In this document: piece by piece, positions 1 to 64,000 of the stretch
How positions within the stretch are numbered: position 1 is the first letter of the stretch
Layout: the number at the start of each line of letters is the position of its first letter
Source: Squalus acanthias
Taxonomy: Eukaryota
Reading direction: 5' to 3'
Length of the DNA stretch: 64,000 nt
NCBI GenBank assembly: GCA_030390025.1
Contig: CM059450.1
Location: 16,678,001 to 16,742,000 of the forward strand
Notes under the pieces: generated by a model
Database searches by the model: none
What the model was told of the DNA's origin: nothing
The model's input: only the letters and a program-made list of their open reading frames with translations
Translations under genes and position numbers: made by a program

Positions 1-1354
1 ATCCAAACACTGCACATCACAGCATCCTTAAAAAAATAATTTAACACACAAATCAAAGAAGAAGTCATATCACACAGCAAGAGAAGTTTTCAAAAATGAA
101 GAATACAAGACCCGGACAATGATGGACCATGTGCCCACTGGTACCAGCAAGAGTCGCGGGGCAGCCTAATACTGTCAACTAGGAGTTCAGTAAAGCACAA
201 ATCTTTAAGCTATATCACTTGAACTGTGGTAGAATATCAGCAGTAAAATTATTGTCTTTTCAATCTTGGGCATGTCTAAAGGGAGCATTTAAAGCTGTTT
301 ATTAACACTGGATTAAAGTATTAATGGATAAATGTTGGTTGCGGTGGGGACAATCCTAGGTGATGAACAGTAAGTGTATTAGTTTAAGTGTATGTTTACA
401 GTGTGTCGGTATTCTCTAACTAAATAACCCAGTCACAATACCGTAGCCCTGGCACACAGTTTTAAATGCCTGTACACCGTGTTATTTATCCGTTTTGATC
501 ATACCTTTAGATTGCACTGGATCAGACCAGAGTGGCGTCAGGTGGGTATTTTAATACAAAATTTACCATATTGGACCAAACCCAGACCGGAATGGTGTGT
601 TTAGAAACACGCGAATCTGATTTACCCCGTCCCCATAAGAAATAAATTAGAAAACAATCTTTTGAACAAACATTACAGAAATGATTTCGATCTTCCCCTC
701 CTGCTAAACTTTCAAAGCATTTCTCAGTAATGTTCCTAACAATGCCAGTCTCATTTTTTTTCTGCTAGAAAAAAAGTGTTTTATTTAATATAGAGAACAT
801 TAAAAAAAAAAATCAGATTTGAATCATCCCAACCTTCCCGTACCCAAAAACCCTAAAGCCTAGAAATGACGTTGCATGATCACGGGCCAATGAGCATCAC
901 TATGAAATTACTCGATCGTCACAGAGGCGGCATTTAAAATAGCAAAGCGATTTTGTAGGAATGCGTTGTGTGTTCGTCCGCTTGTATCACACAAAGTAAT
1001 TTCTATAAACTCTTTTCTAGTATATTATATACTATAATATTGTAGTTACAGGCTGCATTTTTGCATTATTAAAAAGGATGTTAATCATCAACACTTACTG
1101 GCTGCTGGATCCAGACAGCTACAGCACACTGGCAATCTCTCAAAATGGGGGACCGGTCAGACTAGGCCAATACTTTTTCTCCTAAGGTGGTCAGGAATTC
1201 TCAGTTTTCGAGTTGGAAAAGATGCTGTCGGGTTTAGGCAGGCATGGCTCAAGCTGGAACGCGAGAGTGGAGTAGGGTTATTTTTTTTCAACCCTTGCAG
1301 GCGATGGTGACAATGTATGGAGTTCAGCGATGTTTCCAGACAGACTATTTTTCA

Positions 1355-1385
<31 letters not shown>

Positions 1386-1666
1386 GAAAGAGGAGAGGAG
1401 ACAGCGTACATTGGCTCAATGGTAAACGACATCTCGTCTGTTTCAGTGCACAGGTGATCATTCCCATTGCCTGTGCAAGGACACCATCAGGATAGAGCGA
1501 AGGAGCCTGCAGTCCAAGACCCATTTCCTTTGCTGGAGGACACAGATGGTGGAAAGAGACTATGAAGTGGCTGAAGTCTAATTAAAAAAATGCAGCTTCT
1601 AACAACAGAATTTTTAGAAAGTAAACCATTCATAAACAATTGGAAGAATCAGCACTGCAAACAGGT

Positions 1667-1714
1667 TCAGTTGTTCTTCTTCTCTTCTGCTGGTGTGTAC
1701 GGTGGGGGCTGATC
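1667..1714 (-). CDS. wbp2nl: wbp2nl final coding exon (3'UTR continues toward window start)
   Basis: ttgcag|GAT CAG CCC CCA CCG TAC...AAC TGA; encodes [21 protein letters not shown] occurs on the minus strand near 780 and 300. Confidence 0.88.
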   Translation of the reverse strand, partial: DQPPPYTPAEEKKNN

Positions 1715-4700
1715 CTGCAACAGAAAATACAACCCCTTACTTGTTTTATTGCTGCATTTGAATATTGAGGCAGATGTACAAGTCATAACGGCACAGAAGG
1801 AGGCCATTCAGCCCATCGAGTCCGTGCTGGCTCTCTGTAGAGCGATCCAGTCAGTCCCATTCTCCCGCTCTATCCCCGTAGCCCTGCAAGTTTATTTCCC
1901 TCAAGTGCCTATCCAGTCTCCCCTTGAAAACATTGAGTGTCTCCGCTTCCACCACATCCGTCGGCAGCGAGTTCCAGGTCCTCACCACTCGCTGCGTAAA
2001 AAAGTTGTTCCTCACATCCCCCCTGTATCTCTTGCCCAAAACCTTAAATCTGTGTCCCCTAGTCCTTGTACCATCAACTAGTGGGAACAGCCTTTCCCCG
2101 TCTAGCCTATCCAAACCCGTCATAATCTTGTACACCTCTCACCTCTCAACCTCCTTTGCTCTAATGAAAACAAATCCAGCTTCTACAACCTGTCCTTGTA
2201 GCTAAGATCCCCCATCCCCAGAACCATTCTGGTAAATCTCCTCTGCACCCTCTCAAAGGCCTTCACATCCTTCCTGAAGTGTGGTGACCAGAACTGGACA
2301 CAATACTCCAGTTGTGGCCTAACCAGCGCTTTAAAAAGATTCAGCATAACTTCTCTACTTTTGTACTCAATACCTCTATTTATGAAGCCCAAGATCCCAA
2401 ATGCTTTGCTAACCACTCTCTCAATATGTCCCACCACCTTCAGGGACCTATGCACATTAACTCCCAGGTCCATCTGTCCCTGAACACTCTTTAAAACTGT
2501 GCCATTAAGTGTATATTGCCTCTCCCTGTTCCTTCTGCCAAAATGCATCTCCTCACACTTGTGTGTTAAATTCCATCTACCACTTGTCTGCCCATTCTTT
2601 GTCATCGGCAAATTTAGAAATTCTATTTTGTATTCCAATATCCAGGTCATTTATATATATCAAAAAAAGCAGCGGCCCCAGCACTGACCCATAGTCCCTG
2701 GATGGATGGGGTATTCTCTGATTATATTAACATGTCATACAGTGATAGTTTGCGTGATCACACCTGCAATTCCCAACATGATAAACTCTTTATTCTGGGG
2801 TTTTGGGGGGGGGGGGGGGGGGGAGGAGAAGATGTACTTCCCAGTTAAAAAGGCAAGTGTCCTCACAGAGGAAATGCCATTCTTGGGTCAGGTACTGTGA
2901 ACTTGAAAGGGAAGGATCTGTGCAGTGGACAAAGACTTCACTGGAGGGAAAGTGCTCCTCCTGGATCCATGTACAGGCAAGTATCTTTAACAAACGTACC
3001 TTTTTAGAGCTGGCCTACAATGATCCCTTTAAGGACCACCTGTTAGGCCACATGAAGACCTGGTTTTCCTGAATGCAGCCGACATTGGCTGTCTTAGGGC
3101 AAACCAATATTGCAGAGGGAGGCCTCAAACGGGAGTTAGGCCCCTTATTTGCAAAGGGCTTTCTGCCTGCCATACTGGAAACTTAGGCACCCATTTAGCG
3201 CCTGAAAAACAGGTGTGGTGCCATCGAATTTCTAGGCCATGCTCTTCATCCTTTATACCCGACCTGGGAGTGCTTGAGGGCATCATTAAATGCAAAGTAT
3301 GGGCAAATGTTCAACTTCCCCCACATTAAATCTTGTCAAGATAAGATGTCATTTAGCACCAATTTAAATAAGGAAGGACAACTTTTACAAGACAAGACAA
3401 GATTGCAGACACAGTACTGGGGTACTGTAGCTGTACATTGCTTATGATCGGAGGAAGATTCTTCCATAACCCAGCTTGGGGAAAGGAGCTTTGACGGATG
3501 AAAGAAACAGAAGTTATAGCACAGACTCAACCTTTAAGAGAGCAGCAATGAACTCTTACCATTGGCATGTAGACACTGTGAGGATTGCACGGGTTGTAGT
3601 AAGCACTAGAAGCTGCTTCTGCTGCTTTAGCTCCACCTGAAAGATGAGACAGAAAAGTTACAACACAATTCAAACTGGCATTTTTCTTCAAACTGACACT
3701 CTCCTTCCTCCCCCAACCCAAAGAAACGCTCCTAAATTCTCCCCTTCCCTGCCAAAGCACCATTCCTGACTTCTCCCCCAATACTATACCAGAGGCTACT
3801 GCTGCTTGAAGTGATTCTGGCCACTGCATATGGCAGGCAGTAGCCGGAACCCCTTCCATTAGTAGAACTCAGGCAGTAATGGTGCTGAAGGGAGAATCAG
3901 AACCCTCTCAATACATTACAAAACTGCTTACAGCCCCCTCAATGGTAGTACATACAAAGCCCTTTCTATAAAACCTCCTCACAATTTAACAGTGGGATTA
4001 CATAGAATTTACAACACAGCAACAGGCCATTCAGTCCAACTGGTCTATGCCGGTGTTTCTGCTCCACATGAGTCTCCTCCCTCCCACCCCTCTTCATCTC
4101 ACCCTACCAGCATATCCTTCTATTCCTTTCTCCCTCATGTACTTATCCAGCTTCCCCTTAAATGCATCCATGCTATTTGCCTCAACTACTGGTAGTGAGT
4201 TCCACATTCTAACCACTGGGTAAAGAAGTTTCTCCTGAATTCCCTATGATTTATTGGTGACTATCTTATATTGATGGCCCCTAGTTTTGGACACCCCCAG
4301 ATGGTTCCCAAAGAAAATTTAGGCTCTCCCTGGGCTTCAGTAACACACACTGACATGTTAATGATGATCATTGCCATCTAAATGAACTATATTCTGATCT
4401 TGTTAAAGGTATACAGTGTACCTACCAGGCAATCCAGGTTCTACCACACTGACTGGAGGAGGTCCAGGATAGGGAGGTGGGGGAGGCATGTACATGTCCA
4501 TTGCAGGGGCAGATGGATAGGCTCCTGAAATTATACATCATCATATATATCGATTACAATCACTTCGAATATTACTTATTCCACTTGAGGGGTATCAATG
4601 GCAGCAACCATTACAAAAACTAACTCAGTAAAAAAATAATTTTGTTCCAATAGACTGTGCTGGCATCATAGGGGGCTATCTGTGAAGAGTTACCCAGGGA

Positions 4701-7700
4701 GACAATGCAAAAAGACTGACCCCATGCATTTGAAACACCCCAGGCCAATGCCTTGCATCTCTGCTAATGTTCATCAATTCTCCTCACATGAATGGGTTCA
4801 GGAACTCTCAACCAGTTCCTCCCCATGAGGTTATTAGCACGCCGTGTTTCTAATTAAAAATATAGGCACAAGGATGTTAAAGTTGATTAACTTTTATAAT
4901 GGGTTCTATTGACAAAACTTAAAGTAATTTAAAGCAATCTTTATAAATTGAAAACAAACAGTAATTGAGGCAGGAACTTGAACGCAGTGTGACATGGAGT
5001 GCTAGAAGGTGGCTGGCATCAATTCTCCAGAGTAAACAGTTCGTTTTCTGATCTCACCGTGCTGTTGTGAGGAAGCTCTGAGCAGAACAACAACTTGCAT
5101 TTATATCGTGCTTTTAATGTAGTAAAATATCCCAAGGAGCTACAGGAGCGATTATCAAACAAAATCTGACACCAAGCCACATAAGGAGAGATGAGGACAG
5201 GTGACCAGAAACAGAAAATATGGCCGACCACAACCCGCCACGAACGCACCCATTTCCAGTTTAACCACGGCTGGTTTGGGGGCTTCCGAGTAACCTGCTC
5301 GGGAGAGGCGGGTCGTGATTATAATATGTTACTGAGGCGCCGTTCCGCAGATTTTGGCAGCCATTTGAATTTAACCCAGAGCTTGGGAAACCCGGCAGCT
5401 AAAGGAGGTGGGATCCAGCAGATAGGTGCCTTTTACAGCACTGCTCGTGGGCCAAGAGGCTGCGGCCTTCCACTGTTGGCTTGCCCGCCCGCGCCTCAAT
5501 CTAGCCAGCTGCCAGGCGGGAAACAGGGTTAAAAAAAATGATAAGAAGGTCCTGCCGTTAAATTCAGCAGGACCTCTGCATTCCCGGGTTTCCTCCCCCA
5601 CAAACATGTGCCCCCGCTCCTCCCCGCAAATAGAGGGGCCATTGTTTCAGTGAGCGAGTGGTCAATCTATGGAACAGGCTTCCTAGGGAGATAGTGGATG
5701 CAGATAGTGTGGATTCATCCAAATGCAAATGAGCTAAATTCCTTTCAAAAAAATACATTGGGATCCAGTATGTGTGTAATTTGAGACATGGCATGTGGTA
5801 AGTGTAGCATTCTTGGGAGGAATAGGTGACTTTGGACTTATGGTTCCCAAAGCTCTCCATCACTAGTGGTTTTCCTTACCTCATGTCTGGGTTTGTTGTA
5901 GACTAATTGATAAAGATTAATTCCCATGGTTAGTCAACAACTCCATTATCGTTGTATCTGCAACTACCAGGATGGTAGAAGGTGAACTGGAAGGGCCCTG
6001 GGTCTTTTATCATCTAGCAATTCCTACATTCCTGTGATTTAAATTTTGTCAAGAGGAAAGAATGTGCTTGATAAAGCAACTACTACTGAATAATAAGTTG
6101 ATTGCCCTTTAGTGCTGCCAATATTTTATTACTAGCACGTTAGGAAGTTCTTTTCCTTTACCTGGCTGTGGTGCAGGTGTTCCGTAATGGTATCCCATTG
6201 GTGCAGGTGGAGGGCCATAACCTCCATTCATGGGAGGCGGCTGATATGCGTAGGGGCCATTCGCTGCGTACGGACCATTTGCCGCGTAAGGGCCATTCGC
6301 TGCGTACGGACCATTCGCTGCGTAGGGGCCATTCGGTGGATATGGGCCATTTACTGGGGCAAATCCAAAAGCCATATCAGCCATTGGTTCGTATCCATAA
6401 GCCGTGTTCTGCACAGGAGTACCCCTGGAGGCTAACAGGAAAAACAAGACTGAATTAGATTTTGCGACGACAACACGCGAGTTATTGCAGCATAGAATCA
6501 AGCATGCCTCAATGTAGCTGATGTGCCCTGGACACAGAGTATGACTGGTTCAACAGGTTAGCGTTGTATTCCAACACTGCTGTGTACATAAAAGCCTCAC
6601 AAACAGGAAATCTCTCGTGCAGGAACACAAAGCTCTTATTTAGAGTTCTTTTATACAGAAGGAGCACCATTTAAAAAAAAATGCTGCAGCGGTGGAATGT
6701 CACCAAGTGACATTATGTTGTCACTAGTATATCTGTACCAATACATTATATAAACAACTCATTACACCCGCCAACTCCCTATAATATTACGTGCTGCGTT
6801 TGTGTGCGATTCTTATTAATTCGTTACCTCAAACTGCGTCCGCCACGAGGACTTCACTCTAGCATCAAAATGCTCTCTCCAGACATAATCCAAGTATGCA
6901 AGGGCAAAATCTATAACTGCACTGCTGGGCATTTTCGGTTCAAGTGGATGTACAATGAAAATTTCACATGCTCAGTTACACTTTACCAAAATCCTAGTGA
7001 CAACACTGGAGTTTCAATTTCAAGCCTGACCTGCAAGTATCATTTAGAGAGGATCTTAAGCACAGTTAAGAACATAAGAATTAGGAGCAGGAGTCGGCCA
7101 TTTGGCCCCTCGAGCCTGCTCCACCATTCAGTAAGATCACGGTTGAACTTCTACCTCAACTCCACTTTCCCGCCCTATCCCCATATCCCTCGATTCCCTT
7201 AGTGCCCAAAAATCTATCGATCTCGGTCTTGAATATACTCATCGTCTGAGTATCCGCCCTCTGGGGTAGAGAATTCTAAAGATTCACAACCCTCCGAGTG
7301 AAGAAATTACTCCTCGTAACAGTCCTAAATGGCCGACCCCTTATCCTGAGACTGTGCCCCCTAGTTCTAGACTCTCCAGCCAGGGGAAACAGTCTCTCAG
7401 CATCTACCCTGGCAAGTCCTCTAAAAATGAGATCACCTCTCATTCTTCTAAACTCCAGACAGTATAGGCCCATTCTACTCAATTACTCCTCATTGGACAG
7501 CCCTCTCATCCCAAGAATCAATCTAGTGGACCTTTGTTGCACCCCCTCTAAGCCAAGTATATCCTTCTTAGGTAAGGAGACCAGCTGGTGTGATAAAAGA
7601 GAAATGTCACATTTCTCACCTGTCAGGGCAGAGCAGAGCCGAGGAGACTTTATTGTGCGTCTGGGTCATGGTACCCCACCTGGAAATGTCCAACCTGTTG

Positions 7701-10700
7701 TCAACAAGTGAAATATACTACTTTTCCCCCCCACAGTACCCAATCCCATCAGGACAACAACAAGCAGATGGCCACAAATAGTGATTTAAAAAAAACACAT
7801 TTCATTAACCAGTACTGACATCTTGACAAGCAAAAAGATTTCTACTTCGAACCTTACAAGATCATTAGGTGGGACAGAAAATGTATTTAAATTCTGTATA
7901 TTAAAACATGTCAGAATTTTCCCCGTTACTTTTATCGTCAGAGACATTGATTTTAGTTTGAAGAGGTCCTATATGCTTGTCCTGCCTGCACCCAATTTGC
8001 AGAACTATTTCCACTAGAGGAGCTCGGGCTGTGTTTGGATATTAATGCCCAGAAGATACTTCCAGTATCCAAGTTAACATCCTCCCTCACGATTACAAAT
8101 GATTAGTGCTTAATGGACGGGATTTAGTGGTGCCATCTCTAACTTACCTTGTTGAGCCACTTTGAACATCAGTTGTCCGAACTCAATGGCTCCACCACTG
8201 TTAAAAACTAATTTGAATGAGGCCTGTCCTTCCCAACCACCTGGAAATCAAACACAGATTAAATTATGACTAGGACACATTTTACTTGGTGTTTAGATCA
8301 ACGTATAACACTTGGTTTTATTTTTCCAATAAAGGTAGGGTTTTTTTTTGCCTTCGATAGCACTGCCACTGCAAAATAAAATGAGCATCACTGTGCTCAA
8401 TGACACCCCAATGGAAATCATCTAACTCAGTACACGAACCTGGGACCTTCTACTTGAGCTCATCCAAAAATCTGCTGCCCATATCTTAACTCGCACCGAG
8501 TCCCGTCTACTCATCACCCCTGTGGTCGCTGACCTATACTGTCTCCCGGTCCGGCAACTGCTTGATTTAAAAATTCTCATCCTTATTTTCAAATCCCTCC
8601 ATGGCCTCGCCCATCTCTATCTCTGTAACCTCCTCCAGCCCTATCGCCCTCAGATCTCTGCGCTCCTCCAATTCTGGCCTCTTGCGCATCCCCGATTTCC
8701 TTTGCTCCACCATTGGCGGTCGTGTCTTTAGCTGCCTCGGCCCTAAGCTCTGGAATTCTCTCTCCTCCTTTAAGACGCTCCTTAAAACATACCTCTTTGA
8801 CCTGTCCTAATCTCTCTTTATGGCTCGGTGTTAAATTTTGTTTGATAGTTGCACCTGTGAAGCACCTTGGTACGGTTTACTACGTTAAAGGTGCTATATA
8901 AATGCAAGTTGTTGTTGTTTTGTATGCCTTAATACCACACAATGCATTTACCCACTGAACCACTGGAAGAACCATCCACAGTTTATAATGGAGAAAATGT
9001 CTTTTTTCCAAGTCCTAGAAGAGACACAACTTTCTCCAAAGCCAGCGTCTTCGGCCCCCTGGCAAAATGTGCTTTGCTGCTGAATCCACCGCCTTCCCAA
9101 CCACTCAGCTGAATCAGATTGTATACAACCTTGGTGTCTTGTTTGACCCGGAGCGGACCTTCAAACCCCACATCCTATCCATCAACAAGACCGCTTACTT
9201 TCATCTCTGCAACATTGCCCATCTCCGCCCACCAACACCGCCCCTCCACCTAGGTGCCAAATGCAGATCACGTGCTTCTCCACAGACAAGGCGCACCATC
9301 AAGTCACTCACTTACCTTCTCGTGCTCAGACCAAGCATGGCGTTAGCACACCTCACCTGCCACCCACTATTATCGTGGATACGGTGCATGACTCGAGCAT
9401 AACTACAGAACTGTATAGAATTTACAGCACAGAAACCCCATCAGCATAGCCTATTCCTTTTTCCCCCTCATGTATTTATCTAGCTTCCCCTTAAAGGCAT
9501 TGATGCTAGTCGCCTCAACCACTCCCTGTGGAAGAGAGTTCCACATTCTAACCACTCTGAGTAAAGCATTTTCTCCAGAATTCTTTATTGGATTTATTAG
9601 TGACCATCTTATATTTATAGGAAATATGTGTTTTAAAGTTTCAGGTAACAATTTTACTCTTGAGATGGGGGGGGGGGGGGGGGGGGGGGGGAAAGAGAAG
9701 GGGGGGTTTATTCTTCAAGTCAGTTAATCTGAAACATGAATAATTGACAAAGTCAGTTTGAACTTTAGATTTTATTAACTTACATAAATGGATTACTTTG
9801 CCTTCAACTTCAATGTCCTGCAATTTCTCCCCTCTCACCAAAAAAAATACATTGTGCAACATAATCCTTCCCAGTGCTGAACGTCTCAATTATTTTACAT
9901 ACCGCCAGGTTCTGCCCGAACAGTTCCCTTGATATAATTAGCAGAGAAGACAGGCTGCTCAATGGAACATCCTTTCACAAGGTAGAAGGGCATCATGAAC
10001 GACTGCAGAGGGTCCTTCCCTTTCGCCAGAAAGATCATCTGAAACAAACAGAGGGATTTAACAACGGCTTGCCGGTCGTGACCATGCTCTTAAGCTCTTC
10101 AGTAGCGCCTTTACACAAAGAACATGAGGACGTTGGGATGGACTCCACTCCATTTGTTTTCCTGTCATTTAGGTCCTTGTTCAGGATCCACGCAGACGCT
10201 CCACTGTAAGGACACACAGACAGGGGTCAGGCACAGCGGTGATGCTTCTCACCCCCGTGGTTGAATAATCTACTAGCAGTTACTGCCTCAATTCACGCTG
10301 TAAGAATGGCCACTTGGGTACAGTATTAGTTGACTGCAAGCATCCAGTGTCCATGTTAAGCCCCTACACCTTTACTTTGTTCTCATTACACAAATGAATA
10401 CAAACAGTGAAAGCAAGAAGTCTCACATTTAAAAAAAAAAAAATTCCCACATCCAATTTTCTCTCCTCTCCTGGAGGCACAGGTTGTTGCTGGGTTCAGT
10501 ACCAAAGATGCTGGCAGTTCTCCAGTACTTTGCCCAAGTGCCCATTCTTCAAGTGCAGCCCTAGCAAGTAAGTAGAATCAGAATAGTACAGCACAGAAGG
10601 AGGCCAATCGGCCCCACTCCCCCGCTCTTTCCCCATATCCCTGCAATTTTTTCCTCCTTCAAAGTATTTATCCAATTCCCTTTTGAAGGCTACTATTGAA

Positions 10701-13700
10701 TCTGCATCCACCACCCTATCAGGCAGCGCATTCAAAATCCTAACCACTCGATGCGTAAATTTTTTTTTCCCCTCATGTCGCCTCTGGTTCTTTTGCCAAT
10801 CACCTTAAATCTGTGCCCTCTGGTTATCGACTCTTCAGCCATTGGAAACAGTTTCTCTTTATTTACTCGATCGAAACCTTTCATGATTTTAAACACCTTT
10901 GTCAAATCTCCTCTCAACCTTCTCTGCTCTAAGGAGAACAACCCCAGCTTCTCCAGTCTATCCACATAACTAGAATCCCTCATCCCTGGAACCATTCTAG
11001 TAAAGCTCTTCTGTAGTACCCTCTCTAAAGCCTTCATGTCCTTCCTAAAAAGTGTGGCGCCCAGAATTGGACACAATACTCCAGCTGGGGCCGAACTAGT
11101 GTTTTATATAGGCTTGGCATAACTTTTAGCACAAGTACTGGTGGATTATTCAACCACATGGGTGGCGAGCATCACAGCTGAGCCTGATCCTGTCCTCCCC
11201 TCTGTCTATACATGTGTGCTTCCAGCAGAGATCACTAACTGCAATCCGAGTAGGAATCTGGTCTGAAAACACAGCAAAGACTTGGGCTGAACATCATCGA
11301 GACCTATCTTTTCAAATCAAATAGAAGTTGCAAAGGATCACAGTTAACTTTATATAAATCGTAATGATTAGCTTAAACAACTTACTGAGATTGAATTATT
11401 AGAATCAAGTCAACGATTGTGTCCCAAGCTTTTAACTCAACTGCCCAAGGATATTTTACCATCAAGGATATGGCAATGCAACAAAGCTGAATTGTCAGAC
11501 TCGGTTACACAGTAGTCCCTGTTTAAACAAAATAAAATGCAACAGATTTGAGGAACAAAGGGAGTTTAGTCATGACGAACTGATCCAGGTGGGGAAATTC
11601 TTTTAAAGAGCACATGTCTTTATGCCAGCCACAAAGATGTGTATCCATTGACGATATTTCAAAAGGAATCTGGATGAGTTCTGAGAGCAGAAAACACCTG
11701 GGAGTTATAGAAGGTAGGTGAAGGGTAGCTATAACTATTTATATGATTTACTGCAATCTCTGGAGCCTGCTGAATTGCTTTCGGGGGTTGGAGAAGAATT
11801 TCCCCAGAGCTAAATGTCCCTAAATTGGCCCAGTGTTTTTCTGCCAGGTGCAGAAAAACATAACTGGGTTTGGGGGCGGGGGGAGGGTTTGATGGATTGC
11901 ATTATGTCTGGATGGGACAGGCTAAAATGGACCAGTTGGTCCTTTTCTATTCTCTTTTGTATGTTTGTAGGACTATTCAAGGCCTAACCTTAGAGCACCT
12001 GAAAGCTGCAAGCCTGATCATCAGATGGCACAACCAGCTACCATTTCACCTACACCAGGGACAAGGGCGGGGGGGAGAAAGAGAAACCTTTGCTGTTACA
12101 TCTTCACATACAAAAAGAACACTTGGCAGCTAACTACACATTGTAATACATAAGGACCCAGTCTGCGGCCAGCCTTTTCATATCAGTTGAGTTAAGCAGT
12201 TGGGTTGTTAACATTAAACTTTCTATATTATCTATTATATAGTATCTATTTGAGATATATTTGCTGTGTGTGTTATTTTTGAGGAAGGAAAAATAAAACT
12301 TCTACTTTTGTTGAATAATAACTACAACTAAATGGTTCTACCTTATTAGCCCAATCAGGGAGTTGTGAAGCCATTTTTGGACAAAAATATTTAAGAGCAT
12401 GTTAGGCAGAGTAACATAAGAAATAGGAGCAGGAGTCGGCCATTTGGCCCCTCGAGCCTGCTCTGCCATTTAATGAGATCATGGCTGATCTGCTCTTGGG
12501 CTCAGCTCCATTTCCCTGCCCGCTCCCCATAACCCATCATTCCCTTATTGTTCAAAAATCTGTCTATCTCCACCTTAAATATATTCAATGACCCAGGCTC
12601 CCACAGCTCTCTGGGGCAGAGAATTCCACAGATTTACAACCCTCAGAAGAAATTCCTCCTCATCAGTTTTAAATGGGCAACCTCTTATTCTGAAACTATA
12701 CCCCCGAGTTCTAGATTCCCCCATGAGGGGAAACATCTTCTCTGCATCTACCTTGTCGAGCCCCCTCAGTATCTTATATGTTTCAATAAGATCACCTCTC
12801 ATTCTTCTAAACTCCAATGAGTATAGGCCCAACCTGCTCAACCTTTCTTCATAAATCAACCCCCTCATCTCAGGAATCAACCGTGTGAACCTTCTCTGAA
12901 CTGCCTAAGTATATCCCTCCTTAAATAAGGAGACCAAAACTGTACGCAGTACTCAAGGTGTGGTCTCACCAATACTCTGTACAGTTGTAGCAGGACTTCC
13001 CTGCTTTTATACTCCAACCCCCTTGCAATAAAGGCCAACATTCCATTTGCCTTTTTGATTACTTGCTGCACCTGCATGCTAACTTTTTGTGTTTCATGCA
13101 CAAGGACCCCCAGGTCCCTCTGTACTGCAGCATTTTGTAATCTCTCTCCATTTAAATAATAATTTGCTTTTTTATTTTTCTTACCAAAGTGGACAACCTC
13201 ACACTTTCCCACATTATACTCCATCTGCCAAATGTTTGCCCACTCACTTAGCCTAATCTATATCCCTTTGCAGATTCTTTGTGTCCTCATCACAACTTGC
13301 TTTCCCACCTATCTGTATCAGCAGCAAATTTGGCTACATTACACTCAGTCCCTTCATCTAAGTCATTAATATAGATTGTAAATAGTTGAGGCCCCAGCAC
13401 TGATCCCTGTGGCACCCCACTAGTTACTGTTTGCCAACCGGAAAATGACCCATTTATCCCGACTCTCTGCTTTCTGTTAGTTAGCCAATCCTCCATCCAT
13501 GCCAATATATTACCCCCAACCCCGTGAGCTCTTATCTTGTGCAGTAACCTTTTATGTGGCACCTTATCGAATGCCTTCTGGAAATCCAAATACACCACAT
13601 CCACTGGTTCCCCTTTATCCACCCTGCTTGTTACATCCTCAAAGAACTCCAGCAAAATTGTCAAACATGATTTCCCTTTCATAAAACCATGCTGACTCTG

Positions 13701-16700
13701 CTTTAAATTTAATGCATTTAAATTGCATTATACCTGAAGTGAGCAATAGCTGATGCAGATGCTCACTGCACCACTGGCATTCGCTTTGGAGACAAAAATT
13801 GTAATAAATTAGTTTTTGTGAAGCAAACTGCGCAGTCAGACCAGTTATTTGTGAGCACTGCAACAGAGACTATTACTGTGAAAAGGACCTTACCCTGTAT
13901 GGTGTCAAATACAGCGTCCCCTTCTTGGTCCCCTTAAAGAAATCAGACTTAGCAGCCAAATCACTGAACGAGAGCTCCACATCTTTGCACTCCTTTAAAA
14001 AGCTGCAAAACAAGACAAGAATGAGCAAACATACATTTGACTTCAAAGACCCAACAAATATCACGTGTAACGTGAGATTTAATCTTTTCTTAAACTTTCA
14101 ACTGATCTACCCATGGCCTCTGCCAATACTGCTTTTGGTGACATCCACTGGGAGATGCACCTAGTGGGAAGGGCAAGATGGGACGTCCCCCTGTGACTGC
14201 ACAGCACCAGATAATGTTACTCCAAGAGGGGCCAACCGCCTCAGTACACAGAGATACATGTTAGGTTTTCTTTCCCAATAGCCTAATGGATGAAACCATT
14301 CGTGTAGCATTGTTAGATTACCATTCTGTGCTAAGTTAGCTGATGTCAGACAGCAGTAGAAGAACTACAGTTGGCCTCAACACCCCCTCTAGAACGGTGA
14401 CAGAGGCAGGAGGTGGTAAGGCGAAAATCAGCCATGGTACCCACTCGAGTGGCCCCTGCTGGAGAGTGTGTACACAGAAAGCATCAGGGCTCAGCCTGGA
14501 TAGCTTCCACAGTCAAAAAACTTCCAGAGATCCATTGCTCAGGATCATTGATGAAGGATGACCACATTGGCAAGGCTGCTGGTGCTCATGGAACGATAAC
14601 TCTGCAAAAGACAGGGCCTCCTGCAAAGACAGGGAGACAATTGAAAATAACTTGGGCTATATTTTAGCCAACTAATATTTTGGAAAAACTTGGTTCAATG
14701 ATGCCCTTGTTTGGCTCTACAGATATATACATTCAGACAACTGGTCTAAATTCCGAATTGTTTAGTCAGAAGACACCCTCCCCAGGCCTCCAACTTCAAC
14801 AAATCTAAAAAGCAACACCCAATTCCATACAAGAACTTCATTATTGACAACATTAATCATGAAGTATCGTACAGTAAACAGGAGTCATTGTTCATCACAG
14901 AAAGACTGTGGTGCATTGAATCATTAGCTCGTCATTCTGTTGGATCCACTCACTGGATAAATAATGCATCCAACAGATTTTTTTTTTTTAATAGTTCAAT
15001 CTGACTATTTAATACGTTATTTTTAACTTCTATATTGAGCTAATTTCACATTTAGAAATTGCAGAAACTCTACGACAGGGATTACTGCCATTATCTACCC
15101 ACCCGCCTATACAGCTCCCCTTCCTACCCTGAGGAATATTTAAAATCAAAATAAGAGATACAAAATATTGTATCTGCAGCAGCAGACTTTTTTGTCCCAA
15201 TTATTATGTATTTTATACATTTCCCTAGTTAGTAATGGAGTAGGTGGGCACAAAAAGGAACTACTGACAGGTTTAGAGTGGCTGGAGTTCACTTGGTCTG
15301 ACCCGGAATTTAGTCTACATTCCTGGTTATACTGCCAGACTCCTACTGGCAAATATCAATTTAAACAAAGAGAAACAACAGACTATATCAATTTAAATTA
15401 GAGATACTCAGAGAGCCATATTTTCTTACTGGCATCACAGTAATACCAATTGCCAGCAGTTAGATATTCAGAAAGAAGTGGATTTCTTGGACTAGTTCCC
15501 ACATTCAGTACAATAGAGCCACCTGGCGGACTACTGATGTATATAATAATAAAGCCACGTGCAGTACAGGTTCTTACCGGAAGCCATGTTGTGCTGTTGT
15601 ATATATATGCTGTATCTCAAGATATCACACAATTGGCGATAAAGATGCGATTGCGGATTCCCTAGCTGAAATTTTAGTTGGAGGATAATCCTGCCAACCG
15701 ATGGAGGAACTGTTAGAGATTCTTTGTTTTGCAGAAAAACTTAAAAATCCGAGGTAAATTTCGAGCACACGTGGCTGAACTGTCGACGTTGCCAGAGTCC
15801 AGATGGCTGCGCCTATGGGAATAATATGGCGCTTGGGTGAGTTCCATCGCGACCAAGACACTTTCGAAGCGTATGTGGAGCAGCTAGAAATGTTTTTCAC
15901 CGTGAACAGTATCGTCGAAGTCCCCGATGTTGTAAATCATAACCGGGCGGTTTTAGAAATGAAACCGGCTTTTTTTTGACTGAAGCAGGCCCCAAGGTGT
16001 ATGAAATCCTGAAAAATATGCTTGTTTCCACCAAGCCAAAGGACATCCTAAGAACAGCACTACAGTCCTGAGCTCCTGGAAATTGCTGAGAGTTATCATT
16101 TTGGAACACGTGATCAATTAAATGACGAGGGCATCAGGGAGTATATTGGAGCTTTAAAAAAAGCTACCCATTCACTGTCATTTCGGAAACTTTCAGGAAC
16201 GAGCTTTGCGTGACCGCTTTGTTTGTGGATTGAAAAATGAACGTATCAGAAGTAAATTGTTGACAACTCCTAACTTAGCTGTCCGACAAGCTAAATCAAA
16301 AGTCATGTCGATGGATATGGCCGACCGATACTCCTTCGAGTTCCGTGCCATTTCCAGTCGTCGGACAACCAAGGTGAATCGGCTAAAAGTAAAAGGCAGT
16401 TGGGCCCCAAGGCCTCAGCAACTGGCCAAGATAACAGTGCACTGAAGTTGTGCTATTGGTGCCTGGGACAACACATCGCTCAAAGCTGTCCATATGTGAA
16501 GGCAGAGTGTTTCTACTGCAAGAAAACCGGGCATCTTGCGAAGGCATGCCGACAGGAGAGTAAACCGACTGGCAATGCTAGAAGTAGAAATCGGCAGACA
16601 CTACATATCGTTGAAGAGAAGCAGCAGGACAAGGAGTTTCTGGAGAGTCACGTCATCAGGAGCACGAAGGTATCTAACAGCGATTCGCAAGGTATCGTCA

Positions 16701-19700
16701 TCCAAGTAGCTGTCGCAGGAACCAGGATACCCATGGAAATCGACACTGGTACATCCGTGAGCGTAGTACCGGAATCACTATATCGCGACAAGGTGCGTGA
16801 TTATCGACTAGAGAAAGCGAAGGTAGAGCTGCGAGGCTACTCAGAAGAGCAAATCCCTGTAGTAGGAAGTGTCACCATACCAGTGAAATACAAGGATCAG
16901 TGTCAGAGCTTGCCTCTCATAGTAGTGGCAGGAGACAAGCCTGCCTTGATAGGTAGAAATTGGTTGGGATCACTGAAGCTGGATTGCAACGTGATTCTTT
17001 GTGTGGAAGCGAAATTTGCATCGAAAGATGATGTCATCAAGCAGTATCCGAAGGCGTTCAGTGAAACGGGCAGTCCGATCCAAGACTTCAAGGTGAGTGT
17101 CAGAGTGCAGAAGGACGCAAGACCAGTTTACTGCAAGCCACATCCTGTACCATACACATTCAAGGAGAAAGTTGAGCAAGAACTCAAGACTAGAAACTGA
17201 GAACATTGGCCCAAAAATTCGTGAGGAAACCTTCGTGCGAGGGTAAGGCCTCCCCGCGATCTCTCACTCCGCGTTGGCTTTTTCAGTTCCAGCTCGCACG
17301 AACTTGATGTTCTGGACAGCTGCTGTGCTGGGCTTGCGTATCCCACCGGCGTAGTTAATTCGTGCGAGCTGTGGGATCACGTGACTCAGTTAGAGCCAAT
17401 GGCAGCACACCATCTTCCATTCATAACTTTCACATAAGTGCTGTGAAAGCTATGAATCTATACCCCCCCAAAAGAACAGCTAAACCTCAATTAAATTTTT
17501 AAAAAAGCCATCACATTAATAAAATAAGTATAGTTAAATAAATTAACCACTTTAAACAAAAAATAAAATTTTTGAAAAAATTTAAAATCTTTTAAAAAGT
17601 TATAAAAATAAACTTACCTTTCTTTAAAGTCTCTAAAAAAGATATACCTGTTGAAAAAAATGCAATACTTAATTAACTACTTACCTTGTTAAAAGAGGGT
17701 CTTACGCCTCCTTTCTTTGTGCAAAATCTTCCATGCTTACCTGCGCGTTCAAAGCACTAAGTGCACTGCGTGCGCGCAGCCTGTAGCGCGCACATGGTTC
17801 ACCTAGGAACCGCCCCCTTTTGAAATCACCAAGTGCCGGTTTTCAGCGCATGCAGAAAACCGGCAATTGGAGACAGAATACGCGAGAGTACACAGTGCGT
17901 ACTCTCGCGTAGAGGCACTAATTTTTGGGCCATTATCTCGCAGGTAGATCTGAGTAATTGGGCGACACCCATTGTTGTTGTACCTAAGTCAGATGGTAAG
18001 GTAAGGTTGTGTGGTAATTATAAGGTAACCGTAAACCAGGTTCTAGAGTGTAATCTACCCAGTACGTTGCCAAATGTGGAAGATTTGTTCACAACGCTGA
18101 CAGGTGGCCAGATCTTTTCGAAGTTAGATCTAACAAACACCTACCTACAACTTGAGTTCGATGAAGAGTCCAAGTCATGCTTGACTATAAATACTCACCA
18201 AGGCCTATATCAGTTCAATAGGCTACTATTTGGAGTGTCTACTGCCCCCGACATATTCCAGGGGATGATGAACCAAATTTTGCAAGGGATTAAAGGGGTA
18301 GTGTGTTATTTGGATGACATGCTCATTTCAGCACCAAACAGGCAAATCCATGATGAGGTGTTGAATGAAGTGCTCAAACGGCTAGAGAAGCACGGAGTAC
18401 GAGTGACAGCTCACAAGTGTGAGTTGTTTCAAAACTCAGTGGAGTACTTAGGGCACAGAGTAGACAAAGATGGTTCACATCCAACCAAGGGAATGCTGGA
18501 TACAATCAGAAATGCACCCACTCCCAAGAATGTCTCTGAACTTCGATAATTTTTGGGTCTTTTGAATTATTACGGAAAGTTCCTCCCAAACTTGGCTACA
18601 TTGTTACATCCACTGAATGAGCTGTTGAGAAAACAGGTCCCTTGGAAGTGGTCAAAAGAACGCGACACAGCATTCAAAGAGTGTAAAAGCCAGTTAGTAG
18701 AGAGTACCATGTTAGTTCACTATGATGTATCTAAGGAGATCATGCTAGCGTGTGACGCCTCTCCGTACGGAGTTGGGGCAGTGATCTCTCATACTAGATA
18801 GTGGGGAGGAGACCAATTGCTTTTGCTTCACACACTGTCAGTGAGCGGAGTTGTACGCAAATCGAAAGGGAAGCTTTGTCATTGATTTTTGGGGTCAGTA
18901 AGTTTCAGAAATACTTGTTTGGTCGTAAGTTTGCCATAGTTACTGACCATAAGCCCCTGACAGCAATCCTCCATCCAAAGTCCCCAGTTCCAACCTTAGC
19001 TGCAGCCCAAATGCAGAGATGGGCTTTGATTTTGTCAGCATATACCTATGGCATGGAGTACAGACAATCAGCTGATCACAGTAATGTTGATGCTATGTCC
19101 AGGTTGCCATCCCCATCACAAGTTACACCCAATAAGGAAGAAGCGTTCTATTTCTTATACATTGATGAGCTGCCAGTCACAGCTGAAGAGATTGGTAGGG
19201 CAACCAAACGTGACCCAATTATGTCAAAGGTGTATGATTACATAGCAAATGGATGGCCAAACCAGGTATCAGAGGAAGATATCCATCCATACTTCGTTTG
19301 TAGGAATGAATTGTCAGTGGATAAAGACTATCATGTGGGGAGCAAGAGTGGTTATCCCAAATAGATTCAGGTCTAAATTGGCCAAGACCTCTGCACACAA
19401 TTACTTATGGTGGCCAGGCTTAGATAAAGAGATAGAGTACACAGTCAGTCAGTGTACAACATGTCAATCGGTGAGCAAGAAACCACCATCAGTACCATTA
19501 CAGCCATGGAAATGGCCTCCCAGAGTGTGGCAAAGGTTACATGTAGATTTAGCTGAGCTAGAAGGACAGCAATTGTTCATAGTGATAGTCACTCGAAGTG
19601 GGTAGAGGTATTTCCGATGCGGATAACAACAAGCAAAACACTAGACAATTTGGGAACATTGTTTTCTTCATACGGCCTCCCAGAAGAAAGTGTGTCTGAT

Positions 19701-22700
19701 AATGGGAGTTCACACAGTTCATGAGCAGAAACGGTGTGAAACATACCAAAGTTCCACCGTACCACCCTGCTTCAAATGGAGCAGCAGAGCGCACAGTACA
19801 AATTGTCAAACTTGCCCTCATCAAGCAAATGTTGGATCCAAATCCAAAGAAACGTCAGTTGTCGTTGGACCACAAACTGGCAAATTTTCTGATTACCTAT
19901 CGGAATACTCCTCATACCACTACTGGTAGAAAACCAGCAGAGTTGTTTCTCAAACGACAGCCACGAATCAGGTTCTCGTTGTTAAAGCCAAACTTGGCAC
20001 AATCCGTAGAAGAGAAACAATCAAAGCAGAAAGAGAGTCATGATAAAGGTAGAGTTAGAGAGAGAAGTGTGAAGTTGAACCAGAAGGTTAGAGTGAAGAA
20101 CCATCACCATAAATGGTTAAAGTGGTTACCAGGAAGAGTAGTGAAGATATGTGGACCTCGCAAGATGTTTGATCATGGAAAGGTTAGGTTTGTTCACATA
20201 GATCGTATCTTACCTACAGATGTGGAAGGAGTTGAAAGCTGGGATGATTCAATTTATTCTGACGAGTCAGATAGTCTTGTTACAAGTAGAGTACCGGTAG
20301 CAAATCCTACATCAGACGCACCAGAAACCAAGTCCAAGACAAAGTCAGAATTTAAGTCTGAGCCCGAGTCAGGCAGACAAAACAGTCTGAAAGTGTAGAG
20401 TCCAAATGTAGATCAGGGTCAGCCCTTGGAGAAAAATTCTCCGCAGGCTCAGCCTAGAATGAGTCAAAGTCCTACAACAAGATCTGAAAGTTCTATTCAA
20501 GAAAGAAGGTATCTTCGAAACAGAAAACCAGTGAGTACGTTTAATCTGTAAATATGGAAAATAAGTTTGTATCTTGTTTGTGTTACAGAATTCTATAGTA
20601 GAATTTAGAAATATAAAATGGGTTCCATTTGAGAAATGTACACCAAGAGTTGTGCATACCATGCAAGTCATGTACAATGATTATTTGCTATGATTAACTT
20701 CTTCAACAAGGAGGGAGAAGTGAAATATAGCCACCTGGTGGACTACTGATGTATATAATAATAAAGCCATGTGCAGTACAGTTCTTACCAGAAGCCATGT
20801 TTGTACTGCTGTATATATTGTGTAGAATGGGCCTATACTCTCTGGAGTTTAGAAGAATGAGAGGTGATCTCATTGAAACATACAAGATTCTGAAGGGGAT
20901 TGACAGGGTAGATGCTGAGAGGTTGATTTCCCTGGCTGGAGTGTCTAGAACTAGGGGGCATAGTCTCAGGATAAGGGGTCGGCCATTTAAGACTGAGATG
21001 AGGAGGAATTTCTTCACTCAGAGGGTTGTGAATCTTTGGAATTCTCTGCCCCAGAGGACTGTGAATGCTGAGTCATTGAGTATATTCAAGGCTGAGAGAG
21101 ATAGATTTTTGGAATCAAGGGATATGGGGATCGGGTGGGAAAGTGGAGTTGAGGTCGATGATCAGCCATGATCTTGTTGAATGGTGGAGCAGGCTCGAGG
21201 GGCCGTATGGTCTACTCCTGCTCTTATTTCTTATGTTCTTATATATGCTGTGTCTCAAGATATCACAACAGAAAATAATATATTTTTAAAAAAGTGACCT
21301 TGTTTGCCTTTGGGCTCCAAAATGAAAAGACTCAGTTCTAAGCAGACTTGGGAGAGAATCGGAGCATTTCCCATTAGACCAGAGCAAATTTAACCTTGTA
21401 GTAACAGAAGTGCATTGCTTGCAACACCAATCCCTTTTCCAGTTTATATACGTCAAACAGTATTGCTCTGCATATACAAGTTACTGGATGTTTCTGTATC
21501 AAAGACTGATCCATCTCACCCCCAGTCCACATCCACCAAACTTTCCTGTCTACATGCTGCCACTCTGCTTACTTGACTTCCCTGCATTACAATTTCTTCC
21601 ACAATTCCCTCTCCTAATTCTTCAATTGCTCCCCTGTCAGCCTTAGTTCAGTTGGTAGAACTCTCGCCTGAGTCAGAGGTTGTGTGTTCAAGTCCCACTC
21701 GCGAGACTGGAGCACAAAATCTTGAATTGCATTCCAGTGCAGTACTGAGGGAGTGCTGCACTGTCGGAGGTGCCGTCTTTCAGATGAGACATTAAACCGA
21801 GGCCCTGTCTGCCTTCTCAGGTTGACGTAAAAGATCTCACGGCACTATTTGAAGAGCAGGGGAGTTCTCCCAGTGTCCTGGCTAACATTTATCCCTCAAC
21901 CAAGACTTAAACTAGATTATCCGGTCATTTATTTCATTGCTGTGTGGAAATTGGCTGCTGAGTTTCCTACATTGTAACAATAACTGTACTTCAAAGTACT
22001 TAATTGGTTGTAAAGTGCTTTGGGATGGCCCAAGATGCTCTATAAATGCAAGTCTTTCTTTCTTTTACTCCCTTCCTCTCATGAGAGCACTGATTCTTAC
22101 TGGAGCCAGAGCCATGGGCTGTGGCCACCTTTCAATAATGCTGGTCGCCATTTTTCCAAGTGCGTGTGAGAAACAGTGGGAACATCACAGCTGGGGCTGA
22201 AACTGCCTCTGCACGAGTTAGTAATCAGGAGCAGCAAACATGGCCGATTTTTTCCCTCTTTTCAGTCAATTGAAGGACTCCCACTGAGATCAAATAATTC
22301 TTCCATTACAATTAAGGTATTACTATTTGCATTGTAAATATGCAAGTCTTTGAACATTAATCTGGGTGGGAAAGGCAGCAATTGAGATTTCTCACAATGG
22401 ATGACTTCAACCAGGAGTTTATATTAGTTCAATGTTTCTTTCCAAATTTTTGATGTGTTTATACCAAATAACTCCATGTCTGTCCGAGCCTGACTGATCC
22501 ATTGTGACATATAGGTTATGCTACAATGCATATTACAGAATGTTTTCCAAAATTATAAAACCATCTCAACTTCATCTTGAAAATAACTAACTTCCTATTC
22601 CATCCAAAATGTTTGTACAGAAGGTGACTGAATATTTACATGTATTTGCTGAATTTTTGTAATTCATATCTCTACTTAATTGTAATATACGAATTGCTTT

Positions 22701-25700
22701 TGTCTGTAAGCCACTAGTCTTTAATATCCACTGATTGAATAGCATTGTGTGAGACTACATTAAAGTCAGTAAGCAGATTACTGCAAGTAGGATCATTGTA
22801 AATCCTTAGGGCATGCATCGCCAGTAAGGTCAGTTTGCAGATCACAGGGGATCAAGTCCATTTACAGGAAACACAGTTCCAATAAAACATGAAATGGGAA
22901 CAAGAGTGCACCTCTTTTAAAATGCTCGCTAAGTGTGGCGGTCACCTTAGCTCCTAAGCAACGCCACCGGTTTTGATTTCTGACTTATGGAATAAGGCTT
23001 TGCAGCCAGATAAGCTCTGTACTAGCAAATACAGTCCATAGGGAGAATTACCCAGAACCTGCAAACGGACACAGATAGATTAAGTGGGCAGAATTATGCC
23101 AGACGCAGTTTAACATAACAATGTAGTACACTTTGCAAGCAAAACTGGCAGATGTGAATATAAGCTAATGGAGACTGACAGTGTGTTGTGTGTGTCCAGG
23201 TATACAAGTCACCAAAAGCTATTTTACAGGTGCAAAAAACAACCAAAAAAGGCTAATGTGATGCAGGGCTTCATCACACGCAGTTTAGAATATAAAATCA
23301 AGAAAGTACTCTATAATTATACAGAGTGTTATTTAAACCACATTGGGAGTGTTAAGAGTTCAGTTCCGAGTGCCCCACATTAGGAAGGATATCCTGGCCT
23401 TGGAGAAGGTCCAGTGGTGATTCACCAGGGTGACATTGGGGATGGAGGGACTGAATTCGAATGAGAGACTCGGAAAACTTGGGATTACATTTCCTGGAGA
23501 CAGATGGGGTGATCAAATTGAAGTATTAAAATGATGAAATAAAAAAACAGAAAATGCTGGAAAATACTCAGCAGATCAGGCAGCGTCTGTGGAGAGAGAA
23601 ACAGTTCATGCTTCAGGTCAATGACCTTTCGTCAGAACTGGAAGATGTTAGAGATTAACAGTTTTTAAACTGTTAAAACAATGAACAGGATTGACAGCAA
23701 TACATAGGGGAAAAAAAACTCTTACTTCTAATAGGAGAATCCAGAACAAGGGGATATAATCTTTCTAGCTCAGCCAGTTAAAAGGAAATCCAGAAAAAAA
23801 AATTCACACAAATCGTTGAGAATTTGGAATGCACTGACCGAGCAGGGTATCGAGGCAATGTCAATAGAGGAAAATAGATACACACTTGGGAAAGTAAGGG
23901 TATTAAGGAATGTGGAGAAGGGCAAGGAATTGGGATTAAAATGCAGAGCTGCCATGGCTATTCAAAACCAGAGAGGCCCAAAGACACCACATCCCTTTCC
24001 AACTTCTAAAAAAAAGCATCCGCAGCCTATATTATTGTGATAAATCTAAATATGCAAGCAGTCAAACGAAGTCAGATCATTGTAGGGCAAATTGCCTGTT
24101 CTAAACACAAGAGTCTTCCAACTGTCACTCTCTACGCTGATATCTGCCATCCACAATCATAATAAACCAGCCTGACACATTCCAACTGTACTTTGCTTTT
24201 TGCGTAACGTGCTCCAGTTCAGATGACATTGCAAAACTGACCAAAGCTGTCTGTTTATTACATCAACTGAACTCCATTTCTCATTATCTACATGATAAGC
24301 TGGGAGGTGGATTTGTTGCCTAAAGGGAAAACTGTGTAGATTTGCATGCTTTTAGAAAAGCTCATTAAACTCCAGTTGTACTCCTGCGCACATGTGGGGG
24401 CCCCGAAGCCATGGATATTGTCAACCTGCACCTAAATGTTCCATCATTCAATTAGATCATGGCTGAGTACCTCAACTCATTTACCTGCCTTTGCTCCACA
24501 ATCTCTTGCTAGCCTACAAAAATCTGTCGATCTCAGTCCTGAAAGCTCCAGCATCCACAGCCTTTTGGGGGAGAAAGTGCGAGACTTCCACTACCCTGTG
24601 TGTGTGGAAAAAGTGCTTTCTGATTTCAATCCTAAGTAGCCTAGCTCCAATTCCCTCACCAGAAGAAATAGTTTAACTGCGTCTATCCTATCGAATTCCT
24701 TTATCATTTTAAAGACCTCGATTAGATCGCTCCATAACCATCTAAACTCAAGGGAATACAAGGCAGGTTTATACAACCTATCCTCATAATTTAACCTTTA
24801 AGTCCTAGTATCATTCTGGTAAATCGTTAATATATCTTTCCTGAGGTGCGACGCCCAAACTGGCGCAGTATTCCAGATGGGGTCTGACCAAAGCTCTGTG
24901 CAACTGAAATCACTTCCTCACTTTTGTATTCCAGCTCCCTTGGGATAAAGGCCAACATTCCATTAGCCTATTTTTTATTACTTTTTCTATCTGTGTACTC
25001 GCTTTTAGTGATGTGTGTACATGGACACCTAAACCCCTCTGCTCCTCCAGAGCCCCTAGTCTCTCACCATTAAGAAAATATTCCAATTTGTCTTTCTCGG
25101 ATCCAAAGTGGATGAACATCCACTTCGCCACATTAAACTCCACCTGCCACAGTTTTCCCCACTCCCTTTGAATTTCTTGGTCCCTTTGTAACTTCCTGCT
25201 CCCATCTACATAATTTACTGTGCCTCCTAACACAGTGTCATCTGCAAACTTGGATATACAACGCTCTATTCGGTCATCCAAGTCATTAATATATAGTGAA
25301 AAGCTGAGGTACAGGACCCTGGGGAACACCACTTGTCACATCCCACCACAGAATGAACCCTTTGCCCTTAATCTCTATCACCGCCTCCCAACCAATTACC
25401 AACCCACATCACAAGGTTACCACCAATGCAGTGCGCTTTCATTTTTGCTAATAATCTCGTGTACGGAACCTTATCAAACGCCTTCTGGAAGTCCAAATAG
25501 CCAACATCCACAGGCACTGCTCTATCCACCATGCTAGTGACCTCCTCAAAAAAATGAGACTAGTTTAGTCAGACATTACTACCAACAGTCTGGGGGCTCA
25601 GCACTGAGCAGAAGCAACAAGTGGCTCACCTCCCTGCACCTCAATGTCTCTCCACCATTTACAAAGCTCAAGTCAGGCGCGATGAAATACTCGCCTCGAT

Positions 25701-28700
25701 TGGAGCAGCTGCAACAACACTCAAGACCACTCTGAACAGAGTAGTCCAATTGACTGGTGCCCCACCACTGGACTCAATATCCACCCCCTCCACCACAGTA
25801 GATTGTGGTTGCAATATGTACTATCTGCAGGATGCAATACAGTACACTCCAGTCCCTTGACCTCTACCACTGAAGAGGACGAGAGCAGCAAGATCATGAG
25901 ACCACCACCACCTCCAAGTCACACATCATCGTCACTTGGACATATACCACCATTCCTTAATCATCATTGGGTCAAAATCCTGGAATTCCCTACCTAACGC
26001 CATTGTAGGAACACCATCAGCACAAGGACTGATGTGATTCAGCAAGGCCCACCACTACCACCTTCTTATGGCAACTAGAGAGGGGCAATAAATGCAGATT
26101 TGCCAAAGCGTACTCCATATTGGGAAAACAGTGGCTCACGTTGAAATTTCTCACTAGCTTTTTTTTGGAGAATTTTCAAGCATGGCAATAGGATTCTGCA
26201 CGCCAGTCTCCCAACAGACCAAACGAAAAATCCAAACCCCTCAATGGGCTAATGCCTACTTAACATTCCTATACAATATGGTACAGCGGAACTGTTCATT
26301 ATCCCCAGTTATCCTCCGAGAATTTCTGGAGAATAAAGCCTTGCACAAGTGAAAACCTCATTTTACAGTCCGCTAACAGCAAGCTCCTCTTATACAACAT
26401 AAATCAACCTCAAAGCCACAGAGAGATTAAATTCAGTTCATGTTATTTCTATTGTATTAGCCTCATTCCACATCTCGCTGTTGTTAACCCATACGTGCAA
26501 GATATAAATCTGGGCACTCTCAACCATCGGTCAATTAACTACAGGGAGAATGGAGATGAAGGCAGGTAATGGAGGTTCGTGTATATATAAAATCATCAGC
26601 TATGGTTCCTGATCCCAATCGCTATCCAGTGGCCCCCGTCAGAAAGTGTATATGTAGATGTCAGTTGAGGATAGGGTTGGGCTTGGTTGTGAATCCCTGC
26701 TCTATGTTCAAACAACCCACTGACATTCATTGTCTACATTCAACACGTTAACTAGCCCTTGGGCAATGGGGGATGGGGGGTCAACCTACTGCAATTCAGT
26801 TTGACAGGCAATGAAAGGACGAGCTATTTCAGAGGCTAAAACATCACTTGCAGTATCGATTACAAACTCTGAATTAGTTTTACAGGATTGCTCCAATATA
26901 CAGCCATACGGCCCTTCGAGCCTGCTCCGCCATTCAATAAGATCATGGCTGATCTTCGACCTCATCTCCACCTTCCCGCCTGATTCCCATATCCCTCGAT
27001 TCCCCTAGAGTCAAGTTATATTTTTACTGCATCTAGTAAAACAGCCACGCATAATATAATGTAAAATCAAAAACAGGTCAGGGGTATTCAACGAGACAAA
27101 CATTATAATGAACACAATTATTATTGTTCACCAAACACTCCTTCCTAGCCACCAACTGCAGTCACTTTCTACCTATGAGGGGAGCGGTTTTCAAACTACG
27201 TAGCACCAGAGATTTCCGAAAAGTTCAGAGTCTTTTTTTCCATGTTTCTGGTATTTACAGGTTTTGGTTTTGTTTTTAAACGCAGCGAGTCATTGTGATC
27301 TGGAATGCGCTGCCTGAAAGGGCGGTGGAAGCAGATTCAATAATAACTTTCAAAAGGGAATTGGATAAATACTTGGAGGGGGAAAATTTGCAGGATTATG
27401 GGGAGTGGGACTAATTAGATAGCTCTTTCAGAGAGCGGGCACAGGCACGATGGGCCAAATGGCCTCCTAACATTCTGTATCAACAATAAGTATTTATATA
27501 GCGACTTTAATGTAGTAAAAGTCCCAAGGCGCTTCACAGGAGTATTAAAAGACAAAAGATTTGACACCAAGCCACATAAGGAGAAATTAGGGCAGGTGAC
27601 CAAAAGTTTGGTCAAAGAGGTAGGTTTTAAGGAGCGTTTTAAAGAAGGAAAGAGGGGTAGCGAGGCGGAGAGGTTTAGGGAGGGAATTCCAGAGCTTAGG
27701 GCCTAGGCAACAGACGGCACGGCCACCAAAGGTTGAGCGATTATAATCAGGAATGCGCAAGAGGGCAGGATTAGAGGAGCGCAGGTATCTCAGGGGGTTG
27801 TGGGGCTGAAGGAGATTACAGAGATAGGGAGGGGGCGAGGCCATGGAGGGATTTGAAAACGAGGATGAGAATTTTGAAATCAAGGCGTTGCTTAACCGGG
27901 AGCCAGTGCAGGTCAGCGAGCACAGGGGAGATGGGAGAACGAGGCTTGGTGCGAGTTAGGCCACGGGCAGCCAAGTTTTGGATGACCTCAAGTTCACGTA
28001 GGGTGGAATGTGGGAGGCCAGCCAGGAGTGGGTTGGAATAGTCAAGTCTAGAGGTAACAAAGGCATGGATGAGGGTTTCAGCAGCGGATGAGCTGAGGCA
28101 AGGGTGGAGACGGGCAATGTTACGGAGGTGGAAGTAGGCGGTCTTCGTTATGCCGCGGATATGTGGTCAGAAGCTCATTTCAGGGTCAAATATGATACCA
28201 AGGTTGCGAACAGCGTGGTTCAGCCTCAAACAGAGGTTAGGGAGAGGGATGGAATCAGTAGCCAGGGAGCGGAGTTTGTGGCGGGGACGGAAAACAATGA
28301 CTTCGGTCTTCCCAATATTTAATTGGAGAAAATTTCTGCTCATCCAGAACTGGATGTCGGACAAGCAGTCTGACAATTGAGACCGTGGAGGGGTCAAGAG
28401 AAGAGGTAGGGAGGTAGAGCTGGGTGTTGTCAGCGTACATGTGGATACTGACGCTGTGTTTTTGGAGGATGTCGCCAAGGGGCAACATGTAGATGAGAAA
28501 TAGGAGGGAGGCCCAAGGATAGATCCTTGGGGGACACCAGAGGTAACGATGCGGGAGCGGGAAGAGAAGCCGTTGCAGGTGATTCTCTGGCTACGATTAG
28601 TCATAGAGTGATAACAGCAAAGAAGGAGGCCATTCGGCCCATCGAGTCCGTGCCGGCTCTCTAGAGCAATCCAGTCAGTCCCATTCCCCAGCTCTATCCC

Positions 28701-31151
28701 CACAGCCCTGCAAGTTTTTTCCCTCAAGTGCCTATCCAGTCTTTCCTTGAAAACATTGAGTCTGCCCACTTCCACCAGCAACGAATTCCAGGTCCTCACC
28801 ACTCGCTGCGTAAAAAAGTTTTTCCTCACATCCCCCCTGTATCTCTTGCCCAAAACCTTAAATCTGTGTCCCCTAGTCCTTGTACCATCAACTAGTGGGA
28901 ACAGCCTTTCCCCGTCTAGCCTATCCAGACTCGTCATAATCTTGTACACCTCTATCAAATCACCCCATAACCTCCTTTGCTCTAATGAAAACAAATCCAG
29001 CTTCTCCAACAAGTTCTTGTAGCTAAGATCCCCCATCCCCGGAACCATTCTGGTAAATCTCCTCTGCACCCTCTCAAGGGCCTTCGCATTCTTCCTAAAG
29101 TGTGGTGACCAGAACTGGACACAGTACTCCAGTTGTGGCCTAACCAGCACTTTATAAAGGTTCAGCATAACTTCTCTACTTTTGTACTCAATGCCTCTAT
29201 TTATGAAGCCCAAGATCCCATATGCTTTGTTAACCACTCTCTCAATATGTCCCACCACCTGCAGGGACCTCTGCACATTAACTCCTAGGTCCCTCTGTCC
29301 CTGCACACTCTTTAAAACTGTGCCATTAAGTGTATTTTGCCTCTCCCTGTTCCTTCTGCCAAAATGTATCACCTCACATTTCTCTGTATTAAATTCCATC
29401 TGCCACTTGTCTGCCCATTCTGCTAGCCTTTCTATGTCCTGTTGCAGTCAATTGGTATCATCACTGTTTGCCACACCCCCAAGTTTGGTGTCATCGGCAA
29501 ATTTAGAAATTCTACTCTGTATTCCAATATCCAGGTCATTTATATTTATATCAGAAAAAGCAGTGGCCCCAGCACTGACCCTTGGGGAACACCACTATCT
29601 ACCATCCTCCAGTCTGAAAACCAGCCATTTACCACAACTTGCTGTTTTCTATCCTTAAGCCAATTCCTTATCCAAGCTACCACTGACCCACCTATTCCAT
29701 GAGCCTCAATTTTGTTAATCAGCCATTTATGTGGTACTTTGTCTAACGCCTTCCAATAATCCATGTAGACAACATCCATTGCATTCCCTTCATCAATCCT
29801 CTGTTACTTCAAAAAATTCAATTAGATTAGTCAAACACGATCTGCCTTTTACAAATCCGTGTTGGCTCTCCTTAATTAGCTTAAACCTCTCCAAGTACCC
29901 GTTAATTTTTTCCTTGATTATTGTTTCTAAAATTTTACCCATCACTGATGTTAAACTGACCGGCCTGTAGTTACTAGGATTGTCCTTGCACCCTTTCTTG
30001 AACAATGGTGTCACATTTGCCACTTTCCAATCCTCAGACACCTCCCCCGCATCTAGGGAAGATTGGAAAATTATGGCAAGCCCTTCCGCTATCTGCTCCC
30101 CCAATTCCCATAGCAACCTGGGATGCAAGCCATCTGGACCAGGTGACTTATCCACTCTAAGCATACCCAGCCTTTTTAGTACATCCTGTCTATCAATTTT
30201 CACCCCTTCCATTGCTTCTACCTTTTCCACTTCTACCGATATTTTGTCAGCATCCACCTCCTTAGTAAACAGGGATACAAAGTACTCATTGAGATTAGAT
30301 AGATAAGAATGGAGCCAGACCAGAGCACCCAGCTGGACGACAGTGGCTAGGCATTAGAGAATGATGGAGCGGTCAACCATGTCAAAGGCTGCAGACAAGT
30401 CAAGAAGGACCAGGAGGGATAGTTTACCTTTATCACAGTCACAAAGTCACACTATCACAGTATTATTCTCTAATATATAATTTAAAGTCAAAAAGGTCAA
30501 AATCCTTTCATTCAGCAACAAAATGCTTGGGTAAATAATAGAATAAAATCCGATTAGGACAGGCCCCCCCCCCCAAAGCAACTCTCTTGCAAGTACCAGC
30601 CTGATGACAACATCCCCAGCTGATGTTTACATCTTTGCACAGTGGGCGGGACAGCGTTCTGATGGACAGCCGCCTCCGCCAATAGAGCCGCGGGCTGGTC
30701 TGAAGGCGGCCAGTCAGGAGTCGAGAGAGAGAGTGAGGGGCGGGTCCGAGGATTGATTGACGGGGACGAGATCCTGCCAGCGGGAGCCGCAGCCAGCTCG
30801 CCGCCCCGGGGGGCCAAACCGGGTTAAAATGGGGGTGGGCGGCGGGCGCAGGATTGAAACCCTTCCCCCCTCCCCGCCCGTCGATAAGTCAGCGGGCTAG
30901 ACCCTTCTGGAATTCAACGCCAATTTAAGCGGCATACGTTCGCCAAAAGGGAAAAGGAGGGGCGTTAAGGAGGCAGGCCCCGGGGTATTTGAACAGTGAG
31001 CAGGCCGCAGGCGCTGTGCGAGATTTGCTGGCGGTGACAATCCAGTTGTGGTGACCGGGGTAGGTGGGGGGGAAGGGAGCCCAGCTTCTTACCTCTCGCC
31101 GTTGTTAATGACGACGCCGCCGCTCTGCGAGTGATTCCTGTTGAGCGCCAT
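1667..31151 (-). CDS. wbp2nl: WBP2 N-terminal-like / PAWP (WBP2 family), 8 coding exons, 296 aa: join(31093-31151,13894-14002,9903-10038,8148-8240,6162-6431,4426-4524,3560-3636,1667-1714)
   Basis: All introns are GT-AG with compatible phases (59+109+136+93+270+99+77+48=891 nt). The protein [34 protein letters not shown]...[79 protein letters not shown] has a GRAM domain followed by a Pro-rich tail with PPxY motifs. Residues such as [12 protein letters not shown] and GQASFKLVF favour the NL paralogue over WBP2. Confidence 0.9.
1783..2690 (-). mobile_element. CR1 LINE 3' fragment
   Basis: [15 protein letters not shown]...RTRGHRFK...[14 protein letters not shown]. Confidence 0.9.
3560..3636 (-). 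CDS. wbp2nl: wbp2nl coding exon 7
   Basis: tttcag|GT GGA GCT...CCA ATG|GTAAG; encodes [26 protein letters not shown], the conserved WBP2-family block. Confidence 0.92.
4426..4524 (-). CDS. wbp2nl: wbp2nl coding exon 6 (PPxY motif)
   Basis: tttcag|GA GCC TAT...CCT G|GTAGG; encodes [33 protein letters not shown]. Confidence 0.88.
6162..6431 (-). CDS. wbp2nl: wbp2nl coding exon 5 (Pro/Gly/Tyr-rich, NGPYAA repeats)
   Basis: gttag|CC TCC AGG...CCA G|GTAAAG; encodes [14 protein letters not shown]...GTPAPQP. Confidence 0.9.
7068..7585 (-). mobile_element. CR1 LINE 3' fragment
   Basis: [11 protein letters not shown]...[11 protein letters not shown] and a (CTTATGTT) tail. Confidence 0.85.
8148..8240 (-). 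CDS. wbp2nl: wbp2nl coding exon 4
   Basis: ttccag|GT GGT TGG...CAA G|GTAAG; encodes [31 protein letters not shown]. Confidence 0.93.
9903..10038 (-). CDS. wbp2nl: wbp2nl coding exon 3
   Basis: tttcag|ATG ATC...GGC G|GTATG; encodes [45 protein letters not shown]. Confidence 0.93.
10575..11125 (-). mobile_element. CR1 LINE 3' fragment
   Basis: [15 protein letters not shown]...TRGHRFK. Confidence 0.85.
12412..13700 (-). mobile_element. CR1 LINE, RT domain to 3' end
   Basis: KSCLT.L...[13 protein letters not shown]...[11 protein letters not shown]...[14 protein letters not shown]. Confidence 0.92.
13894..14002 (-). CDS. wbp2nl: wbp2nl coding exon 2
   Basis: ttttgcag|C TTT TTA...TAC AGG|GTAAG; encodes [36 protein letters not shown]. 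Confidence 0.93.
14290..14640 (+). mobile_element. old, diverged tRNA-derived SINE family (AmnSINE2-like by recollection); relatives at ~10225, 10480, 11130, 22070, 26570, 40660, 47340, 59850 and 62850
   Basis: Shared blocks AAATCAGCCA.GGTTCC, CCAGTGRCCCCTGCTGGAAAGTG and GAAGAATGGCCACTTGGGC recur across copies. Confidence 0.55.
15509..15631 (+). repeat. 5' LTR (~120 bp), followed by a tRNA-Ser-like PBS (TGGCGATAAAGATGCGATT, 15634-15652)
   Basis: Direct repeat of 20721-20818 plus 21241-21270. Confidence 0.85.
17208..17931. mobile_element. non-autonomous PHIS/Harbinger-type MITE inserted in Gypsy pol
   Basis: TIR GGCCCAAAAATT...AATTTTTGGGCC with 3-bp TSD ATT; removing it restores [17 protein letters not shown]. 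Confidence 0.85.
20721..21270 (+). repeat. 3' LTR interrupted by a CR1 3' fragment (~20819-21240); PPT AAGGAGGGAGAAG immediately upstream
   Basis: LTR sequence stops at a (TA)n tract and resumes after the CR1 ttatgttct tail. Confidence 0.85.
21634..22065 (+). mobile_element. tRNA-derived Deu-domain SINE (SacSINE1-like)
   Basis: A/B boxes, the Deu-domain core GGAGGTGCCGTCTTTCGGATGAGACGTTAAACCGAGG, and an L2-like 3' tail GCTATATAAATGCAAG. Confidence 0.8.
23060..25580. mobile_element. two older CR1 fragments (23060-23950 +, interrupted by a PLE end; 24435-25580 -)
   Basis: Degenerate ORF2 motifs ([21 protein letters not shown]). Confidence 0.75.
27480..30446 (-). mobile_element. L2 LINE 3' region split by a younger CR1 insertion (28601-30290)
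   Basis: L2 motifs ([36 protein letters not shown]) stop at 28600 and resume near 30295; collinear with the unsplit copy at 35610-37095. Confidence 0.85.
28601..30290 (-). mobile_element. CR1 LINE, 1.7 kb 3' fragment with RT
   Basis: [11 protein letters not shown]...[10 protein letters not shown]...[14 protein letters not shown]...[10 protein letters not shown]; 3' part closely matches 1783-2690. Confidence 0.92.
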
Positions 31152-31460
31152 GTTTTTTTTTTCCCCTTTTCCCCCGCCCCCCCCGAGACGTTTGGGTGCC
31201 GTGCGGGCTGACGTCACGCGTTTTTTTAAAAAAAACGCGCGCGGTGGGCGGGGCTGTCTCCCTGGTGACCGGTGGCACACAATGGAAGGGGGCGGGGTCA
31301 CTGCCACCTGGCCTCGCGGCTACTTTTCGTTGGCTGATTCCTTCAATTGATTGGCAGGCGCCATCACCAATTAGTAGACAGCAAGTGCCCCGCTCCGCCC
31401 CCTTCTTAAAGGGGCACCACCAATAAACCTGCAATTTAACCCGTGGCCTCATGGCCAATG
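30550..31460 (-). promoter_or_regulatory. CpG island / promoter of wbp2nl
   Basis: GC- and CpG-rich region around exon 1, with a perfect CRE (TGACGTCA, 31209-31216), GGGCGG boxes, and several CCAAT/ATTGG motifs at 31350-31460. Confidence 0.8.
31093..31151 (-). CDS. wbp2nl: wbp2nl coding exon 1
   Basis: ATG GCG CTC AAC...GAG AG|GTAAG; encodes [19 protein letters not shown]. Confidence 0.92.
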
Positions 31461-31644
31461 CAGGAGGTGCTTCATGTGCTCCCACAGTTGCATTGAAAAA
31501 GAATACTGGATTGAAAGCGGGTTGAGAGAGTTCTGTAGAAACAATCTGTTTGATTTATTGCAACAGGAGCAGGCCATTCAGCCCCTCCAGATTGCTCCGC
31601 CATTCAATTAGATCATGGCTGATCATTCAACAATTAGGTCATGG

Positions 31645-32432
31645 AGTGTCAGCCGTAGCTCAGTGGGCAGCACCCTCGCCTCTGAGTCAGAACGTTGTGT
31701 GTTCCAGTCTCACTCCAGGGACTTGAGCACAAAAATCCAGGCTGACACTCCCAGTGCTGCACTGTCGGAGGTGCCCTCTTTCGGATGAGACGTTAAACTG
31801 AGGCCCTGTCTGCTCTCTCAGGTGGGCATAAAAGATCCCACGGCACTATTTTGAAGAAGAGCAGGAGAGATCTCCCGCCCCCCGGTGTCCTGGCCAATAT
31901 TTATCCCTCAATCAACATCACTAAAACAGATTATCGTGTTATTAACACATTGCTGTTTGTGGGAGCTTGCTGTGTGAAAATTGTCTGCCGCGATTCCTAC
32001 ATTACAACAGTGACTACACTTCATAGAATCATTGAATGGTTGCAGCACAGAAGGAGGCCATTCGGCCTGTCGAGCCCGCACCGGATCTCTGCAAGAGCAC
32101 TTCAGCTAGTCCCACTCCCCCCGCCCTTTCCCCGTAGCCCTGCAATTTTTTTTCCTTCAGGTACTTATCCAATTCCCTTTTGAAAGCCACAATTGAATCT
32201 GCCTCCACCACCCTATCAGGCAGTGCATTCCAGATCCTAACCACTCGCTGCGTAAAAAAGTTTTTCCTCATGTCGCCTTTGGTTCTTCTGCCAATCACCT
32301 TAAATCTGGGTCCTCTGGTTCTCGACCCTTCCGCCAATGGGAACAGTACTTCAGAAGTACTTCATTGGCTGTAAAGTGCTTTGGGACGTCCTGAGGTCAT
32401 GAAAGCCGCTATATAAATGCAAGTCTTTCTTT
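31645..32432 (+). mobile_element. Deu-domain SINE interrupted by a CR1 fragment (32022-32346)
   Basis: SINE sequence resumes after the insert, with ACTTCA duplicated at the junctions. Confidence 0.8.
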
Positions 32433-32519
32433 ACTGAGATAATGGGCAGGAGAGAGTTTAAGATTGTGGTAGTTATGTAGAAGGGGTGAATTTGAATGCA
32501 CATTGTTCTAAGTTTTCTT

Positions 32520-33222
32520 GGGGGAAAAATTGAGTCGGGGCTCTATTTTTAGCACCCCGAAAAAATTAGCGCCCCCACGGCCGAAATTCATTGGTAGTGC
32601 CGCAAGAGGGAAGTGGGGTGCTTTCAGTAGTGCCCCGCTTCCCTCTTGGGGCGCTGCGAGGGAATATCCCACCGCTACGTGCCGTGGTACTGCAGGCCTT
32701 CCTCCACTTCTTAAAGGGGAGGGGCCTAGCGCAGTGCGACCCGGGGCCCAGCTGGGCCCCCAGGGATCGGGAGTACCGGCAAAAGAGCCCAGCACTCAAG
32801 GAGTGCCGGGCTCACGGAGCACAGCCGGCACTCCGCGGTGGGGGGCTGCTGAGGAGGCCGGGGACGGCAACGGGGGCAGGTGCTGGCAGGCGGCCAGCAA
32901 CAAAAATGGCCGCCCAGCACCTTGCCTTTAATTAGCGCTGCCCCGGCCGCAGGTAGGCCCCCTGACCCCGTCGGACATAGCGTCCAGCGGTAAGTCGGGA
33001 CGATACCGAAGCTCGCGGCCGGGGCGCTGCGCACGGTGATGGCGTCGTCGCCGGTGGCGCAGCGCCGCGGGGCGCTAACAGTTACCGCCACCGCTAACCT
33101 CCCGCTGAATTCCACGGGAGGTGTTGGCGGCGCCGCGCCCGGGTGCTAGTTGCTTTGCGCCTCCTGTTAGTGCCCTCTTAGGGCGCTAACGGGAGGCGCA
33201 AAGCAACCGAATTTTTTCCCCC
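32520..33222. mobile_element. GC-rich MITE (Harbinger-like TIRs)
   Basis: Ends are GGGGGAAAAATT and AATTTTTTCCCCC; inserted in a degraded CR1 tail. Confidence 0.7.
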
Positions 33223-33380
33223 TTATGTTCTCATATTCTTGGTATTGCTACATTGTTTGTGAACAAGGTCTCCAGATTTTTCAATGATTATGAAATTGTG
33301 GTATAGAAACAGAAAGTGCTGGAAATACCCACTGAGCTAAATTATAAAAAAAACAGGTTTATATTTTGAGTGGAACCATA

Positions 33381-34204
33381 CAGGGCCGGCCTTATGGGTG
33401 GGCAATGTGGGCGATCACTCAGGGCGCCGTGGGGGTGGGGGGCGGGGGGGGGGGTGCGAAAGATGACATGGCGGGAAACCCTGAAACAATGGTTAAAAAA
33501 AAAGTTGATTCAGTAATTATTTTTTTACACAGATCATAAGCAGCAGTTCAAGCAGCTCAGATTGAACAGAACCTCCCTCGCTCCCAGCCCCCAAACCCTT
33601 CAATAGGGAGTTCCAAGAGTTGGCTGCCAATTAGTTCGACTGACAACCACGGGCAGAACAATCAGTGCTCCCGTCGGGAATGTTGATTGGACGAGTAAGC
33701 GAATGAGCGGCGGCCGGAGGCTGGCTTGGTGCGAGCCGGAAGGTGGGAGCAGAGTGCGGCTGCCACGTTTGAAGCGCAGAGTGGGCTGGCTGTCTCACCT
33801 GGAGGAGTGCGCATGGAGTAGCGCTGAGAGTGGCACGAAGGTCGCTAATTAGACCCGCCGTTAGCAAGGCTGGTGGTGGGTGCCAAGTGAGTTCAGGCAG
33901 GCTTCTAAATAAACCAATCCGTAAAATAAACAAAAGAACCTCTGTGGTTAATGCAGAGACTTTTACTGAGCCTTGTTCAAGAGAGGGGAGTTTTTAAATA
34001 TGTAGTCGTTGAGAGTGAGTCATAGGTGAAATTTGCCTAGAGACTGCAAACCTAAGGCAGGTTGACTTTGTTTTTAACGAAGGCAAGAGGGTTTAGACAT
34101 TTAAAACTGGGGTTTCTTTTTGCTAATACTACACACCTAAACTCAAAGAAAGGGCGCAAAAAACAAGTTCGCCCAGGGTGCCGTTTTCCCCAAGGCCGGC
34201 CCTG
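33381..34204. mobile_element. non-autonomous hAT element
   Basis: TIR CAGGGCCGGCCTT/AAGGCCGGCCCTG with 8-bp TSD GAACCATA. Confidence 0.85.
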
Positions 34205-34208
34205 GAAC

Positions 34209-34348
34209 CAATGTTCCCTTCATTTTTTGGGGGGTACGTGGCCCCTTTAAGGGGTTGCGCAGCCCATTCGCAGTTTCGCGCATGAACGATATTTAACATT
34301 GAAAAAGCCGGTCCCGGCCTGCAGCCGGGGAACGTTGAGGGAACGTTG
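34209..34348. mobile_element. small hAT MITE
   Basis: TIR CAATGTTCCC/GGGAACGTTG with perfect 8-bp TSD CCTGGAAC. Confidence 0.88.
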
Positions 34349-34474
34349 CCTGGAACCATACATCAGACTGGCATGGTTCAGAGGAGAGCCCTTTTATAAG
34401 AGTAACCGAAAGAAAGTAAGCAAAGCAACAGTCAATTGCTTTCACATAGCAGTAGTTAATGGATTCAGTATTGC

Positions 34475-35030
34475 ACTAGAGCACTGTGAGCTATTCTGGG
34501 CACCACACCTTAGGAAGGATATATTGGCCTTGGAGGGAGTGCAGCGTAGGTTTACCAGAATGATGCCCGGACTTCAAGGGTTAAGTTACGAGGAGAGATT
34601 ACACAAATTAGGGTTGTATTCCCTAGAATTTAGAAGGTTAAGGGGTGATCTGATCAAAGTTTTCAGGATATTAAGGGGAACAGATAGGGTAGATAGAGAG
34701 AAACTATTTCCGCTGGTTGGGGAGTCTAAGACTAGGGGGGCATAGTCTAAAAATTAGAGCCAGACCTTTCAGGAGTGAAATTAGGAAACACTTCTACACA
34801 CAATGGGTGGTAGAAGTTTGGAACTCTCTTCCACAAATGGCAATTGATGCTAGATCAATTGTGAATTTTAAATCTGAGATTGATAGGTTTTTGTTAACCA
34901 AAGGTATTAAGGGATATGGGCCAAAGGCGGGTATATGGAGTTTGGTTGCAAATCAGCCATGAGCTCATTGGATGGCGGAACAGGCTCGAGGGGCTGAATG
35001 ACCTCCTCCTGTTCCTATGTTGCTATGTTC
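34475..35030 (+). mobile_element. CR1 LINE 3' fragment
   Basis: [11 protein letters not shown]...[14 protein letters not shown]...WNSLP. Confidence 0.85.
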
Positions 35031-35609
35031 ATAGATAGATTTTAAAATTCTGGAACAAGTTGTAAAGTGACTTCTACTACATAAAGGTCCTCCTTGTTAC
35101 CATTTCAATCAAAAGAGTGAGTCAGTTATGGCTTAACAATGGAAGGAAATGCGGTGGACTGTGAAAGGGAGAATCCAGATGAAAAATAAGGGTTGAAGTT
35201 GTTGATGTCAGTGTTCAGACCAGAAGGCTGAAGAGTGCCCCGGAGGAAGATGAGATGCTATTTCTGAATTTTTGCATTAACCGTGGTTGAAGCAATGTAC
35301 AAGGCTTGACATAGAATCGTTGGGAGTGAGAGTGGGAGGGTGGGTTGATGTGCAAGCCACAGGGAGCTCAGGATCCGATCGCATCAATAGCAGAGTACAG
35401 TATAGCAGATTGGAGGAAGTATATGTAAGTCATTTTATGACATGGTAAGAACATTTGGGACACAAGCCAACAGTGTGGAAAGAAACAAATGGACAGATGA
35501 TGCGTTTACTGCAGTTGCGAGGGATAATGTCTGAGGAAGAGCAGCTAGTAATGGTGTTGATGGAAGGGTGAGCACGAGTGAACAACGGTTACTGGAAAGC
35601 AGAGAGGGA

Positions 35610-37095
35610 ACAACAACAATAACTTGTATTTATATAGCGACTTTAATGTAGTAAAATGTCCCAAGGCGCTTCACAGGAGTATTGTAAGACAAAAGATTTG
35701 ACACCGAGCCACATAAGGATAAATTAGGGCAGGTGACCAAAAGTTTGGTCAAAGAGGTAGGTTTTAAGGAGCGTCTTAAAGGAGGAAAGAGAGGTAGCGA
35801 GGCGGAGAGGTTTAGGCAGGGAATTCCAGAGCTTAGGGCCGAGGCAACAGAAGGCACGGCCACCAATGGTTGAGCGATTATAATCAGGGATGCTCAAGAG
35901 GGCAGAATTAGAGGAGCGCAGATATCTCGGGTGGTTGTGGGGTTGAAGGAGATTACAGAGATAGGAAGGGGCGAGGCCATGGAGGGATTTGAAAACAAGG
36001 ATGAGAATTTTGAAATCGAGGCGCTGCTTAACCGGGAGCCAATGTAGGTCAGCGAGCACAGGGGAGATGGGCGAACGGGACTTGGTGCGAGTTAGGACAC
36101 AGGCAGCTGAGTTTTGGATGACCTCAAGTTTACGTAGGGTGGAATGTGGGAGGCCAGCCAGGAGTGCATTGGAATAGTCAAGTCTAGAGGTAACAAAGGC
36201 ATGGATGAGGGTTTCAGCAGCGGATGAGCTGAGGCAAGGGCAGAGATGGGTGGAAGTAGGCGGTCTTTGTTATGCTGCAGATATGTGGTCGGAAGCTAAT
36301 TTCAGGGTCAAATATGATACCAAGGTAGCGAACAGTGTGGTTCAGCCTCAGACAGATGTTAGGGAGAGGGATGGAATCAGTGGCTAGGGAACGGAGTTTG
36401 TGGCGGGGACGGAAAACAATGGCTTCGGTCTTCCCAATATTTAATTGGAGAAAATTTTTGCTCATCCAGAACTGTATGTCGGACAAGCAGTCTGACAATT
36501 TAGACACCGTGGAGGGGTCGCGAGAAGAGGTAGTGAGGTAGAGCTGGGTGTCATCAGCGTACATGAGGAAACTGATGCTGTGTTTTCGGATGATGTCGCC
36601 AAGGAGCAACATGTAGATGAGAAATAGGAGGGGGCCAAGGATAGATCTTTGGGGGACACCAGAGGTAACGATGCGGGAGTCGGAAGAGAAGCCATTGCAG
36701 GTGATTCTCTAGCTACGATTAGATAAGAATGGAACCAGGCGAGTGCAGTCCCACCCAGCTGGATGACGGTGGAGAGGCGTTGGGGAAGGATGGAGTGGTC
36801 AACGTGTCAAAGGCTGCAGACAGGTCAAGAAGGACGAGGAGGGATAGTTTACCTTTGTCACAATCACAAAGGATGTCATTTATAACTTTGATGAGAGCCG
36901 TTTCGGTACCGTGGCAGGGGCGGCAACCTGATTGGAGGGATTCAAACATGGAATTGCGGGAAAGATGAACACGGATTTGGGAGGCGACAACACGTTCAAG
37001 GACTTTGGAGAGGAAAGGGAGGTTGGAGATGGGGCGATAGTTTGCAAGGACAGAGGGATCAAGGGTTGGTTTTTTGAGGAGAGGGGTGATGGCGA
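35610..37095 (-). mobile_element. L2 LINE 3' region with RT
   Basis: HGTETALIKVIND...[10 protein letters not shown]...MYADDTQLY...[14 protein letters not shown] and a (TTG)n tail; older L2 pieces at 8455-9230 (+) and 40920-41665 (-). Confidence 0.9.
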
Positions 37096-37487
37096 CAGAA
37101 AGGAGAAAATCTACTTGGTGGCAGGAATGGAAGAAGATCTAGCAGATGCAGGGGCTCGTAAGACAGAAAACAACAGGGTTGCTGTTGTCATTATGGCCCC
37201 GATAATAACTCCGAGGCGAGTTCGGAGCGAGGGAGGTACGATATCAGGTGCGAAACCCGGAAGAAGTCCGGGCGCGTCGAAATGTGCAATTTCAGCAGGG
37301 CCTCCTCATTATAATTTTATCTTCTAGGCTTGGCGTCCAGTGTGCGACAGTGGGCACGGTGCCGACCCGCATGACACAATCTCAACTGGAGCATTTAAAG
37401 GGCCAATCCAAGGGTGGAATTTGGAGGAGTTCGGAGCTGCAGCAAACTGAAGGAGACGTGCTGTAACGGATTCAGGAAAGGCATGGG

Positions 37488-39108
37488 CTGCGCCAAGATT
37501 TAACAACGCATTGCTTGATGCACTGCTGGGTGCAGTGAGGAGTAGGAAAGAGATACTCTTCCCCAGCAACTGAAGGAAGAAACCTGCTACTGCAACGAAG
37601 AGGGTGTGGTTGGAGGTGGCCAAGGAGGTCATCAGCAGGAGCTTTATGGCACGCTCCTTGGATTCAGTGCAGGAAGCGCTTTAATGACCTAACCATGTCA
37701 GGAAAGGTGAGCAAAGTGGCACAATCACTTACATCCTGTTGTGCCCCCCCCGCCCCGCCCCAACTCAACCCCCACACGCTCTGTCTTGTCAAGCCTACTC
37801 CATCACATAACTCCTCACACACACTTACCTTGCAAGTGGGGTGGATGATGACAGCCTTCTCGTGGCCCACTCTGTTACGTGATCTTAGTTCACAACTAAT
37901 GTCATCTCAAAGGACACCGAACTTGTGGTTAAATCGATCTCCCGGTGAGAGTAGCAAATCGAGCATATCAAAAAAAAAACTTGCAAGTGCACCCACCATT
38001 CTCTTTCTATGCACTCACATCCCCATCTATCCATCCACCACTGACACTCACCCTGAGCCTTATGCCTCTCCCTGATAGTCACCCTCACCAAATGCATCCA
38101 TTGGGTGAACACATGCCATTACAGTCAGTCATAGGTCTGTTCATACCCCCATTGTAGGAGAAGTGAGCACAGAACACTGGGGAGAGAACCGGAGGTGGTC
38201 CTCTACAGATTTCCCAGTTGACAACTGCAGAGATCAGCGCTGGAGATCAGTGGTGTTTCAGCGTCCAGAACCATCGGAGATGGGGAGATTGGGACCTCCC
38301 AGCTATCTGGTGACAGAATTAAATATCAGCGGCACACATGTCATGCGACACTCAGCCATGTTGATTTGATTTCAGCAGCGAGTGAAATATGATCATCTTC
38401 ATAATGGTAACTTGCAACATTCTTAGCTTGCCAGTACTAAGTGATATCTTTTCTCTCTGCCAGGACCTTCACGTGGGCAGCAGGAGTCGGTGGACCACCT
38501 GGGCGGCAATTCCTCGGAGGAGCTGATTCTTTCTGAGGGTGCATCAGCGCAGATTCTCGCACTTCGGTGGATCCTGTCAGGCAGTAAGTTGGGTCTAGTC
38601 ACCTGGTGACTCACAGTTCACACATGAGCACAAGAGACAGTAGTGGGAGGGATTGCCATGGAGAGTCCGCATCGGAGGGCACAGCCCTCTCCAAGCTCTG
38701 CCCAGCTGGACACAGATGCTGTACCCTGGGGGGCCATCGAAGAAAAGGATAATCATTGAGGGGCAGCAGAAAATCTGTGGCGTACTGGCAGGTCTTCCAC
38801 GCACACTGATCACGATTGCAGAGAGAATGAAGGAGTTCACATCAAGCATGAGTGGATTGATGGCGCAGGGCTTTGTGAGGATGTCTTCTACCATGGATAG
38901 ATTGGCCAACACAGTGGAACATCAATCACGGAAGTCAAAGGAGTCTATGCAAGCCTTGACCACAGCCATGCAGACTCTGGGTCCCAACATGTCTGGCACC
39001 TTAAATAGGATGACAGTCACCTTAGCTGTGGCCTTACAACGCGTTACTGATCTGCTCCAGGCTGCTCCCCCGCAGAGTGGTAGGAGTGAACATGCGGCTG
39101 ACCCATGA
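37488..39108 (+). pseudogene. Harbinger Myb/SANT-like DNA-binding protein pseudogene (spliced)
   Basis: APRFNNALLDALLGAVRSRKEILFPSN*RKKPATATKRVWLEVAKEV...WIQCRKRFNDL|gtgag, then an ERTGGGP motif near 38185 and a coiled-coil-like ORF at 38653-39108. Confidence 0.8.
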
Positions 39109-39759
39109 GAGGGATGATGACGAAAGGGGATATGGAAAGTGGGAACTCCACTCAGCGCTCCCACTTCTCATCGTCACTCCCCCCTCAGTCAGTAACCGAC
39201 GTGCTGCCTCGTGTCCCGACGGTTGAGTCTGCCCTTGCACAGGTGCAGGTGGAGCAGTCTTTGGCGGGGCCCACACGGTCTCCCAACACCCAGAGGTCAT
39301 TGGCCAAGAGCATCTCAACAGTCAGAGCAAGGAATCCGAGCAGCCTGCCTCTACCTCTGCTGAAGCAACAGGTAGGAAATGGAAGAGTAAAGCTTTGTAG
39401 TTCACCAAGGGTATGCACATGGGTGTTAATGCAAATGTTAGGTTATTAAGGTTCCATTATTTACCAGACTCATATAAAATTTATTGCGTTGCCCCATATT
39501 CCCTCGTTGCCCATTGTTGGTTGCTGCGTGGTAACGCGCCTTTTCAGTTGCTTGTAGTTGAATGTGAAGACATGATTTTACAGGGACCAGTGGGAGGGAT
39601 GTGCAACGGGTGGATGGTTGGTTGCAGGACTGCTTTGTGTCAGTGGGATGGGTGGGGGAGAGTGGCTGTTGGATGTGATAGTTACATCGGTCCAGTGGTA
39701 GTGACTAATTAAACCATACAGCTACCAGGACGTCCCGGGCAGCAACGTGAGCGGCTGGT

Positions 39760-39995
39760 GCGGTGTTGGGAGCGCCACCTTCATCCTCCTCCTCGTTCTC
39801 CTCCTCCTCTTCATTGGAATCCTCCGCAGACGATGCATGCAGAGCGCCTTGTTCCTTCTGCTGCTCCAGTCATCGCCGCTGCGCAAGGTTGTGCAGAACG
39901 CAGCGTACCACGATCTATCCAGAGACCCTCGCTGTATTTAAGGGTGCCTCCAGATCTGTCCAGGCAACCGAAGCGCACCTTGAGCATGCCGAGAC
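39760..39995 (-). pseudogene. Harbinger (HARBI1-like) transposase C-terminal remnant
   Basis: GMLKVRFGCLDRSGGTLKY...IVVRCVLHNLAQRR followed by an acidic EEEENEEEDE tail. Confidence 0.8.
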
Positions 39996-41695
39996 CTGGA
40001 CTGCTGTGGCGTCAGCAGATCGCAGGCAGGAGCCTCGGCATCGGGGGTGGCGGGGGGGTGGGGGGGGGGGAAGGTTGGCCGATCGCGGCAGCACTCCTGC
40101 TCCTCCTGGCTCACAAGGAGTGCTCCAAAAAGCACTCACCTCTGCAGCCGCCTGCTCCCGTCTCCATTTAGTTGCCGGGTTTTTCGAGCTCGGGAAACCC
40201 GGCCAGCAACCGTTAAATTTCAATCCGGCTCCCAACTGCACTATGGGGGCCTGATTTAAATATTGTAATGAAAGGTTCTGCCTCTCCAAGACAGGACACA
40301 TACGCACGCCCTGCAACCTGCTGCCATAAAGCTGGTGGCAGGCGCATACACGGCGGGTTGGGGTCGCGTTTAATTTTTAACCCCTCGACCCTCTCCCGTC
40401 CATTGTGGAGGATTAATATCGACCCCAATCTCTCACCAGAACAGCACCTCTGCCAATTCACTAAAGTATCAAACTAGATTAACTGCACACGTCTTGGAGT
40501 GAGACTTGAATCTACTAAGTTCTGCCTCAGAGATAAGGATGCCACTAACATAGAGAAACTCACACACTGACACATGACCTCATAATTTTTCAGCTCACTT
40601 TCCCTCCCTGAGCTGCCAAACTATTTTTCTTTTAAGAAGAAATGGGAAGTTCCCCAGGTTACCCAGTGAGTTCATGCAGAGGGGAGCTAAGGTCATGCAG
40701 ACCAGTAAAGCCTCTGGTTCAATCCCCAGTTTGTGCTGAGTTTGCTGATCTGGGTGGTGGCTTCCAGCCCCAAGGAGGTCCCCCTTCCTTTGGTGCTCCC
40801 CCCCGCAACAAAACCTCCAACGCTTCAGCATCAAAGGGAGCAGTGCTGACCAGGCCATTCAGGAGTGAAATCAGGAAGCACTTCTTCACACAGAGCATAG
40901 TAGAAATCTGGAACTCAAGGAGGTGGGTTTTAAGGAGGGTCTTAAAGGAGTAGAGGGAGACGGAGAAGCGGATGGGTTTCGGGAATTTCAGAGGGTGGGG
41001 CCTAGGCGGCAGAGGGGATGCATAAAAGGCCAGAATCAGTGGAATGGAGAGTTCATGGGTGGGTAGGGGAGGGGCGGGGGCACGGGTTGTAGGAAGTTAC
41101 AGAGATAGGGAGGGACGAGGCCATGAAGAGATTTAAATACAAGAATTTTAAATTTGAGGTATTGGGGGGTGGTCTGGGGACCAATGTAGGTCAGCAAGGA
41201 TGGGGTGATGATGGATGGATCTCAGAGCGGGATAGGTTATGGGCACCAGAATGTTGGATGGGCTGTAGTTTATGGAGGGTGGGAGGCTGGCAAGCCTGAA
41301 CATTGGAATAGTTGAGTCTGGAGGTGATAAAGGCATGGTTGAGGGTTTCAGCGGCAAATTGCCTGAGGTGGGTGGGTGATGTTACAGAGGTGGAAGTAGG
41401 GGGTCTTTGTGATGGAGAGGTTATGGGGTAAGAAGCTGAGTTCAGGGCCGAATAGAACACCAAGATTGTGAACAGTTTGGTTCAGCCCGAGACAGTGGCC
41501 AGGGAGGGAGGTGGAATCAGTGGGAAAGATAGAGAGTTTGTGGCGAGGGCCAAAGACGATGGCTTTGGTCTTCCCACTGTTTAGCTGAAGGAAATTGCGG
41601 TTCATCCAAGAGTGGATGTCAGACAAGCCGTGGAGGGGTCGAGAGAGGTAGAGCTAGATGTCACTCAGATTATAGAAATGACTCGTCTAGCAACA

Positions 41696-43210
41696 GTCAT
41701 AGAGTCATAGAGTTATACAGCACAGAAAGAGGCCCTTCGGCCCATCGTGTCTGCGCCGGCCATCAAGCCCTGTCTATTCTAATCCCATTTTCCAGCACTT
41801 GGTCCGTAGCCTTGTATGCTATGGCGTTTCAAGTGCTCATCTAAATGCTACTTGAATGTTGTGAGGGTTCCTGCCTCTACCACCCTTTCAGGCAGTGAGT
41901 TCCAGATTCCAACCACCCTCTGGGTGAAAAAGTTTTTCCTCAAATCCCCTCTAAACCTCCTGCCCCTTACCTTGAAACTATGCCCCCTGGTTATTGACCC
42001 CTCTACTAAGGGGAAAAGTTCCTTTCTATCTACCCTATCTATGCCCCTCATAATTTTGTACACCTCAGTCAGGTCCCCCCTCAGCCTTCTCTGCTCTAAG
42101 GAAAACAACCCCAGTAAACAGCAAAGCAATAGGACTGCTGAATGGGGCAAGAGAAGGCCGCAGGCTTCATGCGCTGCTGGCTTGAACCAAAAGTCATGAT
42201 AAATGTCAGTCAGAACTTGTCTGCTGAACTTCAAGCATTGCATTGAAGTTTTAAAACTCATTTTACTTACATTTGACGATTTGTTAAAATAGTATATTTT
42301 AGCAGGACAACATACGCCTTTCACCTCATACCCGCTCACCACAGTAGCCTCTCTGTGGCTTCATTCTTTCGTCCCCCTTAATCTCTTCCCGGTTCGACTG
42401 CCTTTGCTCTCCACTCTTCTTTCTACCACCTGCTCTCAGTCCATGGGTACCCCCTCTTGTTCCTGCTACCTGCCCTCACTCAAAGGCTTCACAGTTGTGG
42501 TGCCTTTTTTCCATAACTTACCTGGTGGTTGCCCTCAGTTTTTCCCACTTCCCTGATTATTCTGAATTTTTTAAATAGCCCTGGTTTTACTTTTTTTTTT
42601 AAAACCCTTCCCGTTTTTAAAAATACCTCGAGTGTTCTGTGCGTTTTTAAAAAGTACCATTTATGTGGTGTGTTTTTCTTCCTCTGCTTCTCTTTGTAAA
42701 ACCCCAGTCGCCCACTTTATTTTATGATTTTTCTTTTCCTCATTCTCTGCGGGTCTGTAAATTCCATGAAGCATCCGCTCCAGAACAAAATGCCTTCTGT
42801 TTGTAAGACACAGAGTTCCATCTGATTCTTCCATTCTGGTTGTCGGAGGAGGCTCGTGCGGAGCATAAACTTTCAGAATAAGGGGGCACCCTTTTAAATC
42901 GGAAATGAGGAGGAATTTCTTCTCTCAGAGGGTCGTGAATCTTTGGAATTCTCTTCCCCAGAGAGCTGTGGAGGCTGGGTCATTGCATATATTTAAGGTG
43001 GAGACAGACAGATTTTTGAACGATAAGGGAGTCAAGGGTTATTGGGAGCTGGAGTTGAGGCCAAGACCAGATCAGCCATGATCTTATTGAATGGCAGAGC
43101 AGGCTCAAAGGGCCAAATGACCTACTCCTGCTCCTGCGTCTTATGTTCTTATGTCAACGTCAGCATAGACTCGTTGGGCCAAATGGCCTGTTTCTGTGCT
43201 GTACATTCGA
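41696..43210. mobile_element. CR1 3' fragments (41696-42113 -, 42870-43210 +)
   Basis: [15 protein letters not shown]...FFTQRVVGIWNSLP. Confidence 0.8.
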
Positions 43211-43857
43211 TGTAAATCTTTACTTGTAATGTTCTTTTTCCTCCTTGAAAATAGGGATAACCTTTTATGTTTTTGAAAGGTTTGTTCCCCGCTGTCTTTT
43301 TTCCCTTTACTTTTCAAATTCTTCTTCCCCACTTGCCCTCTAATATTAATGTCTCTTTTGTCTCCACCCACGCACGAACCCAAAAATCTGTTTCCCAATC
43401 TCCACACTCCAGCTCCTCAACTACCGACTACCCCGTTATCCATTCCATCCCTCTCTTCCCTTACACCCCACATCCCAAGTCCGAACTATATGCTCAAAAA
43501 TCCTCAATTATTTTCTTGCCAAAAACTCACTGCCTTCACAACTCACTATGACCAGATCACTTAATTCCTCCTGCACCCCTCTCAAAACATGAGTGTCAGC
43601 TGTGGCTCAGTGGGTAGCACTCTCGTCTGAGTCAGATGGTTGTGGCTTGAGTCCCACCCCAGAGACTTGAGCACAAAAAATCTAACGCAGGACTGAGGGA
43701 ATGCTGCACTGCCTGGCTGCCTCTCTTGTGCAGTACCCAGTGGTACATTGGGGGCATTCCGCGACCAGTGGGCACTGGAGAGAGAGCGTGCGGGACATTT
43801 GGGGCATTCCGCAACCGGTGGAATAGAGTGACAGATATAAGCAATAACATTCTGATT

Positions 43858-44053
43858 TTAAAAACAGAAAATGCTAGAAATGCTCAGCAGGTCAGGCAGC
43901 ACCTGTGGAGAGAGAGAAATAAGAGTTAACATTTCGTCAGAAAGATTGTCGACCTGAAACATTAACTCTGTTTCTCTCTCCACAGATGCTGAGCATTTCC
44001 AGAGTTTTCTGTTTTTATTTCCGATTTCCAGCATCCGCAGTATTTTACTTTTG
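43858..44053. mobile_element. fold-back (inverted) Penelope terminus insertion
   Basis: Two opposed copies of the PLE 3' end flanked by a 13-bp direct repeat TAACATTCTGATT (43845-43857 and 44054-44066). Confidence 0.8.
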
Positions 44054-44489
44054 TAACATTCTGATTCTGTTTTATAAGTTTCTCTTTGGCTTTGTTGACA
44101 GTAGACTTTCCATTTACATCATTTTATTAGTTGCATCTCCTTAAGACAAAGAGACATTTGCAAATGTGCTTCTCCGTTGATTCCCACATTACAACAGTGA
44201 TTCTACTTCAAAAGTCCTTCATTGGCTGTAAAGCGCTTTGAGACACCCGGTGGTCGTGAAAGGCGCTATATAAATGCAAGACTTTCTTTTTTACACTGGG
44301 CCAAGAAGCGTCATCTGTACAAAGTGATTATCTGCACGAACATTCTTGTGTCCTTCTGTGCATGCGTGTTGTCACCCAGGCCGCGCACGCTAGTGCCCCA
44401 CAGTGGCGGCTGTAGTGCAGCGCGGGCTGGGCTTTCCTCAGCTCCGTGGGACAAGGCCCGTCACCGGAGCCCTGCTGCCCGGAGGGAGC

Positions 44490-45262
44490 AGAGAGGGGGA
44501 GAGAGAGAGAATCTGGAGCGAGAGAGAGAATTGGAGGGAGAGGGAGGGAATTGGAGGGAGAGGGAGGGAATTGGAGGGAGAGAGAGGGAATTGGAGGGAG
44601 AGAGAGGGAATTGGAGGGAGAGGGAGGGAATTGGAGGGAGAGGGAGGGAATTGGAGGGAGAGAGGGAACGGAGGGAGAGAGGGAACGGAGGGAGAGGGAG
44701 GGAATTGGAGGGAGAGGGAGAGGGAATCAGAGAGAGAGAGAGAGGGAATCAGAGGGAGGGAGGGAGAGGGAGGGAATTGGAGGGAGAGGGAGGGAATTGG
44801 AGGGAGAGGGAGGGAATTGGAGGGAGAGAGAGGGAATTGGAGGGAGAGAGGGAATTGGAGGGAGAGAGAGGGAATTGGAGAGAGAGAGAGAGGGAATCAG
44901 AGGGAGAGAGGGAATCGGAGGGAGAGAGGGAACGGAGGGAGAGAGACGGAATTGGAGGGAGGGAGGGGGAATCGGAGGGAAAGGGGAGAAGGGATTGGGT
45001 GGAGAGAGGGAATTGGGGGAAACAAAGGGGGAATCAGAGAGAGAGGGGGGAATTGGAGGGAGAGGGGGTGAGAGAATCGGAGGGAAAGAGGGGAGAGGGA
45101 ATCGGAGGGAAAGGGGGAGAGGGGGAATCGGAGAGGGAGAAAGAGAGGGAATTGGAGGGAGAGAGTATCGGAGGGAGGAGGGCGAGAGAGGGAATCAGAG
45201 AGAGAGGGAGGAGAGAGGGAATCGGAGGGAGAGAGGGAACCAGAGGGGGGAGAGAGAGGAGG
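44490..45262 (+). repeat. polypurine minisatellite, ~20-bp unit GAGGGAATTGGAGGGAGAGG
   Basis: Directly visible tandem array that degenerates toward its 3' end. Confidence 0.95.
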
Positions 45263-45629
45263 TCAGGAACTCAGGGTGGGGGGGTAAAGTGTACGGAGAG
45301 CACAGTGGGGATGGGGGAAGAACGTGATCCAGGTCTAAAGGGGGCGGGGAGTGAGAGCGAGAATGTGACCCAAATGGTGAGACGGATCACGTTCTTCCAA
45401 CCCCACCCCCTTTACACCCGCACCACGGTCTCCCTCTCCTCCCCCTAGACCTGGTTGATTTCTCGGAAAGCTCGGTGCGTGTGTGGCAAGTGACATCATT
45501 GGACGGGATGAAATCCGGAAGTCACGACACTGTCACTATTCACTTCATACCCAATAAACCTCTTAACAATCCGTGACCCACACACAATGTCCCATCTATG
45601 GAGGGCTGGGAGGTCATGAATCCGTAGGG

Positions 45630-45925
45630 GAGGAACTTGGGCAGGGGGAGAAGGTCAGGAACTTGGGCAGGGGAGGTCAGGAACTCGGGTGCGGGAGAGA
45701 AGGTCAGGAACTCGGGTGGGGGTGGGGCAAGGTTAGGAACTTGGGCCAGGTTGCGGGGGGGAGGGGGGGGGAAGATCAGGAACTTGGGTGGGGGGAGGTC
45801 AGGAACTTGGGCGGGCGGGGGAAGAACTCAGGCGGGGGAGAGGAGGCCAGGAACTTGGGCGGTGGGAGGTCAGGAACTCGGGCCGGGAGGAGGTCAGGAA
45901 CTTGGGCGGAGGGGGCAGGAACTTG
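45630..45925 (+). repeat. G-rich tandem repeat with core AGGTCAGGAACTYGGG (~11 copies)
   Basis: Directly visible; one more copy near 45260. Confidence 0.9.
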
Positions 45926-46037
45926 TTTGGGGGTGGGAGAAGGCCTTAACCTGCAAGGATGAGCCCTGTCTGTTCCAAGTGAGCTCTGTTCTGGCTGGAG
46001 TAGGCAGTCAGAATGGCTCGAATTACACTTTGCAAAG

Positions 46038-46290
46038 TGGCCTGGCCAAAATAGCCATTAACTGGTCCAGGCAGCGGGCAGTCGAGGGGGTCGTTCGGCC
46101 CGATTGCCTGCCTCTCTTCCGCGGCTGTGTTCGCGCCTGGGTGGCCCTGGAGATGGAGCACGTGGTGTCCGCCGGCACGCTTGAGGCCTTCTGCGACCGG
46201 TGGGCACCACGGGGACTGGAGTGCATCATCACCCCGGCCAACACAATTTTAATTTAATTTGTTAAAGTTCTTTTAAAGTTTTATTAATTT
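46038..46290 (+). mobile_element. Tx1-clade LINE 3' end
   Basis: GLAKIAINWSRQRAVEG...CLPLFRG.VRA.VALE.EH...LEAF.DRW then an AT-rich tail; smaller remnant at 43730-43820. Confidence 0.75.
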
Positions 46291-47134
46291 ACAGACAATT
46301 TGTTTACTCACCCCCACTTAAAAGAGTACACTTTGCAAAATAACTGATTAGGTAGGCAGGGCAGATATAATTACACATTCCAGAGAAACTGCTGGGTGTC
46401 TGTGTGGTCTTCCAAGGGGACCAATCAGCAATCAGGACTTGTCATCCAAGGCGACCAATCAGAGCTTTTGGTGTTGCGAATAAACACAGTCTCATCTTTA
46501 TGAGTTAATAAATAAGGCATCTGAAAAAGACTAGTTAAGGTTTGGGGTGAGAACTTTAAGTGGTTGTGACACTGAAACTATCCTAAACATTAAACTCTCT
46601 CCCTCCCCCTTCCAACATATTATCGGGGTTCAGTTGCTGGGGATTTTCTATATTTTTTTTAAATTTCACTTTTCTGCGATAAGCAGTCGTCCCTCCCCCC
46701 GCGTAGATTTCTTGAGGAGTGGCCAGTGCCGTGGATATTTCGCTTGCAGACCGCGAGGAAACAAATACATTTGGGATTTTTTTTCTGAAACGCGAAATAT
46801 CGCCCTCCCACTCACATGAATAATGGAAATGAAAAGATCTGAATCAAAATTTCGCGTTGGAAAGTTTGCGGACGTCTCCTTGAACCTGCTGCCGGGTTTT
46901 ATCTCGGTCGAAGAAAAAAAGTTGTGAAACGTTTTTTGAGGACTTTCGATTGGCAGTTTCAGTGTGACTTTCCTCACTCCGGCTCTTCCCGGGAGTGAAA
47001 CTGACATTCGCTCTCCAGGCACAAGGATAGCAACATTACAAAGAATCGATCCTTTCATCCGGAATCCTTGCTCTTTTTCTAAGTGTCTTTTTTTTTTGGC
47101 TCCGTAAACCGCGGTGAACTTTGTTGCATTACAG

Positions 47135-47163
47135 ATGGATCCAGGTTGCAGGCGAGCCTTCAG
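47135..47163 (+). CDS. B7-like leader exon 1 (MDPGCRRAF)
   Basis: ATG...TTC AG|GTAAG, phase 2. An acceptor-like ttgcattacag directly precedes the ATG, so an upstream non-coding exon is possible. Confidence 0.6.
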
Positions 47164-50100
47164 GTAAGATATTCAAATCAGAGCCTCATCAGAGATTTGT
47201 TACTGAGCGTGCTGGCCACTCCGCTCCCCGCGAACTTCATGGTAAAACTGAGAGTAAAGAGAGTGAAAACAAACATTTTGAAGTTACAGTATGCTCCGTT
47301 ATTACTTTCATAATTTCGCCCCTCCCCCTCACTGCGTCGGGAACACTGGTTTTACCTTACAGTGCTTCACAGTGCCTATTCTTCATCTTGATCAATCTAG
47401 ACCGTGAGTGCTAGCAGGCCCTTCCACCGAGGGGGCATCACACCTGGGCACGATGCTGCTCCCACCGAATGTCCACACAGGAATCTCTTGATTATTCCCT
47501 TCCTTCGTCCAATGATTCTGAAGCCAATTGAATTGTCCACATAACTGGGCATATATCAAGGTATGTGTACTGTTCTAAATGGCTCAGTTTCACAACATCC
47601 AGTCCATTTACCAGTTGGTCTTCAGAGGGCTCGTCCTGTTCATATTTTTTTGTGAACGGCTTTTAAGTTTTGTTAATAGACTTTGTGAAGTTAGTTAGTT
47701 CGACGGCACCTCCCAAACCCGTGACCACGACTACCTAGGTGGACAAGGGCAGCAGGCGCAGGGGAACACCACCACCTCCAAGTTCCCCTCCGAGTCGTAC
47801 ACCATCCTGACTTGGAAATACATCGCCGTTCCTTCATCGTCGCGGGGTCAAAATCTGGAACTCCCTCCCTAACAGCACTGTGGGAGTACCTTCACCACAT
47901 GGACTGCAGCGGTTCAAGAAGGTGGCTCACCACCAACGTTCCCGATAAGCTATCTGGCCGCGTAGCTCTCTACTGGGTCCTGCACAGGCCGCTTACTGCC
48001 TTTTGAGCGGGAGATTTTGCACATGCGCAAAATTTTGAATGGGCTGTGCAGCCCCTGAAAAGGACCACGCATCCCCAAAAAACTAGGGGGAACATTGCTC
48101 ACCACCACCTTCGCAAGGGCAGTTAGGGATGGGCATTGCCAATGACGCCCACATCCCGTGAATGAATAAAAAAGAAAACATGATCCCATTTTAATTTCCA
48201 ATCGTTAGGGATTGAGTCATTTGCCCAGAGCTACCAGGCACTGATTGGGAAGCATAGTCTGGGTGCAGAGGGTGTGAGGATGGGGCTGTATTGTGCTCAA
48301 TTAATTTCACCTACTTGTGAACCTGTGGTCCCTTTAGTTCTGTATCACTCTTTATTGAGGGTGCTCCGATCTTTTATCGAAATGTCCCATGATGTTTTAA
48401 ATATTCAAATTTGTTCACCACAGCTCCTCGTAGCCAAAGTGAACCGAAAAGTCAGTGTATTATGGTTGTGATACTGTTTTGTTAAATAATAAATCAGCGC
48501 GTTTGATTAGTTATACATTACTCATTGAAAATCCTGGTAATACACAACAGGTATATCAGCATCTCTAAAGAGAAAGGACAAGTTAAGGTTTCAGGTGGAG
48601 CCCCTTCGAAAGAGCCAGAGACTCTGAGCGAGCTTATTTTTTTACGCAGCGAGTTGTGATGATCTGGAACGCGCTGCCTGAAAGGGCGGTGGAAGCAGAT
48701 TCAACAGTAACTTTCAAAAGGGAATTGGATAAATACTTGAAGGGGAGAAAATTGCAGGGCTACGGGGAAAGAGCAGGGGAGCGGGACTAATTGACGAGCT
48801 CTCTCAAAGAGCCGGCATAGAGATGATGGATCCAACGGCCTCTTTCTGTGCTGTGTGATTCTGTGATCAGAACTGGAAGTAAAGCAAGCTCTTTTAATGA
48901 AACTGAACAAGACAAAATAGGGTGAGGGTTGGGGGTGGAACTGAGATAATGGTTAAAGACTCAAGCAAGTTTTCTAGGAAAGATAGGAAGAGGTGAACAG
49001 TGGTGGGTGCTCTACACAGATCACCGCAGTAAGTCACGGAACGACATTAAAATTATAAAAGGCGATGACAATAGTTAATGAGGAAAACGGCAATAAAAGC
49101 GAACCATGCTGGGAGCGTACAGCAGACCAACGCGACAACCGAAAGACAAAGGCAGGCCATTGCCGGATGAGACCCCCTCACCCACCAGTGCTGTGCTGTG
49201 ATGAAGTCCCCTCCCCCAGATGCTGATAGAATTGCTGTGCATCCCCCACAGCCCCTGCCACTATGAAGGTGGGAGACATAGATGAGTTCTGAACACAACC
49301 CTTCTGGGGAAGGGTCTGCACCCAGGGTGGTCGGTCTGTCTTCCCTCTTTTCAGGTAAAGGAACAGTTACTGTGTGTTATAACAACAGAAAACGCTGGAA
49401 AAACTCAGCAGGCCAGGCAACATCCGTGGAGAGAGAAAGAGAGTTAACGTTTCAGGTCGAAACCCTTCGTCGGAACTGAGAGAGCAAGAAATAAACAGAT
49501 AAAAATGCAAGGGGGAGGCTGGGGGGAGGAATAAAAGAACAAAAGGGATGGTCTTTAGTGAGTAGAGACATTGAGAGATGCTCAAGGCAAGACGAGATGG
49601 TAATGGGACAGGTTGAGAAACAAAAGGTAAGGTGTGAAATGCTGGCAGAATCAGAGACAGCTGCCGTGGGGGGAGAGAGAGGAAAAAAAGGAAAAAGGCA
49701 CGGACCACAAGAGTGGATAAAATGTATACATATGTGGTAGGGGCCGGGGTTATGATCTGAAATTGTTGAACTCGATATTGAGTCCGGAAGGCTGTAAAGT
49801 GCCTAAACGGAAGATGAGGTGCTGTTCCTGGAGCTTACGCTGCGCTTCCGTGGAACAATGCAAGAGGCTGAGGACGGTGAGGTCTGAGTGAGCGTGGAGG
49901 GGTGAATTAAAATGACAAGCGACCGGAAGCTCGGGGTCACCCTTCCGGACTGAACGGAGGTGTTCCGCAAAGCGGTCACCCAATCTGCGTTTGGTCTCCC
50001 CAATGTAGAGGAGACCACATGTTCCTAGTGTTGTTTGTTTTCATTTCAGGGTTCCAGCATCTGAAGTTTCCTCATTAGCTTTTTTTTTGAGCCTTTTGGT

Positions 50101-53100
50101 TTTTTTTTAATGTCTTTTCATGCTTTTGGGGCACAGTATTAATTAACAATAATATCCTTCCCTTTCAAGTAAAGGGTAGGCATCGAGAAGATGTTTCCAC
50201 TTGTGGGGGAGACCAAAACTAGGGGTCATAAGTATAAGATAGTCACTAACAAATCCAATAAGGAACTCAGGAGAAACTTCTTTACCCAGAGAGTGGTGAG
50301 AATGTGGAACTCGATACCACAAGGAGTGGTTGAAGCGAATGGCATTGAAGGGGACTCTAGATAAACACGTGAGGGAGAAAGGAATATAAGGAAATGTTGA
50401 TTGAGTTAGATGAAGAAAGGTGGGAGGAGGCTCGTGTGGCCCAATCGGGCCGAATGGTCTGCTTCTGTGCTGTAAAATACTATAAGTTTTATGTTGTCTC
50501 CCCAAATTAAAGGGTACCAACTTCATTTTTTTAAATGCATTTGCAAGCAAATGAGAAAGTGTTTGTGAAAGATACAGTGACAACTTAAAGAGGAAGGAAA
50601 GTCTAGCGAACTAACTTTAGCATCTGAGTGTTCGGCAGCTGAGGCCAGCTACCTAAGCACAGACTGTGGATTGAATTTGGGAAATTTCTGGCCTGCATGA
50701 GTCATAATCACACCAGGTAGTGCATTCGCTCATTATGCATCAACGTAAAAAAAAAAAAAATCCTTCGTGACTGAAAGGACATTGAAACCTAAGCAGCTAC
50801 AGTCTGTGGAGGGCAAATTCCGTGCCTGACAACTGCTGTGTTAAGGGAGCCCTTCATTCTGCACTTCAAAGGTGGAATGCTGACGTCCCCTCAGGGTCAT
50901 GTTGCCTTACTCAAAACCTCCAACAACTGCAGAAAAAACCCCAGCACTGCTGTTAATGTGACTGCTCTTTAGGAAGGCGGGGGAATTCTGAAGTGAGTAG
51001 GAAGAGCTGTGAGAAGAGAGATAAGGAACATTGGGACAAGGAACTTATTTACTTTTCATTCCTAGTGACCATTTGAAAACCCCCCCCCTGTAATTAATGA
51101 CTTTTTCTGTTCCCACTCAGCAGGTTTTTAAGTAGGGGAATTTCCCGTGGTCCGTCGAATGAAAAGAAATATTCCCATTTTTGTTTGGCAGATTGGTGGC
51201 AGGAATTTCATTACTAGAGACTCTGGTGTTGCTTTTCTTAGAATCACAGAATAATGCAGCACAGAAGGAGGCCATTTGGCCCATTGAGTCTGCGCCAGCT
51301 CTTTTGCAGAGCGATCCAGTCAGTCCAATGTCCCCGCTCGGTCCCCATATCCCTGAATTTTTTTCTCCTTCAAGTATTTATCCAATTCCCTTTTGAAAGT
51401 TACTATTGAATCTCTTTCCACCACTCTATCAGGCAGTGCATTCCAGATCCTAACCACTCGTTGCATAAAAAAGTTTTTCCTCATGTCGCCTCTGGTTCTT
51501 TTGCCAATCAGCTTAAATCTGTGCCCTCTGGTTATCGACTCTTCAGCCATTGGAAACAGTTTCTCTTTTTCTTTACTCTATCAGTGTCAGCCGTGGCTCA
51601 GTTGGTAGCACTCTCGCCTGTGAGTCAGAAGGTTGTGGGTTCAAGTCCCACTCCTGAGACTTGAGCACATAAAATCCAGGCTGACACTCCAGTGCAGTAC
51701 TGAGGGAGTGCCGCACTGTCGGAGGTGCCGTCTTTCGGATGAGACGTTAAACCGAGGCCCCGTCTGGAGGGGAACTTGAAGGTGGTGGTGCTCCCATGCG
51801 TCTGCTGCCCTTGTCCTTCTAGGTGGAAGAGGTAATGATACTGCTCTCTTACTCTCTGCTCCCACTTCCACCGCCTCACTGTTCGCAATACTACCCTTCA
51901 CTCTCCTACAATCAAGAGGAACTGCTTTACCTTTTTCATTAAAAATAGCTATCAGAGGAAATATTCCCGCTGTGTTTACGATATCTGTGTAAAGGGAATT
52001 TACGCTGCGCTTCCGATGAAGTTACGGCGGTAAAAAGTCCAAGGAAATTTAGGGCCCTTTTGTGTGGTGACCACGCCAGTACGACACTAAATCTTAGAGA
52101 AAAATACTTCATTTTTGTCACAGTTGCATTGTCAATAACATTTCAAAAGTTTCACCTTTTTGAAATAACAATTCATTTTACTTTGCCTTAGGAGAACAAG
52201 ACTGGTGCCTGGGCTGTTTGAATGTGGATTGTTTTTGTGTTGGGGAACAGGTAAATATAAAGTTCCATTTCTCAGCGACTGACTCCAAGGTCCTTCTAAT
52301 TGTCTGTATTTCATGGCTGATCATTGGGTGTGATTCACTTTTTAATCTTTTTGATCTTCTGCAACATAAGCCACCCTTGTCCAGGCTGGCAGTAGACAAT
52401 CTGTCCCAGGCCTCCATCAATAGGATTCAATTACCAGATGGTAGGAAGTGTGCCTGGGTAGGCTCTCAAACCTGAATCTATTTCCTTTCTCCCTTTTCTT
52501 CTGCGGATGTGACAAAGCAACAGTTTCAGATCTCAACCAAATGGGGGGGGGCTGGGAGGGAATCACTATTGAATCACTGCTGGGAGATATGCATCGGCCT
52601 GTGTTTGGAGCTAACTATACAATATTACAGCCAGACCTGGGATGGCCTTCACAATAGATGAGGGATACTGTGGGGCTGAATACTTTGTCCTGTGATCATT
52701 TCAGGATACAGAACGGCTAGTCTGAGTCCCATTTCTCTCAGCGGGGAATGATAACTGCTTTGAAAGAAATACTTGCATTTCTATAGCGCCTTTCACAACC
52801 CTCGGACGTCCCAATGTGTTTTACAGCCAATGATGTACTTTTTGAATCGTAGTCACTGTTGGAATATAGGAAACGCAGCAGCCAATTTGCGTACAGCAAG
52901 CTCCCACGAACAGCAATGTGATAATCACCAGATAATGTTTTAGTGATGTTGATTGAGGGATAAATATTGGCCAGGACTCCCCTGCTCCTCTTCAAAATAG
53001 CGCCATGGGATCATTTCCGTCCACCTGAGAGAGCAAACGGGGCCTCAGTTTAACATCTCATCCGAAAGACTGCACCTCGACAGTGCAGCACTCCCTCAGT

Positions 53101-56100
53101 ACTGCACTGGAGTGTCAGCCTAGATTTTTGTGCTCAAGTGTCTGGAGTGGGACTTAGAACCCAGAACCTTCTGTCTCAGGAGGTGAGGGTGCTACCCACT
53201 GAGCCAAAGCTGACATGTACCACACAGTCAAGATGCGTATGAATATCTCCGGGTTGTGGAGGAACCCACTGGCCTACAGTTTGTACACCGATCTTAGTGG
53301 CGCTGTCAGCCCAGCGGAATTAACACATAACCCTTAATGACGTAAGGAGAGAGAAAGCTGTTGAAGGAAGTACAAAATGAGACAAAGGCTATTTTGGTCT
53401 TTCTATCTCTATCACTGATCGCACAATTTACCCAACCCAAATTCTGCACTCTCCTGAAGGAGGCAAACTTAGGTAAACCTTGGAGGACGCATAGCTCTGA
53501 AATTTCTTCCAACCACAAAGGGAACCCTCCCTTCCCCAGCTGCATTCCAAAGTACCAGCAGGTCATGAACCATCCCATTGCATTGATTATTAGCTGTGAC
53601 TGCTGTTCTTTTCCTTAGAATCTTAAAAACCTTACGGTGATATATATTCAGGTAATTTTTAAAGAAGTTACTCAACATAGCATTAACTGCTTTCGGTGGA
53701 AGTGTGTTCTGTTGATTGGTCTTTAGATGTCGGCTTGCACAGCTGATGGCAACATCAAGATAAATTCACCAGTTTAAAAAAAAAAAAATTGGTGAAACTT
53801 AAGAACTCTTTTTTTTTAACCTGGTCGTTCTGACTTCTTGGGGGGCCACTAAACACGTTTTCCGGCAGAAGCAGTATGTTTTGGTAGTGATGTGGCTCAG
53901 TGGGCAGCACCCTCGCCTCTGAGTCTAGAAGGTTGAGGGTTCACGTCCCACTCCAGGGACTTGAGCACAAAATTCTAGGCTGACACTCCAGTGCAGTACT
54001 GAGGGAGTGCTGCACTGTCGGAGGTGCCGTCTTTTGGATGAGACGTTAAACCGAGGCTCCCTCTGCCCTCAGGCGGACGTAAAATATCCCATGGCGCTAT
54101 TTTGAAGAAGATCCGGGGATTTATCTCTGATGTTCTGACCAACATTTATCCCCACACCAACATCGCTAAAACATCATCACATTGCTGTTTGTGGGAGCTT
54201 GCTGTGCGCAAATTGGCTGCCGCGTTTCCTACCTTACAACAGTGACCACTCTTCAATACAAAAAAAATGACTTCATTGGCTGTAAAGTGCTTTGGGCGTC
54301 CTGAGGTTGTGAAAGACACAAATTAATTGCAAATCCTTTCTTCTATCTTTCATTACTCAACATCATCAGGCACACATGCAGCTATTCTTTCTGTGGGCAT
54401 GACATCACTACCTCAGTTGGCCAAAACGGCACGACCAGATTGCACATGTATGGAATAGTGAGTTCCATAGTGCAGCCAGTTTGTAGAGGGAGAGGTCTCA
54501 GTTAGTTAGCTTGCTTGCCCAAGGCCCAGGCTGCAGCATTAACGTAGCTAATCTCTCCCACTCCCTCTCTCTTCCTCTTTCCCTGCCTTTCACTTTCTTT
54601 GTTGTAGTACAGGCAGCCAAGGAATATAAGAACATAAGAAATAAGAGCAGGAGTAGGCCATTTGGCCCTTCGAGCCTGCTTCGCCATTCAATAAGATCAT
54701 GGCTGATCTTCGACCTCAACTCCATCTTCCTGCACTATCCCTCATATCCCTTGATTCCCTTAATATCCAAAAATCTATCGATCTCTGTCTTGAATATACT
54801 CAGCGACTGAGCCTCCACAGCCCTCTGGGGTAGAGAATTCCAAAGATTCACCACCCTCTGAGTGAAGAAATTTCTCCTCATCTCAGTCCTAAATGGCCGA
54901 CCCCTTATTCTGAGACTGTGACCCCTGGTTCTAGACTCCCCAGCCAGGGGAAACATCCTCCCAGCATCTACCCTGTCAAGCCCTGTAAGAATTGTATATA
55001 TTTCAATGAGATCACCTCTCATTCTTCTAAACTCTAGGGAATATAGTCCTAGTCTCCTCAATCTCTCATCAATAAATAAATAAATATATATATAACCATT
55101 AATAGATGTGGTGATATACTGTGATTAAAGTGAAGAGGTCACTGAACAATACATCCAGGCCCTTTTTGATTCTGGTAGCGGATAGGCCATTCAGCCCCCT
55201 GCTCTACCATTCCATTAGATCATTGCTGATCTGTACCTCAATTCTATTTACCCACCTTTGACCCATATCCCTTGATACCCTTACTTAATAAAGATCTGTC
55301 GATCTCAATCTTGAAATTTTCAATTGACTCAGCATCCACAATCTTTTCATAATATCATATGATACTGCACAGAGGAGGACATTTGGCCCATCGTGCCTGT
55401 GCCGGCTCTTTGGTAGAGCTATCCGATTAGTCCCACCCCCTGCTCTTTCCCCATAGCCCTGTAAATTGTTTCCCTTCAAGTATTTATCTAATTCTCTTCT
55501 GAAAGCTACTATTGAATCTGCTTCCTTCAGGCAGTGCATTCCAGATCACACCAACTCACTGTAAAAAAAAAAAATATGTTTCCTCATGTCGCCTCTGGTT
55601 CTTTTGCCATCCACCTTAAATCTGTGTCCTCTGGTTACCGACTCTCCTGCCACTGGAAACAGTTTCTCCTTATTTACTGTATCAAAATCGTTCATGATTT
55701 TGAACAGCTGTATCAAATCTCCTCTTAACCTTCTCTGCTCCAAGGAGAACAACCTCAGCTTCGCCAGTCTCTCCACTTAACAAAAAATACAAAAGCAAAA
55801 TACTGCGGATGCTGGAAATCTGAAATAAAAACACAAAATGCTGGAAATGCTCAGCAGGTCAGGCAGCATCTGTGGAGCGAGAAACAGAGTTAACGTTTCA
55901 GGTCGACGACCCTTCGTCAGAACTGGGAAAAAGCTGGAGATGGAACAGGTTTTTAAGCAAGTGCAGGGGCAGGGAAAGGGGGGGGGAGGGGAGGAAAGAA
56001 CAAAAGGGAAGGTCTGTGATAGGATGGAAGGCAGGAGAGATTAAGAGACATTAAGAGATGGTGCAAGGCAAAAGGAGATGGTAATGGGACAAGTTAAGAA

Positions 56101-59100
56101 ACAAAAGATGGCTCTAGATGGAAGGCATACTTCTCTGTTAAAATTCATGCGTCCGTCCATTTCACCAGTCTGTCTGTGACCTCATGAAGTCTGTTACTGT
56201 CCTCATCGTTCACTACATTTCCGAGTTTCAGATCATCTGCAAACTGAACTCTCAGGTGTTCTTTATTTTCTTTCCCCCTAGTTTCTTTGTCTACCCTCAC
56301 GGTTCCAGGAATTGTCGGGGAAAGTGCCCTCCTGTCTTGTGTAAATAGATCTGTGGGAAAAAGTGCTGACGATGGGATACGTGTGTACTGGCAGACGGCT
56401 GACCAGTACGTACACGCCTTTTACTCGGGGCAAGAACAAGCTAACTGGAGTTACGGCGACAGAGCAAAACTTTTTACAGAAGAATTTAAAGGCGGCAACT
56501 TTTCCCTCCTCTTGTCTGACCTCCGAATGAGTGACGATGCTGAGTATACCTGCCTCATTCAGGTGAAACAGTCGACTTTGCAGTATGATGTGGTTCTATC
56601 TGTTCTAGTAACATTGCAAGTAGCAGGTAAAGTTTTCCTTTCTCTGTCCCCTTATTTTTAAATGTTGCTGTTGTAACAGGGGTGGGGACAAGTGGATAGA
56701 GAGGTTTACTCTGTTTTATGGAAGAGTGACCTTACTTAGTGTCAGCTGAGGCTCAATTGGGAGCACTCTCGCCTCACCACCACCTTCTCAAGGGCAATCA
56801 GGGATGGGCAATAAATGCTGGCCTTGCCAGTGACGCCAACATCCCATTTAAAAAAAAAAAGAAGGTTGTGGGGTTCAAGTCCCTCTCCAGAGACTTGAAC
56901 ACAACAAAAACTAGGCTGACACTCCAGGGCAGTACTGAGGGAATGCTGCACTGTCGGAGGTGCCGTCTTTCGGATGAGACGTTAAACCGAAGCCCCGTCT
57001 GCCCCCTCAGGTGGACGTAAAAGATCCCATGATGCTATTTCGAAGAAGAACAGGGGAGTTATCCCTGGTGTCCTGGCCAATATTTATCCCTCAATCGACA
57101 TCACTGAAAACAGATTATCTGGTGATTATCACATTGTTGTTTGTGGGAGCTTGCTGTGCGCAAATTGGCTGCCGTGTTTCCCACATTACAACAGTGACGA
57201 CACTTCAAAAGTACCTCATTGGCTGTAAAGCGCTTTGGGATGTCCTGAATTTGTGAAAGGCGCTATATAAATGCAAGTCTTTTTTTCTTTTCTTGAGGTC
57301 TTCTACATTCGGGTTAATAGTTGCAACTGACTAGCTCCCTGATAGCTTAGGCATTATAATGCACAGCACACTGTGGTACTGAGATCAGGCAGTGCAGCAC
57401 AGAACTCCAGGTTTGAATACTGGCCCATGATGTGTTAAATAGGAACAGAAGTAGGGCCATACAGCACCTCGAGCAAATGTTTCTCTTAATATTCATTCTC
57501 AGGATGTGGGCGTTGCTGATATTTATTGCCCATCCCAAGTTGCCCATTTGACGCAACTTGTGGTAAAGTGCACTTAAACTTCAAATAGATGTTCTAATAA
57601 CCTCCTCTGTGAATCAAGTGTCTCCTAACTTCCCCCAGTGTTCATCTAGTGATAATCCTGTGCCCGCCTGGTAATAATGTCTCTTTTGAAAGTTACTATT
57701 GAATCTGGTTCCACCACCCTTTCAGGCAGCGCATTCCAAATCACAACAAATCGGTGCGTTAAAAAAAAAATCTTTTCTCATGTCTCCTCTGGTTCTTTTT
57801 GCCTATCACCTTAAATCTGTGTCCTCTGGTTACCGACCCTTCTGCCACTGGAAACAGTTTCTCCTTCTTTACTCTATCAAAACCGTTTGTGATTTTGAAC
57901 ACCTCTATCAAATCTCCTCTTAACCTTCTCTGCTCTAAGGAGAACAACCCCAGCTTCTCCAGTCTCACCACGTAACTGAAGTCCCTCATCCCTGGAACCA
58001 TTCTAGTAAATCTCCTCTGCACCCTCTCTAAGGCCTTCACATCCTTCCTAAATTGTGGGGCCCAGAATTGAACACAATACTCCAGCTGAGGCCTAACCAG
58101 TGTTTTATAAAGGTTTAGCATTTGTACTCTTTTCCTCTATTAATAAAGCTTAATATCTCTGTTGTAGGAAATGCAGCAGCCAATTTGTGTACAGCAAGAT
58201 CCCATAAACAGCAATGAGATGATGACCAGATAATCTGTTTTAGTGACGTTTGTTGAAGGATAAATATTGGCTCCAGGACACCAGGGATAACTCCCCTGCT
58301 TTTTTTACGTCCACCTGAGAGGGTAGACGTGGCCTTGGTTTAACGTCTCATCCAAAAGACAGCACCTCTGACGGTGCAGCACTCCCTCAGTACTTCATTG
58401 AAGTGTTAGCCTGGATTTTGTGGTCAAGTCCCTGGAGTGGGACTTGAACCCACAACCTTCTGACTCGGGGCTGACACTGGATGAGGCCCATGGCCCCATT
58501 GGCAGTTTGCTATGTTCCCTTCAGTTTGTCAGGTCAGGCCCGTCAGCTGTGGCTCAGTGCTAGAACTCTCCCTCTGAGTGCTTTCCATTGACTTCATTCC
58601 CTTCTATTGCCCATTTTATGCCGGTGACAGTTTCTACCGACTTTCTCTCACTTCTGACCTGTGATGATAAGACCTCACTAGCGTCAGGTACAAGACATGA
58701 AGTGGACCAATCCACTACATCGGGGCAACTTCTCTGGTGAGCATATTATAGCTTAGGATCTGTCTGGTTTGAATTAATAAATGGATAGCGCAAAAAGAAA
58801 ATGAATAATTGGAAAACCTGGAGCATCAGCTCTGGACAGCACTCAGCGCTTGAGTTTGGAGCTTGGGGATGGAGATCCAGGGCCAGGATGTCTATCCCGA
58901 GCTCAGCTGACAACATGTGCAATGTGTTAAATTCAATTAGGGGGATAACTTCCTATTCTGTCCGTTGGGAGTGACACAATTACCGTCTTAGAGTTAAAAA
59001 AAAAATACATTCATAGGATGTGGGCATTGCTGGCAAGGCCAGCATTTATTGCCCAGCCCGAATTGCCCTTAACTGAGTGGGTTGCTTTGCCATTTCAGAG

Positions 59101-61722
59101 GGCAGTTAAGAGTCAACCATGTTGGTGTGGTTCTGGAGTTACATATAGGCCAGACCAGGTAAGGACGGCAGATTTCCTTCCCTAAAGGACATTAGTGAAC
59201 CAGATGGGTTTTTACAACAACCCAGTAGTTTCATGGTCAATACTGATACTAGCTTTTTATTCCAGATTTATTTATTAACTGAATTTAAATTCCCCCAGCT
59301 GTCGTGGTGGGATTTGAACTGATGTCTCTGGATAATGAATCCAAGCCTCTGGATTACTCGTCCAGTAACATAACCACTATGCAACCGTTCCCTAAGTAAG
59401 GGTTGAAGCTGACCATTGAACTCTGCAACTAACCTCTGGTCTTTATTTTCCATTCGGTTGGGAATTTTAGCCCGCTACACCAAGCCAGTATTGACTGCAA
59501 CACCACAGCCGAGAGACCTGGATCGTGGAGACTTTGTGACACTGATATGCTCCTCATGGGGTGGCTATCCAGAACCAATTGTACACTGGACTGATAGTAT
59601 TCCGAACATCCTTAATGAAAACAGTACAGTCGACAATCACATCAATTGTTCCAGAAAGGAACTGTGCAACATTACCTCCATCCTTCGGATCCAAGGAACA
59701 TTACACTCCATTACTTGCTCCATATACAATCCCAAGCTCCGGGAGAATAAAACTGCAACATTATTTTGGAGTGAGTAAAATTAAATAATACATCCTTCCC
59801 CTTGGTGGGGGGGGCGGGGGGACCAAGTAGAGGCGGCCAGCTTTTCATAATTTGGAGTACCTGATATATTGAGATTCCGTTTCACAGCCAATGGCAACCC
59901 AACTGTACTGTTCTTCACATGAGCCTGGCTACAGCAAGTGTCAATATTATTTGAGCTTGGAGGGACATCAGAGGGAAATCTGATCCTGTATTCATAGAAT
60001 CATAGAAATTTATGGCACAGAAGGAGGCCATTCGGCCCATCGTGTCTGTGCTGGCCAAAAAAGAGCTATCCCAGCCTAATCCCACTTTCCAGCTCTTGGT
60101 CCGTAGCCCTGTAGGTTACCGCACTTCCAAAAAAATTATTCATTGTACAAAGCACTTTGAGACATTTTGACAGCGTGATATAAATGCAGGTATTATTGAT
60201 TTACTTATTTGCAGTTTAGCAGCCCAGCTCGTAAGGCCAGAATTTACTGTTGCCGGGGAACGGTTAGACTTGCCCTTACCCGTTTAATTCCCATGAGACT
60301 TTGCGCTGCAAGTTGCTGTAACTGAGAAGGAAACAGCGCGGCGCCCTCTACGGGCCACCTGGGACAGATGCGAATGGGGCAAGCAACTGTGTATCTCCTT
60401 AACCAATCAGACTGAAGTATTGTGAAATGAACAGTGCGGATTCTGAACCAGAATTGTCCGTTAGAATAGTGAATGCAATGTCGGATCAGGTACAGGAAGC
60501 GGAATAAATGAGGGAAGGAAAGATGGGATTAAACGAGAGAGAAAAAAAGAGACAGAAAGAAAAGGTCAACAAATATGTAATTTTAATTCTTATTTAAAAA
60601 ACAATTAAAAGCTGAAGGAGTGAGACTCCATACTTGTAATAGTTAATTTTCAGTGCCGGAGAGGTTGTTTGGCAGTAATTAAGCCTGATCATGCCATTAA
60701 AACATAGAAACATAGAAGATAGGAGCAGGAGTAGGCCATTTGGCCCCTCGAACCTGTTCCGCCATTTAATGAGATCATGGCTGATCATCCAAATTCAGTA
60801 CCCTGTCCCTGCCTTCTCCCCATATCCCTTGATCCCTTTAGCCTTAAGAAATATATCTATCTCCTTCTTGAATATATTTAATGAATCGGCCTCAACTGCC
60901 TTCTGTGGTAGAGAATTCCACAGGATCACCACTCTCTGGGTGAAGAAATTCCTCCTCATCTCAGTCCTAAATGGCTTATCCCTTATCCTTAGACTGTGAC
61001 CCCTGGTTCTGGACTCCCCCGCCATCGGGAACATCCTTCCTGCATCTAGTCTGTCTAGTCCTGTTAGAATTTTATAGGGGTACTTAGACTGAAATGGACA
61101 AGCCCTAAATTTCTGCGGTGAGTTTAGTTTGTATCTAACATGCAAGTACAGGAACTTCACGCCATTCAACGCATTTGAATGGGGAGCCAGACAGCGAGAT
61201 GCCGTTTATGCGAAGCTAACGGCGCCGCACCTCAGACAGTAACTTCTGGGTTTTCGTGTTTAACCGAGCATCTGCCCTCGCCTCAAGTTGCTGTGTGATT
61301 GGCGCGTAAATAACAATGAGTGCCGTTAGCTTCACTGTTATTTTGACTGTAAATTCCGGCCCATAATTTACTAGTCACGGCTGCTGTGCATTCTTGTTGC
61401 ATTAGTCTTTGTAGCATTAAAAGCAATCTAGAATCACAAGTGTAAAACCTTCTGTACTACTCACTGCATACCCTGTATCTCCAAACATTGTGCACATAAT
61501 GGGATAAGAAAATTAATTGATTTCTGTTTGCAATTCTTGCGTAGATATCCCACTAATGTTTCTGTATTTGGACAGATTTCTCGGAAAAGAAGGAGATCGT
61601 TGACCCCAGCTGTGGCAAACATCATGGATGGATTGCGCCAATAGTCTTCGTTGCACTAGTCGGTGTGGTTTCAGTGGCAATTTACATTTCCTGGAAGTGT
61701 TTCCCCAGGTCTTTACTGAGAG
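47135..61722 (+). CDS. B7-family Ig-superfamily co-signalling ligand (ICOSLG/CD86/CD276-like); join(47135-47163,52192-52250,56282-56626,59471-59770,61576-61722,...); last exon unresolved
   Basis: Phase-compatible GT-AG exons encode the leader MDPGCRRAFRRTRLVPGLFECGLFLCWGT, an IgV domain (LSC...RVYWQ...GNFSLLLSDLRMSDDAEYTC...VTLQVAA), a B7-type IgC domain (YTKP...TLICSSWGGYPEPIVHW...ITC.IYN) and a TM helix. Confidence 0.85.
47700..48175 (+). mobile_element. 3' end of another CR1-group LINE family (also 25615-26120, 56775-56860, 59000-59390)
   Basis: Recurrent WNSLP-coding end followed by GGCTCACCACCACCTTCTCAAGGGCA..GGGATGGGCAATAAATGC and an A-rich tail. Confidence 0.6.
47934..48097. mobile_element. 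small hAT MITE (same family as 34209-34348) inside a LINE 3' end
   Basis: TIR CAACGTTCCC/GGGAACATTG with perfect 8-bp TSD CTCACCAC. Confidence 0.88.
49380..50075 (-). mobile_element. Penelope-like element 3' portion (GIY-YIG endonuclease end and 3' terminus) with a short inverted terminal piece
   Basis: YIGETKRRLGDRFAEHLRSV...PVACHFN...EQHLIFRLGTLQPSGLNIEF*. Confidence 0.9.
52192..52250 (+). CDS. B7-like leader exon 2 (RTRLVPGLFECGLFLCWGT)
   Basis: ttcattttactttgccttag|G...ACA G|GTAAAT; phase 2 in and phase 1 out, bridging exon 1 to the IgV exon exactly. Confidence 0.7.
52760..54345. mobile_element. two Deu-domain SINE copies (52760-53215 -, 53890-54345 +); partial copy at 51583-51765
   Basis: Same consensus as 21634-22065. 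Confidence 0.8.
54625..55780 (-). mobile_element. cluster of CR1 3' fragments (others at 48635-48865, 50170-50480, 51240-51580, 57680-58150, 59995-60130, 63755-63975)
   Basis: Repeated CR1 ORF2 C-terminal motifs and 3'UTR. Confidence 0.85.
55790..56125 (-). mobile_element. Penelope-like element 3' terminus
   Basis: Homologous to 49380-49640; related pieces at 23540-23670, 33305-33380, 35170-35610, 48530-48620 and 43858-44053. Confidence 0.8.
55888..55924 (-). ncRNA. minimal type-I hammerhead ribozyme motif within a Penelope terminus
   Basis: AGUU-CUGACGA-AGGGUCGUCGACCU-GAAACGUU-AACU: intact core, helix II, ACGU palindrome in place of helix III, and AGUU/AACU helix I. Confidence 0.65.
56282..56626 (+). 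CDS. B7-like IgV exon
   Basis: Strong polypyrimidine acceptor and 345 nt phase 1-1 exon with canonical B-strand Cys, C-strand Trp and DxAxYxC. Confidence 0.93.
56738..58478. mobile_element. two Deu-domain SINE copies (56738-57290 +, 58150-58478 -)
   Basis: Same consensus as 21634-22065. Confidence 0.8.
59471..59770 (+). CDS. B7-like IgC (CD80-like C-set) exon
   Basis: ttttag|CC CGC TAC...TGG A|GTGAGT; 300 nt phase 1-1 exon with the CSSxGGYPEP.V.W motif. Confidence 0.93.
60234..61362. mobile_element. MITE (Harbinger-like TIRs) with nested CR1 fragment 60702-61076
   Basis: Ends are AGGCCAGAATTTAC and GTAAATTCCGGCCC; flanks GTA/ATA. Confidence 0.7.
61576..61722 (+). CDS. B7-like stalk/transmembrane exon
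   Basis: ggacag|AT TTC...AGA G|GTAAGT; encodes NFSEKKEIVDPSCGKHHGWIAPIVFVALVGVVSVAIYISWKCFPRSLLR. Confidence 0.88.
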
Positions 61723-62227
61723 GTAAGTGTCTTATCTCCTTTAGTTTACTGAACTGACACTTAAATACCAGACTATGTGGTTCAGCGGGGTTAGACAACT
61801 CTACATTGACTCTGGTGAACTGGGTGTGCAGTCTGCCCAGACTGAGGGGTGGATAGTTTCCATTCTGCTCATTGTAAAGACCTTTAGGCAAACTATTATC
61901 AAACAGTATCAACCCAGTTCGATTGTATACAAGTAGGAAGTGCAAATGCTCTTTAAATTCAGCACCTATTAGTAATCCGAGAGGTCACCGGGTGGTGGAC
62001 GTAAGAAGTGAAAATGGTGTGGTAGAGGGTGTGTTCTGAGGTTGATTTATGGCAAATGTGTGGGCTAGAGAAGAGGGAGAATTACTGTGCACCTAATCCA
62101 CACTCAGTATAACCTGGGAGATGATGCTGACATTGGAGACTAAATGTGGAGCAGTGTCCCATTTCTTAAACATTCCTCACATTAGTGTGTAAAAGCGTCC
62201 ACTTTTACCCCTCACCTCACCATTACC

Positions 62228-62794
62228 TTGAGGTACCACCGACGCTGCCTCCGCAAGATCCTGCAAATCCATTGGCAGGATAGGCGCACCAACGTCGGTG
62301 TTCTCGCTCAGGCCAGCATCGAAGCTTTGACCACGCTCGATCAGCTCCGATGGACGGGCCACATCGTCTGCATGCCCGATACGAGACTCCCAAAACAAGC
62401 GCTCTACTCGGAGCTCCGACACGGCAAGAGAGCCCCAGGTGGGCAGAGGAAGCGCTTCAAACACACCCTCAAAGCCTCCTTGGAAAAAGTGCAACATCCC
62501 CACCGACACCTGGGAATCCCTGGCCCAAGACCGCACAAAGTGGAGGAGAAGCATCCGGGAAGGCGCCGAACACCTCGAGTCTCTTCGCCGGGAGCAAGCG
62601 GAAGCCAAGCGCAAACAGCGGAAGGAGCGCACGTCAACCCAAGCACCCCACCCACCCGCCCCTTCAACCACCGTCTGCCCCACCTGTGACAGAGACTGCA
62701 GGTCCCGCATTGGACTCATCAGTCACCTGAAAACTCATTTTTAATGTGGAAGCAAGTCATCCTCGGTTCCGAGGGACTGCCTAAGAAGAAGAAG
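62228..62794 (+). mobile_element. RTE-clade LINE 3' end
   Basis: CLRKIL.I.WQD...QLRWTGH...RLPKQALYSEL..GKRAPGGQRKRFK, a C-terminal C2H2 (CPTC...HLKTH) and a (GAA)n tail. Confidence 0.88.
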
Positions 62795-63396
62795 ACCATG
62801 CAGAGGAGTCTCTCCTTCAGGACCTCTTTTTAAAGTGTTCTGCTATTCGGGATCCTGTTTCTTTTTTCCCGGTTTGGACAAGGTTCCACAGGTGCTGGCT
62901 TGCCTCTCATTCCTGCCCCAAGTGTCCATTCATAACATGCAAGCTATTCTTTCATCTGGAAATCGCAGCCCAGTGTGATTCTGTCCTCAACTGATGTTCT
63001 TGCGTGCACTGCCCAGCAGAGGTCACTAGATAGCAGTCAGAGGCAAGAAGGCTGGCTGGCCGCCCCTCTCCCTTGCAAAGGAGCACTGAGGCTGGTTCTA
63101 GTGCCTGAAATGCTGTATTAGCATGCAACCTCCTTTCTCCTCTGGTTCACAACAACACGTCTCGAGTAACCATGAGACTCTAGTGGAGTATACGGAACAG
63201 ACTTTATTGATCCACAGTAAAGGTGATCGGTCTTTAACTGTATACAGCGAGTAACTTTTTCGGTTTGTGTATCTTTTGAGTACACTCTGAGATACTGTTG
63301 AAAACTGTGATCCTTTATACACCATATTTTGACTGCATCAAAGGAAAATGTCATAGATAAGACTGTATGACGTATCTATTCCCAAACCCTTTGCAG

Positions 63397-63423
63397 ACAG
63401 ACTATTCATGTAAACCGTTGTAG
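63397..63423 (+). CDS. possible terminal cytoplasmic exon of the B7-like gene (DRLFM* or DYSCKPL*)
   Basis: ttcccaaaccctttgcag|acag| offers two nearby acceptors, each giving a short phase-1 tail; not distinguishable from chance without RNA data. Confidence 0.25.
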   Translation, partial: TDYSCKPL

Positions 63424-64000
63424 TTTGTTTACTTCAGAATGACTTCCCTTAAACAAGACCTCCTCAAATGGATTTGCTACCCCCATTTTATTACCCTAAC
63501 ACTAAGCTACGATTTATTACCTATACTTATTTCCTTACACAAGCACTTTACATATCAGAAGACAAGCAAAGCAATCCTTTTACAACACTTCTGGAAAGCC
63601 TGTTGCTTTAAGATACAAAGAAGTTCGACTGTTAACCCTTAACTCCACAAGATGTCCAACATACATCTTTCTAGGATGCCCAGCAAAGAGATGAACCACC
63701 ACCTTAAGCTCTTGTTAATTTGGATGGTTCAATTTCAAATGACAGTGCATTCATCTCTGTATATTTCCTCTTGTGGGGTGTCCAAAATTAGGGGGCCATA
63801 AATATAAGATAGTCACTAATAAATCCAATAGGGAATTCAGGAGAAACTTCTTTACCCAGAGAGTGGTGAGGATGTGGAACTCGCTACCACAGGGAGTGGT
63901 TGAGGCGAATAGCATAGATGCATTTAAGGGGGAAGCTAGATAAGCACATGAGAAAGTATTAGAAGGATATGTTGTCAGCTGTTACTCAGTATGGGCAATA

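What the first reader, a model, noticed from the sequence alone, without database searches (positions are those of the whole stretch)
47135..61722. Unassigned B7-family co-signalling gene head-to-head with wbp2nl
Seen: a leader-IgV-IgC-TM gene with 8 N-glycosylation sequons, whose start codon is 16 kb from that of wbp2nl, transcribed divergently. Recalled knowledge: a leader split into a phase-2 then a phase-1 exon is the arrangement of mammalian CD86 (which also starts MDPxC) and ICOSLG. The domains read most like ICOSLG (VYWQ, G.FSL.L, VTL.VAA, CxSxxGYPxP.V.W). In human, WBP2NL neighbours are NAGA, SEPTIN3 and TNFRSF13C, with no B7 gene. Inference: this may be a cartilaginous-fish B7 paralogue lost from mammals, or an ancestral-position ICOSL/CD80/86 gene, which would inform on early T-cell co-stimulation.
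Basis: partly seen in the sequence, partly recalled or inferred. Interest (0 to 1): 0.7.

Follow-up and report, generated by a model that had tools for sequence, protein, structure and literature searches.

The report
Shark ICOS-ligand-like gene beside wbp2nl
This is a real, spliced shark immune-surface gene of the ICOS-ligand branch of the B7 family, found here only in sharks and rays and one of four such genes in this genome, and it likely signals to T cells through the shark's CD28/CTLA4-like receptors rather than being the CD276 that databases often call it.

Summary
Observation confirmed: five exons (split leader, IgV, IgC, transmembrane), 8 sequons, ATG 15,984 bp from the wbp2nl ATG. A contig joins IgV-IgC-TM, and two tail exons lie beyond the window. 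The gene sits between wbp2nl and a septin/CENPM pair. Orthologues are already predicted in 15 sharks and rays under the automatic names 'CD276-like' or 'ICOS ligand-like'. Trees put them in their own clade (100/99) inside an ICOSL-like group, apart from this shark's true CD276. Three more genes of this genome fall in that group. The sister group is unresolved: 1:1 ICOSL orthology is neither shown nor rejected (AU p 0.07, 0.14), and markers of the human ICOSLG region lie on other scaffolds. No tetrapod CD80/86 was in the trees. The receptor-binding C strand (RVYWQ) is invariant, and the genome holds an MYPPPY receptor, but binding is untested. Verdict: a new member of a known family, of moderate interest.

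The parts
46834..47163 (+). Exon 1: 5' UTR (at least from 46834) and first coding piece 47135-47163, MDPGCRRAF, phase-2 donor
   Evidence: (contig X1-1 covers 46834-47164)
52192..52250 (+). Exon 2: rest of the leader, phase-1 donor
   Evidence: (77-90% identity to shark orthologue leaders)
56282..56626 (+). Exon 3: IgV domain with invariant IRVYWQ C strand; predicted receptor-binding domain
59471..59770 (+). Exon 4: IgC domain with CSSxGGYP motif and an extra cysteine pair (C204/C210)
61576..61722 (+). Exon 5: stalk, transmembrane helix and start of the tail
61723..64000 (+). Start of intron 5. The gene goes on beyond the window: exon 6 at G000:C27:16745739-16745805 (short tail with stop, 313-aa form) and exon 7 from G000:C27:16757515 (alternative tail, in frame when exon 6 is skipped, 326-aa form)
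   Evidence: orthologue tails; splicing to these exons not shown
31093..31151 (-). First coding exon of the neighbour wbp2nl (name from sequence recall, a weak GRAM match in a later exon, and neighbours)
46825..46834 (+). GGAANNGAAA match (PU.1/IRF-type consensus, recalled) at the 5' end of the longest contig; weak hint only
   Evidence: 5 matches in the window against 3.78 expected

Best explanation
The locus is an intact, spliced B7-family gene of the ICOS-ligand-like branch, found here only in sharks and rays, and its product likely acts on antigen-presenting cells as a co-signalling ligand for the shark's CD28/CTLA4-like receptors. Shown: gene structure, splicing of IgV-IgC-TM, orthologues across sharks and rays, separation from CD276, and position between wbp2nl and septin/CENPM. 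Inferred: a glycosylated type I membrane protein presents the front sheet of its IgV domain (invariant R33, Y35, Q37, Q93, K95) to the proline-rich FG loop of a CD28-family receptor on a lymphocyte, as ICOS-L does with ICOS. Also inferred: two alternative tails tune trafficking or signalling, and the gene arose by duplication of an ICOSL/CD80-type ancestor with one copy settling beside wbp2nl. Whether the signal is activating or inhibitory is unknown.
For: Clade of 13 shark and ray proteins plus the window, FastTree support 1.0; 100/99, 100/99 and 100/100 in three IQ-TREE runs of 58, 37 and 30 rows. It nests in an ICOSL-like group (100/95, 97/97, 91/87) that excludes this genome's CD276 (C19, which groups with snake CD276 at 100/99 to 100/100). 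The next named hits after the shark and ray proteins are bird and caecilian proteins, nearly all named ICOS ligand or ICOS ligand-like, then guinea-pig ICOSL. RVYWQ occurs in 44 of 141 V+C sequences, mainly this clade and bird and caecilian ICOSL, and not in CD276. Of the 13 ICOS-L interface residues listed in PMC7545189 (passages), Y53, Q55, V62 and L114 are identical in the window protein and F122 is Y (alignment, read by eye). A CD28/CTLA4-type V exon with MYPPPY exists at G000:C3:111.88 Mb. An extra C-domain cysteine pair is present in 13 of 141 sequences: 12 of this clade and the C7 paralogue, in no bony vertebrate. TRAPPC10, PWP2 and RRP1 family matches lie on the small scaffolds C3444, C573 and C59, not on C27.
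Against: Binding was not tested. Per V+C unit, the family profile scores ICOS-L 109.8 and CD276 108.9 bits, so similarity alone does not separate them, and the window's single exons score CD276 higher. AU rejects grouping with CD276 only at p 0.046. Support for the ICOSL-like group falls to 91/87 in the smallest tree. The ICOS-specific C'D loop contacts (I67, Q69, N75) are not kept, and this loop is about 3 residues shorter than in most other B7s. The hits that fill the trees were collected with a profile of this clade, and no tetrapod CD80/86 was among the rows named. Tissue of expression is unknown. Whether the orthologues also lie beside wbp2nl could not be checked.
Confidence: 0.6

Rival explanations
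1. It is the 1:1 shark orthologue of tetrapod ICOSLG, sitting at an ancestral or moved position.
For: ICOSL proteins are the nearest named non-shark hits. The window protein's highest identities outside its own clade are to caecilian and bird ICOSL (37% and 34%). RVYWQ and GNFSLLL are shared. AU does not reject the grouping: p 0.070 and 0.137.
Against: None of four trees joins the two. Bony-vertebrate ICOSL-like proteins group together without the shark genes at 91/90 and 91/88. C2295b fits ICOSL at least as well (80/79; AU p 0.205). Rhea ICOSL searched against this genome ranks the window's V exon 12th of 48 matches and does not list its C exon, while the C exons of C2295b and C7 are listed (127 of 265 candidates scored). 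Markers of the human ICOSLG region (neighbourhood recalled) are not on C27.
Confidence: 0.2
2. It is a shark co-orthologue of CD80/CD86, the main CD28/CTLA4 ligands.
For: The C domain matches the CD80-like C2-set model (7.5e-7). B7-1 ranks 2nd and 3rd in the fold search (low-confidence model). Bony-fish proteins named 'CD80' or 'CD80-like' by RefSeq fall in the same large group. Sharks have no clear ICOS (PMC11599192, passages).
Against: The family profile scores CD80 80.3 and CD86 68.3 bits against ICOS-L 109.8. An earlier scan note reports a CD80/86-like gene elsewhere in this genome (not verified here).
Confidence: 0.12
3. It is a CD276-like or orphan B7 molecule that does not bind CD28-family receptors.
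For: Most RefSeq orthologues are named 'CD276 antigen-like'. CD276 is the best PDB sequence hit for each exon. The C'D loop differs from ICOS-L.
Against: This genome's CD276 orthologue is a different gene on C19. CD276 lacks the R-x-Y-W-Q strand. The front-sheet residues are invariant in 13 of 13 aligned sequences.
Confidence: 0.08

Closest known systems
RefSeq models in sharks and rays named 'CD276 antigen-like' or 'ICOS ligand-like' (e.g. Heterodontus francisci XP_067875583.1, P0001; P0002-P0015)
   Same: Orthologues: IgV 60-78% identical, same split-leader sequence, IRVYWQ strand, TM and both tail types.
   Different: Automatic names only, and they conflict. The Heterodontus form has a duplicated IgV; the two carpet-shark proteins lack the complete extra cysteine pair.
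Tetrapod ICOS ligand (ICOSLG, B7-H2, CD275; PDB 6x4g)
   Same: V+C B7 layout, C-strand Y and Q, GNFSL strand, long FG loop, CxSxxGYPxP; same large clade; 29-37% identity over V+C.
   Different: Not sister in any tree; shorter C'D loop without the ICOS-specific contacts; extra C-domain cysteine pair; lies beside wbp2nl/septin/CENPM, not PWP2/TRAPPC10 (human neighbourhood recalled); sharks lack a clear ICOS (PMC11599192).
CD276 (B7-H3)
   Same: Equal profile score per V+C unit; source of the common database name.
   Different: The shark's CD276 is a separate gene on C19 (28% identity to the window) that groups with tetrapod CD276.
CD80/CD86 (B7-1/B7-2)
   Same: CD80-like C2-set match; ligands of MYPPPY receptors, one of which exists in this genome.
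   Different: Lower profile scores; orthology could not be tested in a tree.

Membership tests
B7 family | Type I membrane protein with leader, one IgV, one IgC, TM and short tail, domains on separate phase-1 exons | tested here: met
B7 family | Sequence and fold closest to B7/butyrophilin ectodomains | tested here: met
   ICOS-L, CD276, CD80 on top; model pLDDT 53.6, low
B7 family | Binds a CD28-family receptor and co-signals | not testable with these tools
   needs a binding assay; no complex prediction was obtained
ICOSL-like subfamily (broad) | Groups with tetrapod ICOSL apart from CD276, PD-L1 and butyrophilins | tested here: met
   100/95, 97/97, 91/87; PD-L1 and butyrophilin rows only; CD80/86 absent from the rows
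ICOSLG 1:1 orthologue | Sister to tetrapod ICOSL | tested here: inconclusive
   not in any best tree; AU p 0.070 and 0.137; three other shark lineages give p 0.205, 0.064, 0.043
ICOSLG 1:1 orthologue | Linked to TRAPPC10/PWP2/GATD3 (human neighbourhood, recalled) | tested here: not met
   TRAPPC10 on C3444, PWP2 on C573, RRP1 on C59; GATD3-type search empty; the window is on C27
ICOSLG 1:1 orthologue | ICOS-binding residues of PMC7545189 | tested here: inconclusive
   4 of 13 identical, 1 similar; C'D loop contacts not kept
CD276 (B7-H3) | Groups with tetrapod CD276 | tested here: not met
   the C19 gene does so instead; AU p 0.046 for forcing the window clade there
CD80/CD86 | Groups with tetrapod CD80/CD86 | not tested
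   no tetrapod CD80/86 sequence came back from the searches; profile scores only

The most novel reading that the evidence does not exclude
Cartilaginous fish carry their own radiation of ICOSL-type ligands: at least four genes at three loci in this shark (C27, C7 and two on C2295). It would match the chondrichthyan-only trio of CD28/CTLA4-like receptors described in PMC11599192. This gene would be a ligand lineage with an extra C-domain disulfide that serves one of those receptors, so ICOSL-type ligands would predate ICOS and co-stimulation would have been wired separately in sharks and in bony vertebrates.
Probability: 0.35. Interest if true: 0.62.

Novelty: new member of a known kind. Interest (0 to 1): 0.42.

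Why it matters
PMC11599192 (passages and Discussion read) finds two or three CD28/CTLA4-related receptors per chondrichthyan genome that cannot be matched to CD28, CTLA4 or ICOS, and leaves their ligands open. This gene and its three paralogues give a concrete ligand panel for that question. The finding also shows that the database label 'CD276-like' is misleading for this lineage, which matters to anyone reading shark single-cell data. The gene itself is an ordinary B7 in design and is already predicted in public annotations.

Tried and rejected
AlphaFold of the Cetorhinus orthologue was low-confidence (pLDDT 53.6); its fold search cannot separate ICOS-L, B7-1 and CD276 (E 1.7e-8 to 3.2e-8). 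The ESM Atlas gave generic B7 clusters. No listed run was on record as RNA. Laying four runs on exon 6 gave one unspliced 162-base contig and nothing in the other three, so tail usage is open. Shared bidirectional promoter: rejected (16 kb apart, separate CpG patches). NF-kB consensus: 6 matches against 13 expected, none near the start. PU.1/IRF consensus: not above chance. A homologue search with the C7 paralogue's C exon found nothing. No B7 domain was found in all 78.6 kb of C573 or in the first 80 of 289 kb of C3444. The V exon at C3:86.06 Mb showed no C exon within about 67 kb and was left out of the trees, as were the V exons of C3542 and C10. Only one receptor of the CD28/CTLA4 cluster was found within 100 kb each side. 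Of 191 proteins held, 66 without an adjacent V+C pair were dropped before the first tree; the IQ-TREE runs used hand-picked subsets of 58, 37 and 30 of the 141 rows. My first label for C2295 ('DRD3, CD80/86 region') was dropped: the exon reads as D2-type by recall, and Pfam confirms only a 7TM receptor. Sister status with the C7 gene: 58/75 and AU p 0.364 with the cysteines masked, so not shown. Literature: ten searches listed no paper on this gene; 'wbp2nl'+'ICOSL' and 'ICOS ligand'+'SEPT3' gave 0. Flajnik 2012 and Collins 2005 on B7 evolution were not held and Hansen 2009 was not looked up; they or their supplements may already list a shark ICOSL-like gene. The elephant-shark paper PMC3964593 had no hits in its text or in its one held supplement. 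PMC13262535 and PMC12151841: passages only, nothing on this gene.

Full report
Observation. The gene is there as described. Five exons with GT-AG ends (47135-47163, 52192-52250, 56282-56626, 59471-59770, 61576-61722) give an open frame of 293 codons with 8 N-glycosylation sequons. The second leader exon was the best of 19 candidates in the 9 kb intron and is confirmed by orthologous proteins. Contigs from public runs of the same or a very close species join IgV, IgC and TM exactly at these ends (X1-4 all three, X4-29 IgC to TM; four samples of one study, and the tool only guesses that they are RNA). Another contig covers 46834-47164, so the first exon has a 5' UTR of at least 300 bases. The wbp2nl ATG is at 31151, 15,984 bp away on the other strand; each start has its own CpG-rich patch.

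The gene continues beyond the window. A 67-base exon at C27:16745739 gives a 313-residue form ending DPAV. Skipping it reads into an exon at C27:16757515 and gives a 326-residue form. Both tail types occur among the orthologue models. Which form is used here was not shown.

Neighbourhood. On C27 the order is wbp2nl (-), this gene (+), a V-J-type single-Ig gene (-), a septin (-, 16.87 Mb) and CENPM (+, 17.01 Mb). A NAGA/GLA-family gene lies at 21.9 Mb. By recall, human 22q13 has CENPM, SEPT3 and WBP2NL side by side with no B7 gene, so this gene sits inside an otherwise conserved block. Family matches for TRAPPC10, PWP2 and RRP1, recalled as neighbours of human ICOSLG, lie on the small scaffolds C3444, C573 and C59. 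No B7 domain was found on C573 or the first 80 kb of C3444, but these scaffolds end too soon to exclude a B7 gene next to them.

Relatives. The IgV exon is single-copy: the other own-genome matches are at most 44% identical (99 matches listed). Database searches return orthologues from 15 named sharks and rays, called 'CD276 antigen-like', 'ICOS ligand-like', 'butyrophilin-like' or uncharacterised. The next hits among the 51 listed are bird, caecilian and guinea-pig proteins, mostly named ICOS ligand. The wide profile search listed the best 150 of 4377 hits; 30 proteins were looked up for names. No chimaera or bony-vertebrate protein fell inside the window's clade in the tree of 141 V+C rows; this is limited by the cut at 150.

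Trees. In three IQ-TREE runs (58, 37 and 30 rows) the window's clade has 100/99 to 100/100 support. It lies in a larger ICOSL-like group (100/95, 97/97, 91/87) together with tetrapod ICOSL, bony-fish and amphibian 'ICOSL-like/CD80-like/CD276-like' models, and three more genes of this genome: two on C2295 near a D2-type dopamine receptor, and one on C7 near a connexin (neighbour names by recall; families). This genome's CD276 is on C19 and groups with snake CD276. The base of the ICOSL-like group is unresolved. In two trees the bony-vertebrate members group together without any shark gene (91/90, 91/88); in the third, C2295b is a weak sister of tetrapod ICOSL (80/79). AU tests: window clade with ICOSL p 0.070 and 0.137; C2295b 0.205, C7 0.064, C2295a clade 0.043, window clade with CD276 0.046, window clade with all bony-vertebrate members 0.272. 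Rhea ICOSL searched against this genome ranks the window's V exon 12th of 48. No tetrapod CD80 or CD86 was in any tree, which is the main gap.

Features. The C strand IRVYWQ is invariant in 13 of 13 aligned sequences, as are Q93, K95 and the G-strand VVL, while the BC and C'D loops vary. In the ICOS/ICOS-L structure the receptor's proline-rich FG loop packs on strands C and C' (PMC7545189, passages). Of the 13 ligand residues listed there, 4 are identical in the window protein (Y53, Q55, V62, L114) and F122 is Y; Y51 is R, as in bird and caecilian ICOSL. The C'D loop that gives ICOS specificity is shorter and not conserved. This fits a ligand that keeps the general CD28-family docking surface without ICOS-specific contacts. 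An extra cysteine pair in the IgC domain occurs in 13 of 141 rows: 12 of the 14 in this clade and the C7 paralogue. It suggests, but does not show, that these two genes are sisters.

Receptor side. The genome has a V exon with MYPPPY at C3:111.88 Mb whose best PDB matches include CTLA-4, then CD28 and ICOS. PMC11599192 (passages; Discussion) reports that chondrichthyans have two or three such receptors that form their own cluster, with no ICOS orthologue. Binding between this ligand and those receptors is inferred, not tested.

Verdict. A real B7 gene of the ICOSL-like branch, not CD276, most likely one of several cartilaginous-fish paralogues (0.6) rather than the 1:1 ICOSL (0.2) or CD80/86 (0.12). 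It is already predicted in RefSeq under automatic names. Ten paper searches listed no description of it, but three older B7-evolution papers were not seen. New member of a known kind; interest 0.42.

Noticed in passing
L013:6948-7307 (-) and L012:7006-7242 (-); G000:C27 about 16.778-16.788 Mb: A gene with one germline-joined V-J-type Ig exon (FGNGTKL motif; V-set 4.8e-15; best PDB matches are antibody V domains) and a TM exon lies between the B7 gene and the septin. It resembles the CD8/PRARP class of joined-VJ receptors named in PMC11599192.
   Followed up: partly
G000:C7:94.98-95.02 Mb (L077, L032, L080): A B7 V+C+TM gene near a connexin shares the extra C-domain cysteine pair but has lost the tryptophan of the C strand (RVTMQ) and part of the E strand.
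   Followed up: partly
G000:C2295:82-137 kb (L030, L031): Two tandem ICOSL-like genes on a GC-rich unplaced scaffold with a D2-type dopamine receptor, an IIGP GTPase and an Ly6-like exon; rival candidates for ICOSL or CD80/86. Two ICOSL-like types of Rhinatrema also share one contig length.
   Followed up: partly
G000:C5:145.14-145.38 Mb and C5:138.44-138.55 Mb: B7 genes lie next to CD28H-like V exons at two places: four receptor-like exons near 145.2-145.4 Mb and three near 138.5 Mb.
   Followed up: no
exon 6 acceptor, G000:C27:16745736-16745739: Tandem acceptor (TAG CAG); orthologue isoforms differ by one alanine at this junction in Heterodontus and in rays.
   Followed up: no
G000:C3542:203-452 kb: A cluster of V exons that score best against bird ICOSL V; no matching C exon within 20 kb of the one copy examined.
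   Followed up: partly
P0001 (Heterodontus orthologue): The IgV domain is duplicated letter for letter in some isoforms: a recent exon duplication or an assembly artefact.
   Followed up: no
window 44400-45950: A long purine-rich tandem repeat lies 1.2-2.7 kb upstream of the ATG.
   Followed up: no
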